From the UHGV virus genome UHGV-0279745: a DNA stretch of 64,000 nt; one strand, given 5' to 3'. Each line of letters opens with the position of its first letter. Within the stretch, counting starts at the first letter, position 1. Below the pieces are notes generated by a model. It did not search any database. It was given only the letters and a program-made list of their open reading frames with translations, and was not told the origin of the DNA. The DNA comes from a virus. Both the position numbers and the translations under genes were made by a program. Below are positions 1-64,000 of the stretch, one piece after another.

Positions 1-180
1 TAGGTTATCTGTTGCACCAGATGTTTCATGTGTCTTTTCAGTTGCTGAAGAAACAGATTGCACCACAGTAGGGTTAGCAAAGTTGGTTTCAATTGGTATC
101 ACTTTTACCCGATCTGTACCACGGGGTTTGTCTTCCGCGACGATACCAATTGAGAAAAAATCAACACTGGATTTCTCCAT
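1..180 (-). CDS. hypothetical protein, 5' part only (continues past window start)
   Basis: ATG at 180..178 on minus strand with AAGGA about 9 nt upstream; 60 codons open to the window edge (MEKSSVDFFSIGIV...). Confidence 0.35.
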   Translation of the reverse strand, partial: MEKSSVDFFSIGIVAEDKPRGTDRVKVIPIETNFANPTVVQSVSSATEKTHETSGATDNL

Positions 181-210
181 CGGGACGTTCCTTAGATCGG
201 AATTGATTTC

Positions 211-231
211 AGATATATATTACTTAAGTGA
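211..231 (+). promoter_or_regulatory. candidate early-type phage promoter element, copy 1 (agatatatattacttaagtga)
   Basis: One of three near-identical AT-rich motifs in the window; followed by a 10-bp-stem hairpin at 234..260. Confidence 0.4.
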
Positions 232-313
232 ATAGGGGCTGAACTGGCACTTCAGCCCCTACGGACACGTTTCATTCGAAACGGATTGATTAAACCATTT
301 GGGGAGACAGATC

Positions 314-457
314 ATGTCTACTAAAAAGAAAGAAAGTCTCAATGAGCTGCTCAAACGGCTTAAAGACTACACTCCATTTAGTACCTGTTATCGGAAGGTA
401 CTAAAATTTTACAGTCTGCCCCTTTATTCTGCTACTCGGGATACCGGTAGGGGGTAG
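314..457 (+). CDS. small lysine-rich hypothetical protein (47 aa)
   Basis: ATG with GGAGA about 6 nt upstream; not in ORF track (under 60 aa); lies in the long leader downstream of promoter copy 1. Confidence 0.25.
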   Translation: MSTKKKESLNELLKRLKDYTPFSTCYRKVLKFYSLPLYSATRDTGRG

Positions 458-601
458 GGGGCATTATGTATACGGATATAAATAGCGGAGGTATACGTAG
501 TATACCGACATACTCTTCCCAGAGGAACGTAGTGACTTCCTTATACCTCTTTTACAATCCATAATAATAGACTCCCCTTTATTGAGATTAGCGAGTAAAT
601 C

Positions 602-1336
602 ATGAGAGAATTATTAGACGATATCTTTACTAACACCAATTTAGAACTTTCTTCTACGGTGGTTAATGAACTAATAGGGCAATCCCAACCTGCTAAGTTA
701 GTCTCTGCTGAAACAATTAAACCCGAAGATTATCCAGACAGTGACGTTATCGACAGCATGGTTGACGAATACACGATAAGCAGTCACGCCAACCGGTTCT
801 TCTTTGTTCTTAATACCGAAACCAGCGTCATTTTATTCTATAAATTGATCAGTGACGCCGAACTTGAAGTCGTAGCGGAACATGTTCGCCTCATTGCCAG
901 CACGCCTACCGTTTCCGATGTTACGTTTATTGGAGGAAGCAGTATGCTGACGCTATACTCTTACTTCCCACTGTTTAGACATGGGGTAGGGTTAATCAAG
1001 CATGTAGAAAACCTTCCCACTGATGTAGAATTAACGTTGCTCGGCCGGGACATCAGTCTTTATCCCTTAAAAGATAACGGTAAGTTATACGGTTTACGTA
1101 TCTATGTTTCTTGGTTAGAGGGATACCGCGTTATTGAACTGATTGCATCAGGCTTAACAAAACAAATCCCAGAGGCGGAAACGATTTCTAAAGCCACTCA
1201 CCTAGTTGAGATTAATCCAGACGATCCGTTTTTACAGTATCACACAGAAAATTCCCTTCGTGGTGTCGCTGCCGTAAAAGGGTGGAGTTGTGCTGAGATT
1301 ACGAAGGGCTATCTGCTGCTAATTAAAACCGCGTAA
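602..1336 (+). CDS. hypothetical protein, tandem paralog family A member 1
   Basis: ORF track; shares N-terminal LDDIF motif with 3166 ORF and the C-terminal GW..G..LL motif of the family. Confidence 0.6.
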   Translation: MRELLDDIFTNTNLELSSTVVNELIGQSQPAKLVSAETIKPEDYPDSDVIDSMVDEYTISSHANRFFFVLNTETSVILFYKLISDAELEVVAEHVRLIASTPTVSDVTFIGGSSMLTLYSYFPLFRHGVGLIKHVENLPTDVELTLLGRDISLYPLKDNGKLYGLRIYVSWLEGYRVIELIASGLTKQIPEAETISKATHLVEINPDDPFLQYHTENSLRGVAAVKGWSCAEITKGYLLLIKTA

Positions 1337-1362
1337 GTAAAAACCTAAAAGGAGAATATATC

Positions 1363-1917
1363 ATGTATCTGACTAAACTGAAAAATGAAATTATCCAATC
1401 CCTTGAAAAAGGTGTAGGTGAACATTTCTTTAACTGTCCCTATACCGTACTGACCAATACCATTATTCAGCCAGGTGCGATGATAGTAGGGGTGAGTGTA
1501 CAAGCTGTGGAGGAAACCCCGCTGCGTCGCAACATCACGCGTAAAACGCATATCCCATTTAGAACGGGCTTTACAGATTACCTTCAGAGCTTACTGAAAG
1601 ATAGCGTTTGGAAAACAGGCAGCTTCTTCCACGATGGGAAGACTTCCACGCTGGTTTATAAAGAGAACACCAAGTATCTGGTTGATTTTCTCTTAGCGCG
1701 TCAATACGATTTCTTTCCATCCCCTTCTGGCACCACCCCTGATAATCCAGGTAAGTTATTAAACCAAGACGAAGCCGAAGCACTCTTTACAAGACTTCGG
1801 AATGAGCACTGCGATGTTGATGACTGGGAAACGTTGATCGCTGTCGCCAAAGTACATGGTTGGTATACTGTACGTAAAATCGGTCAGCAGTTGTTGTTCT
1901 TAGCTTACCCTGCTTAA
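1363..1917 (+). CDS. hypothetical protein, paralog family A member 2
   Basis: ORF track; strong RBS (ctaaaaggag); C-terminal HGWYTVRKIGQQLLFLA motif. Confidence 0.65.
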   Translation: MYLTKLKNEIIQSLEKGVGEHFFNCPYTVLTNTIIQPGAMIVGVSVQAVEETPLRRNITRKTHIPFRTGFTDYLQSLLKDSVWKTGSFFHDGKTSTLVYKENTKYLVDFLLARQYDFFPSPSGTTPDNPGKLLNQDEAEALFTRLRNEHCDVDDWETLIAVAKVHGWYTVRKIGQQLLFLAYPA

Positions 1918-1946
1918 GTAACGAAAAACCCTAAAGGAGAGTAAAA

Positions 1947-3098
1947 ATGCGAAATATTATTTCTAAGCCAGGACATGCCAAGATCCTAAAAGAACTGATG
2001 GACAGATGCTATAATCGGACTTGGTCACTACCAAGCTTAACCATCGAGTCTTCATTACAACGTGAGTTGTTTGGTTATAACTTGGGCTGTTGTGTACTTA
2101 GTGAATACAACCAGGTTATCGCGCCTGTCGATGTCTGTACTTCCGATGAAGAAATTGAAGGTTACCAGTTCACAGCTTACACAAATTGTGGACTAAATTA
2201 CCGTAAACTCGTTGTTAGGGAAATGAGTAGCAACCGGAAGATTATGTTTAAGGTCTTCCCAAGTGGTAAAGTCAGTAATTTATGTTTTCAGCTTGAGAAA
2301 GTGCCCTTTCACGGTGCAGCCATTTTAACTAAACCAGAACTCCTGTTATTAAGCGGGTTAATTGGCTTTGAAGTAAAAACCATCAAAGTTGAGCAGGAAC
2401 TTACACGAAACGATTTCGGCTCAACTTGGTACGAAAGTTTCTTCCGCTACGAAATGTTAAGTGATAAAGCTATCAAACTCACTTACCGTTCTACCGACGA
2501 CATCGTTTACCACATTTTAATTAGCGGCGAACCCCACCAGATTATTGAAGTCGGAGGAGAAAAATCCGTGCGTACCTTAAAAGATGAATTAACTGATTTT
2601 GTTAACAAAATTGATAACGTGGGTATCAGTGAATTATTGTTCCCGATTCAACATCCAGAGCTGCTTGACGAGAAATCTGAAAACGTGGTTATGGGTGTGC
2701 ATTTACTTCCTGACCATCTTGCTATCTACCGTACACTTTCTAAGAATCAACTTAAAGTGTGGTGCCTGTTAAAAGACCTTTTAACAGAGGCGGGGTGGTC
2801 GTGTAGTGTAGATGTTAACTGTGAAGGAGTTGCGTTCTTCATCACAATAGGCAATCGTAGTTTTTCTGTCGATTTACCTACTCGCAGCTATTACAATTTC
2901 TTCCCGACCGCAGAAGGACGTACTGAAAAAGAACCCGCATTACTGCTCAGTGCTGAGGAGTCCAATGCGTTAATGGCGAAACTAAAGGCGAAAGACGAGA
3001 AGCTGGATGCTTTACATCTACCTATAATCGGGAAAGACTACGGTTGGGCTGACGTGCAAAAATACGGCAGTCAGCTGTTGTTTGTTGCTGACCTTTAA
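1947..3098 (+). CDS. hypothetical protein, paralog family A member 3
   Basis: ORF track; RBS ctaaaggag; C-terminal GWADVQKYGSQLLFVA motif. Confidence 0.65.
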   Translation: MRNIISKPGHAKILKELMDRCYNRTWSLPSLTIESSLQRELFGYNLGCCVLSEYNQVIAPVDVCTSDEEIEGYQFTAYTNCGLNYRKLVVREMSSNRKIMFKVFPSGKVSNLCFQLEKVPFHGAAILTKPELLLLSGLIGFEVKTIKVEQELTRNDFGSTWYESFFRYEMLSDKAIKLTYRSTDDIVYHILISGEPHQIIEVGGEKSVRTLKDELTDFVNKIDNVGISELLFPIQHPELLDEKSENVVMGVHLLPDHLAIYRTLSKNQLKVWCLLKDLLTEAGWSCSVDVNCEGVAFFITIGNRSFSVDLPTRSYYNFFPTAEGRTEKEPALLLSAEESNALMAKLKAKDEKLDALHLPIIGKDYGWADVQKYGSQLLFVADL

Positions 3099-3123
3099 TA
3101 AGTGAAACTACACTTTCTCTAAC

Positions 3124-3150
3124 TGCCGCGCTTTAGTCGCGGCTTTTGTT
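3124..3150 (+). terminator. putative intrinsic terminator
   Basis: gccgcg-loop-cgcggc hairpin followed by ttttgtt. Confidence 0.5.
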
Positions 3151-3165
3151 AAGAAGGAAATAGAA

Positions 3166-3939
3166 ATGAAAGTCCATTTAGACGACATCTTTAAAACCGA
3201 ACCGTATATGATCGAAGGTTCGCTAACATCACTACTATTTGCCGATAGATTAGATCGTACGCTGCAATTACAATCGGTCGAATCTGCACCCGTTGATGAT
3301 GTAGAGCGTTACGAGCGCATCAATCATACGCGGGGTGAGTATCGTCGCTATAAGCCAAATTCACTAAGCATCAAGCTCTGGCAAGTGAGCACAGGTAAAG
3401 TATTAACTTATCGCGCTGTCGGTAGTTATTACATTCAACAAGCCAAAGAATGGCTAGAGAAAGTTAAAGAACTGAACTTCGATCTACTGAGCAAAAAACT
3501 GCGCGATCATAACGCCAGTTTGCCGATACGTAATTATTTCTCCACGATTGAAAATAGTCGATGCTTCGTTTCACGTGAAACCACGATATTACCTGGGGCT
3601 GATGTTCAGACGACACTAAAAGATGTGGTTGTGAAGAAAATCTTTCATGAATCTGAACACGTTGGATTTCGTATCTATTTAACGCACAAGAGACCATTTA
3701 CCGTGATTCACGTTGTTACCGCACCCGAAGGCTCAGCGGTTATTCGAGAACTTCCTGATGCTCGAGACCGTTGCCCTAATGAGCCGCTTTATTTAATGTC
3801 AGGAACAAAATCAACCGCGTTGATGTCCCGTTACAGCATGTTAGATGTTGTTGACGCTGCTATGAAACTGGGTTGGAAAGAAGTGCAGCAACATGGTAAA
3901 CAATTGCTGTTTATTGCCGATGTAAAACTTAATCAATAG
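3166..3939 (+). CDS. hypothetical protein, paralog family A member 4
   Basis: ORF track; N-terminal LDDIF and C-terminal LGWKEVQQHGKQLLFIA motifs. Confidence 0.65.
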   Translation: MKVHLDDIFKTEPYMIEGSLTSLLFADRLDRTLQLQSVESAPVDDVERYERINHTRGEYRRYKPNSLSIKLWQVSTGKVLTYRAVGSYYIQQAKEWLEKVKELNFDLLSKKLRDHNASLPIRNYFSTIENSRCFVSRETTILPGADVQTTLKDVVVKKIFHESEHVGFRIYLTHKRPFTVIHVVTAPEGSAVIRELPDARDRCPNEPLYLMSGTKSTALMSRYSMLDVVDAAMKLGWKEVQQHGKQLLFIADVKLNQ

Positions 3940-3951
3940 TGAGGTGGTACC

Positions 3952-4530
3952 GTGTACCGATTAATAGAAATGCGAAAAGACGTTTGGTTGGAAAACCTCG
4001 TCGATGGGGAGCTTGAGGGAATAGAGCTTTCCTTACCAGAAAGAGCGGACACGGTATTGGTCTTTCTGATAAAACAGGCAGCGAAGGAACCGGTAGGAAT
4101 CTTCAGCGTGGACTATAAAGACCCACGAGGGATTCATTTACGGAACATTTGCAGTGGTTTGGAAAGCTTACCGGCTAATCCGTTCTTAAACTACGCAAAA
4201 CGTAAACTCCAGCCAGGGCAACATCTCTGGGTAGTTCTAGCGCCTGATACACGCATTATACGTGACGACCTGACTGCGTTTGTCCAAGCAACGAAAGTCA
4301 GTTTGTACAATCCTAATGCGGATCGTACCGATATGCCGTTTACAATCACCTTAGAAGACGATGGAACGCAAGAGGGTATTGAGGCAATTACGGAATTAGT
4401 AAACTCTTATCCGGTAGCGTCTATTGAGTTAGAAAACCCAAACCGATTACCGTTGGGTGATTTACTCGAATGGATTGAGCTGAATACCGAGTTCCTCATT
4501 AACTCCCGGCAGTACCGGTTCGATGTATAA
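3952..4530 (+). CDS. hypothetical protein
   Basis: ORF track; GTG start with GAGGTGG RBS. Confidence 0.55.
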   Translation: MYRLIEMRKDVWLENLVDGELEGIELSLPERADTVLVFLIKQAAKEPVGIFSVDYKDPRGIHLRNICSGLESLPANPFLNYAKRKLQPGQHLWVVLAPDTRIIRDDLTAFVQATKVSLYNPNADRTDMPFTITLEDDGTQEGIEAITELVNSYPVASIELENPNRLPLGDLLEWIELNTEFLINSRQYRFDV

Positions 4531-4532
4531 CA

Positions 4533-4570
4533 TCGGTGGGGGTAAACCCCCCACCTTTTATTTTTTTGTT
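4533..4570 (+). terminator. intrinsic terminator
   Basis: ggtggggg-taaa-cccccacc hairpin followed by a long T-run. Confidence 0.7.
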
Positions 4571-4592
4571 CGTTAATATTAAAAATAATTTC

Positions 4593-4614
4593 AGATATAT
4601 ATTACCTAGGTGAG
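4593..4614 (+). promoter_or_regulatory. candidate early-type phage promoter element, copy 2 (agatatatattacctaggtgag)
   Basis: Contains TATATTAC; lies between a terminator and the next gene; followed by a gtgagag/ctctcac hairpin (4610..4631). Confidence 0.45.
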
Positions 4615-4660
4615 AGTACAAAAGCTCTCACTTAATAAAACCATTTTAGGAGTATTAAAG

Positions 4661-5032
4661 ATGAAAAACGAATTATTTAAAGACCCGTTTGTTGTATTAA
4701 TGATCGTTACTCGCGCTGCCACTAACCCAGAAAACCTGAAACGTTTACTTACTAACGAAGCATACCTTATCGAACAGCGTGACGCGCAGTTAGCCAAACC
4801 GCACGCTGAAGGCCAGGCGAAAGACCTTATCTCTATTTTCCGTAACGAAGAATGGCGTAAAAACAACGAGCTGTCCGACAACTTGACGGTTGCAATTGCA
4901 AAACTCTTGACACTGTTCAATCTCGACAAAGACATTAACCAAAGCCTTTCTACAGAAGAACGTCTGGAAATGATAAGAGGTATCGGAGATAGTTATACAC
5001 AGATTAAAGCATTCCCCAACACAGTTATTTAA
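4661..5032 (+). CDS. hypothetical early protein, dispersed paralog of the 62129 gene
   Basis: ATG at 4661 with extended RBS ttaggagtattaaag; N-terminus MKNELFKDPFVVLMI identical to the 62129 ORF; first 44 coding nt identical. Confidence 0.7.
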   Translation: MKNELFKDPFVVLMIVTRAATNPENLKRLLTNEAYLIEQRDAQLAKPHAEGQAKDLISIFRNEEWRKNNELSDNLTVAIAKLLTLFNLDKDINQSLSTEERLEMIRGIGDSYTQIKAFPNTVI

Positions 5033-5078
5033 TTTCATAATTTGTGGGAATTTCCCCATAACCCGAAGGAGCATTTCA

Positions 5079-5540
5079 ATGAAAACCTTTATCACATTCT
5101 TAATAACCATTTTAACTTTCGGCCTCAATAGCGCACACGCCGCTATCAACAGCTGGGAACAAATACAAAACCCTGGGCAGGCAGTTTACGAAATCGAGGA
5201 CACCGCCGGAAACGGACTGTCTATCAACTGTGACACAGAAACTGCGAATCGCAAATTTTACGGTCGCATGGTTTGGTATTACGGTGAACCCGTAGGTGCA
5301 ACTAACGCGGAAGATAACACGATGGATATTGTCGTAAACGGCAAAACCTATAACATCCCTACCGTGGACGGTAGTGACAAAGCAGAACACGCTTGGGTTG
5401 CTTTCGTTAAAGCTATCGGTAATGCCAAAACTTTCAGTGTGAGTATCAATGGTAACGATGCCGCTAACTTTACCGTAGAAGGCGAACGTCTGTCTGAAAC
5501 TTTCTTCCAAAACTGTGGACACACCCGTCCTAACAAATAA
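5079..5540 (+). CDS. small secreted protein (predicted signal peptide)
   Basis: ORF track; hydrophobic N-terminus ending AHA; Cys residues. Confidence 0.65.
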   Translation: MKTFITFLITILTFGLNSAHAAINSWEQIQNPGQAVYEIEDTAGNGLSINCDTETANRKFYGRMVWYYGEPVGATNAEDNTMDIVVNGKTYNIPTVDGSDKAEHAWVAFVKAIGNAKTFSVSINGNDAANFTVEGERLSETFFQNCGHTRPNK

Positions 5541-5568
5541 CTATTAGTCTTTTTTAGAGTGCGTGAAA

Positions 5569-5955
5569 ATGAATATCAGAACTATACTTTATACCATCAT
5601 TATTTTCTGTGCGGTCGGAATTACTGGCACTTATGCTTTCGGTGATTCAGATGTCCGTTATTACGAACCGGCTCCTGACTCACCGATTATCAACCCGGAT
5701 GAGACGCCTACGTTAATGCGCAGTTTCGGTAAACTACAAGTTTATCGTTTAGTGCGTGGTGAAACGTGTACGGGATTACTCATTGCTGACACCCGTGCAC
5801 AAGTCTACCAACGTCTGACGGATATCGCCTGCGAACAACCAAAAGTCATGTCAGTTAGTATCCATCCGCTATCAGTTGGTAACTATACCGCTGTGGACTT
5901 CTTTCACAACGCCGAATTAATCGGACGTGTTACCTTAAATCGCCCTGCTGAATAA
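5569..5955 (+). CDS. small exported or membrane protein
   Basis: ORF track (5563 GTG alternative start); hydrophobic N-terminal segment. Confidence 0.5.
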   Translation: MNIRTILYTIIIFCAVGITGTYAFGDSDVRYYEPAPDSPIINPDETPTLMRSFGKLQVYRLVRGETCTGLLIADTRAQVYQRLTDIACEQPKVMSVSIHPLSVGNYTAVDFFHNAELIGRVTLNRPAE

Positions 5956-5973
5956 TCTAAAGGAGTAGTTATA

Positions 5974-6459
5974 ATGAAACGTTTACACACATTGATGTTC
6001 TTTCTGGTTTTCTTGTTTATCGGTGTCACGCCAACTGTAGATGCGGCCTCCGTAGACGAATTGCTTACCTGCGATGGAAACGCTTGGGAAGGTCAGCCAA
6101 ATGCGTGCCCAAACATCAACGACTTGTACGATACCGATAAGTCGTTTAAAGCCGTTGTTGATAAAACATTAGACCCTGTGGGACTGGATGGTATGTTCGG
6201 CTCTAAAGGTTACATGGATGGCCCTGGTGGTAACATGTATCCGGTAAACATCAACAACAAAATCTGGATTGAAAGTGGCGGTTGTAAAGCTAACGCTTGT
6301 GGTTGGGAATACATCGTAACGCTATACAACCCACACACCAAGAAACTCGTCGGCTATTACTACAACATCGACCCCGGTTATCTGATTTGGTTCGGTGATA
6401 TCGGTGTTGCCGAATTCGCTTACCTGGTTAAGAAATACGTAGAACAATCTAAATACTAA
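5974..6459 (+). CDS. small secreted cysteine-containing protein
   Basis: ORF track; signal peptide ending VDA; strong RBS ctaaaggag; multiple Cys. Confidence 0.65.
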   Translation: MKRLHTLMFFLVFLFIGVTPTVDAASVDELLTCDGNAWEGQPNACPNINDLYDTDKSFKAVVDKTLDPVGLDGMFGSKGYMDGPGGNMYPVNINNKIWIESGGCKANACGWEYIVTLYNPHTKKLVGYYYNIDPGYLIWFGDIGVAEFAYLVKKYVEQSKY

Positions 6460-6470
6460 GGACTTTTATC

Positions 6471-6881
6471 ATGAAAACTATCATCAATACTCTTCTCATT
6501 GCAATGGCTGTTCTGTTCTCTGTCAACGCTACAGCAAAAACAATACAGTTGCCAGACAATATTAAGTACGTCAATAGTACCGATGATTTCTATTGTACGG
6601 AAATTGACGGGTTGTACTGCCAGGCGAAAAGCCTGTTTAAATACAAAGGTAGCAGATACGTATTCATCGTTGAGCAAGGTGGTGCCTGGTGCTACGACAG
6701 CCCAATGTCCGTACTCAACCTCGAAACGTGGAAGGCTCAGCGTCTCGAATACAACGACAAACGTCTGTGCTCTGGTAATAACAAACCATTCTTCGAAGTC
6801 GTAGATGGTGTGCCAATGGTAGGGATATTAGACACTTCGGAAAAACCTATCGTTGTAGCTATGGATAAACTTAAAATTTAA
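6471..6881 (+). CDS. small secreted cysteine-containing protein
   Basis: ORF track; signal peptide ending ATA; 5 Cys. Confidence 0.65.
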   Translation: MKTIINTLLIAMAVLFSVNATAKTIQLPDNIKYVNSTDDFYCTEIDGLYCQAKSLFKYKGSRYVFIVEQGGAWCYDSPMSVLNLETWKAQRLEYNDKRLCSGNNKPFFEVVDGVPMVGILDTSEKPIVVAMDKLKI

Positions 6882-6891
6882 GGAGTAACTC

Positions 6892-7281
6892 ATGCGTCTC
6901 GTCTGCGTTTTAGCATTCTTCTTCTCCCTGAGTGTAGCAGCATCTACTCAAGTTAACGATTTACTGCTAACCCCAAACAACAATACCGATTACCAGTACA
7001 ATCCTCCGGGGTTTGAAGTTTGTGAAGTCGGTGAAACAATCTGCCAAGAAGTCGGCGCAGACGGGCGCTATATTCTGGTAAAAGCTGATGGTGGCACAAT
7101 GTGTCCCGCAGGTTATTACTTTCTGCTCGATTCCGTCGCAAGAGAGGTTCTTCCTATCACCACGAAAACGTGCGACCCTACCGTTGTCTTAACTCTCGCT
7201 AAAAGCAAATCTCGCGACCGTTATCTGATCGTTATCGAAGAACGGGGCAAGATGGCTGGTGCTATCGAATTAGATCATTGA
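6892..7281 (+). CDS. small secreted cysteine-containing protein
   Basis: ORF track; signal peptide ending AAS; 4 Cys. Confidence 0.65.
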   Translation: MRLVCVLAFFFSLSVAASTQVNDLLLTPNNNTDYQYNPPGFEVCEVGETICQEVGADGRYILVKADGGTMCPAGYYFLLDSVAREVLPITTKTCDPTVVLTLAKSKSRDRYLIVIEERGKMAGAIELDH

Positions 7282-7289
7282 GTGTAGTC

Positions 7290-7320
7290 TTGGCCCCGAT
7301 ACGTTCGGGGTCCTTTTTAC
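7290..7320 (+). terminator. intrinsic terminator
   Basis: ggccccga/tcggggtcc hairpin plus T-run. Confidence 0.6.
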
Positions 7321-7347
7321 GACATGTTTACCTAAAGGAGTATTAAA

Positions 7348-7824
7348 ATGCAATTATCTAACGTTTACCAAGCTGCGCAATTTCATCATGACCTGTCGGC
7401 TAAACCTGAACAAATTCGCCACAACTTAACGGTGGCCTGGAAACTGCTGCGTATCGCCGAAGCCTCGCGCCTTAACGATCAGTCGACGATTATCGAAACG
7501 GTGCGCACACTACATCCAGTCGACCTGGAAACAATCTGGACCTTTGATTTAACCCGAATTTATCACCGTCGTTTTAATGCGGCAGTTGATGCGATCCGTC
7601 CTTACTTTCACCACCTGCGGACAACACGCGAAAATGACACTGCACTTGAATGGGTATTGGTACAAAGCGTATGGAGCGACTACATTTATCTCCTTTCTTT
7701 AGAGACGGGTGAATGTATCGTTGCTAACGAAGTTTTTTCAAGTAACGCAGAAATGTATCGTTCCTTCGCGACGATTAAAGGTGAAACACAACCTATTTTA
7801 TCACTCACGCACTTAGGGCTGTAA
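7348..7824 (+). CDS. hypothetical protein
   Basis: ORF track; RBS cctaaaggagtattaaaatg. Confidence 0.65.
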   Translation: MQLSNVYQAAQFHHDLSAKPEQIRHNLTVAWKLLRIAEASRLNDQSTIIETVRTLHPVDLETIWTFDLTRIYHRRFNAAVDAIRPYFHHLRTTRENDTALEWVLVQSVWSDYIYLLSLETGECIVANEVFSSNAEMYRSFATIKGETQPILSLTHLGL

Positions 7825-7827
7825 TTA

Positions 7828-7861
7828 GCCCGGCCCCGTTTACTCGGGGCTTCTTTTTTTG
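7828..7861 (+). terminator. intrinsic terminator
   Basis: gccccg/cggggc hairpin plus T8. Confidence 0.65.
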
Positions 7862-7880
7862 ATCTAAAAGGAAAGACCAG

Positions 7881-8489
7881 ATGAACGAAATTACATTAGT
7901 TCGTTTTCTTGAAGCGATGCAAAATGCAGAGCGCTTTTCGCATACGCCTTTATTCATTGACTTAATGGAAGAAGAAGTAGAGGGATTCCTGGCATACCCT
8001 CGCTTACGGGAATATTTTAAACGTAAAACACCGACTGCTTACGAAAAGTTGGTTTACGCGCTTGAGAACAGTACAACATTGTTAACGTCACCTTTTAAGG
8101 CGTTGGAGGCTTTAGACCCGGCTGGTACCACAAGTATCCCACAACGTGTCGTGTTCTACTATATCGACCACGATCGAATCAAAGCCGATGTTGTTAACTG
8201 GATCTCTGAAAACGCAGTTCCTGAAACACGCACTTTTAATCTCTGTCCTGTAGAAGAAGGGTGGAAGGTCGGTAGCCACTATTCTTACCCGTACCAATCC
8301 ATTAAATCGCCGTTTTTATACCCGGTTTATCTGGATGACGTTACACCTGGAAATTGTATCCCGGTAACAAATCTGATCTGTACATTGACGATGGAAGTCT
8401 TAGCCACAAAGGCGGGACAGGTTTGGGTAGAAAACACGAAGAACGTCGATTATTGGACTTCAATGGGTTATCACCTGTACACCAAATAA
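7881..8489 (+). CDS. hypothetical protein
   Basis: ORF track; RBS aaaggaaaga. Confidence 0.65.
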   Translation: MNEITLVRFLEAMQNAERFSHTPLFIDLMEEEVEGFLAYPRLREYFKRKTPTAYEKLVYALENSTTLLTSPFKALEALDPAGTTSIPQRVVFYYIDHDRIKADVVNWISENAVPETRTFNLCPVEEGWKVGSHYSYPYQSIKSPFLYPVYLDDVTPGNCIPVTNLICTLTMEVLATKAGQVWVENTKNVDYWTSMGYHLYTK

Positions 8490-8492
8490 CGT

Positions 8493-8540
8493 TTGGGAGA
8501 ACCTTCGGGTTCTCCCTTTCTTTATTTTTTTTTCTTTTTA
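8493..8540 (+). terminator. intrinsic terminator
   Basis: gggagaacc-ttcg-ggttctccc hairpin plus long T-run. Confidence 0.7.
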
Positions 8541-8569
8541 CACCACACTCCGTCTTTATGGAGGTGGGT

Positions 8570-11074
8570 ATGCTAAAAGTTGAACGGATTATACTCAAAG
8601 GTTTTACGGGGATGGGATTACATGAAATTGAAACCTTCGATTTCACTATCCAGTCTCCGACAACAATTATCCTGGGTGGGAACGGCTGCGGGAAAACCAG
8701 TCTACTGTCTGTGTTCCTACCCTTAGCACCGGCTAAAACCGAATTCAGGGACGGCGGTTCTTACACAAACTACTGTTTAGTTGGCGATCAACGCTATCGT
8801 TTCAAAGTTGCCCGTAAAGGCAACTCTTTGGTTTGCGATATTGAGAACCTGACCACGGGGGCAAAGATCGTCGAGCAAGGTAATGCGAAAGTCTACAACT
8901 CCCGTGTTGAAGAAATCACAGGTATTACAAAAGAGATTAAAGAATTATTAAATGGTGAGGTGTTGTTAACCGATGCGGGAACCGAATTACGCCGCAAATG
9001 GTTTTACCGTTTAAGTACCTCTGATCTCACTTACGCGTTAGGGTTTTATCAACGTTTACGTAAAAACCTTACTGCCTTAAATGGGGGTATTGAAATCACC
9101 AGCCGTAAGATCGCCGAATTACGGACGCGTGTTATTGAGAACGAGGAAGAACGGCAGCAGTTAGCGACGAGATTAAAAGGTTTGGAATCGGATTTACGTG
9201 AACTGAACCGAGAAATCGAACAGTTACCAGGATTAAATCGTGCCGTCACCATCGAAACAATCCAAGCGTTATTAAACAGCTTGGGTCCAACCATCGACGC
9301 AATATTACAACATCGTGGTGGATTGCCTACTGATGAACAGATACTGGCCGCGCGACAAAACGAAGCGACGGCCCGCGAAGCCGTCGTGTCTACTGAAACA
9401 GAGGTATCGATGTTGAATAAAGACTTGTCGCTACTGATGGATGAGTCGACACGACAAGACTACCTGATGCGGAATCACGAAGGTCTCAAGAATACACTGG
9501 CACGTTTACGTGAGTTACTTACCAAATGGGACACCGAGCATCTCTTTCCGGGTTTATTTAACGACAACATCAATTTAGACCAACTTCGTGCGGCTACCGA
9601 CGCGCGTGTTTGGGGGCAACGGTTAGGAACAACACTGGACGCAATTCATTCAACCGAAAAACTTAATGTTTTGGAAGAACGGCTTCTGGTGATGGATCAA
9701 AAAACCGCAGGGTTGCGGGATAGACTCCAGCGAGTGGAGAACGTTTTACAGAATTTAAATCACGAACGTAATCACTACTTAGAAACAGCGGAAGTGGATT
9801 GCCCGCAGTGTCGGTTTAAGTTCCGTCCTGGCGTTACGCGTTCTTTACCTGAACTTGAGTCTTCGATTCGCGGACAACAACAGCAGCGCACGGAACTGCA
9901 AACGCAGTTAGAGACTCTATTACGCGATCGTGTTGAGTTAGAATCCGATGTAACTTATATGCGGCAGGTTCGTGAGATTGTACTGACGTATTCAAAGGAC
10001 CCGGTATTGAGCATGTTCTTTAAGCGTTTGCAAGAACGTAACGTTTTCACAGAATCACGTGAACAGTTCGGGAGTCTATGCGCAGCGTTTGACAGTGAGT
10101 TGTACTCTGCTATTGAGTACCATGAAACCCGTCAACGGTTAGTGAAGGCGGAAAAAGAATGGCAGGATGCCGTGGCGGCCGTTGGTAACGTCGATGGTGC
10201 TTTACAACAGAAAATTGCTTTCCAACAGTCACGATTAGGTAAAGCCACAGAGATGCTCTCAATGCGTCGTAGAGAGTACGAACTGGCTAACACGACACTT
10301 ACCTATCTGGTGAATGTTAAACGTGCTGTAGATGATTTCAGTGCGTTATTCGAACGGTTAGAGAGTGATGTTAAGGTTACGTTGACAAATACGGTCGTCG
10401 AGGAACTCTTACGTGCACGAGAAGGGAAGCTGGATGCTTTTACAACCGCACGCGAACGTTATCGTCAGATGGAAAATGAATTGAATCAGCTCAACAGTTT
10501 GGAACGCGAACTTGCTGACTTACAAGCCCAGCAATTCAATAACAAACTGATGATTCAAGCCTTCTCTCCAGAAAAGGGTGTACTTAGAAAGTATTTTTAC
10601 AACGCTATCGTTAGAATCACAGAGTTAATGACGCGTTATATCGAACAGGTCTGGACGTACCCCATGCGCGTTATGCCTTGTGACCTCACTGACGGCGATT
10701 TGGATTATACTTTTCCTGTCCAGCTAAAAACGCATCCTGAGCCTGTTCCTGACGTGCGTAAAGGGTCTAAGGCGCAGCGTGCGATATTTAATCTGATGTT
10801 CAGGCTGACTGCGTACAAAGCGCTGAAGTTGCATCAGTTTCCGTTGCTTTTGGATGAGCCTTCGGAAGGCATGGATGAGGAGCACCGTAACAACCTGGTC
10901 GGTTTTATTAAAACGTTAGCAAACTCGGGAGAATTTTCCCAACTGTTGGTAGTCTCCCACGAAGCCGAGGTTCATTCTAAACTTAATGAAGCATCGTACT
11001 GTGTCATCGAACCGGAAGGGGTGACATTGCCTGCGGTGTATAACGAAGGAGTAAAAATTGTTTATGCAAACTGA
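8570..11074 (+). CDS. SbcC/Rad50-like recombination ATPase
   Basis: Start moved to ATG 8570 (RBS GGAGGTGGG, downstream of terminator); Walker A GGNGCGKTS, long coiled-coil middle, CPQC zinc hook, C-terminal LLDEPSEGMD. Confidence 0.7.
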   Translation: MLKVERIILKGFTGMGLHEIETFDFTIQSPTTIILGGNGCGKTSLLSVFLPLAPAKTEFRDGGSYTNYCLVGDQRYRFKVARKGNSLVCDIENLTTGAKIVEQGNAKVYNSRVEEITGITKEIKELLNGEVLLTDAGTELRRKWFYRLSTSDLTYALGFYQRLRKNLTALNGGIEITSRKIAELRTRVIENEEERQQLATRLKGLESDLRELNREIEQLPGLNRAVTIETIQALLNSLGPTIDAILQHRGGLPTDEQILAARQNEATAREAVVSTETEVSMLNKDLSLLMDESTRQDYLMRNHEGLKNTLARLRELLTKWDTEHLFPGLFNDNINLDQLRAATDARVWGQRLGTTLDAIHSTEKLNVLEERLLVMDQKTAGLRDRLQRVENVLQNLNHERNHYLETAEVDCPQCRFKFRPGVTRSLPELESSIRGQQQQRTELQTQLETLLRDRVELESDVTYMRQVREIVLTYSKDPVLSMFFKRLQERNVFTESREQFGSLCAAFDSELYSAIEYHETRQRLVKAEKEWQDAVAAVGNVDGALQQKIAFQQSRLGKATEMLSMRRREYELANTTLTYLVNVKRAVDDFSALFERLESDVKVTLTNTVVEELLRAREGKLDAFTTARERYRQMENELNQLNSLERELADLQAQQFNNKLMIQAFSPEKGVLRKYFYNAIVRITELMTRYIEQVWTYPMRVMPCDLTDGDLDYTFPVQLKTHPEPVPDVRKGSKAQRAIFNLMFRLTAYKALKLHQFPLLLDEPSEGMDEEHRNNLVGFIKTLANSGEFSQLLVVSHEAEVHSKLNEASYCVIEPEGVTLPAVYNEGVKIVYAN

Positions 11075-11243
11075 TTGGTTCCGTCGTATTGTGGATGCGG
11101 TAGGGTTTGGCTTCATGTCCATTTTAGCGGTTCTTTATGTCATGTTTTGTGTGGTGATGATTTTATGGGTAGTTTCATCTTATCTGATTAAACTATCGTG
11201 GGGTTCAATTTGGCGTCAACGCGAATGCGAATGGCGGAATTAG
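11064..11243 (+). CDS. small membrane protein (59 aa), translationally coupled to the SbcC-like gene
   Basis: ATG at 11064 with GAAGGAG RBS inside the 3' end of the upstream gene; one hydrophobic helix. Confidence 0.5.
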   Translation: MQTDWFRRIVDAVGFGFMSILAVLYVMFCVVMILWVVSSYLIKLSWGSIWRQRECEWRN

Positions 11244-11253
11244 GAGAGGGAAT

Positions 11254-11352
11254 ATGGTTGTAGGGGTTCTGTTAACACTTGGCTCGTTGTGGTTAATTGG
11301 TAAAGGTTTAAACTGGCTGATTAAACGTCACCGTTGGGCGTTCGAAGATTAA
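11254..11352 (+). CDS. tiny membrane protein (32 aa)
   Basis: GGAGAGGG RBS then ATG; MVVGVLLTLGSLWLIGKG... single TM helix; not in ORF track. Confidence 0.3.
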   Translation: MVVGVLLTLGSLWLIGKGLNWLIKRHRWAFED

Positions 11353-11409
11353 CCACCCAAATAATCCAGAAGATACCCTCCGGTGTGAGGGTATTGACAG
11401 GAGCAGAAA

Positions 11410-11538
11410 ATGACCACGATAAACGCTACGAATGTAGCGATATCCGCACTATACGACGCGGAACTTTCATGGGGTGGATTAATAATCACCACAGCCATAT
11501 TAGCCGCTGCGGCTTTCGTCATCGCGCGTTGGTTTTAA
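11410..11538 (+). CDS. tiny membrane protein (42 aa)
   Basis: CAGGAG RBS then ATG; hydrophobic C-terminal helix; not in ORF track. Confidence 0.3.
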   Translation: MTTINATNVAISALYDAELSWGGLIITTAILAAAAFVIARWF

Positions 11539-11569
11539 TTTTACTTTTTTGCGTCTCTAAGGTTTGCAA

Positions 11570-12013
11570 ATGGAAATTTATTTGTTGAACGCATCTTCTA
11601 AAGTCGGTGAGCGACAAGCTGCCGATTTACTCAAACTACACTACCGTTACTTAGACCACCAGGCCACGTTACTGAAAATCAAAATGTCGGTGCCGAAGTT
11701 AAATGCGCGACAGCTGATCGAAGGTAACTGCATAGTTCTGGTGTATCAGGATGATGTCGCGGTAGGATACTGTAGTTATCGGAATCGTAACGGCTCACTT
11801 AAGATACGTTCGGTATACGTGCTCCCAGACCATCGTCAACGGGGTGTAATGAAAGAGATTTTCAAAGCAATTGCAGCTGATGAAGTTTTCGGCGAGATTG
11901 TTACTGGCATGTATGCGAAATGTAAAGAAGCAAAAGAGTATTTCATCCGACGCGGCTATCAGGCGGTTTACTCACGCGATCGTGAGTGGGTCGATTTTAG
12001 CAAAACATTCTAA
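11570..12013 (+). CDS. GNAT-family N-acetyltransferase (putative)
   Basis: ATG at 11570; GNAT motif A-like VLPDHRQRGVMKEIF. Confidence 0.55.
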   Translation: MEIYLLNASSKVGERQAADLLKLHYRYLDHQATLLKIKMSVPKLNARQLIEGNCIVLVYQDDVAVGYCSYRNRNGSLKIRSVYVLPDHRQRGVMKEIFKAIAADEVFGEIVTGMYAKCKEAKEYFIRRGYQAVYSRDREWVDFSKTF

Positions 12014-12079
12014 AAACAATAAAGCTCTCTTGGCGTACCTCACTATGAGTGTGAGAAATTTACGTCAGGAGAGCTAATT

Positions 12080-12325
12080 ATGTTAAAATCGTACGGAGTG
12101 GGTGGTTTGGATACGAGTATTTGTTGGAAAGAATACGAACGTGCGAAAGCGTTCTTACAGCATCCCAATGTGGGGACAATAGGTAAGGTCTGTTTCGGCA
12201 AACCTTCACTGACGGCTTGTATCCAAGGGGCTTTAGGGACGTTGCCACCCGAAACACATTTCGAGCCTGAGGAGAATATGAATGTTCACAGAGAACCCAT
12301 CAATTTACGGCATACCGTTGAATGA
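12080..12325 (+). CDS. hypothetical protein
   Basis: ORF track; RBS caggagagc; overlaps next gene by 44 nt. Confidence 0.45.
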   Translation: MLKSYGVGGLDTSICWKEYERAKAFLQHPNVGTIGKVCFGKPSLTACIQGALGTLPPETHFEPEENMNVHREPINLRHTVE

Positions 12326-12650
12326 AATTGATATTCTGCAAATTTGTTATCAGTGCGGCGACTTCGGTAAGACACAAGTAACGCCGTTAGTTAAGCTTTT
12401 AGGTTACTTGCCTGAAATCGAGTTACCTTTTGTTAAACCTAGCTTAGTTCGTCGCGCATCGTGTCGCGAAGCTTATTTGCTCTGGAAACACAATATTTCA
12501 GTAGAGAAGGTCTGGGACCGTATGAACGATCATCAGTTCCGTGAGCAGGTCGTGCACACGCTTAACTTGGCACTGACTATGCAACGCCTGGGCTTACAAC
12601 ACGAGGGTTTAGAAGCGGCGGTCAAGCAATGGATTACGAAAAATCGATAA
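12282..12650 (+). CDS. hypothetical protein
   Basis: ORF track; RBS gaggaga. Confidence 0.5.
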   Translation: MFTENPSIYGIPLNEIDILQICYQCGDFGKTQVTPLVKLLGYLPEIELPFVKPSLVRRASCREAYLLWKHNISVEKVWDRMNDHQFREQVVHTLNLALTMQRLGLQHEGLEAAVKQWITKNR

Positions 12651-12737
12651 TGGGTAAAACATATATCGCTATACTTGTCGAGCTATCAATCGGCGGTACA
12701 CGTTTTAATACTACACATCAACTCCGGGCGTTTCGTT

Positions 12738-13235
12738 ATGTTAACGGTACGTAAAGAATCTGAAATTGGTAACGATCTTTTTAATGCGCCCGAAGACTAT
12801 AAAGTCGTTACCATTAATTGCGTAGGAGCGATGGGTCGCGGTATTGCACTCGCGTGTCGTGAACGCTACCCCAACCTTTACCAGGATTATCGTAAGCGGT
12901 GTCGTGAAAACGAAATTAAGATTGGAAACGTTTACGTTTACTCTGACGAAAAGTGTATCTTGCTCCCCACGAAAACCCATTGGCGCTTAAAGTCCCAGGT
13001 TTCTTATGTTACTGCGGGCATTACCGCACTAGCGGATTGTGCTGAGGATCTGGATACCAGCGTTGCTATCCCTCCACTGGGAATGGCAAACGGGTGGTTA
13101 GATTCCTGGGAAAGACAAGAAATCTTTTTGTGGCTTTACAAAAAACTTGAATCAAGGAGACAACACTACACGTTATACTTACCTGATAAGTTGTACCAAG
13201 AAGCAGAGTCATTAATTCCAAACTCTTTTAAATAG
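12738..13235 (+). CDS. macro-domain-like protein (tentative; ADP-ribose binding/processing fold)
   Basis: ATG 12738 preferred over TTG 12675; motif VTINCVGAMGRGIALA resembles the macro-domain glycine-rich loop; assignment from motif only. Confidence 0.4.
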   Translation: MLTVRKESEIGNDLFNAPEDYKVVTINCVGAMGRGIALACRERYPNLYQDYRKRCRENEIKIGNVYVYSDEKCILLPTKTHWRLKSQVSYVTAGITALADCAEDLDTSVAIPPLGMANGWLDSWERQEIFLWLYKKLESRRQHYTLYLPDKLYQEAESLIPNSFK

Positions 13236-13253
13236 ATATTATCATTAGGGCAC
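13234..13253 (+). promoter_or_regulatory. candidate promoter-like element, variant class (agatattatcattagggcac)
   Basis: Shares the AGATAT..TTATC core with two other intergenic sites and resembles the early motif. Confidence 0.25.
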
Positions 13254-13335
13254 ACAACAAAGGAGTATTAGCTGTCCGCGCCGTCATTTCGTCTTACGGA
13301 ATACGGAAATGTATAAATCCAACTGGAGAAACAAA

Positions 13336-14034
13336 ATGTTTCGTATCTTCTTTCTTTTACTGGTAACACTTTTCGCGTTTAACGCACAGGCGTCAACGTC
13401 AACGCCACATTCTAAGCATCAGCGTGAGTTTGCACAAATCCAACATCGGTTCGAAAAAGTCAGCCCGTTAATTGTGGAAATCTCACGAAAGCAGGGCGTT
13501 GATCCCAAGCTGATGATTACGCTGATTTATCGTGAATCGCGTTTTGATCCCAAGGCTTACAACAAAAGCTCACGAGCACATAGCCTGGTACAAATGCTTC
13601 CAAGTACCAAACGTAATCTGCTAAAGCTTTATGGAAAAGAATTAGGTCTTAGTCAGAACGCCGATTTGTATAATCCGCGCAACGCTGTTTTGCTGGCTAC
13701 CGCGTATGTTAAACATCTTGAGAAGGGGTTAACCAAACGACTCAAACGCAAGCCCACCATGGCTGAAATTGCGTTAGCTTACCACTGGGGTGAAAGTGGC
13801 GCTCACACGCGAATCAAAAGCAAATCTCGAGCAGCACAACGAGAAATGGCAGGCTTTATGAAAGACGCCGCGTTCTATAGCGCGAAAATCGATGTGCCTG
13901 TTGTTGTGGGCTCGGCCCCACGTCAGCTTGCGTTTGCGAAGAAAACACCACGTCAGATTCAACTGGCGGAAGTTAGTAGAATTTGGGATACGATAAACAC
14001 GAGTTTTCCAATCAATAGAGGAGTTACCCTTTGA
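13336..14034 (+). CDS. secreted lytic transglycosylase (SLT domain)
   Basis: ATG 13336 with GGAGA RBS; signal peptide MFRIFFLLLVTLFAFNAQA; SLT motif ESRFDPKAYNKSSRAHSLVQMLPST. Confidence 0.6.
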   Translation: MFRIFFLLLVTLFAFNAQASTSTPHSKHQREFAQIQHRFEKVSPLIVEISRKQGVDPKLMITLIYRESRFDPKAYNKSSRAHSLVQMLPSTKRNLLKLYGKELGLSQNADLYNPRNAVLLATAYVKHLEKGLTKRLKRKPTMAEIALAYHWGESGAHTRIKSKSRAAQREMAGFMKDAAFYSAKIDVPVVVGSAPRQLAFAKKTPRQIQLAEVSRIWDTINTSFPINRGVTL

Positions 14035-14540
14035 GCATCGTAGTAACCGATTGGTATAAAGGCATTACAAAAGCCGCACAATTGACCGCGAAAGACGTTT
14101 ACAGTATCGTCCGAAGCAGTATCGAAGACGAGATTAAGTCGGATGAAGAATTCGCTGAGAAACACGAATTTTACGATGCTTTACCCACAGCATTCGGCGA
14201 CGACGAAGAAGAAGGTTTAGAGTTTGACTGGAACGTCAACCTTGCCTTACTGTGGATTTGTGGTTTACGGCCAACGGTAAAAGAAACCGAAGAAGGAAAA
14301 GTCTTGCTTTGGAATTTTACCGGGCAGTATAACCGTAATTTAGTCTTTAAACAGGCGTATATGGACGCTACTGTAGAACTTCAAAATCTACTGCTTGGCG
14401 AAAACACATACTGCCAACGCAGTTTCTTAACGATTCTGGAAAAACTTGTGTCGACACACAAAGTCTGGCGTAAAGAAGACGCCCCGGAACATATGTTCAT
14501 TTTAGAGTACGCTGTCATTCCAAATCAGCCGTTCTTCTAA
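14031..14540 (+). CDS. hypothetical protein
   Basis: ORF track; TTG start overlapping upstream stop, AGGAG 7 nt upstream. Confidence 0.5.
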   Translation: MSIVVTDWYKGITKAAQLTAKDVYSIVRSSIEDEIKSDEEFAEKHEFYDALPTAFGDDEEEGLEFDWNVNLALLWICGLRPTVKETEEGKVLLWNFTGQYNRNLVFKQAYMDATVELQNLLLGENTYCQRSFLTILEKLVSTHKVWRKEDAPEHMFILEYAVIPNQPFF

Positions 14541-14544
14541 TCCC

Positions 14545-14586
14545 TACCCCTTACCCTATACGGTGTAAGGGGTACTTTTATTTTCA
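14545..14586 (+). terminator. intrinsic terminator
   Basis: ccccttac/gtaagggg hairpin plus T-run. Confidence 0.6.
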
Positions 14587-14606
14587 TTCCCTAAAGGAGC
14601 AGAGTT

Positions 14607-15086
14607 ATGATAAAATTCATTTGGCGTTATCCAACGCGTTTTTGGTTTGTGGTACTTGAACTGTGTATGGTTCTTGTAGCGGTTACTTTTGTCGAAGCGC
14701 CCGCCTCGCAGTTGGCCATTTTCTGCCTTTTCGTGACTGTCCCTGTATGGGTGATTGCGAAGGCTATTAAGTTCGTCATGGTGTGTTGGGCGAATTATAC
14801 CTGTCCGTATAAGCCTAAACAAATCATGAAATGGCTGATGTATATTGAAGAACGTTTACCGGCGCAACATAAATTACTGGGCTGGTCGTCAATGTTGGAT
14901 ATTGCACTAGAAACCAATGCAAAGTTCCCCGGTGCGAAAAACCCTTATTTGTTGATGGCGGTAATTGTTGCACAACAAAAACTGGTGGGTGACCGTTGGT
15001 TGCCAGAAGAAGCGAAAGCGTATATCCGTAAACATCCAAAAGCTTTTTACTCGGTAGGACAATGGCGTAACTTGCCATTATTTTAA
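14607..15086 (+). CDS. membrane protein (multiple predicted TM helices)
   Basis: ORF track; RBS cctaaaggagc; hydrophobic N-terminal half. Confidence 0.65.
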   Translation: MIKFIWRYPTRFWFVVLELCMVLVAVTFVEAPASQLAIFCLFVTVPVWVIAKAIKFVMVCWANYTCPYKPKQIMKWLMYIEERLPAQHKLLGWSSMLDIALETNAKFPGAKNPYLLMAVIVAQQKLVGDRWLPEEAKAYIRKHPKAFYSVGQWRNLPLF

Positions 15087-15140
15087 CTTTTTTACATAAC
15101 CCTTAGTTGATTTGAACAAACCTAAAAGAGGACTATTAAA

Positions 15141-16076
15141 ATGACTTTTCCATCTGAAGTAATTCACGAACTGGCTAACACGCTACGTCGTTACCATAGC
15201 AGCAAGACGATGCAAACCAATGTGGGTGCGACCGCCGACTTTTTACGTGGTTATTTCCTGGGCAGAAATCCAACGTCGATTACACAGGAAACGGTTTTCT
15301 CTATCGAACGTACCTCCTTAATCCTTCCAATTGATAATTTCACTGCGTTTCAAGAAAGGAATACGTTCAACTTCTCTATGGGAATGCTGTATTCGACCAT
15401 CGCCATTAATCCCATCATGAGAGATGACCCATCTTTCGTGCCTTACCAACATACAACGGATCACGGTAATTGGTTCGTTGTGGTAGAACAAGGTGCGAAT
15501 CAGTATGATGTTGTTGCAGCTCGTGACGAAGCTTTCTTTGATTTAGGGCAGATTTATCGCCGTCAAGAAATTGCGTTTGACCTACGTCAAGGTAATATCG
15601 GATTAAGTGGGTCTGCTGTCTATTTCATCCTGAGTAGTTGGTCACATGTAGGTTTTGTGCTGATGAAAAAAGGACCGTTGTTCAACTCACCGTTGGTAAA
15701 ATACCATAACCCTGAGGAAGGAGATCATGACGAAGAAGAAACGGTACCTAGCACAGAAGTCGCCGTTTGTGAAAACTACGATGATCTGAAATCTGTACTC
15801 GTTAAGCGTGATGTTTTCGAATCGTTAAACCTGGATTTCCCCGGTGACGAAAATGAAATATCCGTAGCTGACCTGGTAGAAGCGTTGTGTCAGAAAGACC
15901 AAGCTAACGAAATTAGCGACGAAGAAGCAGAACTCTTCCAAGTTCAACAACTCGTCAGCAAGGTTATCGGTGGACAGGGAATCGTTGACACTCTTATGGC
16001 TCTACCGCCGAAGAAACGAACTCAGAAGTATATTCGTGAGCTGGTTCTTGAAAACCTGGGTCAAACCAAAAAGTAA
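15141..16076 (+). CDS. hypothetical protein
   Basis: ORF track; RBS aaaagaggac. Confidence 0.65.
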   Translation: MTFPSEVIHELANTLRRYHSSKTMQTNVGATADFLRGYFLGRNPTSITQETVFSIERTSLILPIDNFTAFQERNTFNFSMGMLYSTIAINPIMRDDPSFVPYQHTTDHGNWFVVVEQGANQYDVVAARDEAFFDLGQIYRRQEIAFDLRQGNIGLSGSAVYFILSSWSHVGFVLMKKGPLFNSPLVKYHNPEEGDHDEEETVPSTEVAVCENYDDLKSVLVKRDVFESLNLDFPGDENEISVADLVEALCQKDQANEISDEEAELFQVQQLVSKVIGGQGIVDTLMALPPKKRTQKYIRELVLENLGQTKK

Positions 16077-16083
16077 TTTAAAT

Positions 16084-16118
16084 CCCCTACTCCTCCGGGA
16101 GTAGGGTTAATTCTTTTT
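16084..16118 (+). terminator. intrinsic terminator (CCCTACTCC/GGAGTAGGG stem family)
   Basis: ccctactcc-tccg-ggagtaggg plus T-run. Confidence 0.7.
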
Positions 16119-16137
16119 CCACCTTAGGAGTATTAAA

Positions 16138-16689
16138 ATGTTTCCATCGTCTGAATATTTAACTCATCTGGCTTACGGTATTCGCCGTGGTTCTGTTTTC
16201 CGCACACGTTTAAAGGATATAAATTTCCTGGCTAATTTCTTATTTGATCGTTTGTGGGATGGCGATAGTGTTTACAAAAAGATCACCGTAACACAACTTT
16301 ATTCCCTTATAGCAGCATCTGAAATTGTGCCTACGGATATTCGTCGATTTAAACGACAGCATAACGGGGATGTTACAATCAGCTTTCTTGATCGTTCTCC
16401 TATTACCGTTGAAATCGACGATCGTATTGACGCTAATAGTGAAATGTCTGGTTGGAAGATTCTGTTTGATTGTGGCAATCGTTATGCGGTACTTGGTTCC
16501 TCTGATGAGCGCGACTTCCCATTCGACAAACCCTACTACTACCTCAGTGAAGACGATTTCCCGGATAAAGAATCCAACATCTTTTTAAACGGAGACACAG
16601 TTTACTTCATTTTTCGTACCTGGAACGATGTTGCTGCTATGATTGCTCAAGGCGTCATCGATTACCGTAAACTAGAAGTTGACATTTAA
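16138..16689 (+). CDS. hypothetical protein
   Basis: ORF track; RBS ccttaggagtattaaaatg. Confidence 0.65.
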   Translation: MFPSSEYLTHLAYGIRRGSVFRTRLKDINFLANFLFDRLWDGDSVYKKITVTQLYSLIAASEIVPTDIRRFKRQHNGDVTISFLDRSPITVEIDDRIDANSEMSGWKILFDCGNRYAVLGSSDERDFPFDKPYYYLSEDDFPDKESNIFLNGDTVYFIFRTWNDVAAMIAQGVIDYRKLEVDI

Positions 16690-16700
16690 AATAAAAGCTA

Positions 16701-16731
16701 CCCTACTCCCGAAGGAGTAGGGTAATCTTTT
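16701..16731. terminator. bidirectional intrinsic terminator between convergent genes
   Basis: ccctactcc-cgaa-ggagtaggg flanked by A-run upstream and T-run downstream. Confidence 0.7.
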
Positions 16732-17355
16732 TTAGTTAACTAACCCGTTAGCTTTAAGAATCTCTAACATTTGGTTGTTTAACTCTTTTAATTTTTTGTT
16801 CTCTTCTGTCAACGCAGCAACTTTCTCACCTAATGGAATAGATTCACGAATTTTATTTTTTCGTGCCGCTTCCATCTGCAAGTGTTGTTCCTCCGTTACC
16901 TTTCCTTCATACTCGAGCGTTGTAATTTCAACTTTCGGCTCAATCCCTAGTGTATGCGTGAGAATATCTGAAACGTCTTTTGTTATAGACGACACTTTCA
17001 CGTAATCCGGTACCAGTGCCAAATCTACCACTAACACATTTCGTTGATACGTGATCCCGGATAAACCTGGGTATGATTCCAGGTAGGTGTCAGGTATGTA
17101 TACAACTTGACCGTCCCGAGATTTAAATGTCAGAATCGATGCACTAACATTCGCATCTGCTAAATATTCTTCACGTCCTAGCCCTACTGGCTGGTAATAC
17201 GAGTTATAAACGTCAATATTCTGACGTACTAAATCTGGGAAGGTACGTGACGCTTCTACCGTATAAATGACCGTCTCGGCTAAAGTAAACGGTGTTTTTA
17301 CTTTAAACAGTCCCGTGGTGTTGACTGGTACCTGGAGTGGTAAACGCGTAGCCAT
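16732..17355 (-). CDS. hypothetical protein (possible virion protein)
   Basis: ORF track; minus-strand pair with 17359..18732. Confidence 0.6.
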   Translation of the reverse strand: MATRLPLQVPVNTTGLFKVKTPFTLAETVIYTVEASRTFPDLVRQNIDVYNSYYQPVGLGREEYLADANVSASILTFKSRDGQVVYIPDTYLESYPGLSGITYQRNVLVVDLALVPDYVKVSSITKDVSDILTHTLGIEPKVEITTLEYEGKVTEEQHLQMEAARKNKIRESIPLGEKVAALTEENKKLKELNNQMLEILKANGLVN

Positions 17356-17358
17356 TCA

Positions 17359-18732
17359 TTACTCCTCGTCTAACTCGGTGTACCATTTCGCTTTCCGAGA
17401 CAGGATACGATATTCTACGTTGTCGTATTCAAACACCCAGAAGTAGTTATCAGGGTCAGCCTCATCGACCAGTTTTACAACATCTAAGCTGGTTTGATAC
17501 GGGTGGTATTCTTCCGCAGCAATAAGTGCCTGGAAGAATAACGCCAACCATTCGGTCGTTGTTTTCGACATACGCGCAATATCAGGGTTAGTCGTCGCAA
17601 TTAACGCATAATCCGGGATAGTTTCGTGTAAGGTCGCTTTCCGTGTATCGTTTTCCGGTCCACTGATTACAACACAGTTTAATGATTTATAAACTGTTGG
17701 TAAGTCAGTTACGTCTGTTGTAGGTTTACTGATCGTTTTAGTATTTCTTTCTGCTACCGTCTGGTCTGCCCATTCTCCAAACCGACTGATAGCTTTGACC
17801 CAGAAATCATATGGAAGGATGGGGGAATAAAGCGCCGCCACATCTTCCTCATTGGGTATCCCACGAATTTTCCATCCAGGGACAATTGTAAATTTCGTGG
17901 TAGTGAAAATTTCGGGAAATACTTTTACCCCGATAGGGACAGTAAAGCTAGAATTAGCGAGAATATGTTCTCGCAACGCTTGCTTTATTTTCGTTGGGTT
18001 TTTTCCCGCACGTCCGTAGATAATAACCGACATTGGGACAACTAGGGTAGACTCGTAGTTTTCTTGATCGTGCCAAGTATAGTAGTTGGTTTGGATGGCG
18101 GTATAAGGAAACCCTGCCATTAACTCATTGATTTTCTTATGGTGTTCGGTAAGGTTAAACCCTTCCATCGCCTTTTCAACGACTGACTTGGTCGACAAAA
18201 ATGTGTCGATTGGTGAAATCGGCATCTGTACTTCGATTTCGAACCCTGTGTAATCTTGATCGAAGTCTTCATCCGAGAACCAAACAATGATCTGATTATC
18301 TACATCAGTGTCATCTTGTACTTGATCTGCCGTTACTTCATATTTCCAGCTCACCCAACGTGGGAACCAGTTACTGTTCGTCTGTATCATCGCACCAGAC
18401 TGAACACCAGAAATGGTTGATTGGAATTGGCCTAATAACAGGCGCTGGAATTCGAGTTCGTCATTTCTCAGATTCCCCAAGATGGCTTGCTGGTAAATCC
18501 ATTGAGAAACGGTTAGAATATGATCAGAAAATTCGGCTGGTACAACAACCGTCTGTTTTTCTCGTTTAGACGTAAAAGTCACCAATTGAACTTGCAAATT
18601 GGTTTTAGTAAACGTCTGTTTACTCTTCGCGTACGAGAGTGTCAAATCCGACAGCTCGCCCACCGGAGCGGTGACGCCGTCCTGATTGTCAAACAGTGCC
18701 GGTATCTGAATAAAACCTTGTAAGTCTAACAT
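17359..18732 (-). CDS. hypothetical protein (possible virion protein)
   Basis: ORF track; 457 aa. Confidence 0.6.
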   Translation of the reverse strand: MLDLQGFIQIPALFDNQDGVTAPVGELSDLTLSYAKSKQTFTKTNLQVQLVTFTSKREKQTVVVPAEFSDHILTVSQWIYQQAILGNLRNDELEFQRLLLGQFQSTISGVQSGAMIQTNSNWFPRWVSWKYEVTADQVQDDTDVDNQIIVWFSDEDFDQDYTGFEIEVQMPISPIDTFLSTKSVVEKAMEGFNLTEHHKKINELMAGFPYTAIQTNYYTWHDQENYESTLVVPMSVIIYGRAGKNPTKIKQALREHILANSSFTVPIGVKVFPEIFTTTKFTIVPGWKIRGIPNEEDVAALYSPILPYDFWVKAISRFGEWADQTVAERNTKTISKPTTDVTDLPTVYKSLNCVVISGPENDTRKATLHETIPDYALIATTNPDIARMSKTTTEWLALFFQALIAAEEYHPYQTSLDVVKLVDEADPDNYFWVFEYDNVEYRILSRKAKWYTELDEE

Positions 18733-18757
18733 AATTAAAAATACTCCGAGGTGAGCA

Positions 18758-19261
18758 ATGGGTTCATTTTTTAAAGTGCTTCCGTTCTTCCTTCAGATGT
18801 TAATGGAAGCATTTAAACCAGGAGAAGGAGAAAACGTATCAAGAGCAAGCAAGATAATGACTTTAATCATCACGATCTTGTTGTCGTATTCTGGCTTCGT
18901 CTCCTACGCCTATGTACAACAGTTTCACGCGCTCGTTGCAGTGCAGTCTCATGACACTTATATGTCGCAGTCTTACCAAGAGATGAAACAAGATCGAGAT
19001 AAACTAAAAGAAGATAATGGGAAGTTATACGACAGGCTCTTCGTTTGCCTCGGCCAGAAACCGCCATATGAAAGCACGTTTAATTCATCGAAAGCGAGCG
19101 GTACGGCGAAGGATCTGTCTTCGACAAAACCAGAAACTCCTGTTAATCCAGCTTCAACACCAGAACAACGTAAAGAGGCTTCGGCGAGACCTGTTGGCAA
19201 TTTAAATGCGAACAGTTTTCGACAGGAGATCATAAAGACGCTAACGTCTTCTAAGGAGTGA
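18758..19261 (+). CDS. membrane-anchored hypothetical protein
   Basis: ORF track; RBS GAGGTGA; N-terminal hydrophobic segments. Confidence 0.55.
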   Translation: MGSFFKVLPFFLQMLMEAFKPGEGENVSRASKIMTLIITILLSYSGFVSYAYVQQFHALVAVQSHDTYMSQSYQEMKQDRDKLKEDNGKLYDRLFVCLGQKPPYESTFNSSKASGTAKDLSSTKPETPVNPASTPEQRKEASARPVGNLNANSFRQEIIKTLTSSKE

Positions 19262-19264
19262 TTG

Positions 19265-19720
19265 ATGAAAATGCTGTTATTCATCATGATGGTGTTCGTG
19301 GGGTTGGTGAGTAATAGCTACGGCGACGAAGTTAAACGTCCAGCTTATAGGCCACTGGAACTTCCTCCTACACCACCAATAATGGTGAATTGGAAAATTG
19401 ACAATAATGCAATGCGTGAGTATGTTGCGGATGTCAACACCTATGCTTACTACGTTTATGTCTACACCCGAAATTTAAACCAACAAGCCGTTAAACGTGG
19501 CTGGAGCCCACCAATGCTGGCTCCACTTTGTGAGCGTTATGAGTTACCGAAGTTACATGTTGTACCTGAACGCTTATCTCTTGACGAAAGCTCTTTAACG
19601 CCCCAGGAGATTAGCCGTGACCTATCGCGTAAACTCAATAATTTGTTGTGGAATTACCGTTCCGACCGTCAGACACTACTCGATTCGTATAACCAATACT
19701 TGACATCGTGTTTGTACTGA
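19265..19720 (+). CDS. secreted hypothetical protein
   Basis: ATG 19265 with TAAGGAG RBS; N-terminal signal-like MKMLLFIMMVFVGLVSNSYG. Confidence 0.55.
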   Translation: MKMLLFIMMVFVGLVSNSYGDEVKRPAYRPLELPPTPPIMVNWKIDNNAMREYVADVNTYAYYVYVYTRNLNQQAVKRGWSPPMLAPLCERYELPKLHVVPERLSLDESSLTPQEISRDLSRKLNNLLWNYRSDRQTLLDSYNQYLTSCLY

Positions 19721-19722
19721 CA

Positions 19723-19768
19723 CCCCCTCCTGTACCCATTCGTGGTACAGGAGGGTCTTTCTTTTTAA
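19723..19768 (+). terminator. intrinsic terminator
   Basis: ccctcctgtacc/ggtacaggaggg 12-bp stem plus T-run. Confidence 0.65.
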
Positions 19769-19810
19769 CGTTTGCAACTATTTTAATGTAGACTAACAGG
19801 AGAATTCAAC

Positions 19811-20545
19811 ATGACCTACCCAAAAATTGTCACCCCGTACACACCGACGCTGGTTATTGGTGCTGATGCTGAAACCAAATCATTACGCCCCGATGCTTAT
19901 CTGTTAAGTGCGGGTTTAGTGGCTTTTGACGTCCCTACATTGAAAATGGTCGGTTCCTCATACATCAGGATCGATCCTAACGATCCTAAAGCAAAAGCCA
20001 TTTTCCACGAAGACCCACAAACCGTTGGTTGGTGGGAAGGTAAAGGCGAACCCGAATACGCACCGTCTCGTGAAGCCTATGCGGAAGCATGGGGTGGGAC
20101 GACAGCATTGCCAGACGCGCTCTGGGCGATGCAAAAATGGCTCGGGGAGATCACCGCAAAACACGAGTTTGTGATTACCATGCGTGGTCCTGACTTCGAT
20201 GCGCCGATTTTCATGAACGCATTCGCACAATGTGATATTCCGCCAGGGAAGTTCCGTAAATTCAGTGCACTGGATAGCGATCGTACCGCAGAACGTTTAG
20301 CCTTTGCATTTGGGTTCGAGCCTGACCTAACCGTAGAGCAAATTTACTGGACACGCGGTAAGCCCGCTTTTGAGCACCACGCTATGTGGGATGCGGCAAA
20401 AGAAGCCTACACCACGGCACGTATTTACCACCTCGCTTTGGTCACTCGCCAATACGGGTTTGAACGCGCCAAAGCCTGTCACGAAGAACTGAAAACGGGC
20501 GAGTATGTTGCGCCGCAGATTCGTGATCAATTAACCAGGGATTAA
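19811..20545 (+). CDS. DnaQ-like 3'-5' exonuclease (DEDDh)
   Basis: Exo I GADAET, Exo III HHAMWDA motifs; RBS caggagaa. Confidence 0.6.
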   Translation: MTYPKIVTPYTPTLVIGADAETKSLRPDAYLLSAGLVAFDVPTLKMVGSSYIRIDPNDPKAKAIFHEDPQTVGWWEGKGEPEYAPSREAYAEAWGGTTALPDALWAMQKWLGEITAKHEFVITMRGPDFDAPIFMNAFAQCDIPPGKFRKFSALDSDRTAERLAFAFGFEPDLTVEQIYWTRGKPAFEHHAMWDAAKEAYTTARIYHLALVTRQYGFERAKACHEELKTGEYVAPQIRDQLTRD

Positions 20546-20547
20546 GA

Positions 20548-22068
20548 ATGAAGAACGTTGATGTTGCAGTAATTTACACGGATGGTAGCCATTTGACCTC
20601 CCCGCTCGGTACAGGAGCGGGGATTCATGGATACTTATTTAATCGTGAAGCGATTGAGGATGGTCGGGTTTACCGTCATCCCTCTATTCCCGAGGGGATT
20701 ACGACGTCAGGATACCGCCAGATAAACAAGGATGAAAAACTTCCACCTTTACCAGAAACCGTGGAGTTTATTGACGGTGTTGTGCCTGTACCAAAAATGT
20801 CACACTCCGACGTTGCAGAACTCGTGGCTTTCCTGACCGTCTTCGAACACGCACCTTTCGTTGCCAAAAACTATGTTATCTATATCGATGCCTCTTACGT
20901 TGTCAACACGTATAACGATTGGATTGATGGTTGGGCTGCACGCGGTTGGCGTCGTGCAGACGGTACGCCTATTGCGAACTTGGAATTAATCCAACGGATG
21001 TGGGAGGTTAAACAGCGGTTAAAGAAAGAAGGGAAAGGTATTCGTGTCCTTAAAATTAAAGGGCACTCAGGACGCTATGGAAACGAGCGTGCCGACGAGT
21101 TAGCACGGAAAGGTTCAAGTATTTCGGCTCGAGGTGAGGGGTTAGACTATACACCGTATTGGTCAAAAGACGAGATGCCTGAGGAAGAACAGCAACCAGA
21201 AGTTGTTGGTGAAGGTGTCAATTTGTCTGCTTTTCCCGATATCTGTGTTACGAAGTTCTGTTACCCGATGGTGAACGAACCGCATCCCACTGTTACAGTT
21301 AACGGTAATAAACTTTATTACATGTTCGGTGGGAACCATGCAAAACAGAAGGACGATATCGTCTTCGTTGGTAAGTACATTCCAGATGCACAATTCTGCG
21401 TAATGTTTACCAAAGAACCATGGAACAACGTATACGAGTTGGTAAATACCCACTCTGCGAAAGCGTGGGAAGGGGTGCCCCGTTTACGTCAGTTTGATCC
21501 CATTGCCGTTGTTTTTAACTTATTCGTAAAACGTAAGAAGTTCGCAGAAGCCGCAGGTAACGGTATTCCTGTCGATCGGATGCATTTTAGCGAAGACAAA
21601 AACCTGTGGATGTTTGAAGATCTTTCGATTACACGAATTCTTCGTCCCGCGTTATTGTCTTATCGCTGCATTACGATTCGTGATGAGCTTGCAGGTTGGT
21701 TACGCGATGCCATGGAGGGGAAAAACTCAGTCGTAATGAACGACATTACTGACCTGCTTTACGATGAGAAAGGTAAGCCGAAGAAAGACTTTTATCGTAA
21801 CGTAGATAAAGGTTTTGACGTAACTATCCATATCCCTGGTAGTAAAAACAAGGTTAAAACCATCCTTACTCGAGGTATCGACATACCGACGCGTACGGAA
21901 ATCAACCGTATGAAAGAACCAGAAGGACGATTCTACGTGGCGGTACGGCGTCCAGAACGGCAGTATATCGAGTACGCGTTGGTTTATATTGGGGAAAAAT
22001 ATCATGGGTTGTGGTGTGGCTATTATTCAAACAAACGAATATTGACGGATAAGGAGCTTGAATGCTGA
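20548..22068 (+). CDS. RNase HI-domain protein with about 330-aa C-terminal extension
   Basis: N-terminal RNase H motifs YTDGS ... YIDASYV ... HSGRYGNERADELA; 506 aa total. Confidence 0.65.
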   Translation: MKNVDVAVIYTDGSHLTSPLGTGAGIHGYLFNREAIEDGRVYRHPSIPEGITTSGYRQINKDEKLPPLPETVEFIDGVVPVPKMSHSDVAELVAFLTVFEHAPFVAKNYVIYIDASYVVNTYNDWIDGWAARGWRRADGTPIANLELIQRMWEVKQRLKKEGKGIRVLKIKGHSGRYGNERADELARKGSSISARGEGLDYTPYWSKDEMPEEEQQPEVVGEGVNLSAFPDICVTKFCYPMVNEPHPTVTVNGNKLYYMFGGNHAKQKDDIVFVGKYIPDAQFCVMFTKEPWNNVYELVNTHSAKAWEGVPRLRQFDPIAVVFNLFVKRKKFAEAAGNGIPVDRMHFSEDKNLWMFEDLSITRILRPALLSYRCITIRDELAGWLRDAMEGKNSVVMNDITDLLYDEKGKPKKDFYRNVDKGFDVTIHIPGSKNKVKTILTRGIDIPTRTEINRMKEPEGRFYVAVRRPERQYIEYALVYIGEKYHGLWCGYYSNKRILTDKELEC

Positions 22069-22730
22069 TCGTTTATAGTGAGGTCTTGTCAAAAGCCCCC
22101 CGGTTTTTACAAACTCACTTTATGTATAACGCACGGCAGTATTGGGGCTTTAAAGCCCCTTACTCCGAAGATTGGGAAGTTGTGGAAAAGTTAGCATTTG
22201 TGTTTTCTCTTTCGTTGTTGTGGGAGATCATTGCACTATACAACGCGGGTTGTGATATCCCGGAGAACGGCTTTTTCCAACAACACCTATTCCAAAAATT
22301 CACAGCATCGGTAGAAAATCATGAAGTGCGCAAGGAGTGTATCGGCTACGCAGAGCATTCTGAAGAATTGAGAAAGATTTCCAAATTAGTTATCACGCGG
22401 ACATGGGCTGAATTCGAAACTTACCCCGAAAAAATAATTTGGTTTAATCGTGAACAGTTTATTAAAGAGGCAGTCAGTCAACATCCCGTTCGACTAATCG
22501 TGTTAAAGCCGTCAGATCTCGCCTTACGCCACATCTATTCGTCTCCAGAGGAAATCGTTTTTTCCTCTGGAACAACAGATTATGGTATTTTTAAACAAGG
22601 CGATTCTTGGATTCTTCCACACGATTTAGACGGGTATTTGCTCAGTAGCGATCAAATACATTCGGGTTATGACTCACAGGTGAAGGAGTTTACAGTCGAT
22701 CCTTTTTTCGCTAAAAATATTCTTAGATAG
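22062..22730 (+). CDS. hypothetical protein
   Basis: ORF track; start overlaps upstream stop (ATGCTGA). Confidence 0.55.
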   Translation: MLIVYSEVLSKAPRFLQTHFMYNARQYWGFKAPYSEDWEVVEKLAFVFSLSLLWEIIALYNAGCDIPENGFFQQHLFQKFTASVENHEVRKECIGYAEHSEELRKISKLVITRTWAEFETYPEKIIWFNREQFIKEAVSQHPVRLIVLKPSDLALRHIYSSPEEIVFSSGTTDYGIFKQGDSWILPHDLDGYLLSSDQIHSGYDSQVKEFTVDPFFAKNILR

Positions 22731-22745
22731 ATATTATCCAGGTGT
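22726..22745 (+). promoter_or_regulatory. candidate promoter-like element, variant class (agatagatattatccaggtg)
   Basis: AGATATTATC core upstream of the 22767 gene. Confidence 0.25.
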
Positions 22746-22766
22746 AACACCATTGGAGTTATTAAA

Positions 22767-23507
22767 ATGCTAAAAGTTTATGTCCCTCAATTACAACGTA
22801 TCAATCCCTCGTTGTTCGAGGGAATCTTTTATAAAATTTGGCCACAATACTTCAATGAACGTTTGAAAGACCCAAGGTGGTCGACCGTACAAGGAGAATT
22901 CTTTTATACCGCACAAACCGCCTGCACAGGTATTTTCACTCAGTTCATTGGAGAAATTATTAACGCCGTCAACACTAACCGAACTGTCGACCTACGTGAC
23001 GTTACAGTAGACCTCTCATCAATCTACGATAACTACGATTGTGATGATGCTGTGTTCGAACACTTTTCTGTTGAAGACGTTTGGGAAGCAGTGTACCAGT
23101 GGTTAGAGTATTACGTGAATTACCTACTCTCCCCAGAGATGTTAGAAACCTTCAACAAAGCACTCTTTCCTATTTATAACGACTTACTCAACGTTAAACA
23201 AACAAAGAACCTGGTTGGGTTCTGGTATTCGACCTACGACGCCGAATGTAAGTTGTGGGAAAAAGAAATGATTGCTTACGGGATAGAACGGGGAGACTAT
23301 GTTGAGATTCACTGTGGTTTCTGGCCATTCAGTCACTACGAGAACGCACGGCTTGGTATCTCACGATTGTGGTCGTTTTATCTCTGTGAAGCTACGGGCG
23401 TTATTTACCTTGAAGACAGCGGCGCACAAATCCCTAACGGTACTGTTGTAACATACTGCCAGATTCGTGAAGATCGGGGTCGGCCAATTTATCAGGAGTA
23501 CGTATAA
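22767..23507 (+). CDS. hypothetical protein
   Basis: ORF track; RBS cattggagttattaaaatg. Confidence 0.6.
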   Translation: MLKVYVPQLQRINPSLFEGIFYKIWPQYFNERLKDPRWSTVQGEFFYTAQTACTGIFTQFIGEIINAVNTNRTVDLRDVTVDLSSIYDNYDCDDAVFEHFSVEDVWEAVYQWLEYYVNYLLSPEMLETFNKALFPIYNDLLNVKQTKNLVGFWYSTYDAECKLWEKEMIAYGIERGDYVEIHCGFWPFSHYENARLGISRLWSFYLCEATGVIYLEDSGAQIPNGTVVTYCQIREDRGRPIYQEYV

Positions 23508-24049
23508 TGAAAATACTTATCGATTTCTCACTCAGCGAGTCACGGGGCAAATTAAACAAACTGTTAAGTGAGATGCGTAGCCGCGTTGCGTTTGAACTGC
23601 ACGACGCGATAGCAGTACATGAGAACAAGATTTCTGAAGAACACAGTGGGGTCGAAATTACTATCCTGGATTCAGAAGCGATGGTGAATAATCTCATTGA
23701 ACAGTTAGAGCGAAAAATCCATTCGGCCATGACATACCCACATCTAGTGCGGGTAACTGATCCCGATACGGATATTCACCTGATTCTTGAGAAAGCCTTT
23801 CTACATGCCGCGCATTACTTACAGAATAATGCTCCAGATACCCTCGATGAAGTGTATGTCGCCATATTGCAGCGACAATCTTCAACGACGGATATAATAG
23901 ACACAACGTGTTGGAGCGATATTCTTACCAACGAAACAATGTCCCGTATCCGGGATATTTTCCTTGAGACACTCGGGTTAGTTGAGAAAATCTGCCATGC
24001 TGAGCTCATCTACCTGTCATCAAAATACGGTCAACCTAAAGGAGTATAA
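23507..24049 (+). CDS. hypothetical protein
   Basis: ORF track; TAATG stop-start overlap. Confidence 0.6.
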   Translation: MKILIDFSLSESRGKLNKLLSEMRSRVAFELHDAIAVHENKISEEHSGVEITILDSEAMVNNLIEQLERKIHSAMTYPHLVRVTDPDTDIHLILEKAFLHAAHYLQNNAPDTLDEVYVAILQRQSSTTDIIDTTCWSDILTNETMSRIRDIFLETLGLVEKICHAELIYLSSKYGQPKGV

Positions 24050-24051
24050 TC

Positions 24052-24576
24052 GTGGATATTTTAATTCAGCTTCGCAAGAAAACAACCATTGCCACACCGA
24101 TAGCGCTAGAGGAGAAAATCTCTGGTGCGGTTGCACGCAAGCTCTGTGGTGCTCACGGCTTTAGCGACCATCAGGAGCGGGTCGTTACTGTCGCCACATT
24201 ACACAACTTACGACACACAGTACATTACTGTTTAGTTGACAACGTCACCATCACTCTTGATGATAACGTAAATGTCGACCAACTGCGGCGCGAAATTGTC
24301 CACAAGATCGAGGCTTACAATAGACGTTTCGAACGGGCATGTACGCGTTTAACTGATGACGAAGCACTACGAAAACGTTTGAAACTTGAAATTGAATATG
24401 CAGCGCAACGTTATGGGGTTGGCGGTACCGAACCGTGTCTGACCGAACAAGAAATCACGTTAGCAATCGAGGTTTATACCACTCTCTGCTGCGCCATCCT
24501 AAAAGAGACCAACCACGAAATTACAAAAGCGTTGTTAAACACCGCAGACAAAATCACCCCAATTTTAGGACAATAA
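24052..24576 (+). CDS. hypothetical protein
   Basis: ORF track; GTG start with cctaaaggagta RBS. Confidence 0.55.
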   Translation: MDILIQLRKKTTIATPIALEEKISGAVARKLCGAHGFSDHQERVVTVATLHNLRHTVHYCLVDNVTITLDDNVNVDQLRREIVHKIEAYNRRFERACTRLTDDEALRKRLKLEIEYAAQRYGVGGTEPCLTEQEITLAIEVYTTLCCAILKETNHEITKALLNTADKITPILGQ

Positions 24577-24577
24577 A

Positions 24578-25066
24578 ATGAACTTAAATCATAACTTCGA
24601 TATTCGTGACACCGATTTCGTACATGAATTTCTCAATAACGAAACGCGTGTACGAAAAGAAATTGAAGAAAAGTTGACTCCGTTGGTTGTAGACACTCCC
24701 TGGATGGCGGACTACGCCGCGTCCTACTTTTCTTCTCAGAGCTTATTTGGATACATATTTATCATACTTGACTTCTTCGATCCATCAAGCAAGCGCATAA
24801 CAGAAACATACGTTCGGCAACGCCTACGCCACGGTCGCAACGAGTTCTTAAAGAAAGTTTCTGATGCGTACCACATGGGTCGATTCCCTACTCCGCTAGT
24901 CCCTTATACAGAACCGGAATGGGATAAATTTTATACCCGGATTTGGGTTGAAGACTCTCTCTTGAACGAAATCGTAGAAATCATCAAGCGTAACGAAAAC
25001 CAACTTGCTCTGCAACTATGGGAGTGGCTAAAAGCTAATTATCCTGATTACGTCAAAATCGACTAA
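24578..25066 (+). CDS. hypothetical protein
   Basis: ORF track. Confidence 0.6.
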   Translation: MNLNHNFDIRDTDFVHEFLNNETRVRKEIEEKLTPLVVDTPWMADYAASYFSSQSLFGYIFIILDFFDPSSKRITETYVRQRLRHGRNEFLKKVSDAYHMGRFPTPLVPYTEPEWDKFYTRIWVEDSLLNEIVEIIKRNENQLALQLWEWLKANYPDYVKID

Positions 25067-25070
25067 TAGA

Positions 25071-25104
25071 CACCCTAGCTTCGGCTAGGGTTACTTTATT
25101 TTTA
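25071..25104 (+). terminator. intrinsic terminator
   Basis: ccctagc-ttcg-gctaggg plus T-run. Confidence 0.65.
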
Positions 25105-25125
25105 ACCATTTTAGGAGAATAAACC

Positions 25126-26052
25126 ATGTATTTGTACAAAAGTAAAAAAGTAAAAGGTATTAAAGACTGCCTTAGACAAATGGGGTCTCAGCATCTTGAA
25201 AATGTAATGGAAGAAAACCGAATAAAGGAAAATCCTGTCTCGAAATGGATAAAAAAGAATCGTAACCATTTAACCAATGCCTTTATACCTTACGACGCTG
25301 AGTTAGGTCTCAAAGATCCCCGTTCCCTTCACGCACAAACATTAGCAATTGGATGGCTATACGGTGGTGCTTCCTTAATATCCAACCAAGCACTTAGAGA
25401 ACTTGTTTTCGAGACTGAGATGCCCAGTAAATTCCCTGAAGAATGGTTGGACTTTATACCTACCTGGACTGTGGCAATCGACGTAGGTAAAGAGGATGAG
25501 ACTTTCTTTCTCGGCTATCGAAAAAACGGGAATAGAAGGTTTATCATAATTGCTACAAATACTGATTACGGGTTAACAGAAGGCGTTACCACAATTGCCA
25601 CTTGTTCGTTAGAGCTTCGTAGTGCAGGAAACGGGCTTGTGGAAATCGACTATGCCGACGGTGTGGAGAACGAACAAGAAAAGATGCTATGGTTATCTCT
25701 GGCCAAAGCCGCTACTTCGATGATATTTCTGTGCACGCTAATCCCGCCCAATTACAGGGAGTCTTTTAATGATATTAAGTTCAAGGAAATCAAAAAGAAC
25801 GGTAGTATTAGTTACGACGTTAAACCTCGTGAACGCGATGTTAAGATAGATATCACGCCAGGACAAGTGAATTATCTAAAAGGGTTTAACACTGACTTGA
25901 AAACCATGCAGGGTATCAAACATGCTAAGGCTGCCCACATCCGTCGCGCTCACTGGCGCAGATATTGGGTCGGCCCTAGAAATGGTGAAAGAAAAAGAAA
26001 ACTTTGTTGGATTCCACCTACATTTGTCCGTGGCTACGTACCCCACAATTAA
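25126..26052 (+). CDS. hypothetical protein, tandem paralog family B member 1
   Basis: ORF track; C-terminal AHIRRAHWRRYW..W.PP motif shared with next gene. Confidence 0.65.
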   Translation: MYLYKSKKVKGIKDCLRQMGSQHLENVMEENRIKENPVSKWIKKNRNHLTNAFIPYDAELGLKDPRSLHAQTLAIGWLYGGASLISNQALRELVFETEMPSKFPEEWLDFIPTWTVAIDVGKEDETFFLGYRKNGNRRFIIIATNTDYGLTEGVTTIATCSLELRSAGNGLVEIDYADGVENEQEKMLWLSLAKAATSMIFLCTLIPPNYRESFNDIKFKEIKKNGSISYDVKPRERDVKIDITPGQVNYLKGFNTDLKTMQGIKHAKAAHIRRAHWRRYWVGPRNGERKRKLCWIPPTFVRGYVPHN

Positions 26053-26076
26053 GCTAAAGTGTTTAGGAGTATTAAA

Positions 26077-26976
26077 ATGACAACGAATAATAGACTTTAC
26101 GGGAAAGCGCTAAGACGCATGAGCGAACAAATAGAAAAGGCACACCAAACAATTCACGGATTAGATCAGTGTCGTTTTATTCGGTTCATTAACGAGCATA
26201 AACGTCAAATACCCGTAACGTTTATACCAGTTAAAGATCCGACCTATCGTGAGTATGGCGTTACAGAACAGATTCCCAGACTGATTAAGCAGTCTCTGGG
26301 ACTAGGATGGCAATACGCTGCTGTTGAAATCATCTCGGATGAAGAACTGATGGCGCTCTTAGCAAAAACTGAGAGACTAAAAAATATCCCGTACTTCTGG
26401 ATAGAAACCATCCCTTCATTTACTTTCTCGGTTACTGTAAATCTCGACGAAAGTCCAATCACGTTATTTATCGGAAGACGTCTTTACGAAGGTGAAGAAG
26501 TTCTCTTTGTGATGTCATGCGAAGAACATGGCGAGTCGGTATACATGGAGTTTGAGATTTACACGATCGACAAAAGTAATGATGATTTCGTGGAGTTAAA
26601 GCCGCTCCTTACTTCGGTTAAGGAGAATCAACGACTACTCGACGCGGTCTACATCGGGCTATATCTTTCATCACGAATTAAGCGAACCGAACGTGAGAAG
26701 AAAGAATTTCGCGGAAGGTCCATTCGTTATGTTCCTGATACAGAAATTCGCCCACGTAGTGAAGCAGTCGTTTTAGATGTAAGTCCGGTACAATGGGAAG
26801 ATATAGAGCAGCAACGCAAGGAAGGACACGAGGTTTGTTTGGCGATTTATTGCGCCGCACATATCCGTCGTGCGCATTGGAAGCGTGTATGGTGTGGTAA
26901 AATGTCAGAAATGCGCTGGCGCGAATGGCGATGGATAGCGCCGAGTTACATTTCTGGATTTTATCGTGGGAAATAA
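26077..26976 (+). CDS. hypothetical protein, tandem paralog family B member 2
   Basis: ATG 26077 with gtttaggagtattaaa RBS; C-terminal AHIRRAHWKRVW motif. Confidence 0.65.
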   Translation: MTTNNRLYGKALRRMSEQIEKAHQTIHGLDQCRFIRFINEHKRQIPVTFIPVKDPTYREYGVTEQIPRLIKQSLGLGWQYAAVEIISDEELMALLAKTERLKNIPYFWIETIPSFTFSVTVNLDESPITLFIGRRLYEGEEVLFVMSCEEHGESVYMEFEIYTIDKSNDDFVELKPLLTSVKENQRLLDAVYIGLYLSSRIKRTEREKKEFRGRSIRYVPDTEIRPRSEAVVLDVSPVQWEDIEQQRKEGHEVCLAIYCAAHIRRAHWKRVWCGKMSEMRWREWRWIAPSYISGFYRGK

Positions 26977-26984
26977 ATAGTTTA

Positions 26985-27030
26985 CCCCTAGACCGTGTGG
27001 TCTAGGGGTAACTTTACTTTTTTATTTTTT
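26985..27030. terminator. bidirectional intrinsic terminator between convergent genes
   Basis: cccctagacc-gtgt-ggtctagggg with T-runs on both sides. Confidence 0.65.
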
Positions 27031-27777
27031 GTTTGCCTTAAGCGCTTTTAAGCGTTCGGCAGTAACGTTCAGGCATTCGATTAACTCGTTAACCTGTTTC
27101 ATGAACAGACCAAACAGCTCCACCCAATCGGATGCAAAATCTAACATCATCGTCAGTTCTTTTGCTACATTCGGATGAATGTTTTGTTCAGACAAGATTT
27201 CCGACGTAGTGCGAATGGACTCGATTGACTTGTCGATGTTCGTCCGTAAACGTTTCGTAATTTCAACGTTCAGGGCTTTAGCACGATTAAACGCAACGTC
27301 AATCTCAGACGCGCTGTGGTACGTCTTCTCAATTGGTCGCTGGTCAATAACGTTATTAGTGTACGATTTCGCTAATAAGTTAACCAGGTCTTTCGGGTTA
27401 ACATTACGTAACGGCAAATTAACGTTTTTGTAACGGAAACCAATCGGTAATGACAGTACCCCCACATCATGTGTAAGGGCCGAAAGTTGTTTATCGACCG
27501 GCAGCAGAATACCCGTATAGATGTTTTGTAGTGAACTCCATACGGATTCTAAGCGGTTCAAATGATCCATCACGTAGGTATTAAAACCAGGTGGGACGAT
27601 AACCAACATTCCCGCAAAGTGTAGGAATTTTTCTTGTTGCATCCACTTGGAAACGTCCGACATCTCGTCATAAGTGGTTAATGCAATCTCTTGTTGAGGG
27701 CCGCTAAACCCTTTCGGTAAGATTGCAGACGCTTTAGCGGCGAAGCTAGATAACGCTGCAAGTGGATTTACATTCAT
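27022..27777 (-). CDS. hypothetical protein
   Basis: ORF track; GAGGT RBS on minus strand. Confidence 0.6.
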   Translation of the reverse strand: MNVNPLAALSSFAAKASAILPKGFSGPQQEIALTTYDEMSDVSKWMQQEKFLHFAGMLVIVPPGFNTYVMDHLNRLESVWSSLQNIYTGILLPVDKQLSALTHDVGVLSLPIGFRYKNVNLPLRNVNPKDLVNLLAKSYTNNVIDQRPIEKTYHSASEIDVAFNRAKALNVEITKRLRTNIDKSIESIRTTSEILSEQNIHPNVAKELTMMLDFASDWVELFGLFMKQVNELIECLNVTAERLKALKANKK

Positions 27778-27875
27778 TCTAAAACCTCGGATTATAAGTC
27801 AGGGTTACATAGTAAAGTCTTTTTACAGTTCACCCAAACCTTATGACCGAGACTCTTCCATAAAGGTAAAGCTCG

Positions 27876-28175
27876 ATGAAAATCAAATTACTGACTCGAA
27901 ACACCACACCGCGTTTAGAACCGGAAATTTATCTGACGCCTGTTAAAAAAGGTCAGAACGGTAAACCTATTCAAGTTGGAAAAGTCTTGAGCGTAACGTC
28001 GTGCCCGAGCGGTAAACGTGTTATGGAACTGGAAATTGACGAGCGTAATAAACGCCGTTTCGAGTCTATTGAAAACCCTTATCCTGAAAATGCGGAAGAA
28101 GTTACTGAGTGGGTAGAGACCTACTTTGAATTCTGGCACAACCGCCGTCTTCTTCTTCCGACCAAGAATCGTTAA
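27876..28175 (+). CDS. hypothetical protein
   Basis: ORF track. Confidence 0.55.
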   Translation: MKIKLLTRNTTPRLEPEIYLTPVKKGQNGKPIQVGKVLSVTSCPSGKRVMELEIDERNKRRFESIENPYPENAEEVTEWVETYFEFWHNRRLLLPTKNR

Positions 28176-28190
28176 TTATCGGAGCGCTAA

Positions 28191-29687
28191 ATGGCAGGCC
28201 CAACTAAGCAAGTTATCGGTGAAGTAATTCGTCCACGTTTTAACGTTTACACCATCATGGATCATGCCTTAGGTAACTACGAAAAAGGTGAAGATGGTTT
28301 GTACTACCTTAACGGTGGTTTTGCCCACATCATGGGTTTCGCAGGTCGCGGTAACACTTTTAAATCCACCTTGTTAGATTTCTGTATCTTCCAAATCCTG
28401 CAACGTTATAAAGCAGAGTGGGGTTCTAAGTACGATACAGAAGTGTCCGCTGCCCTCGATCGTTTAGAAACTGGGTACATCTCTGCCATGAACGCCAACG
28501 GTATCGACGACGGAACATCTGTACTGGAGCTTATCCACGAAGGTCGTTATAACCTGGTCGGTTCTGACGTAATGCCTGGGGAACAGTATTACAGTGATTA
28601 TATTCGTGATGAAGTTGAAAAACGCTTCAAACAGTATATGTCTGGTAAGACCCGTGTAACACCGTTCCCCGATCCGGTTCGTCGTAAGTTAAAAGAAATC
28701 CTGGACCCCTGGCTTTATTCTATCGACTCCCTGTCAGAGTGGCATTCCAGTTCGCTGGAAGACAAACACGCAAAAACGGATATCGGGGATTCTGATCAGA
28801 ACATCCTGAACGCCCACGACGCACTGCAAAAATCGAATATGATGAGCCGCTGGCCGTCTGCGTTTGCACGCGGCGGTTTTTACATGGGCTTCGTGGCACA
28901 GATGGCCGATGACTCTGGGAAAGCGATGGCGGGTGGCCGACAGGCTCAAAAAGCAAATGCGAAAATTCTCGACGACGCCAACGACGATTTAAAATTCGCA
29001 GGTATTCCTCGACGTCAGCTTAGCTTTTTAACAAACTCTTTTATCGTCGCGACGAAATCAGGTGAGCTGAAGAAAGACCAGAGCTATAACGCACAGACCG
29101 GTGTTAACGAAGAACTTTATCCGACGTCACGTTCTAAAGCGATGAATGCGTCGGTAAACGACTTGAAGATTATCACCTTTACCCAGTATCGTGCGAAGGG
29201 TGGTCACACCGGTGTGAAATTCCAGATGATCTTCTCTCAGGAAATGGGTCTGTTGTATCACCTGAGCCTGTGGCATTATTTAAGTGACACGCTGAAGAAG
29301 TCAGACTTTGGTTTCACATCAAGCGGTAGTGGAGGTTCCATCAAAGAACTTGACATTCTACCTGGTGTGAAATTCCAACGCACGACAATCCGTGATATGA
29401 TTTCTGATAACGCACGCTTACGTCGCGCTTTAGAAATCACTGCGGCAATTGCGTATATGCAAAACAACTACCATCGTCTTGAAATGAAGTATCATCTCAG
29501 CATGGGTGAGATTTACAAACTGATTGACGAGAAGTGGGACTGGAATGAAATTCTGGATAACACGGTAGAATACTGGATGTTTAAAGACCAGGAAACCAAA
29601 GGCGGTAAACGTACACTGACTGCACGTACCATTCTGGGTATGGCTGTTGATGGGCTAGAACCGAAGTTCCTGACGAAAAAGAAATAA
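28191..29687 (+). CDS. RecA/UvsX-family ATPase (putative recombinase)
   Basis: Walker A-like FAGRGNTFKST and Walker B-like LYSIDSL, which I recall as resembling the T4 UvsX motifs; longer than typical UvsX. Confidence 0.45.
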   Translation: MAGPTKQVIGEVIRPRFNVYTIMDHALGNYEKGEDGLYYLNGGFAHIMGFAGRGNTFKSTLLDFCIFQILQRYKAEWGSKYDTEVSAALDRLETGYISAMNANGIDDGTSVLELIHEGRYNLVGSDVMPGEQYYSDYIRDEVEKRFKQYMSGKTRVTPFPDPVRRKLKEILDPWLYSIDSLSEWHSSSLEDKHAKTDIGDSDQNILNAHDALQKSNMMSRWPSAFARGGFYMGFVAQMADDSGKAMAGGRQAQKANAKILDDANDDLKFAGIPRRQLSFLTNSFIVATKSGELKKDQSYNAQTGVNEELYPTSRSKAMNASVNDLKIITFTQYRAKGGHTGVKFQMIFSQEMGLLYHLSLWHYLSDTLKKSDFGFTSSGSGGSIKELDILPGVKFQRTTIRDMISDNARLRRALEITAAIAYMQNNYHRLEMKYHLSMGEIYKLIDEKWDWNEILDNTVEYWMFKDQETKGGKRTLTARTILGMAVDGLEPKFLTKKK

Positions 29688-29731
29688 ATAGGCTCGGGTA
29701 GGGTAAACCCTACCCGACCTAAGGAGTCATC

Positions 29732-30031
29732 ATGCGTTATCAAACGGAGATTGTGGAACGCTTAAGTGAAGGATTGGCAAGTGTTAATTTAGAAACAGCG
29801 GCCGAATTTCGTGAAGCCTTCACTCACCCGTTTCCCGATCTGGAATCCTTTTGTTTAAAGGTCGCTGAGTATTACTCGAATCTATTAGTACGTTACGGGT
29901 ATGCGCCAGTACGTTCCGAACTTCCTGAAAACACGGAAGCTATCAGCTACTGGATTGACCTGCTTGAAGCAGAAACGTTATCCAATTTACGTAAGGCGGT
30001 AGACAATGAAACTCGAACCAGCGCGGCGTAA
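29732..30031 (+). CDS. hypothetical protein
   Basis: ORF track; RBS cctaaggagtc. Confidence 0.5.
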   Translation: MRYQTEIVERLSEGLASVNLETAAEFREAFTHPFPDLESFCLKVAEYYSNLLVRYGYAPVRSELPENTEAISYWIDLLEAETLSNLRKAVDNETRTSAA

Positions 30032-30674
30032 AAAGGCGGAAGCCTACGCCTTACAAATCTTAAAGTTGGTAGACCCTTCTGGCATTAATGCTGAAGCCGC
30101 GAAGAAAGCCTTCGCACGAATGACCGACGAACAGTTTAACCGACTTCGTAACGGTTTACCTATTTACAACCCGGTGGGAAGTAAAGTCGAAATTGACCAC
30201 CTGCGCAATATCGAGGTGTGCAAAATTCTCGGGGTAAACCTGGAGCAACGACTCTGGTTAACAGAACCAAAAACGGGTGTTTATCACCGTACTCGTTACC
30301 CTCACTTAGTCTTACGCTTGCCTGTCCGTCGTCAGACACAGATGCAAGAAAAGAAAATGGCGGTTGCGAAAAACGACAAAGTTCGCGATAAACTCTCCGG
30401 TCAAGTCGTCGGACCTTCCAAAGCATCCGGGGTGTCCTTCCCAGAGGCATACATCATGTATTCCGATGGTCACGACTGGACACTGAAAGAGTTCTTGTGG
30501 GCGCGTGGTGGTAACGACGCACTACAACGTGCTTTCTATCAATCTCTGCGCCAAACCGGTAAAGGGCGTATTGATTTGCCTGGAGCGGAGCGAACGAGTT
30601 CTAAAGCAACGCGTACGTGGTCAGCGTACCTAAAAGCGATGCATATCGGTAACAACATAGGCCATCCGTCATGA
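30006..30674 (+). CDS. hypothetical protein (start uncertain)
   Basis: ORF track; overlaps upstream gene by 26 nt in another frame. Confidence 0.45.
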   Translation: MKLEPARRKKAEAYALQILKLVDPSGINAEAAKKAFARMTDEQFNRLRNGLPIYNPVGSKVEIDHLRNIEVCKILGVNLEQRLWLTEPKTGVYHRTRYPHLVLRLPVRRQTQMQEKKMAVAKNDKVRDKLSGQVVGPSKASGVSFPEAYIMYSDGHDWTLKEFLWARGGNDALQRAFYQSLRQTGKGRIDLPGAERTSSKATRTWSAYLKAMHIGNNIGHPS

Positions 30675-31393
30675 GATTATCTCGGCGTTTCTTAATCGAT
30701 ATTGATACGTTATTTGATACGCGTTTAGGTTGGGTAAAAGCCGTTAAGCCTGAAAGCTTAGCATTGCTAGACTACGATGTTTATCGTCGTCGCTATACAG
30801 AAGCTTGGGCTGGCGTACTTGGATTTGAAAAATGGGATGAAGAGTGGCGGAAGCGGGATAAGCGCGCGTTGATTAATGCGCAACCTACTGAATTATTGGC
30901 AACAATGAAAAACGAATTCGAGTGTATGTTGCTTGAAATCGAAATGCATTCGCCAATTGAAAAACCCACTCTGACCATCAATACGTGGCCGTATACGGAT
31001 TTAACGGGCGAAGAACTTCAAGCCTTTTTGAATCTGTTTCGGATGTACTACAATAACGTACAAGTTGAATTGGTGTCTTGGTCGTTAGAAGATCTCACAC
31101 CGGGGAGATTGTCGTTGGCGTGGGATTGCTGGATAATGTACGATTGGTTCGAGTGGATTAAGCTTAACGCTACGCACTTGAAAAAACCGATTCCGAGCTT
31201 TACCATCACACACCCTGCCATGCTCACACCAGAACTGACCGGGGAATTGGTTGAACAAATCAAACAAGACGGCGTTAATCCGTTTAAGGAACATATCCGG
31301 TTTATGGCAGAGTGGGTCGGTGTCGACCCACGAGATGCCGCTTTATTTAGTCTTGCTCGCCCTGCTCAGGACGTGCAAACGCCGCCGTCATAA
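30671..31393 (+). CDS. hypothetical protein
   Basis: ORF track; ATGA stop-start overlap. Confidence 0.55.
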   Translation: MRLSRRFLIDIDTLFDTRLGWVKAVKPESLALLDYDVYRRRYTEAWAGVLGFEKWDEEWRKRDKRALINAQPTELLATMKNEFECMLLEIEMHSPIEKPTLTINTWPYTDLTGEELQAFLNLFRMYYNNVQVELVSWSLEDLTPGRLSLAWDCWIMYDWFEWIKLNATHLKKPIPSFTITHPAMLTPELTGELVEQIKQDGVNPFKEHIRFMAEWVGVDPRDAALFSLARPAQDVQTPPS

Positions 31394-31811
31394 TGGACTT
31401 AACATCGATTTGTTCGCCTACTGGTGCCAGCTCCCCTTCTGTTACTTCAACATCAGGAATAACAGGAACGGGGGGCTGGTAGCCCTGGGTTTCTTCGATT
31501 TCCTCATCGTGACGACGTATTTTGATATTACCGCGTTGCATGAGGATGCTATTAAGTGCATTCGCCAAATCTTGGTTAGCTTCGCTGTTTTTCTGTGCAG
31601 CAGCAACACGACGTTTGGAAATGATTTGTTTATCGACGTCGTTAAGCAAAGACCCCAGCCGGTCTACCGTTTTCAAGTCTTTGTGTGCTTGAGGATCGTC
31701 CAAGATGAGATTCACAATCCGTACACGGGCTTGTTGCGTTTGGCGGAGAAGCGATTCTTCGTCGTCCACATCTCCATCAAACGCCTGATATTTCACTTCT
31801 TCGTCAGCCAT
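31347..31811 (-). CDS. acidic hypothetical protein
   Basis: ORF track; GAGGT RBS 8 nt upstream on minus strand; 3' end overlaps the convergent 30671..31393 gene by 47 nt. Confidence 0.55.
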   Translation of the reverse strand: MADEEVKYQAFDGDVDDEESLLRQTQQARVRIVNLILDDPQAHKDLKTVDRLGSLLNDVDKQIISKRRVAAAQKNSEANQDLANALNSILMQRGNIKIRRHDEEIEETQGYQPPVPVIPDVEVTEGELAPVGEQIDVKSIMTAAFARPEQGEQD

Positions 31812-31844
31812 TCTTACTACCTCAATTTCAAAAAGAAGTCAGAC

Positions 31845-31862
31845 AGATATTATCTACGTGAG
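31845..31862 (+). promoter_or_regulatory. candidate promoter-like element, variant class (agatattatctacgtgag)
   Basis: In the divergent intergenic region, about 20 nt upstream of the RBS of the 31883 gene. Confidence 0.3.
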
Positions 31863-31882
31863 ACATTCTTTAGGAGTGAATT

Positions 31883-32431
31883 ATGTTAACAGGAATAATA
31901 ACTCGTTTTAAACAACGGTTAGAGAATAATCGTTTAAAAGCCCTCAGAGAGTCTCTGAAGCAGGAGTTCCATAAGAACACCCACAACCCCTATGTCAGAG
32001 TCTTTACCGGCTTACAATTGCTTACGTTGCCTTTAAACATAAACGAAGAACCCTTTCGTCCCAGCCTTCGCGGTTTCCTCGAATTGCGTGTTAATAACAT
32101 TGACCTCGTTTATCAACGTTTGGCATTTCTCATTAATGAATACCAACGAGCAATTAACAGGAGTTCAATAGAATGGCTACCATTACCTGATGCTTTAAAT
32201 AAACGAAACGACTTGGCGGAATACCGATGGCTAGACACTTATTTTGGGACGTCCAGTCCTGAGGTTGCCGCTTATAAGCTAGGTAAAATACTCGCGCTAA
32301 TTCAACCCTATGAATCAGCGTTCCTTAAACCGGAGTCCGACGAAGACAAAGCGCTGGTAAATCAAACTGCGCATTTATTCCGGGAGTTGGAAACGTTGAT
32401 TGAACACTACCTTTTAGAACGTCCTATTTAA
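31883..32431 (+). CDS. hypothetical protein
   Basis: ORF track; RBS ctttaggagtg. Confidence 0.6.
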   Translation: MLTGIITRFKQRLENNRLKALRESLKQEFHKNTHNPYVRVFTGLQLLTLPLNINEEPFRPSLRGFLELRVNNIDLVYQRLAFLINEYQRAINRSSIEWLPLPDALNKRNDLAEYRWLDTYFGTSSPEVAAYKLGKILALIQPYESAFLKPESDEDKALVNQTAHLFRELETLIEHYLLERPI

Positions 32432-32464
32432 TAAACCAGTAACCCCTTGTAACAAGGTGATGTG

Positions 32465-33307
32465 ATGGATAGCAAAAAAGTAAGTGTGGTCGTGGACGCT
32501 GAAGACGAACGTGCAGGCGGACCACTTCAAACACTATATTGGAATTATAAAGAATTGATCGGATGGAAGCCTTCGGATTATAAACTCGCCGTCGCCAAAC
32601 ATATTCTGTCTCCAGAATTTAAAACACGTTCAAAAGCAACGATGGACGATCGAATACAACGTATCTCCACGAAGCTGAGTTCAGGTAACATCCCTGCACT
32701 ACCTGTCGATCTTACCTGGCGAGGTTTTACAGAAGGGTTGGTGATTACCGGAGTGGAAACACTGCGGATTTGTGTAACCACTTACCGAGGACACTTCAAA
32801 ACAAAAACCGTATCTGAAATTACCACACGCGTGCGTGAAGATCTCGCTCGGGATTTGTTCGAAGATAACGACGAACGACCTAAAGAGTCTGCAACTGCGC
32901 AATTGAACCGTTATTTCCAGAACTGTGGTGAGACCGCAAAGATGATGGTGCATCCGTTATCTCGGCTAACTTGGACTATCTTCGCAAACATGAAAATGAA
33001 TGCGGACTGGTGGTACCGTCTTTCCACAAACTTCGTTAACGATCCTGCTAACTGTGAGCAAACGCCGTCGAAACGAAATGATTTGCGGCACAACATGCAG
33101 CACAATCTAAGGTTAAAAAAGAAGTTTTCCTGGAAATGGTTTATGAGGGTACTCAAGGCAATTGATGTTCGTAGTTTCGAAATCCTTCTGACCTTAAGGC
33201 GTCAGAAAGACAATAAAATCTACGAAGTTCAGGTCACGGTAAACCTTGACGAATACCAAATTGGAGACCAGAATGAAAATCGACCAAATAACCAGTCAGA
33301 TAAATAA
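32465..33307 (+). CDS. hypothetical protein
   Basis: ORF track (ATG one codon after the GTG at 32462). Confidence 0.55.
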   Translation: MDSKKVSVVVDAEDERAGGPLQTLYWNYKELIGWKPSDYKLAVAKHILSPEFKTRSKATMDDRIQRISTKLSSGNIPALPVDLTWRGFTEGLVITGVETLRICVTTYRGHFKTKTVSEITTRVREDLARDLFEDNDERPKESATAQLNRYFQNCGETAKMMVHPLSRLTWTIFANMKMNADWWYRLSTNFVNDPANCEQTPSKRNDLRHNMQHNLRLKKKFSWKWFMRVLKAIDVRSFEILLTLRRQKDNKIYEVQVTVNLDEYQIGDQNENRPNNQSDK

Positions 33308-34547
33308 AGGTCAGTCAGCAATCGATAATTCCGTTAATACGGCAAAGAACGCCGCAAACCGCGTACAATCGACGGTGGAGAATGCGGAGCGTGGTATTAA
33401 AAGCACGGTCGATAGCGTCAACCGATTGTCAGAACGTGCTGGTGAAACATTCAACAAACTGATTGGCGGTGGTAACGAACTGACCAGCAAAATTGGTAAC
33501 CTTTTTGGCGGTAGTGATACCGCCAGTGTTGGCGGAAGTAAGACTGCGGGGAGTTCGGCTTCCGGTGTATCTCCGGGACAAAAAGTTCCCGGGTTTGCAT
33601 CTAATACCAAAGAAACACTTCCTGTCCTCGATCCACAAAAGCGTGACGTTTCTGAACCTTTTAAGAAAAAGGACGAAGATGGTCTAAAAGCGCTAGACTA
33701 CCTAAGTCCGGGTGGGATGGGGAAACTGTTAAATAAAGGGTGGGACAGCATCGGCAGCTTAACCGACTCTGTTTTATCAGGTATCGGCACCGACTTTAAC
33801 TCAGTGAAAAAACGTCTCGAAGGGACGATGAACATTGCTGGGCAACTGGCTAAACTCCCCTCGGAAGTTAGTCAAGAAGTCAACGGCTTTATGTCCGAAG
33901 TCAACAGTATGCGTTATCAAATCACCTCGATCGTTGATGACGTACAGCATACTTTCGACAGCTACAAAGACTTAGACGACTTCTTAGCCATCGATAACCT
34001 GATTAACAGCTTTAAAGGCAGCAACAGTTTCTCCACGTTAGACATTAATACCTCTTCAGCATTGATTTATGGCCTGTCTACCAAACTGAACAGTTATGGT
34101 TTACCGGCTAAAATCGAACCGATGCTTCAAGCGATTACCGATGCGCAAGCGAAAGAGGTACTGTACGGCGAGCTGATGATTCAGGCAGCAGCGACAGGTA
34201 ATCTGGATTCAACGGAATACTATCTGGATAAACTCCAACCGGGGCAAGGGACTCAGATCGCAACCACCGTTATCCAGAACCTTATGGCTAACCTTCGGGT
34301 TGAACCCGGTGTCAGTTTCAAAACGTATGGCACTCGTCTATTAACGTTATTTAAAGGATTAGATGCAAAATGGGACAAAGCGAAAAACATCACGCCAGAA
34401 ATGACTGAACTTAAACTTTACACCTATGCAGGCGTAAATGCGATTCAGGCGCTACTGACCACCGAGAAACGTAATTACGTGATTGCTGCAGGTAGTGTAA
34501 GTTACCAGTCTACCGATAAAATCGTGGAAGACTATTTTGCAATTTAA
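33273..34547 (+). CDS. hypothetical protein with Gly/Ser/Asn-rich N-terminal region
   Basis: ATG 33273 with GGAGA RBS; low-complexity N-terminal third. Confidence 0.55.
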   Translation: MKIDQITSQINKGQSAIDNSVNTAKNAANRVQSTVENAERGIKSTVDSVNRLSERAGETFNKLIGGGNELTSKIGNLFGGSDTASVGGSKTAGSSASGVSPGQKVPGFASNTKETLPVLDPQKRDVSEPFKKKDEDGLKALDYLSPGGMGKLLNKGWDSIGSLTDSVLSGIGTDFNSVKKRLEGTMNIAGQLAKLPSEVSQEVNGFMSEVNSMRYQITSIVDDVQHTFDSYKDLDDFLAIDNLINSFKGSNSFSTLDINTSSALIYGLSTKLNSYGLPAKIEPMLQAITDAQAKEVLYGELMIQAAATGNLDSTEYYLDKLQPGQGTQIATTVIQNLMANLRVEPGVSFKTYGTRLLTLFKGLDAKWDKAKNITPEMTELKLYTYAGVNAIQALLTTEKRNYVIAAGSVSYQSTDKIVEDYFAI

Positions 34548-34557
34548 GAGGCCGGTT

Positions 34558-35379
34558 ATGTCCGAACCACAATTACTGCGTTCCGTATTAAAGAAGATCA
34601 AAAGCCAGGGTGAAGACAATCACGCTTTGGCATTAACGCTGGGTTATCAACCTGGGCGAAATAATCCTAATGGATACGTTAACGCGTCAAACATCGTGCT
34701 TACTCCTGATGAGCGCTTTGTTTATGTCCTATACCTTCGTCGTTTAGGCTACGTTTGTGCGTTACCCGAAAAACTCCCTTTTACCGATGGTATTAACCAT
34801 CTTAACCTTTACTCTAACGGTCGTACTACCGTAGGGAAGATGATCAGTAACTTCTACGCGCAACCTAACGGTGCGAAATTCGACACAATTCACGGTCAGT
34901 TTTTAACGTTAGAAGGCTACTATCATTATTTAAGGATCGTGGACTATCTGTTCTACAAAGGCTACGGAATAAACGCTTTGGGTCGTTTGGAAACTGAATA
35001 TCCTGACATCCGTTTATTACGCACCCTGACTGGGGCTGAATGTATACAACACGGTCGGCGATTAAAGGCGAGTATCTACGGGGGCACGGATTATCGGCCT
35101 GGCGAGTTTAGCAATTACGCAAGCGGTGCATTTCAAAACGCATTATTGCGTAAGCTCCGACTCTTGAAGTTTGACGGAAGCTGCTTAGGTAATGTGTTAT
35201 CGTACTGTCATTCGATGGGATTACCGTTCTTGCATTACTACGTTATGAACGGCCGGGTTATTACACCACCCCATTCGGAATGGCTTCCTAATCTGGTGGT
35301 TTCTATTGTAGAAAACATCGACTTTAACGACACAACGTTCGACATTACGAGCGTCAGTGAAAGTATGGGATTAATCTAA
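34558..35379 (+). CDS. hypothetical protein
   Basis: ATG 34558 with AGAGG RBS. Confidence 0.55.
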   Translation: MSEPQLLRSVLKKIKSQGEDNHALALTLGYQPGRNNPNGYVNASNIVLTPDERFVYVLYLRRLGYVCALPEKLPFTDGINHLNLYSNGRTTVGKMISNFYAQPNGAKFDTIHGQFLTLEGYYHYLRIVDYLFYKGYGINALGRLETEYPDIRLLRTLTGAECIQHGRRLKASIYGGTDYRPGEFSNYASGAFQNALLRKLRLLKFDGSCLGNVLSYCHSMGLPFLHYYVMNGRVITPPHSEWLPNLVVSIVENIDFNDTTFDITSVSESMGLI

Positions 35380-36038
35380 TGGGATTATTCGATACCCTTG
35401 CGCAATTGGAAAAAGCGCAGGAAGAAGAGGTTATTCGCGTTGCAGGCGAATCCATTAAACGTGAAGTGGAAAAGGAATATTGCGTCTGGGTTAAACCTAC
35501 GCAAGCGGGATGGGATTGGCTGCACGCACAGTCCGCCAAGATGTTCATGGACATTCTCATGCCGATAGAAGGTGGGCGTCGCCGTATCCGTATTAAAGAA
35601 GACGGTACAGCACAGCTAACGCTTAAGCGTAAATTCCTGGACGGAAAGGTTGAAGAGAATTCGGATATCGGTATTAGTTCTGCACTCTCTTTTTACAAGG
35701 ACGGTTATTTGGCACACCTGGTGAAACGTATTCACTTAGAACCGGGTGAATTAGCCGATAAAGGTGCTAAGCATTGGGATATTGATATTTTCAGTATCAC
35801 CACCGGACACCCCGCAATTGAAGTTTCGGGTGACTTTAACGATCTCCTCACTGAGATGCGTAGCAGTACCAGCGTCGGTGACTGGGTGAAAGTTGAACTG
35901 GAAGTCGAACGTTACGAGATTGCGGATGTTCTGTCTGTGATTCCGTTTGAGTTTGACGGCCATATTCCGGCTACGCCAAAAGATCCTGAAGACCAAGAAT
36001 ATCTTCGTGATTACTGGGATTCAGTTACCCGTATGTAA
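35379..36038 (+). CDS. hypothetical protein
   Basis: ORF track; TAATG overlap. Confidence 0.6.
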   Translation: MGLFDTLAQLEKAQEEEVIRVAGESIKREVEKEYCVWVKPTQAGWDWLHAQSAKMFMDILMPIEGGRRRIRIKEDGTAQLTLKRKFLDGKVEENSDIGISSALSFYKDGYLAHLVKRIHLEPGELADKGAKHWDIDIFSITTGHPAIEVSGDFNDLLTEMRSSTSVGDWVKVELEVERYEIADVLSVIPFEFDGHIPATPKDPEDQEYLRDYWDSVTRM

Positions 36039-36040
36039 CA

Positions 36041-36082
36041 CCCACCCTACTCCTGACTAGGAGTAGGGTATTTTCATTTTTT
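36041..36082 (+). terminator. intrinsic terminator (CCCTACTCC/GGAGTAGGG stem family)
   Basis: ccctactcc-tgacta-ggagtaggg plus T-run. Confidence 0.7.
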
Positions 36083-36101
36083 ACCCTAAAGGAGAATTAC
36101 C

Positions 36102-36470
36102 ATGCAAGCTCAGTTTTTTAGTACACCCAAAGGTTTCGGTTTTAAATTCCCTGAATTTGTTTTACCAAAACAAGTTATTGAAGTACCCTTCCCCCGTTAT
36201 GTGCAATTAGGACTGCGCACTGTACTTGCCAACTTTTCGGGAAAGACTGTGGAAATTCGTGTGTGGGAAGGTTCGGGAACTCCTGGCGGTGTTATGTTTG
36301 TTGATTACAATTGGATTAAAAGAACAGGTTTTCCGCTTGTACGAACAGTTGAGGCTGCTCGTGGATTACCCTTCCACGTTCTACTGGAAGATATAACGTT
36401 ACCTGTAACTGGCGATTATTCTTCTCCTGCGGATGACGAATACCAAATTCATCTTGTTTTGTTGAAATGA
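36102..36470 (+). CDS. hypothetical protein
   Basis: ORF track; RBS cctaaaggagaa. Confidence 0.6.
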   Translation: MQAQFFSTPKGFGFKFPEFVLPKQVIEVPFPRYVQLGLRTVLANFSGKTVEIRVWEGSGTPGGVMFVDYNWIKRTGFPLVRTVEAARGLPFHVLLEDITLPVTGDYSSPADDEYQIHLVLLK

Positions 36471-36530
36471 TTTTTACAGTTGGGAACAGACTTATGTCTC
36501 CCAAGACTGCGTTTAAGCGGAGAAACAATT

Positions 36531-37058
36531 ATGCGTGGATATATTCTCGATCTTGCAATTTCTGTAGAAGAACTTGTGGAAAAACTCGGCGGTACCGGTC
36601 GCGGACTTCATGAGAAGACCGAAAGCATAGCTCATCTTCTCGAACCAAAATACGTACGGAAACTCCACATGATTGCTTCCGTTCGCAACAAATCCAACCA
36701 CAGGAGAATTCTTCCTGATCGCATAGACGTCTATGAACAAGCTGTGGAAGAAACCAGGCTCTATTTAGAAGATCTGATTAGGAAAATTGAAGAACGGAAA
36801 CGTCAAAAGGCTGCGGAGATAAACGCCAAATACCTAAACCGCGAAGCGTTGTTGAAACAGGTAGAAGACGAAATCGAACGTAACAGTGTTGAAACAGAAC
36901 GCATGAGAACGCAAACCTCCACATCGAATACAGGCCCGTCTACTACGGAAGAGAAGAAATGGTCTGATTTGACTGTGATAGAAAAGATAGGTTGGGGTGC
37001 CGGTATTGCAATCATGGGAGCTGCGGTTGCGTACCTTAAAATAAAGTCTCGTGACTAA
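36531..37058 (+). CDS. coiled-coil protein with C-terminal membrane anchor
   Basis: ATG 36531 with GGAGAAA RBS; C-terminal IGWGAGIAIMGAAVAYL hydrophobic helix. Confidence 0.5.
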   Translation: MRGYILDLAISVEELVEKLGGTGRGLHEKTESIAHLLEPKYVRKLHMIASVRNKSNHRRILPDRIDVYEQAVEETRLYLEDLIRKIEERKRQKAAEINAKYLNREALLKQVEDEIERNSVETERMRTQTSTSNTGPSTTEEKKWSDLTVIEKIGWGAGIAIMGAAVAYLKIKSRD

Positions 37059-37072
37059 ATCGGGTATCGGAA

Positions 37073-37618
37073 ATGAAACAAATACAGTTAACTGATCACG
37101 TTAATGCGTTTAAACACTTTCTGGATAACGCGGGTATAAAACCTGGCGAACAGACAGACGCATGGACTGCACGTGTTTACGGAAGTATTGGCAAAGTCTG
37201 TGAATCCACGACAACACACGATGGGTTGTTTGTTGCTAAAGCAGTAGGTATTGCCTTGTGGGATCTTGCTGCTTTGGTTTACGTGATGAATAACGGGGAT
37301 TTACGCCCCCTTGAAAAATCGTTACACAGACTACTAGCCATTAAGAAATGGAAAAACGAACATCCTGAGACAATCGCGGTGACGTTGATGCCAGAAGCGG
37401 TACTTGCTATCAAAGCGGTACGCAGTTGTACCGCACGCGCACAAATGGAGCGTCGACTACACCTCACGACGCTCTTTTATCAGTTGGCTAGAATTGTAAA
37501 GATGAACGGCCTAATCTTCGACCGGGTTCTACAAAACGGACGTATAAGTTGGACAGAAGAACTAAGCAGTTCTCCGTTCTATACAAAACTAAAGCTTAAA
37601 GACATTTTGAAGGATTAA
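37073..37618 (+). CDS. hypothetical protein
   Basis: ORF track. Confidence 0.55.
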   Translation: MKQIQLTDHVNAFKHFLDNAGIKPGEQTDAWTARVYGSIGKVCESTTTHDGLFVAKAVGIALWDLAALVYVMNNGDLRPLEKSLHRLLAIKKWKNEHPETIAVTLMPEAVLAIKAVRSCTARAQMERRLHLTTLFYQLARIVKMNGLIFDRVLQNGRISWTEELSSSPFYTKLKLKDILKD

Positions 37619-37619
37619 C

Positions 37620-37928
37620 ATGGAAAACTATTCGGGTTGGGCAATTTCGCAGTGCATTGGTTATTCTTTACGTTCTTTAGTGCGTACACTTTATAACAAA
37701 AACTCAGGCGAAGCTATTACACCACAGTTACTGGGCAAATTGGAAGTCGAAGTTAACCACAAATTAAAGCAGTTACTCGACAGCCACGTAAGAACAATGC
37801 GTTGGGAGTTCTTGCTACGTGGTAAGAAGCCAACAATTACCGTTGTAGCAGAAGGCAGTGAAATCGTACTGCAATCCAACGCAGACCTATTTGAAATTTT
37901 AACTGAACTCGAAAGGGACAAAATCTGA
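37620..37928 (+). CDS. hypothetical protein
   Basis: ORF track. Confidence 0.55.
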   Translation: MENYSGWAISQCIGYSLRSLVRTLYNKNSGEAITPQLLGKLEVEVNHKLKQLLDSHVRTMRWEFLLRGKKPTITVVAEGSEIVLQSNADLFEILTELERDKI

Positions 37929-38248
37929 TGGTTACGAACGACAATATCAAGAAAAAGATTGACGAAATTATAAGCGTCAGTTTAGATAGAATCGAATTAA
38001 TTCCCGAAACTAAGGAGATCAAATATTACGTTCCTGCGGACGAACTATTTCCAGGTCTTCTTAGAATCTCACCAAAAAAGGTTGAAGAGGCTAAACGGCA
38101 ATTCGAAGTTCGTGGCCTTAAGGTTGACATTGTTAACAAAAAACATTTCCATGTAACGTATAGCCAGGAAAACATTATATTTAGTCCTGAACAAGCGCAA
38201 CGTAATTTAGATATTTTAACGAAACGAATGGGGAATAATAACAAATGA
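37928..38248 (+). CDS. hypothetical protein
   Basis: ORF track; ATGA overlaps. Confidence 0.55.
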
Positions 38249-39279
38249 AACAGTATTTAGCGTTAATGCAAGACATTCTGGATAACGGTGTTGTCAAGAA
38301 AGACCGCACAGGTGTAGGGACACTATCTGTATTTGGTCGTCAACTACGTTTTGATCTGAAAGAAGGTTTCCCATTAGTTACTACGAAGAAGGTTCACCTG
38401 AAAAGTATCATTCATGAACTGTTGTGGTTCTTAAACGGTGACACTAACGTGAAGTACCTGCAAGAGAACGGGGTAAAAATCTGGAACGAATGGAGTGATG
38501 AAGAGGGGAACTTAGGGCCAGTTTATGGTAAACAATGGCGCGAATGGCGCGACTGTAAAGTTGTGGAGTGTCATGACGTAAGACGTACACAACAACTAAT
38601 GCAGCGGGGTTACAAGTATATTGGGAATATGAAGGAAGATGGTACGACGTATTTGGTTTATGAAAAACCACATGACCAGATCAGCAAAGTTATCCAACAA
38701 CTTCGTGAAGACCCTGACTCCCGCCGTATTATCGTTAGCGCCTGGAATGTAAGTGACCTGGACGACATGGCACTTAATCCGTGTCATAACTACTTCCAGT
38801 TCTACACTACAGAAATGACACTGCTTGAGCGACTGGATTGGTACGAAGCAAATGAACCGGAAAAATTTGCGAACGCGCCACTTATTAATCACGAAGATAT
38901 TGATGATGAAGAACGACTTCATGAAACTTTGGATCGTGAAGGTATCCCTCGTCGTAAGCTTTCATGTTTTTACATGATGCGCAGCAACGATGTCGCATTA
39001 GGAAAACCGTTCAACATCGCGTCATACGCTCTGTTAACTCATATAGTTGCCCAACAAGTGAATATGGTTCCCGATGAGTTAGTTTATAGTGGGGTCGATG
39101 TGCATTTATATCTGAACCACATCGATCAAATAAAACTCCAGTTGACTCGTGAGCCGTACCCGTTACCTAAATTGGTTATTAAACGTAAACCCGAATCTAT
39201 CTTCGACTACAAATACGAGGACTTTGAAGTAGTCGGTTACCAATCACACCCACACATCGCTATGCCTGTCGCGGTGTAA
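38245..39279 (+). CDS. thyA: thymidylate synthase (ThyA family) with two insertions
   Basis: Near-identical blocks to bacterial ThyA as I recall it ([71 protein letters not shown]); 344 aa versus about 264 for E. coli ThyA. Confidence 0.85.
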
Positions 39280-39308
39280 ACTACCACTTAACTAAAAGGA
39301 ATGATGAA

Positions 39309-39755
39309 ATGTCTAAAACTCATGTTAACTATAACATCGTAGTAGAAGAATTATCAAAAGGTTTAACTGATCTGGATTCTAAAGATAATCCGTTTACCGA
39401 TCGTTATGGAGCCAAAGCTTTATCTGAGTTCCGTACTATCCGCTACGGTACAGGCAGACAGACAGGACTTACAGACTTTGCTGTCGAGTTAGCTAAGAAC
39501 CATAAAGGGAAGGTATTATTCGTTAATCCAAAAGGGTTCTTAGAAGACGATGTGCTGTTCCGTTTGGGTCTCGAAGACTTGCCGGAGAATATCACGCAAA
39601 TCATCGGTTACCAAATGGGTACAGAAAAAGAAAAATACAGCCTTGTTATTGTAGATAACGCTGGGGTTTTCTTTAGCATTTTCCGTTACATGAAGTTCTT
39701 TCGCTTACTGGCAAACTCAGTAACTAAAGACGTTGTAATCCATTTAATGGGTTAA
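39309..39755 (+). CDS. hypothetical protein
   Basis: ORF track; RBS aaaaggaatga. Confidence 0.55.
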   Translation: MSKTHVNYNIVVEELSKGLTDLDSKDNPFTDRYGAKALSEFRTIRYGTGRQTGLTDFAVELAKNHKGKVLFVNPKGFLEDDVLFRLGLEDLPENITQIIGYQMGTEKEKYSLVIVDNAGVFFSIFRYMKFFRLLANSVTKDVVIHLMG

Positions 39756-39776
39756 TTAATGATGAGGGAATTCTTT

Positions 39777-39926
39777 ATGACGAATGATGTCATTAAAGTT
39801 ACTATAAAGTATATCAATCTGAATAAGAGAATCCGTTGCAAAGTAAATCGTAAAGCTATCGCTAGTCGCTGGCGTAAAGGTCCACACAAGGGTCGTAAAC
39901 GCTTTCTGGCTTTTGGGGATGTCTGA
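39777..39926 (+). CDS. small basic protein (49 aa)
   Basis: ATG with GAGGG RBS; RWRKGPHKGRKRF motif; not in ORF track. Confidence 0.35.
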   Translation: MTNDVIKVTIKYINLNKRIRCKVNRKAIASRWRKGPHKGRKRFLAFGDV

Positions 39927-40288
39927 TGAAAAAACCACGATTTCACAGCCTGAGATTCTTTACAGGTGCTCTATATTTTGTTGGCTACAACCGTGTACGT
40001 AAGGGTCCTGGTAAATCGAAGATGCGCATCGTGCGATATAAAGAAACGCCACCAGGTCTAGCACCGATGGCGAAACTTCTGTCGCCGTTCGCTAACCTTA
40101 AAATCAAAACTGTTAACCCCTTTGTAAGAAATTTGGGAACTAAAATGTCTGAAGAAGTTAAAGTAGAAACCGTTAAAGAAACTGATGAATTTGCAATCCC
40201 TGGCTTAGACCCGGAAGCTACCGTAGAGAAGGGTGCTGACCCAACTACGGAAGACGATAACTGCTCAGGTGGGGCTTGCAAAATTTAA
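39926..40288 (+). CDS. hypothetical protein with basic N-terminus and acidic C-terminus
   Basis: ORF track; RVRKGPGKSKMRI motif similar to upstream small ORF. Confidence 0.45.
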   Translation: MKKPRFHSLRFFTGALYFVGYNRVRKGPGKSKMRIVRYKETPPGLAPMAKLLSPFANLKIKTVNPFVRNLGTKMSEEVKVETVKETDEFAIPGLDPEATVEKGADPTTEDDNCSGGACKI

Positions 40289-40294
40289 CAGTTC

Positions 40295-40338
40295 CTGGGG
40301 TGCTTATGTAGCACCCCTAATCCTTATTCTTTTTGTTT
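40295..40338 (+). terminator. intrinsic terminator
   Basis: ggggtgc/gcacccc hairpin plus T-rich tail. Confidence 0.6.
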
Positions 40339-40357
40339 AAACTAATGGAGTTTTAAA

Positions 40358-41191
40358 ATGGGCGAACGTTTTGACATCAACACTATTTACAACATCGTAG
40401 TTAATCCTGGTCAACACCTGGAAGAAGTTAACGCGCAACTGCGCGCTCTGAATGAGAATGCAGTACAGTTCGATGCTATTTACACAATTGGTGTAAACCC
40501 TGGCACCAACCGTATTCGTGTAGAAGGTAAACGCCACACCGGTAATCAAGAACTGGACATCGAAACAATTGTAGCGCCTATTAAGCTTACCGATGCTGTT
40601 TACAACGGCACGGTAATGCATACAGAATCTGTTCCGGTCTACTCTATTGAAAACTGTGTAGAACGTGTTAAAGGTTGGTCTAAAGAACGTGGTATTCTCG
40701 ATAACGGTAAACTGGAAACCCAAATCACGAAGTTCTTTGAAGAGTTAGGTGAAATTGCGGCGGGTATCAGTAAAAACAAACCTGAGTTGATCATGGATGG
40801 TATTGGTGATGCGTTGGTGGTTCTGGTAAACATCATCGAATTAGGGGATGCTTATTCTGGTCACCTTACAGTGGCAGAAGACTGCATCGAGTCTGGTCTA
40901 CGCTTAGGTGTGGAAGATGTAGCTGAAGTTGAAGAAAATTTAAACAACGCTGGATACCCACATCAACAATACCTTCACGCTATTGAAAGTTTTGCCACAA
41001 CCTTTATGGAAGGCAAAGATCATGGTTTCGATTTCGTTAGCCTGGGTTTAGCTCATCTTGCTCGTATCGCCTTGTATTACAAACTGGACATTCGTCATTG
41101 TTTCTCTTTGGCCTGGCACGAAATCAAAGACCGTAAAGGTTACCTGAACGCCGACGGTATCTTTGTAAAAGAAGCAGACCTGGCGAAATAA
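40358..41191 (+). CDS. MazG-like nucleoside triphosphate pyrophosphohydrolase domain protein
   Basis: C-terminal half shows EELGEIA ... DGIGDALVVL ... WHEIKDRKG pattern typical of MazG/all-alpha NTP-PPase. Confidence 0.55.
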   Translation: MGERFDINTIYNIVVNPGQHLEEVNAQLRALNENAVQFDAIYTIGVNPGTNRIRVEGKRHTGNQELDIETIVAPIKLTDAVYNGTVMHTESVPVYSIENCVERVKGWSKERGILDNGKLETQITKFFEELGEIAAGISKNKPELIMDGIGDALVVLVNIIELGDAYSGHLTVAEDCIESGLRLGVEDVAEVEENLNNAGYPHQQYLHAIESFATTFMEGKDHGFDFVSLGLAHLARIALYYKLDIRHCFSLAWHEIKDRKGYLNADGIFVKEADLAK

Positions 41192-41197
41192 ATAAAA

Positions 41198-41250
41198 GTA
41201 CCTACCTCCTTTCGGAGGTAGGTAGACTTTCTTATTTTTTTTTCTTTTTT
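41198..41250. terminator. bidirectional intrinsic terminator between convergent genes
   Basis: cctacctcc-tttc-ggaggtagg with long T-run downstream and A-run upstream. Confidence 0.7.
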
Positions 41251-41813
41251 TAAGCGCCTGGAACAATCCCAGAAGAGATATACGTCAAACCGTCAAGTTC
41301 AGTGACTTTAATCAACTTCGAAATATCCTTACCATCGGACGGCAGCTCCGTTAAGTACACCTCCAGCCGCCCTGTCCATGCCAAAGACGTCCCATTCATG
41401 GTAATGATGGTTTTATCTTTGCTGTCTGGTGCAGCTGTTGGGTTCTTAACTTCGTCGTCAGTAATCTGTAAATTGTACTTATTGCGGAAAAGCTGTAGTA
41501 CCTCAGATACCGTAGCCGCATTAACACCCGCAACAGAAACTACAAAATCACCTAAGAGGTGCTCTAAATCCAAACGACGATAAATAACGTCGATTTTACC
41601 AAACGTTTTCTGTTCAATAATTCCCTGGACGCTAAGTTGGGTATTTAATCGCGTAAATTGAGTTTCTGGTGTTTCTACCGCAGGAATATGTGACGGTGTA
41701 CCAAAATTCAACTTATCGATTGTAATACCTTTCTCTACCAAACCAGGATTCTTTTTTACTAATAACTCATAAACCAGTTGTTTTCCTGATTTACCTAATA
41801 GCGTATTAGCCAT
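41250..41813 (-). CDS. hypothetical protein (probable virion-module protein)
   Basis: ORF track; downstream of the giant gene in the same minus-strand block. Confidence 0.6.
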   Translation of the reverse strand: MANTLLGKSGKQLVYELLVKKNPGLVEKGITIDKLNFGTPSHIPAVETPETQFTRLNTQLSVQGIIEQKTFGKIDVIYRRLDLEHLLGDFVVSVAGVNAATVSEVLQLFRNKYNLQITDDEVKNPTAAPDSKDKTIITMNGTSLAWTGRLEVYLTELPSDGKDISKLIKVTELDGLTYISSGIVPGA

Positions 41814-41829
41814 TATTTCCTCTCAAACA

Positions 41830-44001
41830 TTAACGTGCTTGCGGCAAGAAGATGTTCGCGATCTGGCGTGCTGGAAGCACATCAAACGCAGAGTTAATAA
41901 AACTGCCCTGTGACCACGCAGATGCCCAGTTCTGCGCCCAAATGCTTCCTTGGATCTTGGCACGCTCTATACCGTTCGTACGTTCGTACAACGTCGCTGC
42001 GCCCAAACACGCCATAAACTCACTGAATTTATTATCGTCGTCCCAAACACCTGTGTCTGTAACGATGGGCATATACATCACACGGGACAAATCACGGATG
42101 GTAACATTGATATCACAAGACAGTGGAACAGAATCACCTGGTCGCCAACCTAAACCACCCACACCGAATTGTAAAGACAAAGACGTTACGATAGCGTTAC
42201 GGAACGAGAATCGACCTTGTGAGTAACACTCCAGATAAAACGGATGAGTGAATGATTGCTTACCCGTCGCAATTGGACATACTGCGGCGATCCAGAAGGA
42301 CAGTGGGACTAGAATTTCCTGGAAGATATCCAGGTCACTTCCCGACCATGCACGTAAAGGTATTGTCAAGTTAATATCATCGCCCGAGGCATCTGAACTG
42401 TCCCACACCTCTGGGAAGTCAATGACGGATGAATTATATAACGACATAATCCCCGTTAGATGCAACGTATCTGCTAACCCACGCATTACGGACTTAAAGC
42501 CCGTAATTAATGAATCGACCGCGTTGAAGCCGGTTTGCCCGCCGGACAAGTTTACTTCAAGTTGACGAGCTTTCGCCGTCATTGAGTTAACTGTGCTAGA
42601 GATCTCCGGCTCTTTTGTAGAATTAGAGAACGAACGAGAGACGGTGTCCTTCCCATCGATTCTCCAGGTTACCCACTGAGAACCGTTGTAGATTTCGGAC
42701 AGCGCCTGTGCTTTAATCCCTTCAATCTGTTCGCCAACCACTTTAACAAAGTCGCCGAAGAACGTCTCCATAGTCGATTCTTTACCTTTATCCGCCCAGG
42801 ACTGTATCGTATTCTGTTGTCCCTCGGTGAGGTTACTCGCATCGGCATTTTCCAAATCCTCATTCATTTTGTTTTGGATTTCTGCCGCCTGCGCCTCTAG
42901 GTCGCTTGCCGTTCCCCCAGTTTGTAACCCGGAACTAAACGCATCGAGAACCCCTTTCTCCAGTTCATCAACGCTGTTAATATCTTTACCCGACGCGTCT
43001 TTCGCCGCATAACCACCGCGTTCGGAAGCGGCTAACCGTTCCATGTCTTGCAAAGAAACTTCGTAATTTCTCACATCGTCAGAATACGAAGCTGCACCAT
43101 ACGTGCTATCCAGATAGAAATTTCGTATCCGCTCGGCGAGTTCGTCGTCACTTGAGGACTGCTTACGAAGCTCTTTTAAACGTTGATTCTGATAGTTCGC
43201 CAAAGTTTGATAACGGTTGATCATCTTAAAGACATCGAATTCACCGCCCTTTTTCCAAACCTCCGGTAACGCTTCAAAAGCCTCATCGCGTGCTTTTTTG
43301 TTCCCTTTTCCATCTCCGTCTTGACTGACCTGGAAGGTACCTAAGATACCCGTAGGAACCAAACGACGATAAACAAGTTGCGTATTCAAGATGTTCTGTA
43401 CAGCACGCAAATACAGATGCATCGTCGGTTTAACGTAATAATAACGCGACGTTTCTTTATTCAACGCTGCCGCGAGAATGCGTGGAGTAATTAAAATTAC
43501 CGCAAAAGCGACAGTACCCACCGTTGCCCATATCGCTGCCGCGCCGATATAACTTGCTATCGTACGGATCATTCCCGGATAGTCACCCGTACGCGCTAAA
43601 TATGCTAAGTTGGAATCGTACATATTCGCAAAGAACGCGGCCATGCCCAGATATTTCGGCTTTCCGAAACGGCAATGTACGTAAAACGAATTTTGGTTAA
43701 TACTTTCGTAATAATACGTCCCTAAGCGATAAGAAGCGGTTGGCATACCGTTAGCCAACGCCTTTTTCTCCGCCTCACGATTACCGGGTCGTGCAAATGC
43801 CCCAGTTGATGGGGGGTCTGCAAACCACGTAAACTGCGGAGGGCTATTAATCGCTTTACTACCGCCCATGGTCGTATCTTCAAAAGACATCATACCGTTA
43901 GAGTAGCGTCGCAAGGCCAGAAAACGTTCATCTCGGCCTTCCAACTCTCCCTTAAATAGATTTCTGACCCAGCTTGAGTCGTTAGCTGATCTAGCGTCCA
44001 C
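41830..44001 (-). CDS. hypothetical large protein (probable virion protein)
   Basis: ORF track; GTG start with AGAGG RBS; 723 aa. Confidence 0.65.
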   Translation of the reverse strand: MDARSANDSSWVRNLFKGELEGRDERFLALRRYSNGMMSFEDTTMGGSKAINSPPQFTWFADPPSTGAFARPGNREAEKKALANGMPTASYRLGTYYYESINQNSFYVHCRFGKPKYLGMAAFFANMYDSNLAYLARTGDYPGMIRTIASYIGAAAIWATVGTVAFAVILITPRILAAALNKETSRYYYVKPTMHLYLRAVQNILNTQLVYRRLVPTGILGTFQVSQDGDGKGNKKARDEAFEALPEVWKKGGEFDVFKMINRYQTLANYQNQRLKELRKQSSSDDELAERIRNFYLDSTYGAASYSDDVRNYEVSLQDMERLAASERGGYAAKDASGKDINSVDELEKGVLDAFSSGLQTGGTASDLEAQAAEIQNKMNEDLENADASNLTEGQQNTIQSWADKGKESTMETFFGDFVKVVGEQIEGIKAQALSEIYNGSQWVTWRIDGKDTVSRSFSNSTKEPEISSTVNSMTAKARQLEVNLSGGQTGFNAVDSLITGFKSVMRGLADTLHLTGIMSLYNSSVIDFPEVWDSSDASGDDINLTIPLRAWSGSDLDIFQEILVPLSFWIAAVCPIATGKQSFTHPFYLECYSQGRFSFRNAIVTSLSLQFGVGGLGWRPGDSVPLSCDINVTIRDLSRVMYMPIVTDTGVWDDDNKFSEFMACLGAATLYERTNGIERAKIQGSIWAQNWASAWSQGSFINSAFDVLPARQIANIFLPQAR

Positions 44002-44007
44002 GTTTTA

Positions 44008-44040
44008 CCTCTAAAAAAACGGGGGTAGTTTCCTACCCCC
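44008..44040 (-). terminator. putative intra-operon terminator/attenuator on minus strand
   Basis: On the minus strand: gggggtag/ctaccccc hairpin followed by T7, located between the giant gene and the 723-aa gene. Confidence 0.45.
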
Positions 44041-44049
44041 CTGTTGTTA

Positions 44050-47000
44050 TTACGCCGATTTACGACTAACGTCGAGTTGTGGCGCTGGTTGGGTTATTGA
44101 CACGTTACGTGACGCCGAACCCGGAGCGGTTGACGCAGGGTTAGCCGGTCCGTTTTGCATAGCCTGTGGTCGCTGACGAAGAATTGTTACAATCTCTTTC
44201 AGGTAGCCCGCAGACTCTTTTGCAACCGCCAGCTGCTGTACGCTGATCGGATCACCGCTGTTCACTGTAGAGCCGGTCTGTGCATCGGAAGTTACTGTTG
44301 GTGCAGGGCGGACTGATTTCTCCATCTGCTGTCTAGCACCTTCTTTTACTTTAGCAACATCCTCTTCGGCCAGGCCGTCAGCACGAGCATTTTGACCCAC
44401 CGTATCTACAACAACTGACGCATCACTCGGTGTCACGTCGCCGCCGGGGCTCGGCACCGCCGGACCACCGCCCGTCGCAGCTTTAATGTCATCGGCCCCC
44501 ATTGCACCTTTATCTGCTAAGGCTGTGTCACGATTCGCCTCGTTCGCAGCTGGCAGGTTATCTGCCGGGCCTGTGATGGACGGATCGTTAGCAGCGCCCG
44601 CAGCGATGGCTGGGGATGACGGCATTGGCGTTACGCCAGTCGTCAAGTCTTTCACCGATGCCTGATTGCCCGCAATTGCGTTTGTTCCTACTGCACCAAT
44701 CTTACCACCCATGATGCTGAGCACTTCATCCAAACTACGCAATTTTCCATTCTTGTAGAAAATTGTGCTGTTTGCCGCGATTTGATCGGCCGATGCACCA
44801 CGCGATGACGGACCGTTCGGATCACGCTTCCATTCTTGCAGGAATTTCTTACCGCCACCTTGTCCTAAGAAGTGGTAGAGGTAAACTGCCGCACCGGGAG
44901 GATCGATGCCACCTAAATCCTTTCTGGCTTTCTCGATATTGTCACGAATATGGCGGACACCAAGCAGGGCATTCGCCCACGGGTCATACTGGTCGGTTTG
45001 CGGGATACCGTAACGTCTAGCGTAAGCTTTCATCTGCTCACTCCAGGTACCGTTGATGAACTGGAACAAGCCAGCTGCAGAACTTCCTTTAGCTTTGATG
45101 CCGTATCTAAGTCCTGATTCTGCTTGTGCCATTCCCAGCGCTAACGCTGGAGGAACACCCATCATCTTCGCTACGTCTATAATCAGTGCTGCGACCGCAT
45201 TCAGGTTAGGCTTCAATCCGTCACCCAACGTTGAAATTGGATACTTAGCCGCTAACGTTTTATAATCACCGTCTTGCATCTCGCCAAGCTTCACACCGAA
45301 GTTACCGGTACTAAACGCGGCGTAATTCTTAGCCCCCATCTGACCATAAGCACCAGCCAAATCGTTTGGCGTGCCGTAATTACCACCGTCATTCGCTGCC
45401 GGTTGAAGCAGATCGCGATAAGAGGAGGAAGTATTCATCTGTTGCCGAGGTGGTTGGTCCTTCTCGTCATCGGTCAAGAACATCTGAGTCGCACGATCTT
45501 TTCGCTGCCAGTTCACACGGAAACCAGCAGAAGGCGTAGCACGCAGCGTTTTACGTACTGCCAAATCAGCTTCCTTAGACAGTTCTTTCAGGTTCTCTAA
45601 CTCCGTTGCAACTGAACCAGCGTCAGTGTTAGCATCACCCCCTAACGGGTTAAACGGTACCTCCCACACCGATTGGCGAATACCCCCTTTCAGGTTGTAC
45701 GCACCACGCATCATCAGTGCGATTTCATACAAGAACCCGCCTGTAACGCGTAGGTCCATCGGATCGGCAGCAGGGACATAACGTTTCACCCCAACCACGT
45801 ACGTCATGAAGACAGGTAAGAAGCGGTTATAGAACCAGTTCTTGTACCGATCTTCTTTTGGTCCACCAATAGCGTCAGGTGCAATCACTGCAATCGCACG
45901 TTTCCAGTCTCCTTTATACGTACAACTTTTCACATCAGTGTCTTGCAACACTTGACGTTCTAGGAGCGTATAGAGGTTACGGGTTGTTTGAGTAATGCTC
46001 ACCGCACCATAAGCTTTCAACCTTACAGATTCCAAATCACGGAGATCGGTTTCTTTAGGTAAGCTTCTCCAGTCAACTTGAACCTGAACTTGTTCGGTGC
46101 CGTCTTCCCAACCTTCAACCTTTGCAACCTCTTTGTTGCGTTCCGCATCCGCTTGAGCCAACGCTTGGGTCGATTCCGCCACAGAAGCAACTTTGTGTCC
46201 TTCGGCCACGCTGCCCGTAGCATTTACATCCTTACGTTTTTCATCACGACGCATGTTAATCGAACGAAGCACGCGTTCTTGTGCTTCAACGACTTCTTCA
46301 CCTGACAAAAACTCGGCCGGGGTAAACGTTACGAAATCCCACGCTTTAGAGAACCAACCTTGGTTAACCTTGCGGGGGTCTTCTAATGCACGGAATGCAG
46401 GTGCGTCTTTCGACATCTTCATTTTGTTAAAGATGTTCAACATGTCTGCTTTCGACACTTTCGCTGGATTACCGACGTCTGCTAACGCGATATCGTTATC
46501 CATCGATTTCAGTGCCGTAATCCAACGTAAGTAAATAGGCACAAAACGTTGTAGCATAAACGCACTAAACGCCAGCATTTCGCCTTTGTCTTCTACGTTA
46601 GTACCAAACCCTTCGGCCAGTTTCTTCACATCGTCACCAGACAAACCACGCAGCTGCGCTTGACCGTTCTCTGTATAAGAGATATACGGTTTCAAGTTGT
46701 CTTCTAAATAACGTGCTTTTGCACCGTCGTCGGAAGACCATTCATCATGGTCTCTAAAACCGTACTGCGCCAATCGCATGTTATCTAGGTACTGGGCATT
46801 TACACGATCTTTAGTTTTATAATAAAACCACGTTAACCCTGCGCCAGCGGCTACCAAACCGATAATCGGCCAGCCAACCGCAGTTACCACTGCAGATGCA
46901 GCTGTCGCGACAGCACTCACCGCAGGGACAGCCAAACGGGTCACGGCAAACTTACCAACGTTCCACAACGCTTTGCCTGCAAATCCGACCGGCTTGAAGA

Positions 47001-50000
47001 TTCCCCATTTTGCAAGTTTACCTAAGATTGAACCCACTGTGCCTAAAATACTCACGATTGGTCCTACCAACGGCAATCCTTTAAGGAAATCCATTACCCC
47101 ACGTTTACCACCTTTCTTCTCAGCCTCTTTCTTAGCCTTTTCCTCTTCCTTAGAACGCCGACGGCGTCGGAAGAACTGGAAGTAATCGCGTTTTTCATCA
47201 CTGGCAGGCGGCTTATTGCGTTGGCCGAACTTACTGAACATAGTTCTTAACAAACCTTCCGAAGCACCTGCTTTTTCCGCAGAATCACGCATGGTGTTAA
47301 ACCATGACATTTCCTGAAGATTAACCATTCGGTTCAGGCGTTCCAGTAAAGCTGACCCAACGCTACGGGCTTTCTGTTTCCCTTTATTAATCACACGTCC
47401 AGCGCTATCCGTTACGGTGTCTAAGTCTTCTTTTGCCGCATCGATGATACGTGTTTTAGACACCTTGCCTCTTGCGTAGATGTGCTGACGATAAAACTCA
47501 GCAACATCGTCATCGCGTCCTGCTAAACGACTCTCCATTCGATAACGTGTGCCGATATCGTAACGTGGGTCTCGGAAAGTATCGACCATATCGCTTGCAC
47601 GGCCACGGAAACGATCAAACCAACCACGTGCGGCACCGCCCCAACGAGAAAGACGACCACCTACCGCACTGCGATAACGGGACATTCTGTCACGCATCCG
47701 ACCACGCCAATCCCGGAACCCCTGAAAATGTTCACGGAACCCATCACGTATGTCTTTAGCACGTTGGAATAATCCTTTAACTGAGCTGGCTCCCGTATTC
47801 CGTTCCATCTGTTCTGTCCAGGTATCATCTTCTGGTTCACCTGGCAATCTCCGGTTAAGGAGTTTGTAGATACGGATTAAGATGTGGTTAGTTTTACGGC
47901 CGTTCGACCATGAGAACACACTAAACCCACCACCAGAACCCCCTTCCTTACGGTTCTGCCACCAACGTGTCAGAGGGTTATCAGAAGCCAACTCTTTGAG
48001 CTTCTCAAATCCGCGTTTTGCATTGTTCCACAAACGTGCTGGCATTCCCGTTACACGGGAAATCATGCTTTGTAAACGGGTTTTCTCTGCACCCTCTGGA
48101 ACCTCATTTAACCACTCGCGTGCTTTCTCGAACAACGAAGCCGCTTTAGGCGAAATGAAACCCAGAAGTTTCTTCGGTAAAGTCACAGCTTTGTTTACCG
48201 CCGTTCCTGCTTTCCCAGAAATGTACTGGAAAAGCGCTTGAACTTTACCACCTTTGTAGAAACGCAGTTTACCTGCGGCAGCCAAATCAGCAGCAGCTAA
48301 GATTAAATTACCCGCTTCATCGACGATGTCACGTCCCAGTTTAATATCGTCGAGAGTTTTAAGTTGAATCAGCTTCTCAGTTTTCGGGTCAGCCTGGTAA
48401 TATTCCCCAGCTTCTAAACGACTTCCTTGTAATACGACGTTGCCACGTTCATCGTAGATGTCGCGAACGCCTAAAACACCTTTACCGAAAGCTACGGCAG
48501 AATTCCAACCCGTCGATAATGTACCGGTTACTAACCCTTTCAGTCGGCTAAATACGCCGGGACCTTCGGAGGAACCGCCTGAGAATTTCCCACGAATAAA
48601 ACCACCTAATGCTTGTAGGCGATCTTTCCCACGTAGGAACAGATTCTTACCAAACCGTCCTACACCAGAACCGGTATCCCAAAGCACTCCAGCCCAGCGA
48701 CGTAACAAACCTGTCTCGCCTAGTACAATACGTTTGCGCTTACGACGACGTTTACGGCCCGATTCACTCGAACTTTCAGGTTCGTCGCCGTCATCACGAC
48801 TACCGCCTAAACTGGCTAGAAGAATACCTTCCTCATCCATGTTCTTAACGTGTTTGAGGATATCTTGCACGGTGCTAGATTCAGGCTGTTTACGTACGGC
48901 ATCAATCAATCGATCGAACTGTTGTTCCAGCCCGGCGTTCGTATCTGGACGGCTGCTTAAGAGCTCAACAAAGTTGGTAGATTTCTCTCCATAAAGTACC
49001 GCAGCGAGTTGACGGGCGCTTAAACCACGACCGCGACCACCTTTTCCACCACCACGTACGTTGGACAGTTCTTTGTCTTCAAAGCTCGGCTCTGCTCCTG
49101 CACCCATCCGACGCAAGTAATCACCCAACGCAGAACCATTTTGCAGCTTACGTTGAATCTCTTGCTCACGGGTTAACGAACGGCCAGAACGGGTCTTACC
49201 CATCGACAGGTCGTTAAATAGCGTATAGGGATCGTTAATGTCCTTATCGACTTCGAAAATGTCGTTCTTCGCATCGTATTTAAAAATACCGGAATCGCGA
49301 AGTGCGTTCTCGCCGTAAATCACAGACGCAGCATCAACCGTGTCTTGACGTGCACGAATCGTTGACTGAATAGCGGCTATTTTGTTTGAAATCGCATTAC
49401 TCAGTTCATGGTGACCGCCAACCAGTTCCGCAGAACGGGCTTCTAAAACACCCTGAATCGCTTCCACAGCGTTTGCGTTCATGTAACGATACATGTGCAT
49501 CGGGTCTTTCAATAAAGACCCTACATCGAACGCTTTCCCTTCCGAGGCACGAGACTCGATGTAGTCCGCTAACGCCTGACGTGTTTTCCTATCGAGCGTT
49601 TTATCTTTATCGATAAAGTCGACAGTGTCGTTGATGTACGTCTGTAAACGTTTGCGCTGATCGTCATTAGCAACGGCCTTACGTACACGATTACCAATAA
49701 CTTTGCGATCAACCATACCGCGCGTGGTCAGGTCGTATACCTGATCGTGGTGTTCGCCATACCCACGACGAATAGATTTGTTAATCTCGGACAGTAACGT
49801 CGGAATAACTTCGGTGATACTAAGGTAAGCTTTACGATCGAATTTCGCTGCGGCAGAAAGAGATTCCGCAGAGCGATCGTCTAATGCTAAGGTTTCGCGA
49901 CGTAGCGGGTTAACTAGCCCCAATTCGTGCATTAGTCGAAACAGATCAGCTAACGGACCGCTTGTTTCTCCCGCTATTGCCGAGTTAGAAATAGACGACA

Positions 50001-51174
50001 AATTTCCAAAGCCATACTTCGCCAACTGTAGGCGTTTCATGACTTCTGGGTTTTTCTCTAACTCGCCACGGGTCCAGTTCTGAAGACGCTCGATCTGGGG
50101 TTGTAAGAGACGTTTTGCTAACCAACCACCTGCAAAACCTGCCGCTTTATTACGCGAGTTTGTGTTACGACGGTCAGGAGACAACGATGAGCTGTCCGAC
50201 ATGTCAAAGTCATCTTCCTGAGCCATCCCTAGAACTTGTTCTAGAATCCCACGACCATCACTAAAGATGTTCGAGATTTTCTTCTTCGCGTTTTCGCGAA
50301 TCTGACCAATGAAATTATCTGCGTAGTGTAAGGGGTTCATCCACTCCGCAGCTTTACGTTTTACATTAGCCCAACGAATTTCAGAAAACTCTTCCTTCGC
50401 GTAGTCGGGTAGTGCCGTGTTCTTAACGATGGCTTCTAATGCCGGGGTGTTGCGTGCAAACTCGTCTTGTTTGAGTTTCGCAATATCCTGCAAAGCAAAC
50501 AATGTCCGATATTGCAGCTCTAACTGCTTACGCTGAACATTCAACAACACGCCACGACTTAAGCTAGTCGTTAAGTTGACGTCTTTTGCAATACCGATTA
50601 CGGTCTGGAACAGCGCGTCGGACTTCATGTCCTTAATCGTGTCGCGCAAGCGGTCTTCAACCATCCCCTCTTGCGCCTCACGTTGCTGGTCCGCTGTTTG
50701 CGGTGCACCTGAGAACACGCTGTCCAGCTCACGATCCATCATCGCTTGTTTAGGATCGTAATTCCCATAGTCGATTTGATCGTTACGTGCCCACTTGTCG
50801 ATTTTCCGTGTTACGGATTCCGGTAAATACCGTTTCAGTGTTGGGCCTAACTGTCTCGCTTGCATCTTAACGACGCGAGACGTCTTTTCAATCTCGTCTT
50901 TCGTATGGGCCAGAATGTCTTGACCTGCGGCTTTAACGTTTTGATAGCCTTCGTAGGCTTCTGCCGCAGGTTTAGGCATCCCTTTTAAAATAACCTGATC
51001 ACGTTTGTTTTCGGGCCAGATAGTCGACAACGCCGACTTACGGGCAGCACGAAATGTGTCCATGACCGGGTTACGCGATTGGTCTTGTTGACGAGGGGGC
51101 TCATCAAAATCGTCCCAGTCGTCCATGTTATCAAGATCGATTTCATCGAAATCATCTTTACCTTTTTTAGCCAT
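44050..51174 (-). CDS. giant virion-type protein (2374 aa) with transmembrane segments and C-terminal lytic transglycosylase (SLT) domain
   Basis: Uninterrupted 7.1-kb ORF; SLT motif GMAQAESGLRYG...GLFQF encoded about 44830..45160; Gly/Ala-rich hydrophobic helices about 46800..47090; acidic N-terminus. Confidence 0.8.
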   Translation of the reverse strand: MAKKGKDDFDEIDLDNMDDWDDFDEPPRQQDQSRNPVMDTFRAARKSALSTIWPENKRDQVILKGMPKPAAEAYEGYQNVKAAGQDILAHTKDEIEKTSRVVKMQARQLGPTLKRYLPESVTRKIDKWARNDQIDYGNYDPKQAMMDRELDSVFSGAPQTADQQREAQEGMVEDRLRDTIKDMKSDALFQTVIGIAKDVNLTTSLSRGVLLNVQRKQLELQYRTLFALQDIAKLKQDEFARNTPALEAIVKNTALPDYAKEEFSEIRWANVKRKAAEWMNPLHYADNFIGQIRENAKKKISNIFSDGRGILEQVLGMAQEDDFDMSDSSSLSPDRRNTNSRNKAAGFAGGWLAKRLLQPQIERLQNWTRGELEKNPEVMKRLQLAKYGFGNLSSISNSAIAGETSGPLADLFRLMHELGLVNPLRRETLALDDRSAESLSAAAKFDRKAYLSITEVIPTLLSEINKSIRRGYGEHHDQVYDLTTRGMVDRKVIGNRVRKAVANDDQRKRLQTYINDTVDFIDKDKTLDRKTRQALADYIESRASEGKAFDVGSLLKDPMHMYRYMNANAVEAIQGVLEARSAELVGGHHELSNAISNKIAAIQSTIRARQDTVDAASVIYGENALRDSGIFKYDAKNDIFEVDKDINDPYTLFNDLSMGKTRSGRSLTREQEIQRKLQNGSALGDYLRRMGAGAEPSFEDKELSNVRGGGKGGRGRGLSARQLAAVLYGEKSTNFVELLSSRPDTNAGLEQQFDRLIDAVRKQPESSTVQDILKHVKNMDEEGILLASLGGSRDDGDEPESSSESGRKRRRKRKRIVLGETGLLRRWAGVLWDTGSGVGRFGKNLFLRGKDRLQALGGFIRGKFSGGSSEGPGVFSRLKGLVTGTLSTGWNSAVAFGKGVLGVRDIYDERGNVVLQGSRLEAGEYYQADPKTEKLIQLKTLDDIKLGRDIVDEAGNLILAAADLAAAGKLRFYKGGKVQALFQYISGKAGTAVNKAVTLPKKLLGFISPKAASLFEKAREWLNEVPEGAEKTRLQSMISRVTGMPARLWNNAKRGFEKLKELASDNPLTRWWQNRKEGGSGGGFSVFSWSNGRKTNHILIRIYKLLNRRLPGEPEDDTWTEQMERNTGASSVKGLFQRAKDIRDGFREHFQGFRDWRGRMRDRMSRYRSAVGGRLSRWGGAARGWFDRFRGRASDMVDTFRDPRYDIGTRYRMESRLAGRDDDVAEFYRQHIYARGKVSKTRIIDAAKEDLDTVTDSAGRVINKGKQKARSVGSALLERLNRMVNLQEMSWFNTMRDSAEKAGASEGLLRTMFSKFGQRNKPPASDEKRDYFQFFRRRRRSKEEEKAKKEAEKKGGKRGVMDFLKGLPLVGPIVSILGTVGSILGKLAKWGIFKPVGFAGKALWNVGKFAVTRLAVPAVSAVATAASAVVTAVGWPIIGLVAAGAGLTWFYYKTKDRVNAQYLDNMRLAQYGFRDHDEWSSDDGAKARYLEDNLKPYISYTENGQAQLRGLSGDDVKKLAEGFGTNVEDKGEMLAFSAFMLQRFVPIYLRWITALKSMDNDIALADVGNPAKVSKADMLNIFNKMKMSKDAPAFRALEDPRKVNQGWFSKAWDFVTFTPAEFLSGEEVVEAQERVLRSINMRRDEKRKDVNATGSVAEGHKVASVAESTQALAQADAERNKEVAKVEGWEDGTEQVQVQVDWRSLPKETDLRDLESVRLKAYGAVSITQTTRNLYTLLERQVLQDTDVKSCTYKGDWKRAIAVIAPDAIGGPKEDRYKNWFYNRFLPVFMTYVVGVKRYVPAADPMDLRVTGGFLYEIALMMRGAYNLKGGIRQSVWEVPFNPLGGDANTDAGSVATELENLKELSKEADLAVRKTLRATPSAGFRVNWQRKDRATQMFLTDDEKDQPPRQQMNTSSSYRDLLQPAANDGGNYGTPNDLAGAYGQMGAKNYAAFSTGNFGVKLGEMQDGDYKTLAAKYPISTLGDGLKPNLNAVAALIIDVAKMMGVPPALALGMAQAESGLRYGIKAKGSSAAGLFQFINGTWSEQMKAYARRYGIPQTDQYDPWANALLGVRHIRDNIEKARKDLGGIDPPGAAVYLYHFLGQGGGKKFLQEWKRDPNGPSSRGASADQIAANSTIFYKNGKLRSLDEVLSIMGGKIGAVGTNAIAGNQASVKDLTTGVTPMPSSPAIAAGAANDPSITGPADNLPAANEANRDTALADKGAMGADDIKAATGGGPAVPSPGGDVTPSDASVVVDTVGQNARADGLAEEDVAKVKEGARQQMEKSVRPAPTVTSDAQTGSTVNSGDPISVQQLAVAKESAGYLKEIVTILRQRPQAMQNGPANPASTAPGSASRNVSITQPAPQLDVSRKSA

Positions 51175-51203
51175 AACGTTTAATCCGTATCAGGAGATTT
51201 AGC

Positions 51204-52823
51204 GTGAATAAACTTAATTGGGTTGACTTTTATCTGCTCAATGTAAACAAGTCTCTTGTGTCGCGATTACGACCCGTCACGACCACGGATACTTTCCAGG
51301 GGTTAACAAAAAACTTTCACCCCGAAGGTCTTTACTCTACAGAGATATTTGGACTCACGGGGAGTGAAGCGCGAGACTCTACTTTCTCTTATATCGATAT
51401 TAAACTCGATATCATTTCGCCGACGGTGTGTTTGGCGTTATTCCAACTCAAACAACTCTACGAAGAAATTTGTTCTGGAAAACGCTACGCAACGTGGAGC
51501 GAAAAAGAAAAAGATTTCGAACCGGCCTTGCCGGGAGACCCAGGCGCAGATACCGGTTTTAACTTCTTCCTCAGTCACTATAACGATTTAAAACCTAAGC
51601 GTAACGAGTCCCTACAACGTGACGAAACCGTGGATTTCTTTTTGAAATTCCGTCCCGTTAGTCTTAGTCGATACGTTCTCGTGTTACCCGCGGGTTTACG
51701 CGATTTAGTAATTCGACAAGATGGTAGAGAACAGGAAGAAGAAATCGGCGGGATGTATCGTCGGTTGGTATCACTCGCCAGGGCGATCCCTGACCGAGCA
51801 ACCCGTGTTGAATTAACTAACCCCGTACGCTGGAAGCTGCAACAAACCTTCAACGATATCTGGATGTATTTCTTTAACATCCAAGACGGTAAAGGGGGTT
51901 TCCAACGTCGTAAAGTGACGTCTCGTAAATTAATGAACGGGACACGTAACGTACTGTCCTCATTCTCGACGGGGTCTAAGTGCATGGGTCGTGAAGACGC
52001 TATTCGTCCCACCGACACCAAAATTGGTTTATACCAGGGCTTAAAAGCGTTACTCCCCGTTGCGCAATACCAGATACGTGAACGTTACCTCGGTAACATC
52101 CGTGCTGGTGACGGCAACCTTTACGGCGTAAACACCAAAACCCTTAAACGTGAATTCTTGGAAGTAGGTGGTCGTGTATACGACACATTCACCACCGACG
52201 ATGGGATTGAATCCTTAATCAACCGAATGGAAGCTCGCGAGCTTCGCCATCAGCCGATTATGTTGGACGACACCCACTACGTTGCGTTGGTTTACCAAGA
52301 CACCAAACATTTTAAGGTGTTCTACGATATTGAAGAACTTCCTAAAACGTTTGACCGAAAATTCGTCCACGGTATGACGCTCGTCGAATTGCTTTATTTG
52401 TCGGGCTACGAGCTTTGGAACGATTATTTCGGTTTCGTTACACGTTATCCCGTTACAGGCCGAGGCTCGACGTATTCATCGACCATAAGATTGGAGACCA
52501 CCACATCATCTTTATACTTAAAAGAACTGGAAGATGACTGGGAAACTGAAAAACCCCGAGGGGCTATCAGCTACCCTGACCGGTCGGTTCCTACCTTCGT
52601 TGAGTCGATGGCACCACACCCTTCACGCTTAGGTGGCTTAGGGGGTGACTACGACGGCGATACCGGGTCGTTTAACGCGCCTATGTCCCAGGAAGCACTC
52701 GAGGAAAACCGGAATTGGATACACTCGAAAAACTACTGGTTCGATTCTGATGGGAACTTTAAAATCAATCCTATCAACAACGTGATTAAACGTGCAACGC
52801 AAGCGTTATTAAAGAACCCATAA
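51204..52823 (+). CDS. multisubunit RNA polymerase beta-prime-like subunit (N-terminal catalytic fragment), putative
   Basis: GTG start with CAGGAG RBS; aa 482-486 DYDGD (nt 52647..52661) followed by NAPMSQEALEE, matching the beta-prime NADFDGD...PL..EA..EA active-site region. Confidence 0.5.
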   Translation: MNKLNWVDFYLLNVNKSLVSRLRPVTTTDTFQGLTKNFHPEGLYSTEIFGLTGSEARDSTFSYIDIKLDIISPTVCLALFQLKQLYEEICSGKRYATWSEKEKDFEPALPGDPGADTGFNFFLSHYNDLKPKRNESLQRDETVDFFLKFRPVSLSRYVLVLPAGLRDLVIRQDGREQEEEIGGMYRRLVSLARAIPDRATRVELTNPVRWKLQQTFNDIWMYFFNIQDGKGGFQRRKVTSRKLMNGTRNVLSSFSTGSKCMGREDAIRPTDTKIGLYQGLKALLPVAQYQIRERYLGNIRAGDGNLYGVNTKTLKREFLEVGGRVYDTFTTDDGIESLINRMEARELRHQPIMLDDTHYVALVYQDTKHFKVFYDIEELPKTFDRKFVHGMTLVELLYLSGYELWNDYFGFVTRYPVTGRGSTYSSTIRLETTTSSLYLKELEDDWETEKPRGAISYPDRSVPTFVESMAPHPSRLGGLGGDYDGDTGSFNAPMSQEALEENRNWIHSKNYWFDSDGNFKINPINNVIKRATQALLKNP

Positions 52824-52832
52824 GGCTAAGCA

Positions 52833-55800
52833 ATGCTGCTCATTAAACAGTTTAACCAACGCTTCTCGGTGCGTAAAACTGACGAGTTTGGTAATCCGAG
52901 GATTATCCCGCTCGAGAAGCTACAGATACCACGTGGTTCTGTACTCCATGTCATTGATCTCGACCAGGTGGTATTAGCGCCACCTGCAACACTCGAGATT
53001 ATTCAACCGTTAGAAAAACCTGCACAGGTTCGTCACCACTTTAAATTACCGGAAGACGGTATTAGCGGTCATCCGCGCAACAAACCTGTTCAGGGGCAAG
53101 AACGTGCTATCTTTGCTTACCACCGTGCAAACCGCCCGATGCGTCGTCTTACCTCAGACGATCTGGTTCGCAAAGACTTAAAAGTTCTCCTGGTCGAGAA
53201 CTACACACCGATGCTATCGCACTACTACTATCCTGACACCCAGTTAGCCTGGTACGATAGACTGCGTAACATCCAACTGTTGATGATTAACCAGTTCAAA
53301 TACGACACGCAAGAATACATGCGTCAGAACTATTTCGTTATTGAACTGGGTTCGACTCTACCTTCGTTCCAGAAGTTTCAAACAACCTATAACGACCGCG
53401 TTAAGAGCAAGATTGAGAAGTTCCAGGACTTCAACTTGCTGTGGTTATTGGAGTTGTTTGCTTGGGCTTATGGAAAACAATCCGATTCCCTATTCTCGGG
53501 AATGGATTTAACTCAGCTGTCACGAATGAACTTTATCTTCACCCACAACACGGGCTTTACGTCCATGAACATGGGTGTTGTAGAGAAAATGCGTAAGTCG
53601 TCCGGCGGTCGTTTAAGTGATGACCAAATGGCCAGGATGTTCTACCGTACGCTGGTGCGTGTAATGACACAAGCACCGTCTAACGCGTACGAAGCTGAAT
53701 TCCTAACGCCTGAAGGCGACGAGCGTGTTTTCCTTAAAGACGTCGAAGAAGAAACCGTTGATGTTGTCGACGATGACGATGTTGTTAATGACGCTGTGGT
53801 GGAATCCGATAACACCTTCGATGAAAAAGAAGACGTTGTTATTGAAGAACCGAAGGAAGACGTCAAACCGACGACCATCGTCGTCGAGAAAGTCATTCCA
53901 CATGACGAGATTATTAAACAGGAAGCACAACGCTTAGCTGAAGCGGGCCGCTTAAGTTCTAAAGCATATCAGTTCCTGTCAGAATCGTCTAAACGTTTCG
54001 TTCAGCTACCTAACCCGTATAACCCGAAAGAAACCTACGGGGAAGCACTGACTGTTCACGAGAAAGATATTGTCGTTAAAGCCGAACCGAAAAAAGTTCA
54101 GCGGCTTGTTACCGATGAAGGGTGGGCAGAGAACGTCACCGACCAGATGGTGAAACAATACAACCAGACCATGATGACCAAAGACGTACTGGCGGCGGTC
54201 GCCAGTTCACAACGTTTGGGTCTGGCGGTTCACAACCACACGGTGGAAAAAGAAGTTTCTGTTACAGGAACTATCGAGCACCACACTTTACGTGTTCAGC
54301 CAGTCGGTGGTGAGCCAACAACCGTTCGCTTCTCTATCCCAGGCTTGACCGAGGACGGTACTTGGGTCGCTAATGGTGTCGAATACACCATGCGTCGCCA
54401 ACGTGTGGACTTACCGATTCGTAAAGTTGCACCGGATACTGTCGCACTGACTACCGCTTACGGTAAAAACTTTGTCCGTCGTAGTGATAAGGTCGCGAAC
54501 GATTACGGTCGTTGGTTAACCAACGCGATTATCACACGCGCTGTTGACCCAACAAACACCGAAGTCACCGATGCACGTTTAGCAAATGTGTTCGATCCTA
54601 CGCAACATCTGCCTCGTCAGTATACGGAGATTGCACGCCGTATTGCCAGCTTTAATGCGAACGGCTATATGTGGAACTTCGACTACAAAGAAGCCGTTAA
54701 CTTCTTTAACGACGAGCAACTCAGAGACGCCGATGCTGCCAAACTTCTGCCAGTGGCGAAACGTCCGCGTAGTGAAACAATCCTGGCAATGGATGACAAA
54801 TCCATGCTTTACGGTGTGAACGGAAACAAAGTTGAACCGGTGGGGACTATCGCAGAGGTACTGGGCTTTAATAACCAGAAAGTGCCTCGCGAAATGACCG
54901 AGCTGTCTTTGATGGGTAAATCTTTGTCGCTTGGTTTTATCTTCTCGTTCTATCTTGGACTCCAGGGAATGTTGAAACATTTCGGTATCCAGTACGAGTT
55001 GGTTCCTACAGGACAGCGTGTTGATAAGAATGCCTACGACAGTATTATTCGACTACAAGACTGTAAACTTTTAGTTACTTGCGATAACGATCAGCAGAGG
55101 ATGATTCTGCATGGTTTGGATCGCTATCTCAAACACCTGGTTGCTTATACCGAATCAGAAGCAGACCGCGAAGACATTTACCTGAACTTATTACGTGAAG
55201 CAGATGGCCTAACGCCACGGTACATCAACGAGCTGAAACAGATGCGGTCCGCGTTTGTTGACGACATGCACGCACGTATCCTCAGGAAAATGGGTGAGCC
55301 GGAAACCTTTATTGGCTTGCTGGAACGTTCTAACGAACTGTTACAAACCGACCACTCTTTACCAGAGATTAACGGCGATGAAATGATGTTCTTAGGAAAT
55401 CAGAGGATTGCCTACCACATCTATACTGCGATGGTCAGAGCGATGCGTAACTACAATAACGCACCGGGCAGTAACCGTAAGTTCGAACTGACGCAAGATA
55501 TGGTTTGGGGTGCTATTAACTCCGACCCGTCGGTACTTTTGGCACCAGGCGCTAACCCTATCCAGTCAATTAAAGAAAAAGACGTTATTACGATGGGGGG
55601 TACAGGTGGTCGTAATCGTAAAACGATGGTCTACCACACACGTGAGTTCCAACCCAGTGATATCGGGATAGTCTCGGGTAACACCGTAGATAACGGCGAC
55701 GTAGGGATTACTGCTTTCGTCACCAATAACCCACGTTTTGACACCGTTGACGGTACTACGTTTAAGCGTGAAGAGAAAACCCCGAAACCGAGCGATACCC

Positions 55801-56999
55801 TTTCGTTTATTGACGGGTTAGTACCCGATACGTTAATGGACGATGCAAAACGTCAAAACTTCGTTGGGATTCAGTTAGGTTCTGCCACCAGTTGTAATGG
55901 GGCAACCACAACCCCGTATCGTACTGAACAGGAGAAATTCGTCGCTCACCGTACTTCGGTGAAACATGCACGCGTTATTGATAAAGCAGGTAAGATTACT
56001 GGTCTGTCGAAAGACCACATTGAAATTACGTACGAAGATGGAAGTAAAGAAGCCTTTCCTCTAGGGCGCTGGTTCGGCCCCCACGAAGGTACCTTCTATC
56101 CGCACACCTTGGTAACACGCTGGAAAGCCGGTGACAAGCTCCCGGCCGGAGCAGTGATTACGTACAACGAGCAACACTTTGAACCTGATATTTACGATCC
56201 TACTCAGGTTTCCTGGAAAAACGGGGTGCTGGCCACCGTTGCTTTATTAGAAGCTGAAGAAGTTATCGAAGACTCCAACGCAATTTCTGAACGGTTCGCG
56301 AAGAAAATGGTGGGGCAGGTAACAAAGCTGAAAGAAGTGACGATTAACAGCAACCAGATGCTTTTGGAAATCGTGAATGAGGGCGACCACGTAGACGTCG
56401 ATACAATCCTATGCACGTTTACTGACGACTTGACGGGCGATATGAGTGCCTTTAGTCAGGAAGCAGCCGCAACGTTGCAAAGTTTAAGTTCGTACGCACC
56501 TCGTGCAGGGGTACGTGGTATCGTGGATAAAATCGAAGTGGTGTATCACGGTGAAACCGAAGACATGACACCAAGCCTTGCTGAACTGGTGCGTAAATAC
56601 GACAGAATTCGTCGTAAAGCCGCACTGGCAGTCGGACGTGGTGATCCGGTTTCAGGCAGTGTAAACGGCGACTACCGTGTCGAAGGTGTACCCTTGGCCT
56701 TTAACTCACTTTGTGTTCGATTCTTTATTACACACGACGTTGAGATGGCCGCTGCGGATAAGATGGTTATTGCTAACCAGCTAAAAACCACCGTACAAGA
56801 AGTCATGTACGGCGACAACAAAACAGAGGATGGCGATGACCTGGACGTGTTGTTCGGTCGCGATTCCGTCGATGCGCGTATCGTAGGTTCAATCCAACGT
56901 ATCGGTACCGCGAATGCTGTAGGTGAACAAGCCGGGATTCTCATCGGGCGTATACTCGATGGGGAGGCTGTGCCTGATTTACCCGCGACACTTAAATAA
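52833..56999 (+). CDS. large hypothetical protein (1388 aa), possibly a further RNAP subunit or virion protein
   Basis: ORF track; immediately downstream of the beta-prime-like gene; no motif recognised with confidence. Confidence 0.7.
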   Translation: MLLIKQFNQRFSVRKTDEFGNPRIIPLEKLQIPRGSVLHVIDLDQVVLAPPATLEIIQPLEKPAQVRHHFKLPEDGISGHPRNKPVQGQERAIFAYHRANRPMRRLTSDDLVRKDLKVLLVENYTPMLSHYYYPDTQLAWYDRLRNIQLLMINQFKYDTQEYMRQNYFVIELGSTLPSFQKFQTTYNDRVKSKIEKFQDFNLLWLLELFAWAYGKQSDSLFSGMDLTQLSRMNFIFTHNTGFTSMNMGVVEKMRKSSGGRLSDDQMARMFYRTLVRVMTQAPSNAYEAEFLTPEGDERVFLKDVEEETVDVVDDDDVVNDAVVESDNTFDEKEDVVIEEPKEDVKPTTIVVEKVIPHDEIIKQEAQRLAEAGRLSSKAYQFLSESSKRFVQLPNPYNPKETYGEALTVHEKDIVVKAEPKKVQRLVTDEGWAENVTDQMVKQYNQTMMTKDVLAAVASSQRLGLAVHNHTVEKEVSVTGTIEHHTLRVQPVGGEPTTVRFSIPGLTEDGTWVANGVEYTMRRQRVDLPIRKVAPDTVALTTAYGKNFVRRSDKVANDYGRWLTNAIITRAVDPTNTEVTDARLANVFDPTQHLPRQYTEIARRIASFNANGYMWNFDYKEAVNFFNDEQLRDADAAKLLPVAKRPRSETILAMDDKSMLYGVNGNKVEPVGTIAEVLGFNNQKVPREMTELSLMGKSLSLGFIFSFYLGLQGMLKHFGIQYELVPTGQRVDKNAYDSIIRLQDCKLLVTCDNDQQRMILHGLDRYLKHLVAYTESEADREDIYLNLLREADGLTPRYINELKQMRSAFVDDMHARILRKMGEPETFIGLLERSNELLQTDHSLPEINGDEMMFLGNQRIAYHIYTAMVRAMRNYNNAPGSNRKFELTQDMVWGAINSDPSVLLAPGANPIQSIKEKDVITMGGTGGRNRKTMVYHTREFQPSDIGIVSGNTVDNGDVGITAFVTNNPRFDTVDGTTFKREEKTPKPSDTLSFIDGLVPDTLMDDAKRQNFVGIQLGSATSCNGATTTPYRTEQEKFVAHRTSVKHARVIDKAGKITGLSKDHIEITYEDGSKEAFPLGRWFGPHEGTFYPHTLVTRWKAGDKLPAGAVITYNEQHFEPDIYDPTQVSWKNGVLATVALLEAEEVIEDSNAISERFAKKMVGQVTKLKEVTINSNQMLLEIVNEGDHVDVDTILCTFTDDLTGDMSAFSQEAAATLQSLSSYAPRAGVRGIVDKIEVVYHGETEDMTPSLAELVRKYDRIRRKAALAVGRGDPVSGSVNGDYRVEGVPLAFNSLCVRFFITHDVEMAAADKMVIANQLKTTVQEVMYGDNKTEDGDDLDVLFGRDSVDARIVGSIQRIGTANAVGEQAGILIGRILDGEAVPDLPATLK

Positions 57000-57002
57000 T
57001 CT

Positions 57003-57030
57003 CGAGGGGTGGGTCGCTCCCACCCTTGTA
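57003..57030 (+). terminator. hairpin, possible weak terminator
   Basis: ggggtggg-tcgct-cccaccc but poor T-run. Confidence 0.35.
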
Positions 57031-57046
57031 AACTCCGGAGAAGAGA

Positions 57047-57340
57047 ATGTCTATTCTAGATAAAATCAAACAGCGGCACGGTATTCCGACTGGGAAAAAT
57101 ATTACCCAGCAAAACGTGGAGGGATACAGTCCCATTCAACGTACCAACTACGTGTCTTTAGGTAATACTGTCGAATTAGCAACGGAGATTGTGCATGGTC
57201 TGATTCGCGGTAACTCAGGAATGTCTGACCGTATCGGTGATCAGAAACTGCTGAAACGTGATATCGCAGATCTGGTGGGCGCGCGTTTGTACGCGATGCT
57301 TCAGGCGAACATCAGCACGAATAAAGAGGTTAAACAATGA
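57047..57340 (+). CDS. hypothetical protein
   Basis: ORF track; RBS ccggagaagaga. Confidence 0.55.
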   Translation: MSILDKIKQRHGIPTGKNITQQNVEGYSPIQRTNYVSLGNTVELATEIVHGLIRGNSGMSDRIGDQKLLKRDIADLVGARLYAMLQANISTNKEVKQ

Positions 57341-58797
57341 TCAGTTTATACTCGCTGAATGCGGTTACTAACGCCATGAAACTGTGCAAACAGCATAATG
57401 TTCAGCTTGGCACAGACGTTGACTCTCCGGTTGATTTGCTCAACCGCGCGGTCGACCCTACCCGCGTTTTCGATACCACAATCACCGACGAACAGTTCTT
57501 CCAGGAACTGCCCGCGATTACGCAGCTTAAACGTCCTGTAGACGGTACGGCGGAAGCTTCGATTATTCATGACGGTGCTGTTGAAGTTGAAGCACTGCGT
57601 GTTGACGATCATGAAACCACGCTATTCGAACTGAAGAACATGGCCATTCAGCGTTGCAACGGGATGCTGGATTTTGCCCGTAACGTTGTTCAACCATTTG
57701 TGCAGCTGGTTATCCAAAATAACACGATTGAAGATGTCAAACCGTTGGTTGAAGACTGGAACCTGATTCCGGTAGGTATCGATCCGTGTGTGGATTCCCC
57801 AGTTGTCCAGGCGCTGATTCAAGAAATCGCCAACCCGATGGGCAACGGTACGACTTACGACCCGATCAAGTTCGATGTACCGGCCGACATCGAGATTCCG
57901 GAAACAGGTGTAAAAGCGTATGATGAACTGGTGCGTAAATTACTGAATGACCTGAATCTCAGCATGTACGATGCAGCAAAACTGCTGCTGGCAGGTAACT
58001 ACACCGTACCTGTTGCAGATAAAGCACCGGAGATGGTAAAAGAACGTGTTCTGGTACTGCTGTTGTCTTCGTTCTTCATTGAACGTCCGTGGCCTGACTC
58101 AGGTGTTGACGCCCTGAAATGGAAAGCGGAAATGGGCCGTGCCTATTACACGTCTATCGGTTGGGTATACGGTTTCGAAAAAGCGGTGGCTAACCGTGTC
58201 GCCACAGGTAACATCGTTTACTCTTACGATACCAACGAGAAAAACGTCTATATCTGTCAGGAAACGATGGACGACTACCTGGAAAAAGGCGGTATCGTTG
58301 AAGCCCTGTTGGGTGCCATTTACCTGATGGACGAAGGCGACTATAACGTTTCCGCACGTGTCGCGTCTCTGCTGGAAAACCAGAAAGCCTACGTTGAAGC
58401 TTACAATCGTCGTGCGATTATCGTTCAGAAACGAAATGAACTCGATTGGGTAAGTCGTAACCGTCAGGCACTGAAAACTGCGTTCTCGATTGCAATCGAC
58501 CAGCTCGACCAGGGCTACCTGACTGTTGGCGAGCTGACGCGCACTCGCGAAGAAGTCAAACAGGTTGTTATGGGGATTTGTGATGATTTCTTTGTCAACG
58601 CAGACGAAGACATTACGTTGTTTATCATCCGGACTGCATGTAACTCCGTATTCTGCGCCTACGAAATTGATCCGCTGATGCGTGCGATTCATACCGCGAT
58701 GATTGAGAACACCGATCCGGCAGAAGCCGCAACCAGTTGGATGATTGACTATGTACTGAACTGGATCGCAGGTTCAGTATTTGTCGATAAACTTTAA
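57337..58797 (+). CDS. hypothetical protein
   Basis: ORF track; ATGA overlap with upstream gene. Confidence 0.65.
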   Translation: MISLYSLNAVTNAMKLCKQHNVQLGTDVDSPVDLLNRAVDPTRVFDTTITDEQFFQELPAITQLKRPVDGTAEASIIHDGAVEVEALRVDDHETTLFELKNMAIQRCNGMLDFARNVVQPFVQLVIQNNTIEDVKPLVEDWNLIPVGIDPCVDSPVVQALIQEIANPMGNGTTYDPIKFDVPADIEIPETGVKAYDELVRKLLNDLNLSMYDAAKLLLAGNYTVPVADKAPEMVKERVLVLLLSSFFIERPWPDSGVDALKWKAEMGRAYYTSIGWVYGFEKAVANRVATGNIVYSYDTNEKNVYICQETMDDYLEKGGIVEALLGAIYLMDEGDYNVSARVASLLENQKAYVEAYNRRAIIVQKRNELDWVSRNRQALKTAFSIAIDQLDQGYLTVGELTRTREEVKQVVMGICDDFFVNADEDITLFIIRTACNSVFCAYEIDPLMRAIHTAMIENTDPAEAATSWMIDYVLNWIAGSVFVDKL

Positions 58798-58815
58798 CGC
58801 GCTTAGGAGGTGATC

Positions 58816-59544
58816 GTGAGTGCGATTGAAACAGCCCGTCGTGACCCTACTAAGGTTCATGCGGACTTGGTAAATAACGGCACGGTCACCACTACCAAAG
58901 GGGGATGTTACATTTACATCCCCGTTGGGTTTGTGGCGAAAGAGTTGGCGGTTATTTCTTCTACGGTAACAATTGTAGGGATCTTTGCGATTTCTACCGA
59001 CCGTAAAACATATGGGGTGTCCAGCGTTACAACGCTTATGGAGATTACCCCAACGGCGTTTGAAGAGATCGACGTCTTTGGTGTTCCTTATTACGAATTT
59101 CGTTTTGATCCCGGTACAGTGGTTTTCCCCAACCGCAATTTACAGGTGTTGTCTCACCCTATTTACAACATTGCGTCGTATATTTACGACTTTGGTAATC
59201 GTCCTTTCTGGTTTACTGCAGCGGATGATGCTGAACTCTTGGCACCTGATAAAGTCAAGAAATGGAACGGTTTTACTGTATTTGCCGATCAGATTACCGC
59301 TGACGTTTACGCAGCACACACACAGCGTAAAGTAGGTGATCCGAGAACGTTCTTCCGTTACACGCTGAAGAAAGATAGCGATCTTAACAACCCTGTGCAG
59401 TTTATTCCATTGCGCAGTGGTTCACTTAACAAAACGTCGAGACTGGCGAAGCTTGCGGACGTGGAACTTAAACGTGGTATTCGTTCTGCGCTACAGGTTG
59501 ACCCGGTGCGTGCCGAACCGCTCGAAGATTTGTTTATGAGGTAA
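58816..59544 (+). CDS. hypothetical protein
   Basis: GTG 58816 with AGGAGG RBS (58810 GTG is too close to the RBS). Confidence 0.55.
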   Translation: MSAIETARRDPTKVHADLVNNGTVTTTKGGCYIYIPVGFVAKELAVISSTVTIVGIFAISTDRKTYGVSSVTTLMEITPTAFEEIDVFGVPYYEFRFDPGTVVFPNRNLQVLSHPIYNIASYIYDFGNRPFWFTAADDAELLAPDKVKKWNGFTVFADQITADVYAAHTQRKVGDPRTFFRYTLKKDSDLNNPVQFIPLRSGSLNKTSRLAKLADVELKRGIRSALQVDPVRAEPLEDLFMR

Positions 59545-59575
59545 TCTTACCTTTTACTTTTACTCGGGGAAAACA

Positions 59576-60379
59576 ATGGACAATTTAACACTGCGTTACA
59601 ACTGCGTAGCGTTAGCCGGTGTTAACGCTCCAGCCACACTGGAGAAAGACGCGGATGGTTATTACCGCGTACTATTGGGTGCTTTGAATATCTTTAACTC
59701 GGAAGGGATTTTTTACGCCTATAACGAGTCTAAGCACGTATTCGAACGCTCGAACATCTTTATGCGTAAAGTGAAAGCAGGGAATCTGTTCGGGGAAGAA
59801 GATCACCCGGCACCAGAACCCGGTATGACCGAAGCGCAATGGATCGATCGCAACGAATGGATTGAGACGAAAAACGTCTGTATGCACATTCGTGAAGTTG
59901 AAGTGATTCCAACCGACCAAACCTGTAACGGGTTACCGGTTATGGAAATCTGGGGCTGGGTTAAGCCGAACCGCGAACGTGGTCCGTACTTAGCAGAAGC
60001 ACTCGAAAACCCACACCAGAACGTGTGTTTCTCTCTGCGTGCAATCGTACGTGAAGGTTATGTAGGTGGTGTGAAAACACGTCGCCTGGATCGCCTGGTA
60101 ACGTTTGACTGGGTTATCGAAGACGGGTTGCAGATTTGTAACAAATACTCTGCGATTCAACGCGGTAGTAAAGTGGCTCAAGAATCCACACGCGTTCTGT
60201 TGGACCGTCGCGTCTCTCTCCAGGCGCTGGAGGACATTCTGCGAAATCCTAACACCACGTCTACCATCGCGACAGAATCTCGTCGTGGTGAAGTTCGTGC
60301 GTTAGCGCAGGAGTACCTGGCCATCGCTAATAAGAAAACTAACCTGCGTGTTATGGGTTTAGGTAACGGGAAGTGGTAA
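59576..60379 (+). CDS. hypothetical protein
   Basis: ORF track. Confidence 0.6.
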   Translation: MDNLTLRYNCVALAGVNAPATLEKDADGYYRVLLGALNIFNSEGIFYAYNESKHVFERSNIFMRKVKAGNLFGEEDHPAPEPGMTEAQWIDRNEWIETKNVCMHIREVEVIPTDQTCNGLPVMEIWGWVKPNRERGPYLAEALENPHQNVCFSLRAIVREGYVGGVKTRRLDRLVTFDWVIEDGLQICNKYSAIQRGSKVAQESTRVLLDRRVSLQALEDILRNPNTTSTIATESRRGEVRALAQEYLAIANKKTNLRVMGLGNGKW

Positions 60380-61018
60380 ATGGCTGATACTATTGAACCT
60401 TCGTTGGTGAAGTGGTTAGAGCAACAACTGCCGCGCACCGCAAAGAAAGTTTCTTTGAAAAAGTTAGATAGCGCCCCGTTGCATATCAGCGATCGAAAGA
60501 TTTCGGTTTTCACGCCTCGGATTCCTTATAGCGTTTACAGAGACGAAGACAAAACGGTACCCCGTATTTGCTGCTCTGTCGATTTAGAACGTTGCCTGCG
60601 TGGTGTCCGTCGCTACTTTACACCTGCGGAAACCGCAACCGCCGTGCCACGTTTTTATCTGTATGGGTTCGACGAACGTGATGTTGTACAGCCCTCGATA
60701 GAACTGTCGGCTGAACCCTACCGCGCTAATGAAGTGTGGATTGTTCCTCACCGCTTATCGAACTGGGAAATTAAACCCAGTTTAGTCGGTGAACTGCGTT
60801 TAGTTCGACTGGCAAACAACGGATACACCCACACGTTAGCAGTAGCGCTTAACCAAGACGTTCGTTTGAATGCTAACCAGCTATTAAAAGGTGGTTCATT
60901 CTACGAACTTACTGTAACGTGTAGTGAACGGGAACCTCAGATTACGATTTCTGATGCAAAAGAAATCTCTCGGGGTATTTTTGACGCTGCGTTAAACGAA
61001 TACACTGTAACTCCATAA
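60380..61018 (+). CDS. hypothetical protein
   Basis: ORF track; abuts upstream stop. Confidence 0.6.
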   Translation: MADTIEPSLVKWLEQQLPRTAKKVSLKKLDSAPLHISDRKISVFTPRIPYSVYRDEDKTVPRICCSVDLERCLRGVRRYFTPAETATAVPRFYLYGFDERDVVQPSIELSAEPYRANEVWIVPHRLSNWEIKPSLVGELRLVRLANNGYTHTLAVALNQDVRLNANQLLKGGSFYELTVTCSEREPQITISDAKEISRGIFDAALNEYTVTP

Positions 61019-61067
61019 TCGCCCAGTTCATGGTCTGCAACCCGAATTTGTCGATTGTGAGGGAAGC

Positions 61068-61367
61068 ATGAAAGTGGTTAACATTGCCATACCTCCGACT
61101 TTGCAAACTTTAACGCCTGAGGAATTGAAAGCACTAACAATCTATGCCGTTCAAGAGCATGCTGGAAAGGAAGTGCTTTCTTCGATACTCGCTGAACGTT
61201 TTGACACCAAACGTAAAGTCAACAACATTGTCGCAGGTATTTCACAACAAGATATCGCGAAATTTTATTGCGATGTGCGTCAAGCCGGTACCGAAATCGA
61301 CTTTACACGTACTTACCTCTTGTTAACTGAACCGTTTCGGTTCATTCTTTCGATTAAGCAGTCCTAA
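61068..61367 (+). CDS. hypothetical protein
   Basis: ORF track. Confidence 0.55.
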   Translation: MKVVNIAIPPTLQTLTPEELKALTIYAVQEHAGKEVLSSILAERFDTKRKVNNIVAGISQQDIAKFYCDVRQAGTEIDFTRTYLLLTEPFRFILSIKQS

Positions 61368-61433
61368 TTTTTTTATTTTACAATTTCTACCGTTATTGTG
61401 TCGGAGGAACTTCTACAAAAAGGATAATCAAAA

Positions 61434-61985
61434 ATGTTCAATTTAGATAGTGACGGCGTGTTCGCGAGTTGGCGTAAATACGTGTTGACCCACCACTTTC
61501 AAGGAATGTCCATACAAGAATTTCATGGAATGCCGGAATTGCACCGCCGTGCACTGGTCCGGGAAATGTATTTAAAGGACCCGGATCTTTTCTATAAACT
61601 AGACCCTATACCCGAGGCTGCAAAAATCCTCGAAACGGTAGAAAGTCTGGGGGAATGCTGGGCGATATTAACGTCGGGTTCGGAAGACCATTTCGATCAC
61701 GACCGTGTTGTTGAGTGTAAAAAATTATTCTTCGAGAAACACTTTGGTGTGCCTGGTCACAAAGTTATCGTAACCACAAGCTCTGCAGAAAAAGCGACTT
61801 ACGCTGATAAGGGGAGATTGTTAGTGGATGACTATGGCCGGAATTGCCGTGAGTGGGTGTTAAAGAACGGGACCGCGATCTATACGCGGACGGATGAGCC
61901 TGACGTTGACGCCATTTGCCGACAACTCAGAACATTCGCAGAAAATCCCTTCGAATACTCAGGTCAGATTTTGTGCGTGCAGTAA
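61434..61985 (+). CDS. HAD-superfamily 5'(3')-deoxyribonucleotidase-like protein (putative)
   Basis: N-terminal FNLDSDGVF matches the HAD motif I (DxDGV) as found in NT5C-type nucleotidases. Confidence 0.45.
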   Translation: MFNLDSDGVFASWRKYVLTHHFQGMSIQEFHGMPELHRRALVREMYLKDPDLFYKLDPIPEAAKILETVESLGECWAILTSGSEDHFDHDRVVECKKLFFEKHFGVPGHKVIVTTSSAEKATYADKGRLLVDDYGRNCREWVLKNGTAIYTRTDEPDVDAICRQLRTFAENPFEYSGQILCVQ

Positions 61986-61992
61986 AACCATT

Positions 61993-62036
61993 CGGCTAGT
62001 CTATTCATCGAATAGACTAGCCCACCTTTATTTTAA
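61993..62036 (+). terminator. intrinsic terminator
   Basis: gctagtctattc-atcg-gaatagactagc 12-bp stem plus T-run. Confidence 0.7.
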
Positions 62037-62055
62037 CCCTATTGAAAATTATCTT

Positions 62056-62077
62056 AGATATATTTTACTTAGGTGAG
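62056..62077 (+). promoter_or_regulatory. candidate early-type phage promoter element, copy 3 (agatatattttacttaggtgag)
   Basis: Same motif and same terminator-promoter-gene arrangement as copy 2. Confidence 0.4.
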
Positions 62078-62128
62078 CGTTGTAGAATTACACGCTATTC
62101 GACTGTTTAACCTAAAGGAGTATTAAGA

Positions 62129-62518
62129 ATGAAAAACGAATTATTTAAAGACCCGTTTGTTGTATTAATGATTTCTACTCGTGCTATCACACGTCAAGAT
62201 GACCTGGAACGATTAATTACAGATGAAACTTATCTGTGCGAGCAACGTGACAAACTACTGAACAAAGAATGTTCTTGTGAAGATATCGGTCCTCTAGTGA
62301 CTATCGTCCATAACCCAGAGTGGCGTAGAAACAACGAATTGTCTGATATCTTGAGTGTTTCGCTTGCAAAACTGGCAATGTTGTTCTCTCTCGATAAAGA
62401 CCTTAAACAATGTCTTACTACGCCAGAGCGCATCAAAATGTTTGAAGGCATTCGGGAATCAGTTAAACAAATTAACGCTATCAAAAGCAATTGGATACTC
62501 TCTAGCGTAGGTAGCTAA
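62129..62518 (+). CDS. hypothetical early protein, dispersed paralog of the 4661 gene
   Basis: RBS cctaaaggagtattaaga; first 44 nt of CDS identical to 4661..4704; protein similar along full length. Confidence 0.7.
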   Translation: MKNELFKDPFVVLMISTRAITRQDDLERLITDETYLCEQRDKLLNKECSCEDIGPLVTIVHNPEWRRNNELSDILSVSLAKLAMLFSLDKDLKQCLTTPERIKMFEGIRESVKQINAIKSNWILSSVGS

Positions 62519-62519
62519 G

Positions 62520-62909
62520 ATGGAATGGCCAAAAGAACTTATCAAAGTCTGTCGTGACCCCTTCACCTTATGGATTCTGTGTAGCTTACGTCGTGATGAC
62601 AGATTCTATACTTTCGTAACAGACCCACAAGCACTTGAGCTCCACGTAAAACGCGTTGAGGCGCATTTAGAGACGTTAAAAGAGGAAAGCAATACCATCG
62701 TACCTAAAGATGCGTTTTTGTGCCGTATGGCGTCTCCTAAGTGGCGTGAAGCGCATCGACTAAAAGCACCTACGCTCCCGGATATGGTGCAAGAGCTTGC
62801 AAGGGTAGTAAGCGCTGACCATATCCTTTATCGAAACATTATCCAAGAACCTGACGATTGGAAAAACCATCGTATTCTGTTGGCACGCTGTCAGTTCACA
62901 TTCTCTTAA
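62520..62909 (+). CDS. hypothetical protein
   Basis: ORF track. Confidence 0.55.
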   Translation: MEWPKELIKVCRDPFTLWILCSLRRDDRFYTFVTDPQALELHVKRVEAHLETLKEESNTIVPKDAFLCRMASPKWREAHRLKAPTLPDMVQELARVVSADHILYRNIIQEPDDWKNHRILLARCQFTFS

Positions 62910-62930
62910 TCGACTTGTAAGGTATTATCA

Positions 62931-63602
62931 ATGGAAGCTACTGAAATTAATAAATTCTGGGAACGTGTACTTAGCCACTTCCGCGATTTCTATCGCTATA
63001 CCGATAGCGCACATCGACTAGACCACATTCTTTCTGTGAAGTCGAACGCTGTTCGTATCGCTTACCTGTTGAACGAAACTCAACACTTAAAGAATGTTCT
63101 GGTTGCTGTGGCAGCGCACGATATTTTCTCCACACCTGCTGACCGTGCCTCCCACCACATCAAAGCATTCAATTACGTGCTTGATTCTGCACCTATTCTC
63201 AGACGTCGCTTTAAACTTACCTCCGACGATGTAACCGAGGTAGCGTATGCAGTATTAGAACATCGGAGTTCCCACAAAGGTGGTTATAATTCCATTGTTT
63301 CTGAAATTGTCGCTGCCGCCGATCGCGGTATCCCTACCGTCGAAGAAGTTAAAAATTACATGCACCGCTCTTACTTATACGCACGTGACCATGGAAAATC
63401 CGTTACCGATTCAAAATTCCATGCAATCAGTCACGTGCAAAATAAGTTCGGTCGTAATGGTAAATCTCGTGTTCCTGATTGGTATAACGCATTGTTTGCG
63501 AAAGAAATCTTGGAACGCCAAGAGTACGTTGAAATGCTCGACTTAGCGTATTTCACCGACGAAATCATCACTGGCTTAGAAAGCCGTCTTCAACAACAGT
63601 AA
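62931..63602 (+). CDS. hypothetical protein, possible HD-domain phosphohydrolase
   Basis: ORF track; H...HD pattern (AHRLDH ... VAAHDIF); weak. Confidence 0.5.
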   Translation: MEATEINKFWERVLSHFRDFYRYTDSAHRLDHILSVKSNAVRIAYLLNETQHLKNVLVAVAAHDIFSTPADRASHHIKAFNYVLDSAPILRRRFKLTSDDVTEVAYAVLEHRSSHKGGYNSIVSEIVAAADRGIPTVEEVKNYMHRSYLYARDHGKSVTDSKFHAISHVQNKFGRNGKSRVPDWYNALFAKEILERQEYVEMLDLAYFTDEIITGLESRLQQQ

Positions 63603-63621
63603 ACCTTAAGGAATAAATCAA

Positions 63622-64000
63622 ATGGCACAAGTAATGTCTACTAAAGAACTGGCTGCAATGATCGACGCGCTGGAAACTCCGGCAATGACTCTGGACGAAA
63701 GCGCGGTACTTAACGCAGACCCGTTAATCAAAATCTACGAAGAATCACTTCCGGTCATCAAAGTGAACGACACCGATTATCGTCTAACGCTACAGGATGC
63801 GGATGCGGTTCGCCAACACGATGCGAACTTCCTGGAAGTCTACGGTAAGGTTGCATCAGAACTTATCGTTGAGAAAGCGAAAGCAGACGACGAACTGGTC
63901 GCACTGGACCTTACCACGAATATTGGTAATGCGTCGTTCTCTACGGTGTTCTCACGTCCAACTGGGGAAACAGTAGGGGCGTCTGAATGGGCAGCTTCTA
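63622..64000 (+). CDS. hypothetical protein, 5' part only (runs off window end)
   Basis: ATG with AAGGAA RBS; open frame to the end of the window; not in ORF track because truncated. Confidence 0.5.
   Translation, partial: MAQVMSTKELAAMIDALETPAMTLDESAVLNADPLIKIYEESLPVIKVNDTDYRLTLQDADAVRQHDANFLEVYGKVASELIVEKAKADDELVALDLTTNIGNASFSTVFSRPTGETVGASEWAAS

Follow-up and report, generated by a model that had tools for sequence, protein, structure and literature searches.

Near-identical repeats in a phiKZ-like jumbo phage are probably early promoters with a hairpin at the predicted start of the transcript

What are the near-identical elements that recur at positions 211, 4593 and 62056 of UHGV-0279745, and what is the inverted repeat that follows each of them? 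We analysed the whole 64,000-nt stretch, called the window here, which is part of the genome of an uncultured jumbo phage, a nucleus-forming (phiKZ-like) member of the Chimalliviridae in the SPN3US/Erwinia-phage clade. We favour, at a probability of roughly 80%, the reading that the repeats are Chimalliviridae early-gene promoters, read by the virion RNA polymerase (vRNAP), with a stabilising hairpin at the 5′ end of the transcript and a role as crossover points for gene cassettes. A promoter of this kind is a known type of element and the leader hairpin is modestly new; current understanding is not overturned.

The motif, AGATATAT[A/T]TTACYTARGTGA, is present at all three positions on the plus strand. 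Searching for AGATATATATTACYTARGTGA with up to three mismatches returned exactly three matches in the window, at 211-231 and 4593-4613 (no mismatch) and at 62056-62076 (one mismatch), compared to a mean of 0.00 in 100 dinucleotide-preserving shuffles, which upholds the three near-identical plus-strand motifs of the initial annotation. The 8-mer TATATTAC, found in copies 1 and 2 and replaced by TATTTTAC in copy 3, was not significant by itself in the window (2 found, 1.85 expected); the signal is the extended conserved block of ~45 nt. A position-weight scan gave scores of 46.9, 72.3 and 54.0 to copies 1, 2 and 3, copy 2 being the closest match to the clade consensus, and picked up two more divergent sites at 22725 (17.2) and 31841 (8.9). 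All five sites are on the plus strand; the next best site in the window scored –13 and the best minus-strand score was –10.6. The site at 22725 may represent a weaker promoter or another promoter class.

211..234, plus strand: promoter copy 1 core AGATATATATTACTTAAGTGAATAG, with TATATTAC at 216-223 and the predicted +1 at G230
4568..4592, plus strand: A/T-rich upstream promoter element ATTAAAAATAATTTC of copy 2, at about –44 to –20
4593..4616, plus strand: promoter copy 2 core AGATATATATTACCTAGGTGAGAG, with TATATTAC at 4598-4605 and the predicted +1 at G4612
62056..62079, plus strand: promoter copy 3 core AGATATATTTTACTTAGGTGAGCG, with one core mismatch and the predicted +1 at G62075
22725..22745, plus strand: divergent variant site AGATAGATATTATCCAGGTGT, 21 nt 5′ of the ATG at 22767, without a hairpin
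31841..31861, plus strand: divergent variant site AGACAGATATTATCTACGTGA, 21 nt 5′ of the ATG at 31883

As a promoter, the ~45-nt element would consist of an A/T-rich block ATTAAAAAWAATTTC and the core AGATATATATTAC, followed by CTAGG and TGAG. Transcription should start at or beside the G of TGA (230, 4612 and 62075), a placement taken solely from the spacing homology with the phiKZ genome (ATTT-N6-TATATTAC-N5-TG).

The window encodes homologues of three vRNAP subunits.

51204..52823, plus strand: vRNAP beta′-N subunit homologue, 86% identical to SPN3US gp240
52833..56999, plus strand: vRNAP beta-N subunit homologue, 76% identical to SPN3US gp241 and 82% to its counterparts in Erwinia phages phiEaH2 and Stratton
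58810..59544, plus strand: vRNAP beta′-C subunit homologue, 86% identical to SPN3US gp244

In SPN3US, gp240, gp241 and gp244 are head-associated vRNAP subunits (PMC5105663), and the enzyme that reads the motif is most likely the phage's own virion-packaged multisubunit vRNAP.

The motif is letter-identical in SPN3US, phiEaH2, Huxley and ~20 IMG/VR jumbo-phage contigs. The IMG/VR contigs, mostly of 208-246 kb, hold 55 exact copies at 53 loci, always on one strand within a contig. When positions 1-8000 of the window were compared by megablast with 50,697 phage records, the promoter stretch was the only part with a match; it matched 47 jumbo phages of Salmonella, Erwinia, Escherichia and Proteus, and its surroundings in SPFM4 and Huxley are a terminator on one side and a gene on the other. 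The comparison of coding with intergenic occurrence that the initial annotation had proposed was run in SPN3US, where a position-weight scan found nine sites, all of them intergenic, on the plus strand and co-oriented with the downstream gene, and none on the minus strand (site scores of 15 to 66, best minus-strand score –7.6). A Shine-Dalgarno sequence, a start codon and an open reading frame follow 50 of the 53 distinct copies, with a median predicted 5′ UTR of 51.5 nt, and 29 of the 53 have a T-rich tract upstream.

The resemblance of the core to the phiKZ early-promoter consensus, which the initial annotation had suggested, proved correct. The complete phiKZ genome contains TATATTAC 33 times on the plus strand and 9 times on the minus strand, and the extended form TATATTAC-N5-TG 23 times on the plus strand and not once on the minus strand, with ATTT 6 nt upstream. 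These extended sites are intergenic and 5′ of genes that include gp54, for which an early-promoter primary transcription start site was mapped by dRNA-seq (PMC8244752). Aligning the phiKZ consensus, aTTTaAaa..TATATTACaaa..TG, with the clade consensus, AATTTCAGATATATATTACYTAGGTGAG, gave the common geometry ATTT-N6-core-N5-TG, and the upstream element ATTAAAAATAATTTC, kept across copies, matches the phiKZ block aTTTaAa at equal spacing. phiKZ has 28-32 early promoters, read by the vRNAP through a highly conserved AT-rich element of ~10 nt near –10 (PMC7598289, PMC8244752, PMC10914365), and a comparable AT-rich early motif in every RNAP-encoding jumbo phage has already been described as a general property (PMC7598289). 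The two systems share the core TATATTAC, the downstream TG (N5) and the upstream ATTT (N6), and in both the sites are strand-specific, intergenic and placed before operons of small genes in a phage with a virion multisubunit RNAP (PMC8244752, PMC7598289). The block in the clade is longer than in phiKZ, with AGATA 5′ and CTAGGTGAG 3′ of the core and ~25 nearly invariant positions, and is identical across Seoulvirus, Machinavirus, the phiEaH2 group and the uncultured clade. Copies per genome are fewer than in phiKZ; the nine sites in SPN3US, compared to the 28-32 of phiKZ, mean either that the motif marks a subset of early promoters or that the matrix misses variants. A full-text literature search with the motif strings found no paper, and one with TATATTAC alone gave irrelevant matches only. 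SPN3US gp22, which lies 3′ of a variant site, was considered as a chimallin and rejected (BLASTP against phiKZ gp54, E 0.69; no Pfam match).

The same comparison bears on which polymerase would use the element and when. A host sigma-70 promoter, with TATATT as the –10 box for the bacterial RNA polymerase at the start of infection, might be suspected since TATATT agrees with TATAAT at five of six positions and the A/T-rich upstream region resembles an UP element. A sigma-70 scan, however, returned no site at 211, 4593 or 62056, where only the –10-like TATATT is found; a –35 hexamer at 16-18 nt and a TG extension are both missing. Some 25 further invariant positions (AGATA..., ...ACYTAGGTGAG) are not read by sigma-70, core and spacing match the phiKZ early promoter, and phiKZ transcription needs no host RNAP (PMC7598289, PMC13282480), all of which makes a sigma-70 promoter highly improbable.

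A middle or late promoter would fit the low number of sites in SPN3US, only nine, and the position of the variant sites 22725 and 31841 within or beside blocks of larger genes. The element is nevertheless unlike either class in phiKZ, where a weak AT-rich motif at –24 is all that marks middle promoters and TATG at the start site all that marks late ones (PMC7598289), and it does resemble the early core TATATTAC-N5-TG. Behind the strong copies lie small genes without known function and no virion genes, and the vRNAP and tail-fibre genes of the window are without a motif copy. We consider middle or late timing very unlikely.

Copies 2 and 3 have the following surroundings.

4535..4565, plus strand: intrinsic terminator closing the upstream operon, with an 8-bp GC stem and a T-run (GGTGGGGGTAAACCCCCCACC then TTTTATTTTT at 4535-4555)
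4632..4660, plus strand: remainder of the copy 2 5′ UTR, containing AACCATTTT and the Shine-Dalgarno sequence AGGAG at 4648-4652
4661..5032, plus strand: first gene of the copy 2 unit, 123 aa, phrog_27024, no known function
61994..62030, plus strand: terminator-like stem-loop 5′ of copy 3, with a 13-bp stem at 61994-62022 and a weaker T-rich tail
62129..62518, plus strand: first gene of the copy 3 unit, 129 aa, paralogue of 4661-5032

The initial annotation had placed a strong terminator before each of these copies and paralogous genes about 50 nt beyond them. Both observations held: the 8-bp GC stem with its T-run and the 13-bp stem with its weaker tail precede copies 2 and 3, the start codons follow the motif by 48 nt (ATG at 4661) and 53 nt (ATG at 62129), and the two products are 55% identical (E 2e-46). 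The gene at 62129-62518 occupies the same position as SPN3US gp249, which itself has its own promoter copy. Copy 1 is in a divergent intergenic region, with a minus-strand ORF beginning at 180, and has no upstream terminator. For none of the genes behind the promoters did Pfam or PHROGs indicate a function. Each copy would lead a rightward operon of small genes without known function, and an intrinsic terminator would insulate copies 2 and 3 from the operon before them.

We examined the inverted repeat by per-sequence folding, shuffles, an adjacent-window control and swapping of the 5′ and 3′ halves. Folding recovered all three hairpins of the initial annotation, the third of them weak, as had been remarked there.

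233..261, plus strand: copy 1 leader hairpin, 11 bp with a 7-nt loop, –18.5 kcal/mol, z –5.1, 3 nt past the predicted +1
4609/4610-4631/4632, plus strand: copy 2 leader hairpin GTGAGAGT/GCTCTCAC, 8-9 bp with a 6-nt loop, –13.2 kcal/mol, z –5.4
62076..62096, plus strand: copy 3 leader hairpin AGCGT.GTA/TAC.ACGCT, 5+3 bp with a bulge, –7.4 kcal/mol, z –2.1, weak

In these three copies the stem starts 0, 1 or 3 nt after the predicted +1, and the 5′ arm of the copy 2 hairpin is the conserved initial transcribed sequence. Across copies, leaders folded with a mean minimum free energy of –7.6 kcal/mol compared to –1.7 kcal/mol in the adjacent control window (Wilcoxon p 5e-9) and a median z of –2.1 against shuffles, statistics that overstate independence because common descent links many of the copies. 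Of the 33 non-redundant copies, 22 folded at –5 kcal/mol or below and about one-quarter had a weak hairpin or none; where folding reached –3 kcal/mol or below, the stem started at the predicted +1 in 20 of 26 copies. phiKZ promoters, by contrast, are mostly without the hairpin that is usual at +1 in this clade; their leaders averaged –2.1 kcal/mol and 6 of 33 folded at –5 kcal/mol or below.

Exchanging the 3′ halves between copies weakened the mean fold from –6.9 to –3.2 kcal/mol, and several pair types occurred at each stem position. Loops ranged from 3 to 11 nt, with neither sequence nor length conserved. A consensus fold of 18 leaders by RNAalifold contained no pairs because the differing loop lengths put the 3′ arms out of register. 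For copy 1, the hairpin was 100% paired across three distinct orthologues, with changes on both sides in 2 of 11 pairs, although with only three sequences 60 of 500 shuffles scored as well. The earlier suggestion of selection for structure rather than sequence gained support from the 33 non-redundant copies, the arm swap and the compensatory changes among orthologues. Across the clade, the hairpin is general and under selection.

Could the inverted repeat act as DNA, either as the operator of a dimeric phage regulator for early shut-off or as a cruciform that opens the promoter? It overlaps the predicted +1, the classic operator position, and the half-site GAGAGTTAA/TTAACTCTC is common to many copies. 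The stems nevertheless vary widely (GAGATTGC, GAGCATTGA, GATAGA, GAGGAT and AGGGGCTGAA among them), and the spacing between arms runs from 3 to 11 nt. That the 3′ arm tracks the 5′ arm is expected of base pairing but not of a sequence-specific dimer site, whose half-sites would keep a fixed spacing, and a role as DNA appears quite unlikely. Phage N4 also delivers an RNAP from the virion and has early promoters with an inverted repeat; there the hairpin precedes +1 (at about –17 to –5), with a loop of 3 nt, and is itself what a single-subunit vRNAP recognises. The repeat described here differs in lying 3′ of the conserved core, in its loops of 3-11 nt and in the multisubunit nature of the vRNAP.

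A hairpin in the RNA might instead be a signal: a nut- or put-like antitermination site, a weak attenuator, or a tag for the exit of vRNAP transcripts from the early-infection vesicle. Lambda nut and HK022 put are promoter-proximal, as is the leader hairpin, terminator-like hairpins occur inside operons (for example at 3125-3143), and an SPN3US copy at 165687 has a hairpin followed by a canonical terminator. Antitermination and short RNAs derived from 5′ UTRs have been suggested for 201phi2-1 (PMC11512511), and the exit of early mRNA from the EPI vesicle has still to be explained (PMC13282480). On the other side, specific contact with a protein or polymerase is unlikely as neither loop sequence nor loop length is conserved, and the stems are short and AT-rich, without a U-tract in the window copies, and so would make poor terminators. 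For the window hairpins we rejected an intrinsic attenuator on these grounds, the absence of a U-tract and the weak AT-rich stems. phiKZ, which also uses the vesicle, is mostly without the hairpin. Overall, we regard a signalling role as unlikely.

We believe that the hairpin likely protects the 5′ ends of early mRNAs, by analogy with known leaders. The first 20-30 nt of the transcript would fold into a stem-loop with the conserved initial transcribed sequence (GAGAG...) as its 5′ arm and a 3′ arm that would have co-evolved to pair with it. Like the ompA and T7 phi10 leaders, the base-paired 5′ end would then shield early mRNAs from decay that depends on the 5′ end (RppH/RNase E). Stabilising stem-loops of the ompA type in E. 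coli leave few or no unpaired 5′ nucleotides; as here, their structure is conserved while their sequence is not. The putative stabiliser described here differs in being repeated at many promoters of one genome and fused to the conserved +1 region of the promoter. In the T7 gene 10 leader, too, the conserved part of a phage-polymerase promoter enters the initial transcribed sequence (GGGAGA in T7, GTGAGAG here). The T7 phi10 RNA likewise has a stem-loop in its first ~20 nt, a TTAAC-type 'epsilon'-like stretch and a strong Shine-Dalgarno sequence; window positions 62104-62131, TGTTTAACCTAAAGGAGTATTAAGAATG, compare with T7 TTTGTTTAACTTTAAGAAGGAGATATACATATG. The single-subunit T7 RNAP is unrelated to the split beta/beta′ enzyme, and the resemblance is architectural, with common descent not implied.

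The module likely also serves as a crossover point for exchange of early-gene cassettes because almost the same sequence recurs at many loci and in different phage genera. The segment 4618-5058 is missing in relatives L047, L028 and L042, and the left junction falls exactly where the promoter core ends; this is the one clean junction. The copy 2 leader is mosaic: its hairpin and UTR are identical to those at a different promoter in relatives L035 and L029, and its Shine-Dalgarno sequence and the first 44 nt of the coding sequence equal those of copy 3. An indel at the promoter edge suggests a route for shuffling a fast-evolving early-gene repertoire.

A similar arrangement is known from the PeSLs of T4-like phages, in which a module of terminator and early promoter is repeated among small accessory genes (PMC2839356, PMC4122927). 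The likeness extends to the terminator directly before the promoter, at copies 2 and 3 but not copy 1, and may extend to indel junctions between close relatives at the module, of which a single clean case here is too few for a rule. In PeSLs, the promoter is of the sigma-70 early type and the stem-loop is the terminator before it (PMC2839356, PMC4122927), whereas here the promoter is of vRNAP type with no sigma-70 match, a second hairpin lies past the start, and the phage belongs to the Chimalliviridae.

That the repeat is mainly a recombination or mobile module, its likeness to a promoter being incidental, would account for near-identical ~45-nt copies across genera within flanks that lack DNA similarity, for the indel junction at the promoter edge (4618-5058) and for the mosaic leaders (copy 2 against L035, L029 and copy 3). 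We give this little credence, given the strict orientation of the copies, the 44-65 nt that separate most of them from a Shine-Dalgarno sequence and start codon, the homology with experimentally defined phiKZ early promoters (PMC8244752), and the lack of a transposase, target-site duplication or terminal repeat beside the copies. We rather regard recombination as a side effect of having repeated promoters, as in T4-type PeSLs (PMC4122927).

The promoter reading can be extended, tentatively and with more doubt than confidence, to the proposal that in enterobacterial nucleus-forming phages the promoter, the 5′-terminal hairpin and a standard leader form one portable expression cassette with two effects. 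First, every vRNAP transcript, made in the early-infection vesicle without coupled translation, would receive a base-paired 5′ end that, after export, might help it to survive host 5′-end-dependent RNases or mark it as phage early mRNA. Second, the cassette might provide a shared crossover site for swapping or duplicating early accessory genes, because its ~45-nt core does not differ by a letter among Salmonella, Erwinia, Escherichia and uncultured phages.

Early promoters of jumbo phages mark the genes of the first minutes in the early-infection vesicle, takeover and anti-defence genes included, and are the sole handle for driving engineered genes in nucleus-forming jumbo phages; the phiKZ consensus early promoter already drives such genes (PMC12676376). 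The ~45-nt SPN3US/Erwinia consensus should allow direct annotation of early operons in dozens of cultured and uncultured genomes and predicts the start site within one or two nucleotides. The clade-specific hairpin at +1 offers a testable hypothesis of early-mRNA stabilisation.

Beyond its hairpin, copy 1 is followed by a long structured region.

262..601, plus strand: long structured leader 3′ of copy 1, –114.2 kcal/mol, z –4.5

A 47-codon ORF at 314-457 was considered as the gene of copy 1 and rejected, as it is frameshifted in relative L046, has lost its start in L036 and is replaced in L067. Rfam gave no match in the whole window at gathering thresholds and none at 200-660 at E ≤ 1, and ARAGORN found no tRNA. 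Compared with L036, an indel spans 272-373, starting 10 nt past the copy 1 hairpin, and further along, at about 420-551, the leader holds an ultraconserved block of ~132 nt.

Scanning the window for AGATATATATTACYTARGTGA with up to 3 mismatches allowed returned three matches and no others, all on the plus strand where the initial annotation had placed its promoter-like repeats (copies 1 to 3), compared to a mean of 0.00 matches in 100 dinucleotide-preserving shuffles of the window. The 8-mer TATATTAC by itself showed no excess in the window (2 observed vs 1.85 expected), and the signal therefore resides in the extended block. The sites and the structures around them are listed here, with scores from a position-weight matrix (PWM) that was built from the IMG/VR motif copies and scanned over the window and the complete SPN3US genome.

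Promoter-like motifs and associated stem-loops in the window
211-231, plus strand: copy 1, match to AGATATATATTACYTARGTGA, PWM score 47
233-261, plus strand: hairpin of copy 1, 11 bp, -18.5 kcal/mol, z -5.1
4535-4555: terminator-like stem-loop with T-run, before copy 2
4593-4613, plus strand: copy 2, match to AGATATATATTACYTARGTGA, PWM score 72
4610-4631, plus strand: hairpin of copy 2, 8 bp, -13.2 kcal/mol, z -5.4
22725-22745, plus strand: divergent variant site AGATAGATATTATCCAGGTGT, PWM score 17, 21 nt before ATG
31841-31861, plus strand: divergent variant site AGACAGATATTATCTACGTGA, PWM score 9, 21 nt before ATG
61994-62022: terminator-like stem-loop, before copy 3
62056-62076, plus strand: copy 3, match to AGATATATATTACYTARGTGA, PWM score 54
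62076-62096, plus strand: hairpin of copy 3, -7.4 kcal/mol, z -2.1

The proposed setting of copies 2 and 3, between a terminator and one of two paralogous genes, was also found. The ATGs downstream lie at 4661 (copy 2) and 62129 (copy 3), and the encoded proteins are 55% identical (E 2e-46) and both assigned to phrog_27024, of unknown function. Unlike these two, copy 1 lies in a divergent intergenic region, where a minus-strand ORF starts at 180. The operon headed by copy 1 contains an internal terminator-like hairpin at 3125-3143 (GCCGCGC...GCGCGGC then TTTTG), placed between ORFs 1947-3098 and 3166-3939.

The product of ORF 52833-56999 shares 82% identity with the RNAP beta-like proteins of three Erwinia phages (Stratton, phiEaH2 and Asesino) and 76% with SPN3US gp241, and ORFs 51204-52823 and 58810-59544 each show 86% identity to SPN3US gp240 and gp244, respectively; the three SPN3US proteins are head-associated subunits of the virion-packaged multisubunit RNA polymerase (vRNAP; PMC5105663). 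Window gene order parallels SPN3US from ~162 kb to 225 kb. On this homology and gene order, the window comes from a phiKZ-like jumbo phage (Chimalliviridae) belonging to the enterobacterial clade. The promoter aside, there were no DNA matches in 50,697 GenBank phage records (megablast of window 1-8000, blastn of 380-605). IMG/VR holds two close uncultured relatives, the 225-kb contig L036 (UViG_3300029126_000001), about 96% identical to the window, and 3300045988_113438, 83-94% identical.

When window 1-8000 was compared with the phage collection by megablast, only the promoter stretch (about 4553-4628) matched, in 47 jumbo phages of Salmonella, Erwinia, Escherichia and Proteus. An identical TTTCAGATATATATTACCTAGGTGAGA is placed between a terminator and the following gene in phages SPFM4 (Salmonella) and Huxley (Erwinia). 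An exact-pattern scan of IMG/VR yielded 55 motif copies at 53 loci on about 20 contigs, mostly of 208-246 kb, and motif strand was uniform within every contig. The consensus of 54 aligned distinct copies was (G)ATTAAAAAWAATTTC-AGATATATATTACYTAGGTGAG, followed by a variable hairpin, a leader and a Shine-Dalgarno (SD) sequence. A same-strand SD, start codon and ORF of at least 35 codons lay downstream in 50/53 distinct copies, with a median of 51.5 nt (mostly 44-65 nt) from the inferred transcription start to the start codon, and a T-rich tract lay upstream in 29 of the 53. The initial annotation had named equal abundance in coding and intergenic DNA as an observation that would count against it; in SPN3US, all nine PWM sites (scores 15-66 vs a best minus-strand score of -7.6) fell in annotated intergenic DNA on the plus strand, upstream of the co-oriented genes gp5, 22, 55, 66, 76, 101, 135, 180 and 249. 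The remaining window positions scored below -13, and the best minus-strand score was -10.6. This distribution in the two sequences indicates that the motif is not scattered across coding sequence. The variant sites at 22725 and 31841, both without a leader hairpin, fall into a second motif class, AGAYAGATATTATC..GTG, together with SPN3US 4427, 15614 and 72486; this class may represent a weaker promoter or one with other timing.

Direct analysis of the phiKZ genome found TATATTAC 33 times on the plus and 9 times on the minus strand, and TATATTAC-N5-TG 23 times on the plus strand and never on the minus strand. The plus-strand sites lie upstream of genes in a common context, tATT.aAa...aTTTaAaa..TATATTACaaa..TG, and the site count is consistent with the 28-32 early promoters reported (PMC8244752, PMC10914365, PMC13282480). 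One such site precedes gp54, which has an early-promoter primary TSS by dRNA-seq (PMC8244752). The geometry ATTT-N6-TATATTAC-N5-TG is the same in phiKZ and in the window; the likeness to the phiKZ early-promoter consensus suggested in the initial annotation is correct, and the two elements are homologous. Given this homology, transcription should start at or beside the G of TGA, at 230, 4612 and 62075. According to the review literature, an AT-rich motif centred near -10 occurs upstream of early operons in every RNAP-encoding jumbo phage, is the early-promoter consensus wherever transcripts have been profiled, and must have the vRNAP as its reader (PMC7598289). The window element has every defining feature of this known Chimalliviridae class that can be assessed from sequence and would belong to it; we put the probability that it is an early vRNAP promoter at roughly 85%. 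A sigma-70 promoter was rejected, as a sigma-70 scan found no site at copies 1, 2 or 3, and an N4-type hairpin promoter was likewise rejected.

All three window copies are followed by a stem-loop, as had been described. Among 48 distinct copies, the 34 nt from GTGA onward folded with a mean of -7.6 kcal/mol, compared to -1.7 in the next downstream window (Wilcoxon p 5e-9), and the dinucleotide-shuffle z of the leaders had a median of -2.1, with 54% below -2. Near-identical leaders were then collapsed to 33 classes, each folded from the inferred +1; 26/33 reached -3 kcal/mol or lower and 22/33 reached -5 kcal/mol or lower, and in 20 of those 26 the stem starts at the inferred first transcribed nucleotide. 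Chimeras of a 5' half with a foreign 3' half averaged -3.2 kcal/mol vs -6.9 for the native leaders of the 33 classes, and only 12% of them reached the real median. This indicates that each 3' arm fits its own 5' arm and not a shared palindrome. Stem position +5 is occupied by G-C (11), U-A (4) and A-U (2) pairs, and loop length varies between 3 and 11 nt. The chimeras and the several pair types per stem position support the earlier suggestion of selection for structure rather than sequence. Three distinct copy-1 orthologue sequences keep 11/11 pairs, with the loop free to change, and include two double-sided changes (G-C to A-U and C-G to U-A), an illustrative covariation that 60/500 shuffles matched and that is not significant at n=3. 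RNAalifold on the ungapped leader alignment returned no pairs because loop lengths differ. The early promoters of phiKZ, in contrast, are mostly without a hairpin (mean -2.1 kcal/mol, 6/33 at -5 or lower), which makes the leader hairpin a trait of the enterobacterial clade, although the lower G+C of phiKZ contributes to the contrast. That such a hairpin is near-universal at +1 in these phages, and covaries, modestly extends the literature searched.

In the mechanism we propose, the conserved 3' end of the early vRNAP promoter (GAGAG...) would double as the 5' arm of the stem-loop, which would form at the extreme 5' end of the mRNA and could protect the message. The E. coli ompA 5' stem-loop and the T7 phi10 leader protect messages in this way, and RppH and RNase E need an unpaired 5' end. 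By this analogy, an mRNA-stabilising role is possible, at somewhat less than even odds. The inverted repeat could instead be a DNA operator, or the hairpin could serve as a nut/put-like or attenuator signal or as a tag for export out of the early-infection vesicle; we consider all three less likely because stems, loops and arm spacing vary. In the SPN3US region that corresponds to copy 2 (165687-165790; 15687-15790 of stretch L060), a canonical GC-rich terminator (GGCTACCTTCGGGTAGCC with a T-run) stands between the usual hairpin and gp180; this arrangement might act as an attenuator or give rise to a short early RNA. Leaders 62104-62131, 288-316 and 4636-4663 contain TTAACC or AAACCATTT, then AAGGAG. 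The copy-3 leader TGTTTAACCTAAAGGAGTATTAAGAATG is very similar to the T7 gene 10 leader with its 'epsilon' translational enhancer; the equivalent stretch in other clade members is CGACTATCAAGGAG.

BLASTN against IMG/VR aligned three related loci (L047, L028 and L042) with the window as far as 4617, where the promoter core ends and the left indel junction lies, and then again from 5059-5066. These loci lack 4618-5058, which holds the copy-2 hairpin, its leader and the paralogue gene; in them a homologue of ORF 5079-5540 is served directly by the same promoter, there followed by a different hairpin. The hairpin and UTR of copy 2 are the same as those found at a different promoter in relatives L035 and L029. 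The SD and first 44 CDS nt are identical between copies 2 and 3 (4648-4704 / 62116-62172), the remainder of the genes being only about 60% identical. The copy-2 leader is thus a mosaic, and the shared start region is suggestive of gene conversion or of selection acting on translation initiation; TTT in both window paralogues and TTC in both orthologues of relatives points to gene conversion. Similar shuffling occurs in PeSL (promoter-early stem-loop) terminator/promoter cassettes of T4-like phages (PMC4122927); here there is a single clean junction. The promoter is of another type, and PeSL in the strict sense was rejected. A promoter-edge indel with one clean junction would modestly extend the literature searched.

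Downstream of copy 1 lies a structured leader of 372 nt (-114.2 kcal/mol, z -4.5) in place of a conserved gene. A 47-codon ORF at 314-457 is probably not a gene: its frame is shifted by a 2-nt deletion in L046, its start is lost in L036, which lacks window 272-373, and unrelated sequence takes its place in L067. Within the leader, a ~132-nt block (about 420-551) shows essentially 100% identity between the window and L036, L046 and L067, whereas these relatives reach only 75-96% identity in the flanking coding DNA. The block had no match in Rfam, a tRNA search or the phage database. Its sequence includes TAGGGGG twice, the palindrome GTATAC three times and a long-range pairing between GAGGTATA and TATACCTC. 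A 32-codon ORF starting with the ATG at 467 shares its frame with ORF 602-1336, to which it is fused in L067, and the block may be non-coding or contain a uORF.

Follow-up and report, generated by a model that had tools for sequence, protein, structure and literature searches.

Two diverged paralogous genes in a virus genome begin with the same 44 coding nucleotides, and recombination and gene conversion anchored at a conserved N-terminal motif probably, though far from certainly, explain this identity. The stretch of DNA analyzed, hereafter the window, comprises 64,000 nt of the virus genome UHGV-0279745. A small hypervariable family of early genes, encoding proteins of ~125 aa, occupies two promoter-proximal slots, each of which holds one of several deeply diverged allelic types. 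In the mechanism that we propose, homologous recombination and gene conversion would carry these types from phage to phage and from one locus to the other. On the left, exchange would be anchored at the only stretch common to all types, namely the ribosome-binding site (RBS) and the codons for MKNELFKDPFVV(LM), where selection on the protein sequence of the N-terminal motif may maintain enough identity for recombination to continue. Because it would be repeatedly homogenized, this 5′ block would have a recent genealogy, independent of the gene body, and the two copies in the window would share 44 nt because both carry the common haplotype of their clade. The variable bodies would act as early host-interaction factors, and a second divergent copy would widen the repertoire of the phage.

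Two Paralogs in an SPN3US-Like Genome

The window is collinear, gene for gene, with positions 161–225 kb of the Salmonella jumbo phage SPN3US. Among deposited phages, the RNA polymerase beta subunit, the most conserved gene tested, has ~75% nucleotide identity to its best matches, and judged by these comparisons the window comes from an SPN3US-related jumbo phage without a close deposited relative. Relatives were taken from IMG/VR, ENA, Logan, NCBI assemblies, and metagenomes, with contigs of 220–228 kb, several of them from Salmonella or Enterobacter assemblies. The lineage was seen as contigs of this size in many isolate assemblies of Salmonella enterica and Enterobacter (P0003, P0004, P0007, P0010, P0011, P0027, P0028, and P0031), which suggests a carrier state or pseudolysogeny, or else culture contamination. 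The features of the window on which our analysis draws are as follows, all on the plus strand.

211..232, +, third early promoter motif, the sole other copy in the window; its gene has no similarity to the 5′ block
4535..4555, +, intrinsic-terminator-like hairpin GGTGGGGG-TAAAC-CCCCCACC with a T-run after it, at the end of the gp177-like gene lying upstream; kept in relatives at the A locus
4593..4614, +, A-locus early promoter motif AGATATATATTACCTAGGTGAG, putatively of the virion-RNAP type
4609..4632, +, A-locus leader hairpin GGUGAGAGU...ACUCUCACU at the predicted transcript 5′ end; retained in A-locus relatives with loop changes
4648..4704, +, conserved 5′ block of copy A: RBS AGGAGTATTAA and 44 coding nt (codons 1–14 and two bases of codon 15)
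4661..5032, +, copy A: ORF of 123 aa, type A, accessory paralog of the SPN3US gp249 family
5079..5540, +, 153-aa signal-peptide gene in the variable A slot; in some relatives directly behind the promoter without a paralog, in others absent
61994..62022, +, 13-bp terminator-like hairpin after the gp248-like (NT5C-like) gene
62056..62077, +, B-locus early promoter motif AGATATATTTTACTTAGGTGAG; same architecture upstream of SPN3US gp249
62072..62100, +, B-locus leader hairpin at the predicted transcript 5′ end; leader locus-specific
62116..62172, +, conserved 5′ block of copy B: RBS and first 44 coding nt
62129..62518, +, copy B: ORF of 129 aa, type B, syntenic ortholog of SPN3US gp249
62520..62909, +, gp250-like gene; its 5′ end is the right-hand junction of the type-F replacement in relatives

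A preliminary description of this DNA had reported two ORFs at these positions, ~57 kb apart, as clear paralogs whose proteins have diverged, and our analysis agrees. Both ORFs lie on the plus strand with their starts separated by 57,468 nt, and the proteins are identical at 68 of 123 residues (55%, gap-free; BLASTP E 2e-46). The reading frame of copy A is open further 5′ to a GTG at 4610; we chose the ATG at 4661 as its start because AGGAG lies eight bases upstream and all homologs agree on this position.

Copy B has the gp248-like NT5C-type gene on one side and the gp250-like and gp251 HD-domain genes on the other, as does gp249 in SPN3US. Copy A is flanked by gp177-like and gp180-like genes, a position at which SPN3US lacks any member of the family. 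Both copies match the uncharacterized phrog_27024 (copy A, E 6.7e-11; copy B, E 2.9e-11), and tblastn matches to SPN3US-like phages range from E 1e-5 to 7e-9. Identity to SPN3US gp249 is only 30–37%, with an N-terminal L-x-x-DPF-V motif common to it and both window copies. A profile search of 1.8 billion representatives recovered only ~8 true members, all of them SPN3US-like and all with the L-x-x-DPF-V N-terminus. Deposited SPN3US-like isolates carry one family copy each (one place per record) and near-complete relative genomes only two; further copies, which the preliminary description had proposed to look for, were absent from the window both at the DNA level with 3 mismatches and by tblastn. 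The gp250-like gene has the same length as copy B, with collinear DPF and WR motifs, and matches the family weakly (phrog_27024, E 0.004; hhalign, E 0.014, probability 3%); from its sequence, it may be an ancient tandem paralog of copy B.

Identity of the 5′ Ends

Alignment of both loci at the DNA level confirmed that the first 44 coding nucleotides of copy A and copy B match without exception. This 44-mer occurs at only two sites in the window, even with 3 mismatches tolerated, and 0 occurrences are expected by chance. Together with the AGGAGTATTAA ribosome-binding block that both genes share, the copies have 3 mismatches in 58 nt, as against an identity of 59% downstream of nucleotide 44. 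Degenerate codons specifying the same residue are identical in 12 of 12 cases within codons 2–13 and in 23 of 51 cases thereafter (Fisher P 3e-4). Using the codon usage of the genome, the probability of 12 matching codons at saturation is 1.3e-5, and a run of at least 44 nt was obtained in 1 of 200,000 codon-column shuffles (permutation P ~5e-6). The run far exceeds what the rest of the gene would lead one to expect, and protein conservation does not explain it.

We give virtually no weight to the explanation that the identity arose by chance or through a collapsed or mis-joined repeat in assembly, the artefact that the preliminary description had named as its refuter. Assemblers do struggle nearby: two contigs of relatives (L028 and L029; ERR2789514_545 and ERR2789509_28641) both stop precisely 82 nt before the A-locus gene, within the promoter and leader, as one might see if the assembly graph branched there because of a repeat or a heterogeneous population at this slot. 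However, the permutation result speaks against chance, both copies stand in unique, syntenic contexts, and the independent assemblies IMGVR_UViG_3300029126_000001 and CYGL01000001.1 keep the two loci in the same arrangement at a spacing of ~57.4 kb.

Early Promoters and Leaders

Each gene was said to follow a terminator and an early promoter, and we could locate the hairpins and a 22-nt motif at both loci. This motif, AGATATATWTTACYTAGGTGAG, occurs three times in the window (0 expected) and is found in SPN3US at both orthologous positions, upstream of gp180 (165691) and of gp249. In jumbo phages with a virion RNA polymerase, an AT-rich motif of ~10 nt is conserved upstream of presumed early operons (PMC7598289), a description that the window motif fits. 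No sigma-70 consensus was found at the A- or B-locus promoter sites. From these sequence features we infer that the motif is an early promoter of the virion-RNAP type.

A stable hairpin directly follows every copy of the promoter motif, at 232..270, 4609..4632, and 62072..62100 in the window and at 165703.. and 223293.. in SPN3US (L003/L004). The stems differ in sequence between loci, with the hairpin itself maintained, and early transcripts of this phage group could generally begin with such a structure, which might act in mRNA stability or promoter clearance.

The leaders of the A and B loci are unrelated in sequence, whereas within each locus they are conserved among relatives, with ~5% divergence where flanking dS is ~1. 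In comparisons of A with B, the 5′ block therefore appears as an island bounded on both sides.

The 5′ Block Across Allelic Types

The preliminary description had treated the 44-nt identity as a feature of the pair. Our comparisons show instead that the block is nearly invariant across the whole family. At the two loci, relatives carry at least seven allelic types with 37–60% amino acid identity, and in all the related genomes that we examined the first 31–44 nt are nearly identical, whatever the type or locus. Over 63 between-type pairs, nucleotide divergence is 2.8% in codons 1–12 and 45% in the part of the gene that begins at codon 15; codons for the same residue agree in 630 of 675 cases (93%) in the former and in 1262 of 2668 (47%) in the latter. 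In the other conserved peptide block, EWRxNNxLSD, the corresponding figure is 155 of 389 (40%). Between phage clades, the block has 1–2 differences in 42 nt, compared with a flanking-gene dS of 0.9–1.4. The more distant SPN3US and pEa29 retain the DPF codons alone.

Synonymous change within and between types separates recombination from an RNA element as the cause of such conservation. Within types, pS is 0.13 in the block and 0.19 in the body; between types, the values are 0.17 and 0.71, respectively. Across six roughly independent within-type contrasts, 7 synonymous changes were counted per 36 sites in the block and 98 per 463 in the body. The within-type block-to-body ratio is ~0.7–0.9, with small counts behind it (7 changes in the block). 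At least 9 of 42 block positions are variable, with synonymous variants at codons 5, 6, 11, 12, and 13. The synonymous rate of the block is thus about normal within types, and constraint at the nucleotide level is unsupported. Moreover, the 3′ limit of conservation depends on the type (31, 36, 42–44, ~126, or ~145 nt), as is expected of crossover points and not of a fixed element. Two polymorphisms, N3S (AAC/AGC) and F6 (TTT/TTC), are common to several types and to both loci, and all four of their combinations were found. Within single genomes, the A and B blocks show 0 differences in the window, 0 in 36 nt in CYGL01, and 1 in 3300029126, a comparison that covers three genomes and few polymorphic sites. 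The genealogy of the block is young and decoupled from that of the gene body.

The preliminary description had also raised nucleotide-level constraint, for translation initiation or an RNA element, as a source of the identity. In such an account, the block and RBS would form an element on both mRNAs (a translation-initiation enhancer, an operator for a repressor or RNA-binding protein, or a DNA site) held by purifying selection at the base level. Several observations lean this way. The block is contiguous with leaders that are themselves only ~5% diverged per locus at a flanking dS of ~1, its conservation between A and B is two-sided, with a diverged leader 5′ and a diverged body 3′, and its base composition is AT-rich (25% GC versus 45% for the window). 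The block is also more conserved between clades than flanking synonymous sites are, so selection instead of exchange could be at work, and an AT-rich block is what one would expect of a start region selected for efficient initiation, which counts against the recombination reading.

Tests for such an element were negative in most respects. Folding of the leader with the start of the coding sequence gave the 5′-terminal hairpin only, and the block has no shared, consistent, or significant structure (z −1.8 to +0.7). We compared the accessibility of the native initiation region with that of 600 synonymous recodings per locus, and the native region was no more open, as 77% and 38% of recodings were at least as open. 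The total folding energy of the native sequence at the B locus is weaker than that of 99% of synonymous recodings, which favors an element, but the B locus alone is unusual in this way. Rfam 15 gave 0 matches at gathering score in the whole window and, at a relaxed threshold, one chance-level match at the A locus (23.8 bits; gathering score, 65). No similar block is present on the third early gene of the window, and the retention of the DPF codons alone in SPN3US and pEa29 likewise speaks against an element. With within-type synonymous change, folding, recoding, and Rfam all against it, we consider this explanation unlikely; we keep it as a minority reading because of the low between-clade divergence, the AT-richness, and the small within-type counts. 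A practical warning follows for similar cases, in that nucleotide identity at the start of a gene need not mean an RNA element.

We also entertain, as a rather improbable reading, that the block is a functional “address” for interchangeable early effectors, either as a 12-residue peptide, MKNELFKDPFVV, that would dock to a common phage or host partner, or as an mRNA start that would be read by a phage factor. In the latter version, the injected RNA polymerase would make the transcripts ahead of phage nucleus formation, and the factor would time their translation. If such an address exists, these jumbo phages of the nucleus-forming type would possess a modular arsenal, with a constant head and a variable warhead, in one or two doses.

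Exchange Between Alleles and Loci

Mosaic alleles bear directly on recombination and gene conversion, the explanation that we prefer. In P0020 (L027, L028, and L029; three contigs from two projects), an A-locus leader is followed by type-B codons 1–42 and then by a type-C remainder, and the type-B segment has one difference from L008. This chimera shows exchange between the A and B loci. The contigs come from short-read assemblies, in which mis-joins are possible in principle, although here two template switches would have to have occurred in each of three assemblies. Type E is chimeric too (B/E), with its first ~48 codons in common with type B. Type F replaces exactly the interval from gp249 codon 13 through gp250 codon 10, and outside this interval the genome that carries it hardly differs from the window. 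In type-F genomes (L035, 1565..1990), the gp250-like gene starts before the 141-aa allele has ended, and its CRDPF codons are the exact point from which the sequence again resembles the window. Allele junctions fall inside the 5′ block or at its end.

Taken together, these alleles show mosaic structure and exchange between loci. The gene conversion suggested by the preliminary description is therefore upheld in a broader form, as recurrent allelic and ectopic exchange across the lineage, anchored at the 5′ module. We also considered a recent conversion patch in copy A of the window, where the RBS and codon 6 differences from L007 are clustered, and rejected it as unproven because other genomes carry these RBS variants at their A locus and the intergenic region is generally diverged. 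The metagenome scan yielded six loci only, too few to give adequate power to a test of concerted evolution that compares divergence within and between genomes.

Exchange may also involve larger units. Between the window and L008, which belong to two phage clades, the type-B gene has a dS of 0.36, whereas the flanking gp248-like, gp250-like, and HD genes have a dS of 0.9–1.4. This suggests that the whole promoter-plus-gene B cassette crossed between clades after the backbones had diverged.

Contents of the Two Slots

Among relatives, the B slot holds type B, type E (chimeric with B), type F (141 aa), or type G, and the A slot has three configurations. In the first, the promoter leads straight into the 153-aa gene, with no paralog (L023–L026); in the second, it leads to a type C or D paralog, with no 153-aa gene (L012–L017); in the third, a type A paralog and then the 153-aa gene follow the promoter (the window, L007/L022, L033, and L038). 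The paralog-less slot retains the SPN3US leader, which indicates that the A-slot paralog is a derived insertion, and the left junction of this insertion lies immediately after GGTGAGAGT in the leader. On the evidence of sequence and synteny, the B locus appears ancestral and the A locus accessory, placed behind the promoter that would drive gp180 in SPN3US.

These slot contents bear on the term “duplicated” used in the preliminary description. The paralogy stands, but a local or recent origin within this genome does not, given a dS of ~1.5 and an A slot that in relatives is empty or filled by type A, C, or D. A recent in-genome duplication of copy B, after which the body of copy A diverged fast by positive selection and the 5′ end stayed unchanged, would agree with the raised within-type omega (0.5–0.7) and with the promoter motif and RBS common to both copies. 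The gene bodies, however, have a dN of 0.44 and a saturated dS of ~1.5, and positive selection does not raise dS; in addition, the leaders are unrelated, and among relatives the A slot is either vacant or filled by one of three deeply different types. We therefore hold such a duplication to be very unlikely. Because the dS of the body is saturated and the A slot shows presence/absence variation, we regard copy A as an exchangeable cassette.

Further small genes accompany the early promoters. Downstream of copy A, the ORFs starting at 5079, 5563, 5974, 6471, and 6892 (window 5079..7281) have signal-peptide-like hydrophobic N-termini and form a putative early operon of small, probably exported proteins. 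None of the five has a Pfam match; for the product of 5079..5540, the Pfam scan gave no match at E ≤ 0.01, although the precomputed annotation of its ortholog in L038 (456..917) is Pfam PF27224 (YfjT). What appears to be another paralog family lies behind the first early promoter, where three ORFs in tandem (1363..1917, 1947..3098, and 3166..3939) have in common a C-terminal domain with GW...G.QLLF.A at its end (blastp E values of 1e-4 to 1e-13).

A Candidate Family of Host-Interaction Factors

The AlphaFold2 model of the protein is all-alpha (pLDDT 77.5, pTM 0.71), and in it the N-terminal motif is built into the first helices instead of standing apart as a signal. There was no Pfam match above cut-off, no PADLOC match, and no match in a PDB sequence search; the sole match in BFVD is an uncharacterized Erwinia jumbo-phage protein. 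Within-type omega is 0.5–0.7 for types A and E and 0.05–0.45 for type B, compared with 0.03–0.18 for flanking genes. Four properties, namely presumed early expression, variation in presence or absence, a large number of old allele classes, and an elevated omega, together lead us to infer that the family consists of host-interaction factors under diversifying pressure, which may act in host take-over or anti-defence. The two slots, with their swapped cassettes and fast evolution, would mark candidate arms-race genes, and since genes of this kind are candidate counter-defence or host take-over factors, functional screens could reasonably be directed at the family.

Comparison With Known Systems

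In T4-like phages, promoter-early stem-loops (PeSLs), cassettes of a terminator hairpin and an early promoter, flank small non-essential genes and act as recombination points (Arbiol et al., 2010, PMC2839356; Comeau et al., 2014, PMC4122927). Homologous recombination between these short conserved cassettes is the proposed driver of plastic and hyperplastic regions (PMC2839356; PMC4122927). Similarly, at both loci in the window a stem-loop terminator is followed by an early promoter, and insertion, deletion, and replacement junctions between close relatives lie at the conserved cassette. The differences are also clear. The PeSL promoter is strong and sigma-70-like, whereas the window promoter is AT-rich and of the phiKZ/SPN3US-like virion-RNAP type; it has three copies only in the 64 kb of the window; and the anchor between loci consists of the promoter core and, separately, the RBS and first 12–14 codons, with unrelated leaders intervening. 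By analogy, the window system would resemble PeSL-mediated shuffling in the way it works, and we do not class it as PeSL. Recombination anchors made of short regulatory and 5′-coding sequence, previously described for T4-like PeSLs, thus appear to extend to phages with virion-RNAP promoters.

With SPN3US gp249, copy B has in common its position, the architecture of terminator, promoter, and leader hairpin, and the L-x-x-DPF-V motif. Unlike the single-copy SPN3US-like isolates, the lineage of the window has a second, dispersed copy and many allelic types.

Tail-fibre and adhesin genes of the T4 type, host-interaction genes with concerted evolution and mosaicism, combine a conserved N-terminus with a swappable, diverged remainder, with junctions at the edges of conserved motifs. 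The window family may be likened to them in its conserved 5′ module, diverged downstream modules, recombination junctions at motif edges, and raised protein-level substitution. In contrast to these structural genes, its members are early, non-structural proteins of 125 aa that are predicted to be all-alpha, and their conserved module spans only 12–14 codons.

Follow-up and report, generated by a model that had tools for sequence, protein, structure and literature searches.

The closest analogue in kind of the repeat described here is the SAS (Start-Associated Sequence) of Cluster K mycobacteriophages, a 13-bp sequence (GGGATAGGAGCCC) that occurs with at most two deviations in 11 to 19 copies per genome and whose function is unknown (PMC3203893). 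The RegB/S1 system of phage T4 depends on an 11-nt sequence, GGAGAAUAAAA, in early ribosome binding sites (RBSs), which consists of a GGA triplet followed by an A-rich tract that is nearly devoid of C (PMC1702504). T4-type phages also possess PeSLs (promoter-early/stem-loop composites), short conserved regulatory cassettes with sigma-70 promoters that are located between small accessory ORFs (PMC2839356, PMC4122927). For the phiKZ family, AT-rich early promoters (at about −10) and a conserved terminator hairpin motif are known (PMC7598289, PMC10914365); conserved terminators together with AT-rich early promoters have been described for phiKZ and 201phi2-1 (PMC10914365, PMC11512511). In the literature searched, no repeated start-site block was described for this phage family, the phiKZ-family papers reporting only promoters and terminators.

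The repeat considered here is located in a stretch of 64,000 nucleotides of the virus genome UHGV-0279745, referred to as the window. Its reference copy is the 20-mer CCTAAAGGAGTATTAAAATG, which occupies positions 7331 to 7350 of the + strand and whose last three bases form the ATG of ORF 7348-7824. The SAS (PMC3203893) and the window block are both asymmetric, AGGAG-containing repeats positioned a few bases 5′ of the start of a subset of non-structural genes; both prefer ATG, have conserved flanks that do not pair with rRNA, and are kept across sub-lineages at different gene families. In placement the two correspond, the window block being found 3 to 7 bp 5′ of non-structural gene starts, in one orientation, and with flanks lacking rRNA pairing. 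The window block differs from the SAS in sequence, only the AGGAG core being common to the two, as well as in host phylum and phage family; its copies are more degenerate and composed of two independent halves, and the 17-bp inverted-repeat extension of the SAS (ESAS) was not seen in the window block. Because the sequences differ, the SAS is an analogue of the window block, which is not a member of the SAS repeats.

The window block may be compared with the T4 RegB/S1 site in that a GGAG is followed by a 7-nt tract nearly free of C in the starts of early-type genes. The T4 site favors A at its sixth, eighth, and eleventh positions; the TATTAAA of the window is U/A-mixed, with A at positions 6, 9, 10, and 11 and U at position 8, so that of the three favored positions only 6 and 11 are A in the main variant; the sequence GGAGAATAAAC at 25126 matches the T4 pattern at 10 of 11 positions. 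As in the phiKZ family, the window contains a repeated AT-rich promoter-like motif and terminators with a common stem (CCCTACTCC/GGAGTAGGG).

Results

The window belongs to a phiKZ-like jumbo phage

A megablast search with 6 kb of the window against GenBank phages gave no nucleotide match. The RNase H-like protein encoded at 20548-22068 is 64 to 66% identical to its counterparts in the Erwinia phages Asesino and phiEaH2 and in the Salmonella phage SPN3US, the gene order of the window is syntenic with those of Asesino and SPN3US, and the Pfam domains found in the window include thymidylate synthase, Peptidase_S80, SLT, Macro, and SMC-like domains. The window is thus part of a phiKZ-like jumbo phage related to SPN3US, Asesino, and phiEaH2, a relationship recognized by protein-level search only. 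In IMG/VR, two contigs of 221 to 225 kb show 93.7% and 96% DNA identity to the window over long alignments, and two further contigs encode RNase H-like and MazG-like proteins that are 77 to 86% identical to those of the window. Each of the two closest contigs contains two or three exact copies of the 20-mer, some of them beyond the range of the window; the latter precede genes of 143 and 500 aa, for neither of which similarity to window proteins was detected. A search of 596 Gb of bacterial genomes found the 20-mer once, which corresponds to the chance level of about one (2 × 5.96e11/4^20), and it is therefore neither a host feature nor host mimicry. The 15-mer AGGAGTATTAAAATG was uninformative as an IMG/VR probe, since it retrieved more than 120 unrelated contigs with one copy each, and an Rfam scan of the window gave no match.

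The block is a feature of a subset of gene starts

In the window, 74 gene starts were called from codon-usage scores, with greedy non-overlap and a weight matrix that takes the Shine-Dalgarno sequence (SD) into account. The SD-aware choice of starts is a caveat; each motif-bearing start is the first ATG of its ORF or is backed by orthologue alignments. With up to three mismatches, CCTAAAGGAGTATTAAAATG has five copies in the window, while 100 dinucleotide-preserving shuffles gave none. Among all 10-mers of the window, CCTAAAGGAG and AGGAGTATTA are the most frequent, with six copies each. If one mismatch is allowed, CCTAAAGGAG has 10 matches (2.7 expected), 8 of which are located at called gene starts, and GGAGTATTAAA has 8 matches (1.6 expected), 7 of them at such starts; the exact copies of CCTAAAGGAG, and the + strand copies of GGAGTATTAAA with up to one mismatch, lie immediately 5′ of ORF starts on the coding strand. 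The individual copies are listed in Table 1. Every one of them contains AAGGAG or GGAG and precedes an ORF with coding potential and orthologues, and the three best copies have about 26 nt in common, TGT(A)TTTA(A)CCTAAAGGAGTATTAA.

Table 1. Copies of the start-site block and the associated cassette in the window
Feature	Position	Strand	Gene start	Context
CCTAAAGGAGTATTAAAATG (reference copy)	7331..7350	+	ORF 7348-7824 (158 aa)	19 nt 3′ of terminator-like hairpin 7292-7312
CCTAAAGGAGTATTAAGAATG	62111..62131	+	ORF 62129-62518, paralogue of 4661	3′ of putative early-type promoter 62056-62068 and hairpin
CCTAAAGGAGAGTAAAAATG	1930..1949	+	ORF 1947-3098	
CCTAAAAGGAGAATATATCATG	1344..1365	+	ORF 1363-1917, paralogue of 1947	
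CCATTTTAGGAGTATTAAAGATG (type-B variant)	4641..4663	+	ORF 4661-5032	
Cassette: putative AT-rich early-type promoter AGATATATATTACC (4593-4606), hairpin GTGAGAG..CTCTCAC, RBS block	4561..4660	+		
CTAAAGGAGTAGTTATAATG	5957..5976	+	ORF 5974-6459	14/17 match, without CC
CCTAAAGGAGCAGAGTTATG	14590..14609	+	ORF 14607-15086	3′ of hairpin and T-run
CCTAAAAGAGGACTATTAAAATG	15121..15143	+	ORF 15141-16076	
CCTTAGGAGTATTAAAATG	16122..16140	+	ORF 16138-16689, paralogue of 15141	3′ of terminator 16085-16106
CCATTGGAGTTATTAAAATG	22750..22769	+	ORF 22767-23507	11 nt 3′ of putative early-type promoter variant AGATATTATC
CCTAAAGGAGTATAATCGTG	24035..24054	+	ORF 24052-24576 (GTG start)	Within end of upstream gene
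CCATTTTAGGAGAATAAACCATG (type-B variant)	25106..25128	+	ORF 25126-26052	3′ of hairpin and T-run
TGTTTAGGAGTATTAAAATG	26060..26079	+	ORF 26077-26976, paralogue of 25126	Spacer half only
CCTAAGGAGTCATCATG	29718..29734	+	ORF 29732-30031	Block directly adjoins hairpin
CCTAAAGGAGAATTACCATG	36085..36104	+	ORF 36102-36470	3′ of terminator 36044-36069
ACTAATGGAGTTTTAAAATG	40341..40360	+	MazG-like ORF 40358-41191	3′ of hairpin and T-run

For a graded comparison, the identities to the 17 bases preceding the ATG of the reference block were counted. At least 16 of the 17 bases matched at 2 of the 74 gene starts and at least 14 at 8 of them, in both cases versus 0 of 1,617 non-start ATGs; at least 12 matched at 15 of the 74 gene starts, versus 1 of 1,617 non-start ATGs. 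In an alignment of all 74 starts, information was confined to the SD (positions −11 to −8, up to 0.92 bit) and the start codon, all remaining positions having at most 0.26 bit, with a mild preference for A/T and depletion of C and G. The block therefore belongs to a subset of genes rather than to the genes in general. An earlier note on this DNA had listed ten gene starts, all of which are indeed ATG starts with an SD upstream, and had described a nearly identical block of 15 to 20 nt at more than a dozen genes. With only two starts reaching 16 of 17 matches, "almost identical" overstates the similarity across starts. The view that conservation goes far beyond what an SD requires holds for the discrete subset of about 15 genes with recurrent flanks, which still stands out, and not for the gene set as a whole, in which conservation is limited to the SD.

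The core of the block has the properties of an SD region: it is complementary to the 3′ end of 16S rRNA, as judged by the standard enterobacterial tail, and located 5 to 9 nt 5′ of the start on the coding strand, and the spacer between GGAG and ATG measures 6 to 8 nt in 32 of the 35 genes with GGAG. Neither the CC located 3 to 6 nt 5′ of the SD nor the TAT directly following GGAG is complementary to the 3′ tail of 16S rRNA. Extended pairing with this tail was ruled out by inspection, because the U, A, and U after GGAG face C, A, and C. Also ruled out were a role of the TAA within CCTAAAGG as stop codon of the upstream gene, as the upstream ORFs stop elsewhere (e.g., at 7281 and 24049), and a CC..GG mini-hairpin hiding the SD, which would comprise just 2 to 3 bp with a loop of 2 to 4 nt.

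The block is a composite of two halves

The consensus of the window block is CCTAAAGGAGTATTAAA. On its downstream side, TATTAAA occupies positions −7 to −1 at five starts (P < 5e-5, independent column shuffles), and after removal of one member of each paralogue pair it is still found at four starts (P = 1e-4). On its upstream side, CCTAAA is present directly 5′ of GGAG in 6 of the 35 GGAG genes (P < 5e-5, column shuffles). No association exists between the upstream (CC..TAAA) and spacer (TATTAAA) halves (Fisher's p = 1), which identifies the 20-mer as a composite of the two; both halves are present in full only at 7348 and 62129. The spacing between CC and GGAG varies from 3 to 6 nt, and a second upstream variant, CCATTTTAGGAG (type B), is found at 4661 and 25126 and, in degenerate form, at 24578.

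Motif genes mostly follow intergenic DNA and are poorly conserved

Most motif genes start 3′ of an intergenic region. The CC half is linked to starts preceded by at least 25 nt of intergenic DNA (15 of 18, versus 5 of 17; p = 0.002), and the association of the GGAG-type SD with intergenic starts was not significant (p = 0.35). Ten of the 15 motif genes are located 3′ of either a terminator-like hairpin with a T-run, such as those at 7292-7312, 16085-16106, and 36044-36069, or an AT-rich promoter-like motif. The latter, AGATATATATTAC(C/T)TAGGTGAG, is present at 4593 and 62056, and a shorter form, AGATATTATC, is found 5′ of 22767. It fits the early-promoter class of RNA-polymerase-encoding jumbo phages (PMC7598289), a resemblance in sequence from which promoter activity may be presumed. 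Over positions −25 to +25, the motif genes have a median folding energy of −2.8 kcal/mol, versus −5.3 kcal/mol for the other genes (p = 0.0013); in the wider context of −60 to +60, the unpaired probability was alike for motif genes and others.

None of the ten motif genes (of about 15) that were scanned against PHROGs had a known function there, and in the structural block (41.2 to 61.5 kb) all 13 genes stay below a match of 12 of 17. Seven of the 15 motif genes, versus 6 of 40 others, have no detectable homologue in the syntenic regions of Asesino and SPN3US (p = 0.029), and the mean identity is 21% for the motif genes versus 46% for the others (p = 0.0008). The motif genes are a coherent class of small, non-structural, fast-evolving genes.

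Cassettes and paralogues carry copies of the block

Among the motif genes are four pairs of paralogues (1363/1947, 4661/62129, 15141/16138, and 25126/26077), which account for eight of these genes. In addition, a cassette of about 80 to 95 nt comprising a putative promoter, hairpin, and RBS recurs 5′ of non-homologous genes. In close relatives, the cassette at 4561-4660 is found with 92% identity over 79 nt in front of a 164-aa gene for which no similarity to the 4661 product or to any window protein was detected, one copy showing a compensatory loop/stem change; a diverged copy is present in the window at 62030-62128. A 25-nt block, AACCATTTTAGGAGAATATACCATG, is common to the 164-aa gene and the orthologues of 25126, the latter being located behind a terminator and not a promoter. 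One relative has gene 4661, and UViG_3300045988_113438 lacks it, with the junction situated right after the promoter-like motif (TAGGTGAGAG); this one indel junction suggests possible recombination at the cassette. The region is also mosaic, since a relative that is 92 to 100% identical in most 200-nt intervals falls to 48 to 74% identity across 15141, 22767, and 24578, and more distant relatives display patches of 88 to 97% identity across 16138 and 25126. The breakpoints are found near gene boundaries, not always at them, and only some coincide with the block.

These arrangements resemble the PeSLs of T4-type phages (PMC2839356, PMC4122927), which are likewise repeated in the genome and which adjoin differences in gene presence between close relatives, for which the junction at 4661 is the one clear case in the window. 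PeSL-like composites, in which an AT-rich promoter-like motif is followed by a hairpin, are located at 4561-4660, 62030-62128, and approximately 190-260, with copies in relatives. Unlike the PeSLs, the window cassettes carry a predicted promoter of the AT-rich phiKZ-type class instead of a sigma-70 promoter, and they also include the RBS. The four paralogue pairs and the cassette in front of a non-homologous gene support in part the suggestion of the earlier note that an expression cassette has been reused. Copying alone is insufficient, however, because the block is kept by paralogues with amino-acid identities of only 25 to 26% and because a related consensus exists in other genera.

A related consensus is present in other genera

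Asesino and SPN3US possess their own related, lineage-specific consensus, CCTTAAGGAGTAT. In Asesino, three exact copies are present in 41 kb, and seven copies with up to two mismatches were found where 0.46 was expected; for SPN3US, the corresponding numbers are five and 0.57. The consensus is sometimes located at genes whose orthologues in the window are without the block. The possibility that the TATG after GGAG in Asesino and SPN3US (GGAGTATG) is a phiKZ-type late start was rejected, as it is not conserved in the window orthologues. In relatives with RNase H-like and MazG-like proteins 77 to 86% identical to those of the window, the sequences 5′ of the genes have hardly changed, and the intergenic region 5′ of 40358 is 90 to 97% identical in relatives, compared to 77 to 83% for the DNA of the gene itself. 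When the upstream regions of the more distant IMG/VR relatives were compared position by position without gaps, motif and non-motif genes alike showed an identity of about 0.8; this comparison, which is also confounded by indels, is not discriminating.

Discussion

The block is probably an optimized translation initiation region of first cistrons that was spread in part by the copying of cassettes and has since been kept by selection. It has the appearance of a strong start signal, spread in part along with adjacent control sequences, and is a known sort of phage feature that involves no new mechanism. This interpretation draws directly on the position, strand, and spacing of the block, its over-representation, the reduced local structure, the persistence across genera, the reuse of the cassette, and the poor conservation of the genes concerned.

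AAGGAG is complementary to CUCCUU near the 3′ end of 16S rRNA (standard enterobacterial tail), and the block would accordingly form a 6-bp SD with the host 16S rRNA. The 7-nt spacer UAUUAAA, free of G and C, would place the AUG at the usual optimal distance and keep the site unstructured, which may make it a good substrate for loading of the 30S subunit, possibly with participation of S1. The A/T-rich stretch with CC upstream of the SD would mark starts that depend on de novo ribosome loading, because such starts come after either a terminator hairpin between genes or an early-type promoter of the phage. Genes bearing the block are predicted to be translated with high efficiency. Control modules of the promoter-hairpin-RBS and terminator-RBS type were probably copied with or beside accessory genes, presumably by tandem duplication, insertion, or replacement, and purifying selection has probably held the copies near a lineage-specific optimum since then. 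The literature search yielded no expression, RNA-seq, ribosome profiling, or transcription start site data for the SPN3US-like clade.

Canonical initiation regions of bacteria and phages likewise have an SD 7 nt from the ATG, A/U-rich flanks, and low local structure. Unlike these, the window block has identical flanks of 6 to 7 nt at unrelated genes, far above position-wise bias, and its CC and TAT do not pair with 16S rRNA. To our knowledge, the conserved CC and TAT do not correspond to any established ribosome contact, and as they persist in three genera, they hint at more than a generically A/U-rich and unstructured site. An additional recognition signal, the other suggestion of the earlier note, is conceivable in this regard.

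That the block is read by a trans-acting factor and singles out early or accessory mRNAs as a regulon to be cleaved, repressed, stabilized, or handled seems unlikely to us; within this reading, and with the same reserve, it could be the target of a RegB/S1-like endoribonuclease, the site of a RegA-like translational repressor, or the site of a phage mRNA chaperone of nucleus-forming phages. The flanks of AAGGAG, which are unable to pair with rRNA and conserved in three genera, and the coherence of the motif genes as a class would be in line with such a reader, and a precedent exists in the RegB/S1 site of early RBSs of T4 (PMC1702504), to which GGAGUAUUAAA (at 7348) and GGAGAAUAAAC (at 25126) may be compared. 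Among the 72 window proteins, representing about 64 kb of a genome of approximately 225 kb, no RegA or RegB Pfam family was found, however; the independence of the two halves and the variable distance between CC and GGAG are awkward for a single rigid site, and the match scores are graded and not all-or-none. A chaperone-like reader finds a parallel in ChmC of PhiPA3, which binds phage mRNAs with peaks near start codons, but these peaks are located 25 to 30 nt 3′ of the start and no ChmC motif was found (bioRxiv 10.1101/2023.09.22.559000).

We consider it rather improbable that the block represents a start-associated element specific to SPN3US-like nucleus-forming jumbo phages, whose CC/UAU flanks would be read by a phage or host factor that sets apart a fast-evolving early/accessory regulon from the other phage mRNAs. 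A similarly low probability is assigned to the letters beyond the SD being hitch-hiking remnants of recent duplication or copy-paste of genes with their leaders, devoid of any selected function. The paralogue pairs, the reused cassette, the roughly 26 nt common to the three best copies, and the gene-sized mosaicism of the region are what such copying would leave behind. Against it stand the retention of the block by strongly diverged paralogues, the intergenic region that is more conserved than the adjacent coding DNA, and the related consensus in genera whose RNase H-like core protein is only 64 to 66% identical, where it is sometimes placed at non-orthologous genes.

Very unlikely, finally, is a promoter or initiation region of one of the multisubunit RNA polymerases of the phage in the upstream half (T-rich tract, ACC, and TAAA) that overlaps the RBS and produces a very short leader: several copies begin just 10 to 20 nt after a terminator T-run, leaving little room for another promoter, the CC half is linked to intergenic starts, TTTTTAC is enriched in intergenic DNA (8 of 30 copies within 4.4% of the total length), the early-type promoter TATATTACCTAGG has a 3′ part similar to TTTACCTAAAGG, and middle and late promoters of these phages are, according to a review, not bioinformatically predictable (PMC7598289), but the distance from T-run or hairpin to CC is variable, the copy at 24035 lies inside the upstream gene with no room for transcription initiation, the copies at 4641, 22750, and 62111 are already 3′ of recognizable early-type promoters, starts at the early-class distance of about 6 nt from TTAC would put the transcript 5′ ends inside GGAG, and the phiKZ late element TATG, present at 27778-27875, is absent from these intergenic regions.

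With the block understood as a translation initiation region, a lineage-specific model of start sites resolves ambiguous gene starts, such as 4661 instead of 4610 and 26077 instead of 26059, and the block flags accessory, probably early, genes of SPN3US-like phages. The RBS and the promoter-hairpin-RBS modules are compact units for engineering, with a presumably high strength. After the SAS of mycobacteriophages, the block adds a second, independent example of repeats at gene starts with flanks that are unexplained by rRNA pairing. The cassettes suggest that in jumbo phages, accessory genes may be shuffled along with short regulatory elements, in the manner of the PeSLs in T4-type phages. In nucleus-forming phages, mRNA must exit the phage nucleus before it can be translated; a dedicated reader of the block, should one exist, would represent a layer of post-transcriptional control in these phages.

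Promoter-like and terminator-like elements

An AT-rich motif recurs in the window in a long form, TTTCAGATATATATTAC(C/T)TAGGTGAG, and in a short form, A(T/C)AGATATTATC, the latter being kept at orthologous positions in Asesino, phiEaH2, and SPN3US. As judged from its sequence, this putative promoter is consistent with the early promoters (those of the virion RNA polymerase) described for phiKZ-like phages; either a hairpin or a gene start lies downstream. The heptamer TTTTTAC occurs 30 times in the whole window, counting both strands, with eight copies located in intergenic DNA, which makes up 4.4% of the sequence; six of these eight precede genes (see table). The divergent intergenic region is kept in three genera on both strands, each of which carries a TATG approximately 27 to 33 nt upstream of the start codon, resembling the T(-3)ATG(+1) element of phiKZ late promoters. 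Three terminator-like hairpins have a 9- to 10-bp stem in common (CCCTACTCC/GGAGTAGGG) and differ in their loops, with a compensatory loop/stem change in one relative; they are reminiscent of phiKZ, for which a conserved terminator motif has been reported.

Coordinates of sequence features in the window and in related phages
Feature	Position	Strand	Remark
AT-rich motif, long form	205-230, 4587-4612, 62050-62078	+	
AT-rich motif, shorter variants	13233-13243, 22728-22738, 31844-31854	+	
Intergenic TTTTTAC ahead of genes	7314, 8535, 15089, 27820, 36078, 36471	+	
Divergent region	27778-27875		between 27022-27777 (-) and 27876-28175 (+)
Terminator-like hairpins, common stem	16085-16106, 16699-16724, 36044-36069		also 29698-29713
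Leader of SLT transglycosylase gene 13336-14034	13233-13335		compared with orthologous regions in Asesino (L001), SPN3US (L189), and L187
Block copies in Asesino (L001)	22273-22291, 24523-24541, 36270-36288		
Block copy in SPN3US (L189)	34115-34134		
Mosaic stretches	15200-15725, 22925-23500, 24575-25000; 15725-16800, 25025-26050		

Conserved leader of the SLT transglycosylase gene

Conservation of this leader spans three genera. It comprises, in this order, the early-type promoter motif, GGGCAC, ACAAAGGAG, a micro-ORF, and a conserved GGAAnACGGAAA..TAAATCC stretch. The micro-ORF, which reads TCC GCG CCG, starts with ATG CCG in SPN3US and with CTG in the others; it ends with TGA in four relatives and continues without that end in the window. 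The leader may represent a leader peptide or an attenuator.

The block and its genes in related phages

In Asesino and SPN3US, the shared ribosome-binding block reads GGAGTATG(T/C)(A/G)ATG, so that its spacer contains an out-of-frame ATG overlapping the true start, as ATG-TAA in two cases. Mosaicism in the window is gene-sized: one relative shows 92 to 100% identity in most 200-nt windows but only 48 to 74% across three genes, and relatives with 70 to 80% identity elsewhere display patches of 88 to 97% over genes 16138 and 25126. The close relative IMGVR_UViG_3300045988_113438 lacks gene 4661-5032 (window 4617-5066 versus 2789-2822 of its sequence); the same promoter-like motif is located there immediately 5′ of the orthologue of gene 5079, whose leader differs. 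The paralogues 4661 and 62129 share 55% protein identity, and their first 14 codons (ATGAAAAACGAATTATTTAAAGACCCGTTTGTTGTATTAATG; window 4661-4705 and 62129-62173) are identical in DNA sequence; gene conversion is one possible cause, and selection acting on the 5′ end of the coding sequence is another.

Follow-up and report, generated by a model that had tools for sequence, protein, structure and literature searches.

Three very small genes lying directly downstream of an SbcC-like gene, which we call ORFs A, B and D, are on comparative grounds conserved protein-coding genes under purifying selection, and their layout enforces co-expression with the SbcC-like gene. They were found in a 64,000-nucleotide stretch of the virus genome UHGV-0279745 (hereafter the window), which belongs to an SPN3US/Erskinevirus-like jumbo phage related to Asesino, phiEaH2 and SPN3US. 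With moderate confidence, we interpret the products as genuine single-pass inner-membrane micro-proteins that make up a lineage cassette and act as accessory envelope factors co-expressed with SbcC.

Table 1. Positions of the three micro-ORFs, their signals and the surrounding features in the window (SD, Shine-Dalgarno sequence; TM, transmembrane).
Feature	Position	Strand	Description
Four signal-peptide paralogues	5563-7281		Envelope-directed products
Terminator-like GC hairpin with T-run	8495..8516	+	Just 5' of the SbcC-like gene; 9-bp stem with 6 GC pairs
SbcC/SMC-like ATPase gene	8561..11074	+	837 aa; phrog_77 SbcC-like subunit, E 1.8e-91; stop TGA 11072-11074
SD of ORF A (AAGGAG)	11046..11051	+	Embedded in conserved SbcC N-E-G-V codons
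ORF A	11058/11064-11243	+	61 aa from TTG 11058, or 59 aa from ATG 11064; stop TAG 11241-11243
ORF B	11254..11352	+	32 aa; phrog_13448, E 6.6e-14; SD AGGAG 11242-11246
RNA hairpin in the B-D spacer	11372..11395	+	9-bp stem GATACCCTC / GAGGGTATT, 6-nt loop, no T-run
ORF D	11410..11538	+	42 aa; SD AGGAG 11399-11403, 6 nt before ATG
GNAT acetyltransferase gene	11570..12013	+	Pfam Acetyltransf_7/1/10, phrog_3810; conserved 3' boundary of the small-ORF cassette
SLT-domain muralytic protein gene	13309-14034		Signal peptide; 1.8 kb downstream of the cassette
2-TM protein gene	14607-15086		Envelope-directed product

The three ORFs are co-directional on the + strand and fill the interval that separates the SbcC-like gene from a GNAT acetyltransferase gene (Table 1), the latter being syntenic in all relatives examined. 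The SbcC-like protein is 71% identical in amino acid sequence to gp207 of Erwinia phage Asesino and 58% identical to SPN3US gp186, which is essential (PMC5105663). A terminator-like hairpin precedes the SbcC-like gene and is kept at the same position in Asesino, SPN3US, SPAsTU and pEa_SNUABM_29; this hairpin likely marks the start of a transcription unit comprising SbcC and the three micro-ORFs. A scan for sigma-70 promoters found fewer sites than in shuffled controls, and a promoter class based on recurring intergenic motifs (hairpin, T-run and 'TTTTTAC') was dropped because its specificity was too low. The neighbourhood of the cassette is rich in envelope-directed products, namely the signal-peptide paralogues, the SLT-domain protein and the 2-TM protein.

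The enforced co-expression follows from the position of the translation signals. The final 29 nt of the SbcC-like gene hold both the SD and the start codon of ORF A, the SD of ORF B overlaps the stop codon of ORF A, and the SD of ORF D comes after a conserved hairpin. The first-pass annotation had described three tiny membrane-protein ORFs of 59, 32 and 42 aa, each with its own ribosome binding site and coupled to the SbcC-like gene, the first of them overlapping the end of that gene. Coordinates, SDs, one hydrophobic helix in each product, the overlap and the coupling were all found again here, with an amendment to the start of ORF A.

The AAGGAG of ORF A lies 6 nt 5' of the in-frame TTG at 11058, and in the alignment of the clade this hexamer varies only in genome L012 (GAGGAG). 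The same arrangement, with the SD inside SbcC, is also present in phiEaH2, SPAsTU and pEa_29. In the alignment of the sister clade (L011 and L012) an ACG stands at the position of the ATG of the window (11064) and the TTG is kept, and the phiEaH2 homologue has a TTG at the matching distance from its SD. Because the TTG is kept where the ATG is lost, and phiEaH2 uses it likewise, alignment makes the TTG the more likely start, which would give a protein of 61 aa and an overlap with SbcC of 17 nt as against 11 nt from the ATG. A dual-start motif of the lambda S kind (TTG-TTT-ATG) was rejected, the ATG not being conserved in L011 and L012.

The TM core of A covers approximately residues 22-40, with a maximum 17-residue Kyte-Doolittle mean of 2.95. 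AF2 predicts a single continuous helix over residues 2-57 (pLDDT 84), and a two-TM helical-hairpin model was therefore rejected. Both a Y..FC within the membrane span and a juxtamembrane R-x-C-E-W-R motif near the C-terminus are conserved, and the residues R, Y, F, C, Y, E and R are invariant in the homologue alignment. Basic residues are found on both flanks of the helix, and the orientation of A is consequently ambiguous. ORF A matches phrog_16515 (E 8.4e-5) and is a homologue of SPN3US gp187 and Asesino gp208, with 22-37% identity to its counterparts in cultured phages. Searches with its profile recovered SPAsTU, phiEaH2 and SPN3US-type members (E 1e-20 to 1e-24), and an exhaustive HMMER search of 1.84 billion representatives gave relatives only in this same phage clade.

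Within the cassette, conservation is highest for ORF B. Its tblastn search gave matches at the syntenic position in 14 Erwinia and Salmonella jumbo phages, and its identity to cultured-phage homologues is 38-63%. The protein starts directly with a hydrophobic helix, having no N-terminal tail, and ends in a basic tail (KRHRWAFED). The flanking charges predict an N-out/C-in topology; for A, B and D alike, topologies were taken from hydropathy and the positive-inside rule only. The maximum 17-residue Kyte-Doolittle mean of B is 1.79, and several homologues are marginally hydrophobic (19-residue values of 1.3-1.8, with K or R in mid-span), and B could be an interfacial helix instead of a transmembrane one.

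The first 20 residues of ORF D are rich in N, T and A and are uncharged or acidic; they are followed by a TM helix that runs nearly to the C-terminus (..ARWF) and has a maximum 17-residue Kyte-Doolittle mean of 2.45. ORF D aligns at 39-41% identity with SPN3US gp189 and the homologues in SPAsTU and pEa_29. SPN3US gp189 belongs to phrog_29196, and a joint profile recovers both the D of the window and the gp189-type groups. From these alignments the D of the window appears to be a diverged member of phrog_29196, and a direct PHROG search gave no match above the reporting threshold. A tblastn search with D alone also gave no match, which is explained by the shortness and low complexity of the query, and the profile search found members only in the same phage clade. 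The possibility that D and the cassette member E of relatives are paralogues was dropped since hhalign found no relationship between them. The hairpin between B and D has a fold energy of -16.7 kcal/mol (z -2.7), and its outer stem is predicted to be able to pair with the GGA of the SD of D. A hairpin of different sequence (-21.1 kcal/mol) is found at the equivalent place in L011.

It could be argued that the region is an untranslated intergenic spacer in which the three ORFs arose by chance. ORFs B and D fall below common gene-caller thresholds and are uncalled on six listed contigs, and B is not annotated in either Asesino or SPN3US. However, all three have strong and correctly spaced SDs, and in a scan of both strands of the window for ORFs of 30-70 aa with an SD core of at least 5 nt placed 4-11 nt upstream and a 17-residue Kyte-Doolittle mean of at least 1.75, exactly three ORFs qualified, which are A, B and D. 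The three are intact in 10 related metagenomic phage genomes of approximately 224 kb. Across the resulting 11 genomes their frames are preserved with an excess of third-position changes, and their PHROG membership likewise speaks against chance. In comparison with L011, dN/dS was 0.35 for A, 0.38 for B and 0.16 for D in frame (0.16-0.38). Off frame, five of the six values were approximately 0.9 or above, and only the +1 frame of B was lower, at 0.45. Frames competing with the three ORFs, both antisense and +2, are broken in relatives; in particular, an antisense ORF of 57 aa (11349-11522) that shares wobble positions with D is interrupted by stop codons in L010, L011 and L012. The amino acid conservation lasts across genera whose DNA no longer aligns, and conservation of the reading frames in relatives holds, as the first-pass annotation required, from the clade of the window to Erskinevirus, Seoulvirus and Machinavirus. 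These comparative data effectively refute a chance origin, which we consider very improbable.

Among SPN3US/Erskinevirus-like relatives, the syntenic position holds a cassette that encodes as many as five small membrane proteins (A-E), in which A and B are a constant core and C, D and E come and go. C (phrog_18173, a two-TM member) and E (a '..ALTQGWF' member) are found in cultured relatives; the window and its clade are without both, and pEa_29 is without C. ORFs A, B and D belong to phrog_16515, phrog_13448 and, in diverged form, phrog_29196, all three of 'unknown function'. The window has the family matches, the SbcC-GNAT synteny and one TM-length helix within approximately 30-66 aa that define the cassette. 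Searches with profiles against 5.8 billion and 1.84 billion proteins gave matches only in this phage clade, none of the three ORFs had a hit in Pfam, NCBIfam or PADLOC, and megablast of the region against phages, complete E. coli genomes and plasmids gave no match. At the DNA level the window aligns with cultured relatives over the 3' end of SbcC only. Together, these comparisons suggest a lineage-specific cassette of two to five micro-proteins in Seoulvirus, Erskinevirus, Machinavirus and the uncultured enterobacterial clade of the window.

True homologues at the equivalent SbcC-GNAT position are SPN3US gp187 and gp189, Asesino gp208 and phiEaH2 AFQ96656-AFQ96657. They resemble the proteins of the window in size, in the single hydrophobic helix and in the overlap with the SbcC stop; the window differs from these phages in being without C and E and in having the hairpin-containing B-D spacer in their place. 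SPN3US gp187 (63 aa) has been described as a TM protein directly after SbcC gp186 (PMC5105663), and no mention of gp187-190 was found in another SPN3US paper. Homologues are thus already deposited as hypothetical proteins, one of which (gp187) is discussed in print, and the cassette is not a new kind of element. In Derbicusvirus the SbcC-GNAT slot also contains small TM ORFs, which are non-homologous; the idea that they are diverged forms of A, B or D was dropped because hhalign found no relationship. In phiKZ-type, RAY, Goslar and Noxifer phages no TM micro-ORF was found adjacent to the SbcC gene.

The first-pass annotation had suggested that the proteins could be holin/antiholin-like. In that case, at least one of A, B and D would set the time of lysis, as a holin, pinholin or antiholin that makes the inner membrane permeable or depolarises it. 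Known holins (lambda S105 of class I, the S21 pinholin of class II, and T4 T and phiKZ gp142 of class III) are, like A, B and D, small proteins of the inner membrane that have charged termini and one or more TM helices. A and B each combine a single TM helix with a charged tail at the C-terminus, the locus groups several genes of this type, and a muralytic SLT-domain protein is encoded further downstream. The C proteins of relatives (65-71 aa, two TM, a basic N-terminus and a charged C-terminus) are also class-II-holin-like in outline. However, neither Pfam, PHROGs nor NCBIfam gave a match to a holin or lysis family for the three, and the locus is not a lysis cassette: no endolysin or spanins adjoin, and the GNAT gene, a 122-aa ORF and a macro-domain gene separate the cassette from the SLT gene, whose product has a signal peptide of its own. 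Coupling to and co-transcription with a replication/repair gene is atypical of late lysis genes, the content of the cassette is variable, with C and E lost in the window, and D is almost without a charged tail. Within the wider lineage, a holin has been defined by experiment only in phiKZ. This protein, gp142, carries a large cytoplasmic domain, and its gene is flanked by those of spanins, a regulator and the endolysin (PMC12894885); it differs from A, B and D in both respects. We conclude that A, B and D are probably not lysis holins, and a part in lysis for any of them is unlikely. A search of the window for the lysis cassette of the phage found no lysis-annotated PHROG. Two genes at 18758-19720 are arranged like a spanin pair, but no lipobox is present.

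Another possibility is that A, perhaps together with B, binds the co-translated SbcC-like ATPase and holds the SbcCD nuclease at the inner membrane. Thomas et al. 2016 noted the position of SPN3US gp187 after SbcC gp186 and the parallel with T4 gp47.1 (PMC5105663), for which a role in anchoring the nuclease to the membrane has been suggested in published work (cited in PMC5105663). Like A, gp47.1 is a tiny predicted membrane protein (46 aa) whose gene overlaps that of an SbcCD/Mre11-Rad50-type subunit, in its case the start of gene 47 (sbcD-like) by 4 nt, implying translational coupling. In every SPN3US-group genus checked a small TM ORF overlaps or abuts the SbcC stop, including Derbicusvirus, where it is kept there without detectable homology; this could reflect a real functional link to SbcC and not mere operon packing. 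In addition, the SD of A is written into conserved SbcC codons, and its conserved soluble C-terminal RxCEWR is a candidate binding site. Against this, A and gp47.1 are not homologous (hhalign probability 0.8%) and belong to different PHROGs, that of gp47.1 being phrog_6693. The T4 gene lies upstream of the sbcD-like gene and not downstream of an sbcC-like one, its product has two short hydrophobic segments as opposed to one long helix, and its anchoring role is itself a mere suggestion. As SbcC genes stand without such a neighbour in phiKZ-type, RAY, Goslar and Noxifer phages, a TM micro-ORF is not a general requirement of SbcC function. Furthermore, SPN3US encodes a homologue of chimallin and forms a shell lattice (PMC9365700), and its replicating DNA would therefore be expected within a protein nucleus, beyond the reach of an inner-membrane tether. 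A tether or regulator of SbcCD is thus improbable. A form of it restricted to the SPN3US branch of nucleus-forming jumbo phages, in which A and B tether or gate the SbcC-like ATPase at the inner membrane or at a membrane-bound early infection vesicle, seems quite improbable. If it were true, the processing of DNA ends would be tied to a membrane compartment, either at a stage before the chimallin nucleus or at a place outside it. The recurrence of TM micro-ORFs at the SbcC stop in different genera, even where their sequences are not homologous, would then be the trace left by a link between SbcC and the membrane.

As accessory envelope proteins, A, B and D would be made from the SbcC mRNA in the replication phase and would insert into the host inner membrane. 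A would form one long helix with its intramembrane and juxtamembrane motifs, B may sit with a short basic tail in the cytoplasm, and the N-terminal tail of D, approximately 20 residues that are acidic or uncharged, would probably be periplasmic. The three may be dispensable, fast-evolving factors at the host envelope, neither a lysis holin nor an obligate partner of SbcC, which could, for instance, bind membrane proteins of the host or exclude superinfecting phage. The variability of C and E, the non-homologous ORFs in the Derbicusvirus slot and the lack of counterparts in phiKZ-type, RAY, Goslar and Noxifer phages are consistent with an accessory role. A precedent is T4 Imm (83 aa), also a small inner-membrane protein encoded among replication genes (between 42 and 43) and not with the lysis genes, and having an accessory envelope-acting function in superinfection immunity; it is larger than A, B and D and family searches gave no sequence relationship. 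The other description given by the first-pass annotation, 'small membrane modulators', is then the best available one, the modulating part of it by inference.

These results have a direct bearing on annotation, as gene callers miss B and D on many assemblies of a very common enterobacterial jumbo phage, and B is missing also from the SPN3US and Asesino reference genomes. What emerges is a compact, fast-turnover cassette of membrane micro-proteins with a constant A and B core, whose expression is firmly tied to that of an essential SbcC-like gene. The SPN3US group is genetically tractable, and the cassette therefore offers a testable entry to the roles of small phage membrane proteins. The old idea that the SbcCD-type nucleases of phages are membrane-associated likewise becomes open to testing.

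Three short ORFs, designated A, B and D, lie co-directionally on the + strand in window 11040-11570, between an SbcC-like gene and a GNAT acetyltransferase gene. The first-pass annotation had proposed an ORF of 59 aa overlapping the end of the SbcC-like gene, followed by ORFs of 32 and 42 aa, each with its own ribosome binding site and one hydrophobic helix, and all of this was found again. The Shine-Dalgarno sequence (SD) of ORF A, AAGGAG (11046-11051), is embedded in the conserved N-E-G-V codons of SbcC, 6 nt from TTG 11058 and 12 nt from ATG 11064, and with either start the ORF overlaps the SbcC-like gene. In the sister clade of the window (loci L011/L012) ACG replaces the ATG but the TTG and SD are retained, and at the spacing of the TTG phiEaH2 also has TTG and Seoulvirus phages have ATG. 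Therefore, the start is most likely 11058.

Features of the SbcC-GNAT interval and its surroundings in the window
Feature	Coordinates	Strand	Length and remarks
Four tandem signal-peptide proteins	5563-7281		130, 161, 136 and 129 aa; upstream of SbcC operon
SbcC-like gene	ATG 8561 to TGA 11072-11074	+	Upstream neighbour of ORF A
ORF A	11058 (TTG) or 11064 (ATG) to TAG 11241-11243	+	61 / 59 aa
ORF B	11254-11352	+	32 aa; SD AGGAG 11242-11246 overlaps ORF A stop codon
ORF D	11410-11538	+	42 aa; SD AGGAG 11399-11403, 6 nt before ATG
GNAT acetyltransferase gene	11570-12013	+	Next gene after ORF D
Small ORF	12080-12325		81 aa
Small ORF	12629-12754		34-41 aa
Macro-domain protein	12675-13235		PF01661, phrog_335; adjoins GNAT gene
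SLT-domain lytic transglycosylase	13309-14034		241 aa; N-terminal signal peptide
2-TM protein	14607-15086		
Adjacent gene pair	18758-19720		Spanin-like layout

Several lines of sequence evidence argue that the three ORFs are more than chance and represent real genes. A scan of both strands of the 64-kb window for micro-ORFs (30-70 aa, an SD core ≥5 nt long located 4-11 nt upstream, 17-residue Kyte-Doolittle mean ≥1.75) yielded A, B and D only. Conservation of the reading frames, which had been suggested as a check, was observed in all ten related loci from IMG/VR and ENA/NCBI contigs, both those close to the window (L009, L010, L022-L027) and L011/L012, with 94% SbcC C-terminal identity. Comparison of the window with L011 gave in-frame dN/dS values of 0.35 for A, 0.38 for B and 0.16 for D, with a third-position excess, versus about 0.9-6.5 in the other two sense frames, except for the +1 frame of B (0.45). 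These results point to purifying selection on A, B and D. An antisense 57-aa ORF (11349-11522) shares wobble positions with ORF D and could imitate its signal, but stops break its frame in L010, L011 and L012, and in L011/L012 a stop also interrupts the overlapping sense ORF (11334-11588).

The SbcC-like protein matches phrog_77 (E 1.8e-91). Its identity is 71% to the protein of Erwinia phage Asesino/phiEaH2 (Erskinevirus), 58-60% to the proteins of Salmonella phages of the SPN3US type (Seoulvirus) and about 52% to that of Machinavirus, which places the window in a jumbo phage of the SPN3US group. SPN3US itself has a gene for a diverged chimallin and shows a shell lattice (PMC9365700). The window's exact phage type is very common in public data: metagenomes contain it on hundreds of ~224-kb contigs, NCBI assemblies under the labels Shigella flexneri, E. 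coli and Salmonella Chester carry it as well, and 289 blocks of the searched collection have an index entry for the A protein. Among cultured phages, complete E. coli genomes and plasmids, megablast of the region found no match.

In every SPN3US-group genus checked, the SbcC-GNAT interval contains a co-directional run of micro-ORFs with hydrophobic helices, and these fall into five families, of which A and B are present in 4/4 lineages while C, D and E are patchy. The order is A-B-hairpin-D in the window clade including L011/L012, A-B-C-E in Erskinevirus, A-B-C-D-E in SPN3US and SPAsTU, and A-B-D-E in pEa_SNUABM_29.

Micro-ORF families of the SbcC-GNAT interval
Family	Length	Characteristics	In window	PHROG
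A	57-66 aa	Overlaps or abuts SbcC stop	ORF A	phrog_16515
B	32-46 aa	LWLIGKxxxWIIKxKGWAF	ORF B	phrog_13448
C	65-71 aa	Two hydrophobic segments; ..PPLLRDPAYD	Absent	phrog_18173
D	42-43 aa	MTxxNxxNA...W(L)F; SPN3US gp189	ORF D	phrog_29196
E	34-39 aa	..ALTQGWF	Absent	None

Derbicusvirus has small TM ORFs in the same slot (Phobos, L016 4307-4600; pEa_SNUABM_38, L017 4321-4736), of which the first overlaps the SbcC stop or follows it closely. Profile comparison detected no homology of these ORFs to A, B or D, so that here position is conserved without sequence conservation. No TM micro-ORF was present at the SbcC gene in the distant chimalliviruses phiKZ-type KEN19, RAY, Goslar and Noxifer. When 5.8 billion clustered proteins were searched with profiles and 1.84 billion representatives were scanned exhaustively with HMMER, A, B and D turned up in this phage group only; none of the relatives from the profile searches had a Pfam domain or an informative name, and the three proteins had no match in Pfam, NCBIfam or PADLOC.

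AlphaFold2, run with the family alignment, modelled A as a single continuous helix (residues 2-57, mean pLDDT 84) with a hydrophobic core at about residues 22-40. Invariant across the family are an R near the N-terminus, a Y..FC within the membrane, a further Y and, inside an RxCEWR motif at the C-terminus, an E-(W)-R. From hydropathy and the positive-inside rule we infer the topologies. The orientation of A is ambiguous because both flanks carry basic residues. B begins directly at its helix, which is of marginal hydrophobicity in some homologues; the residues N-terminal to it are never basic and often acidic, and a tail with 2-4 K/R follows, so N-out/C-in is predicted. In D, an N/T/A-rich segment of 20-24 residues with no K/R and 1-2 acidic residues precedes a TM helix that reaches the last residues.

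A GC hairpin with a T-run (8495-8516) lies upstream of SbcC, at a position where a hairpin is conserved across genera, and no comparable terminator was found between SbcC and D. Given this layout, the simplest reading is that A, B and D are distal cistrons on the SbcC mRNA and that translation is coupled from SbcC to A and from A to B. The 57-nt B-D spacer contains a stable hairpin (11372-11395, -16.7 kcal/mol, z -2.7) without a T-run, whose outer stem can pair with the GGA of the ORF D SD; at the corresponding site L011 also forms a hairpin, but from a different sequence. The spacer hairpin might serve in attenuation, transcript processing or the control of translation. Many gene junctions (for example 7282-7347, 8490-8560, 14541-14606, 16077-16137, 25067-25125, 36039-36101) share one architecture, a GC-rich hairpin (often ACCCTA../..TAGGGT), a T-run, a 'TTTTTAC'-like stretch and then the SD CTAAAGGAG, which is suggestive of terminators coupled with promoters; by itself, the short motif is unspecific.

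Three functional models were compared. We favour the one in which A, B and D would act as accessory envelope-acting micro-proteins: the cassette is confined to one lineage and gains and loses members, TM ORFs without homology to it take its place in one genus, and the neighbourhood is rich in envelope-directed products, namely the tandem signal-peptide proteins, the transglycosylase and the 2-TM protein. A precedent is T4 imm, which lies in a cluster of replication genes, encodes a small membrane protein and serves superinfection immunity. The second model is a membrane tether for SbcCD, an idea published earlier for SPN3US gp187 on the strength of a parallel with T4 gp47.1 (PMC5105663), and we confirmed in sequence that 47.1, a 46-aa predicted membrane protein, overlaps gene 47. 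However, A has no homology to gp47.1, most chimallivirus SbcC genes lack such a TM neighbour, and a membrane tether would be hard to reconcile with DNA inside a protein nucleus. All that speaks for a holin or antiholin, as the first-pass annotation had suggested, is the small size, the TM helices and the charged tails, and this suggestion was not supported: A, B and D have neither a family match nor lysis-cassette adjacency, and phiKZ gp142, a holin that has been characterised, is another type of protein and is encoded in an endolysin/spanin cassette (PMC12894885).

Other neighbouring genes were also noticed. Each of the four tandem ORFs starts with a hydrophobic stretch resembling a signal peptide, and together they have the look of secreted paralogues in an array. 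Related metagenomic contigs have gene calls for the two small ORFs, which occupy gaps after the GNAT gene; neither is hydrophobic or has a family match. The macro-domain gene may be related to a recently described chimallivirus DarG2-like macro-domain anti-defence protein (PMC13309987). In PHROGs, the transglycosylase best matches an internal part of phrog_4067, a family of much larger transglycosylases, and given its signal peptide it would be exported independently of a holin. In the spanin-like pair, the first protein (167 aa, phrog_8719) has one TM at about residues 33-53 and then a charged/disordered region, and the second (152 aa, phrog_8165) has a signal peptide and a Pro-rich start with no lipobox cysteine; both PHROGs are of 'unknown function'.

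A, B and D are diverged members of families already deposited as 'hypothetical protein' from SPN3US-like jumbo phages; among their homologues, SPN3US gp187 has been remarked on in the literature. Newly described here are the probable initiation of A at TTG, the purifying selection on A, B and D, the conserved B-D spacer hairpin, the negative evidence on a holin function, and the five-family structure of the cassette with its A+B core.
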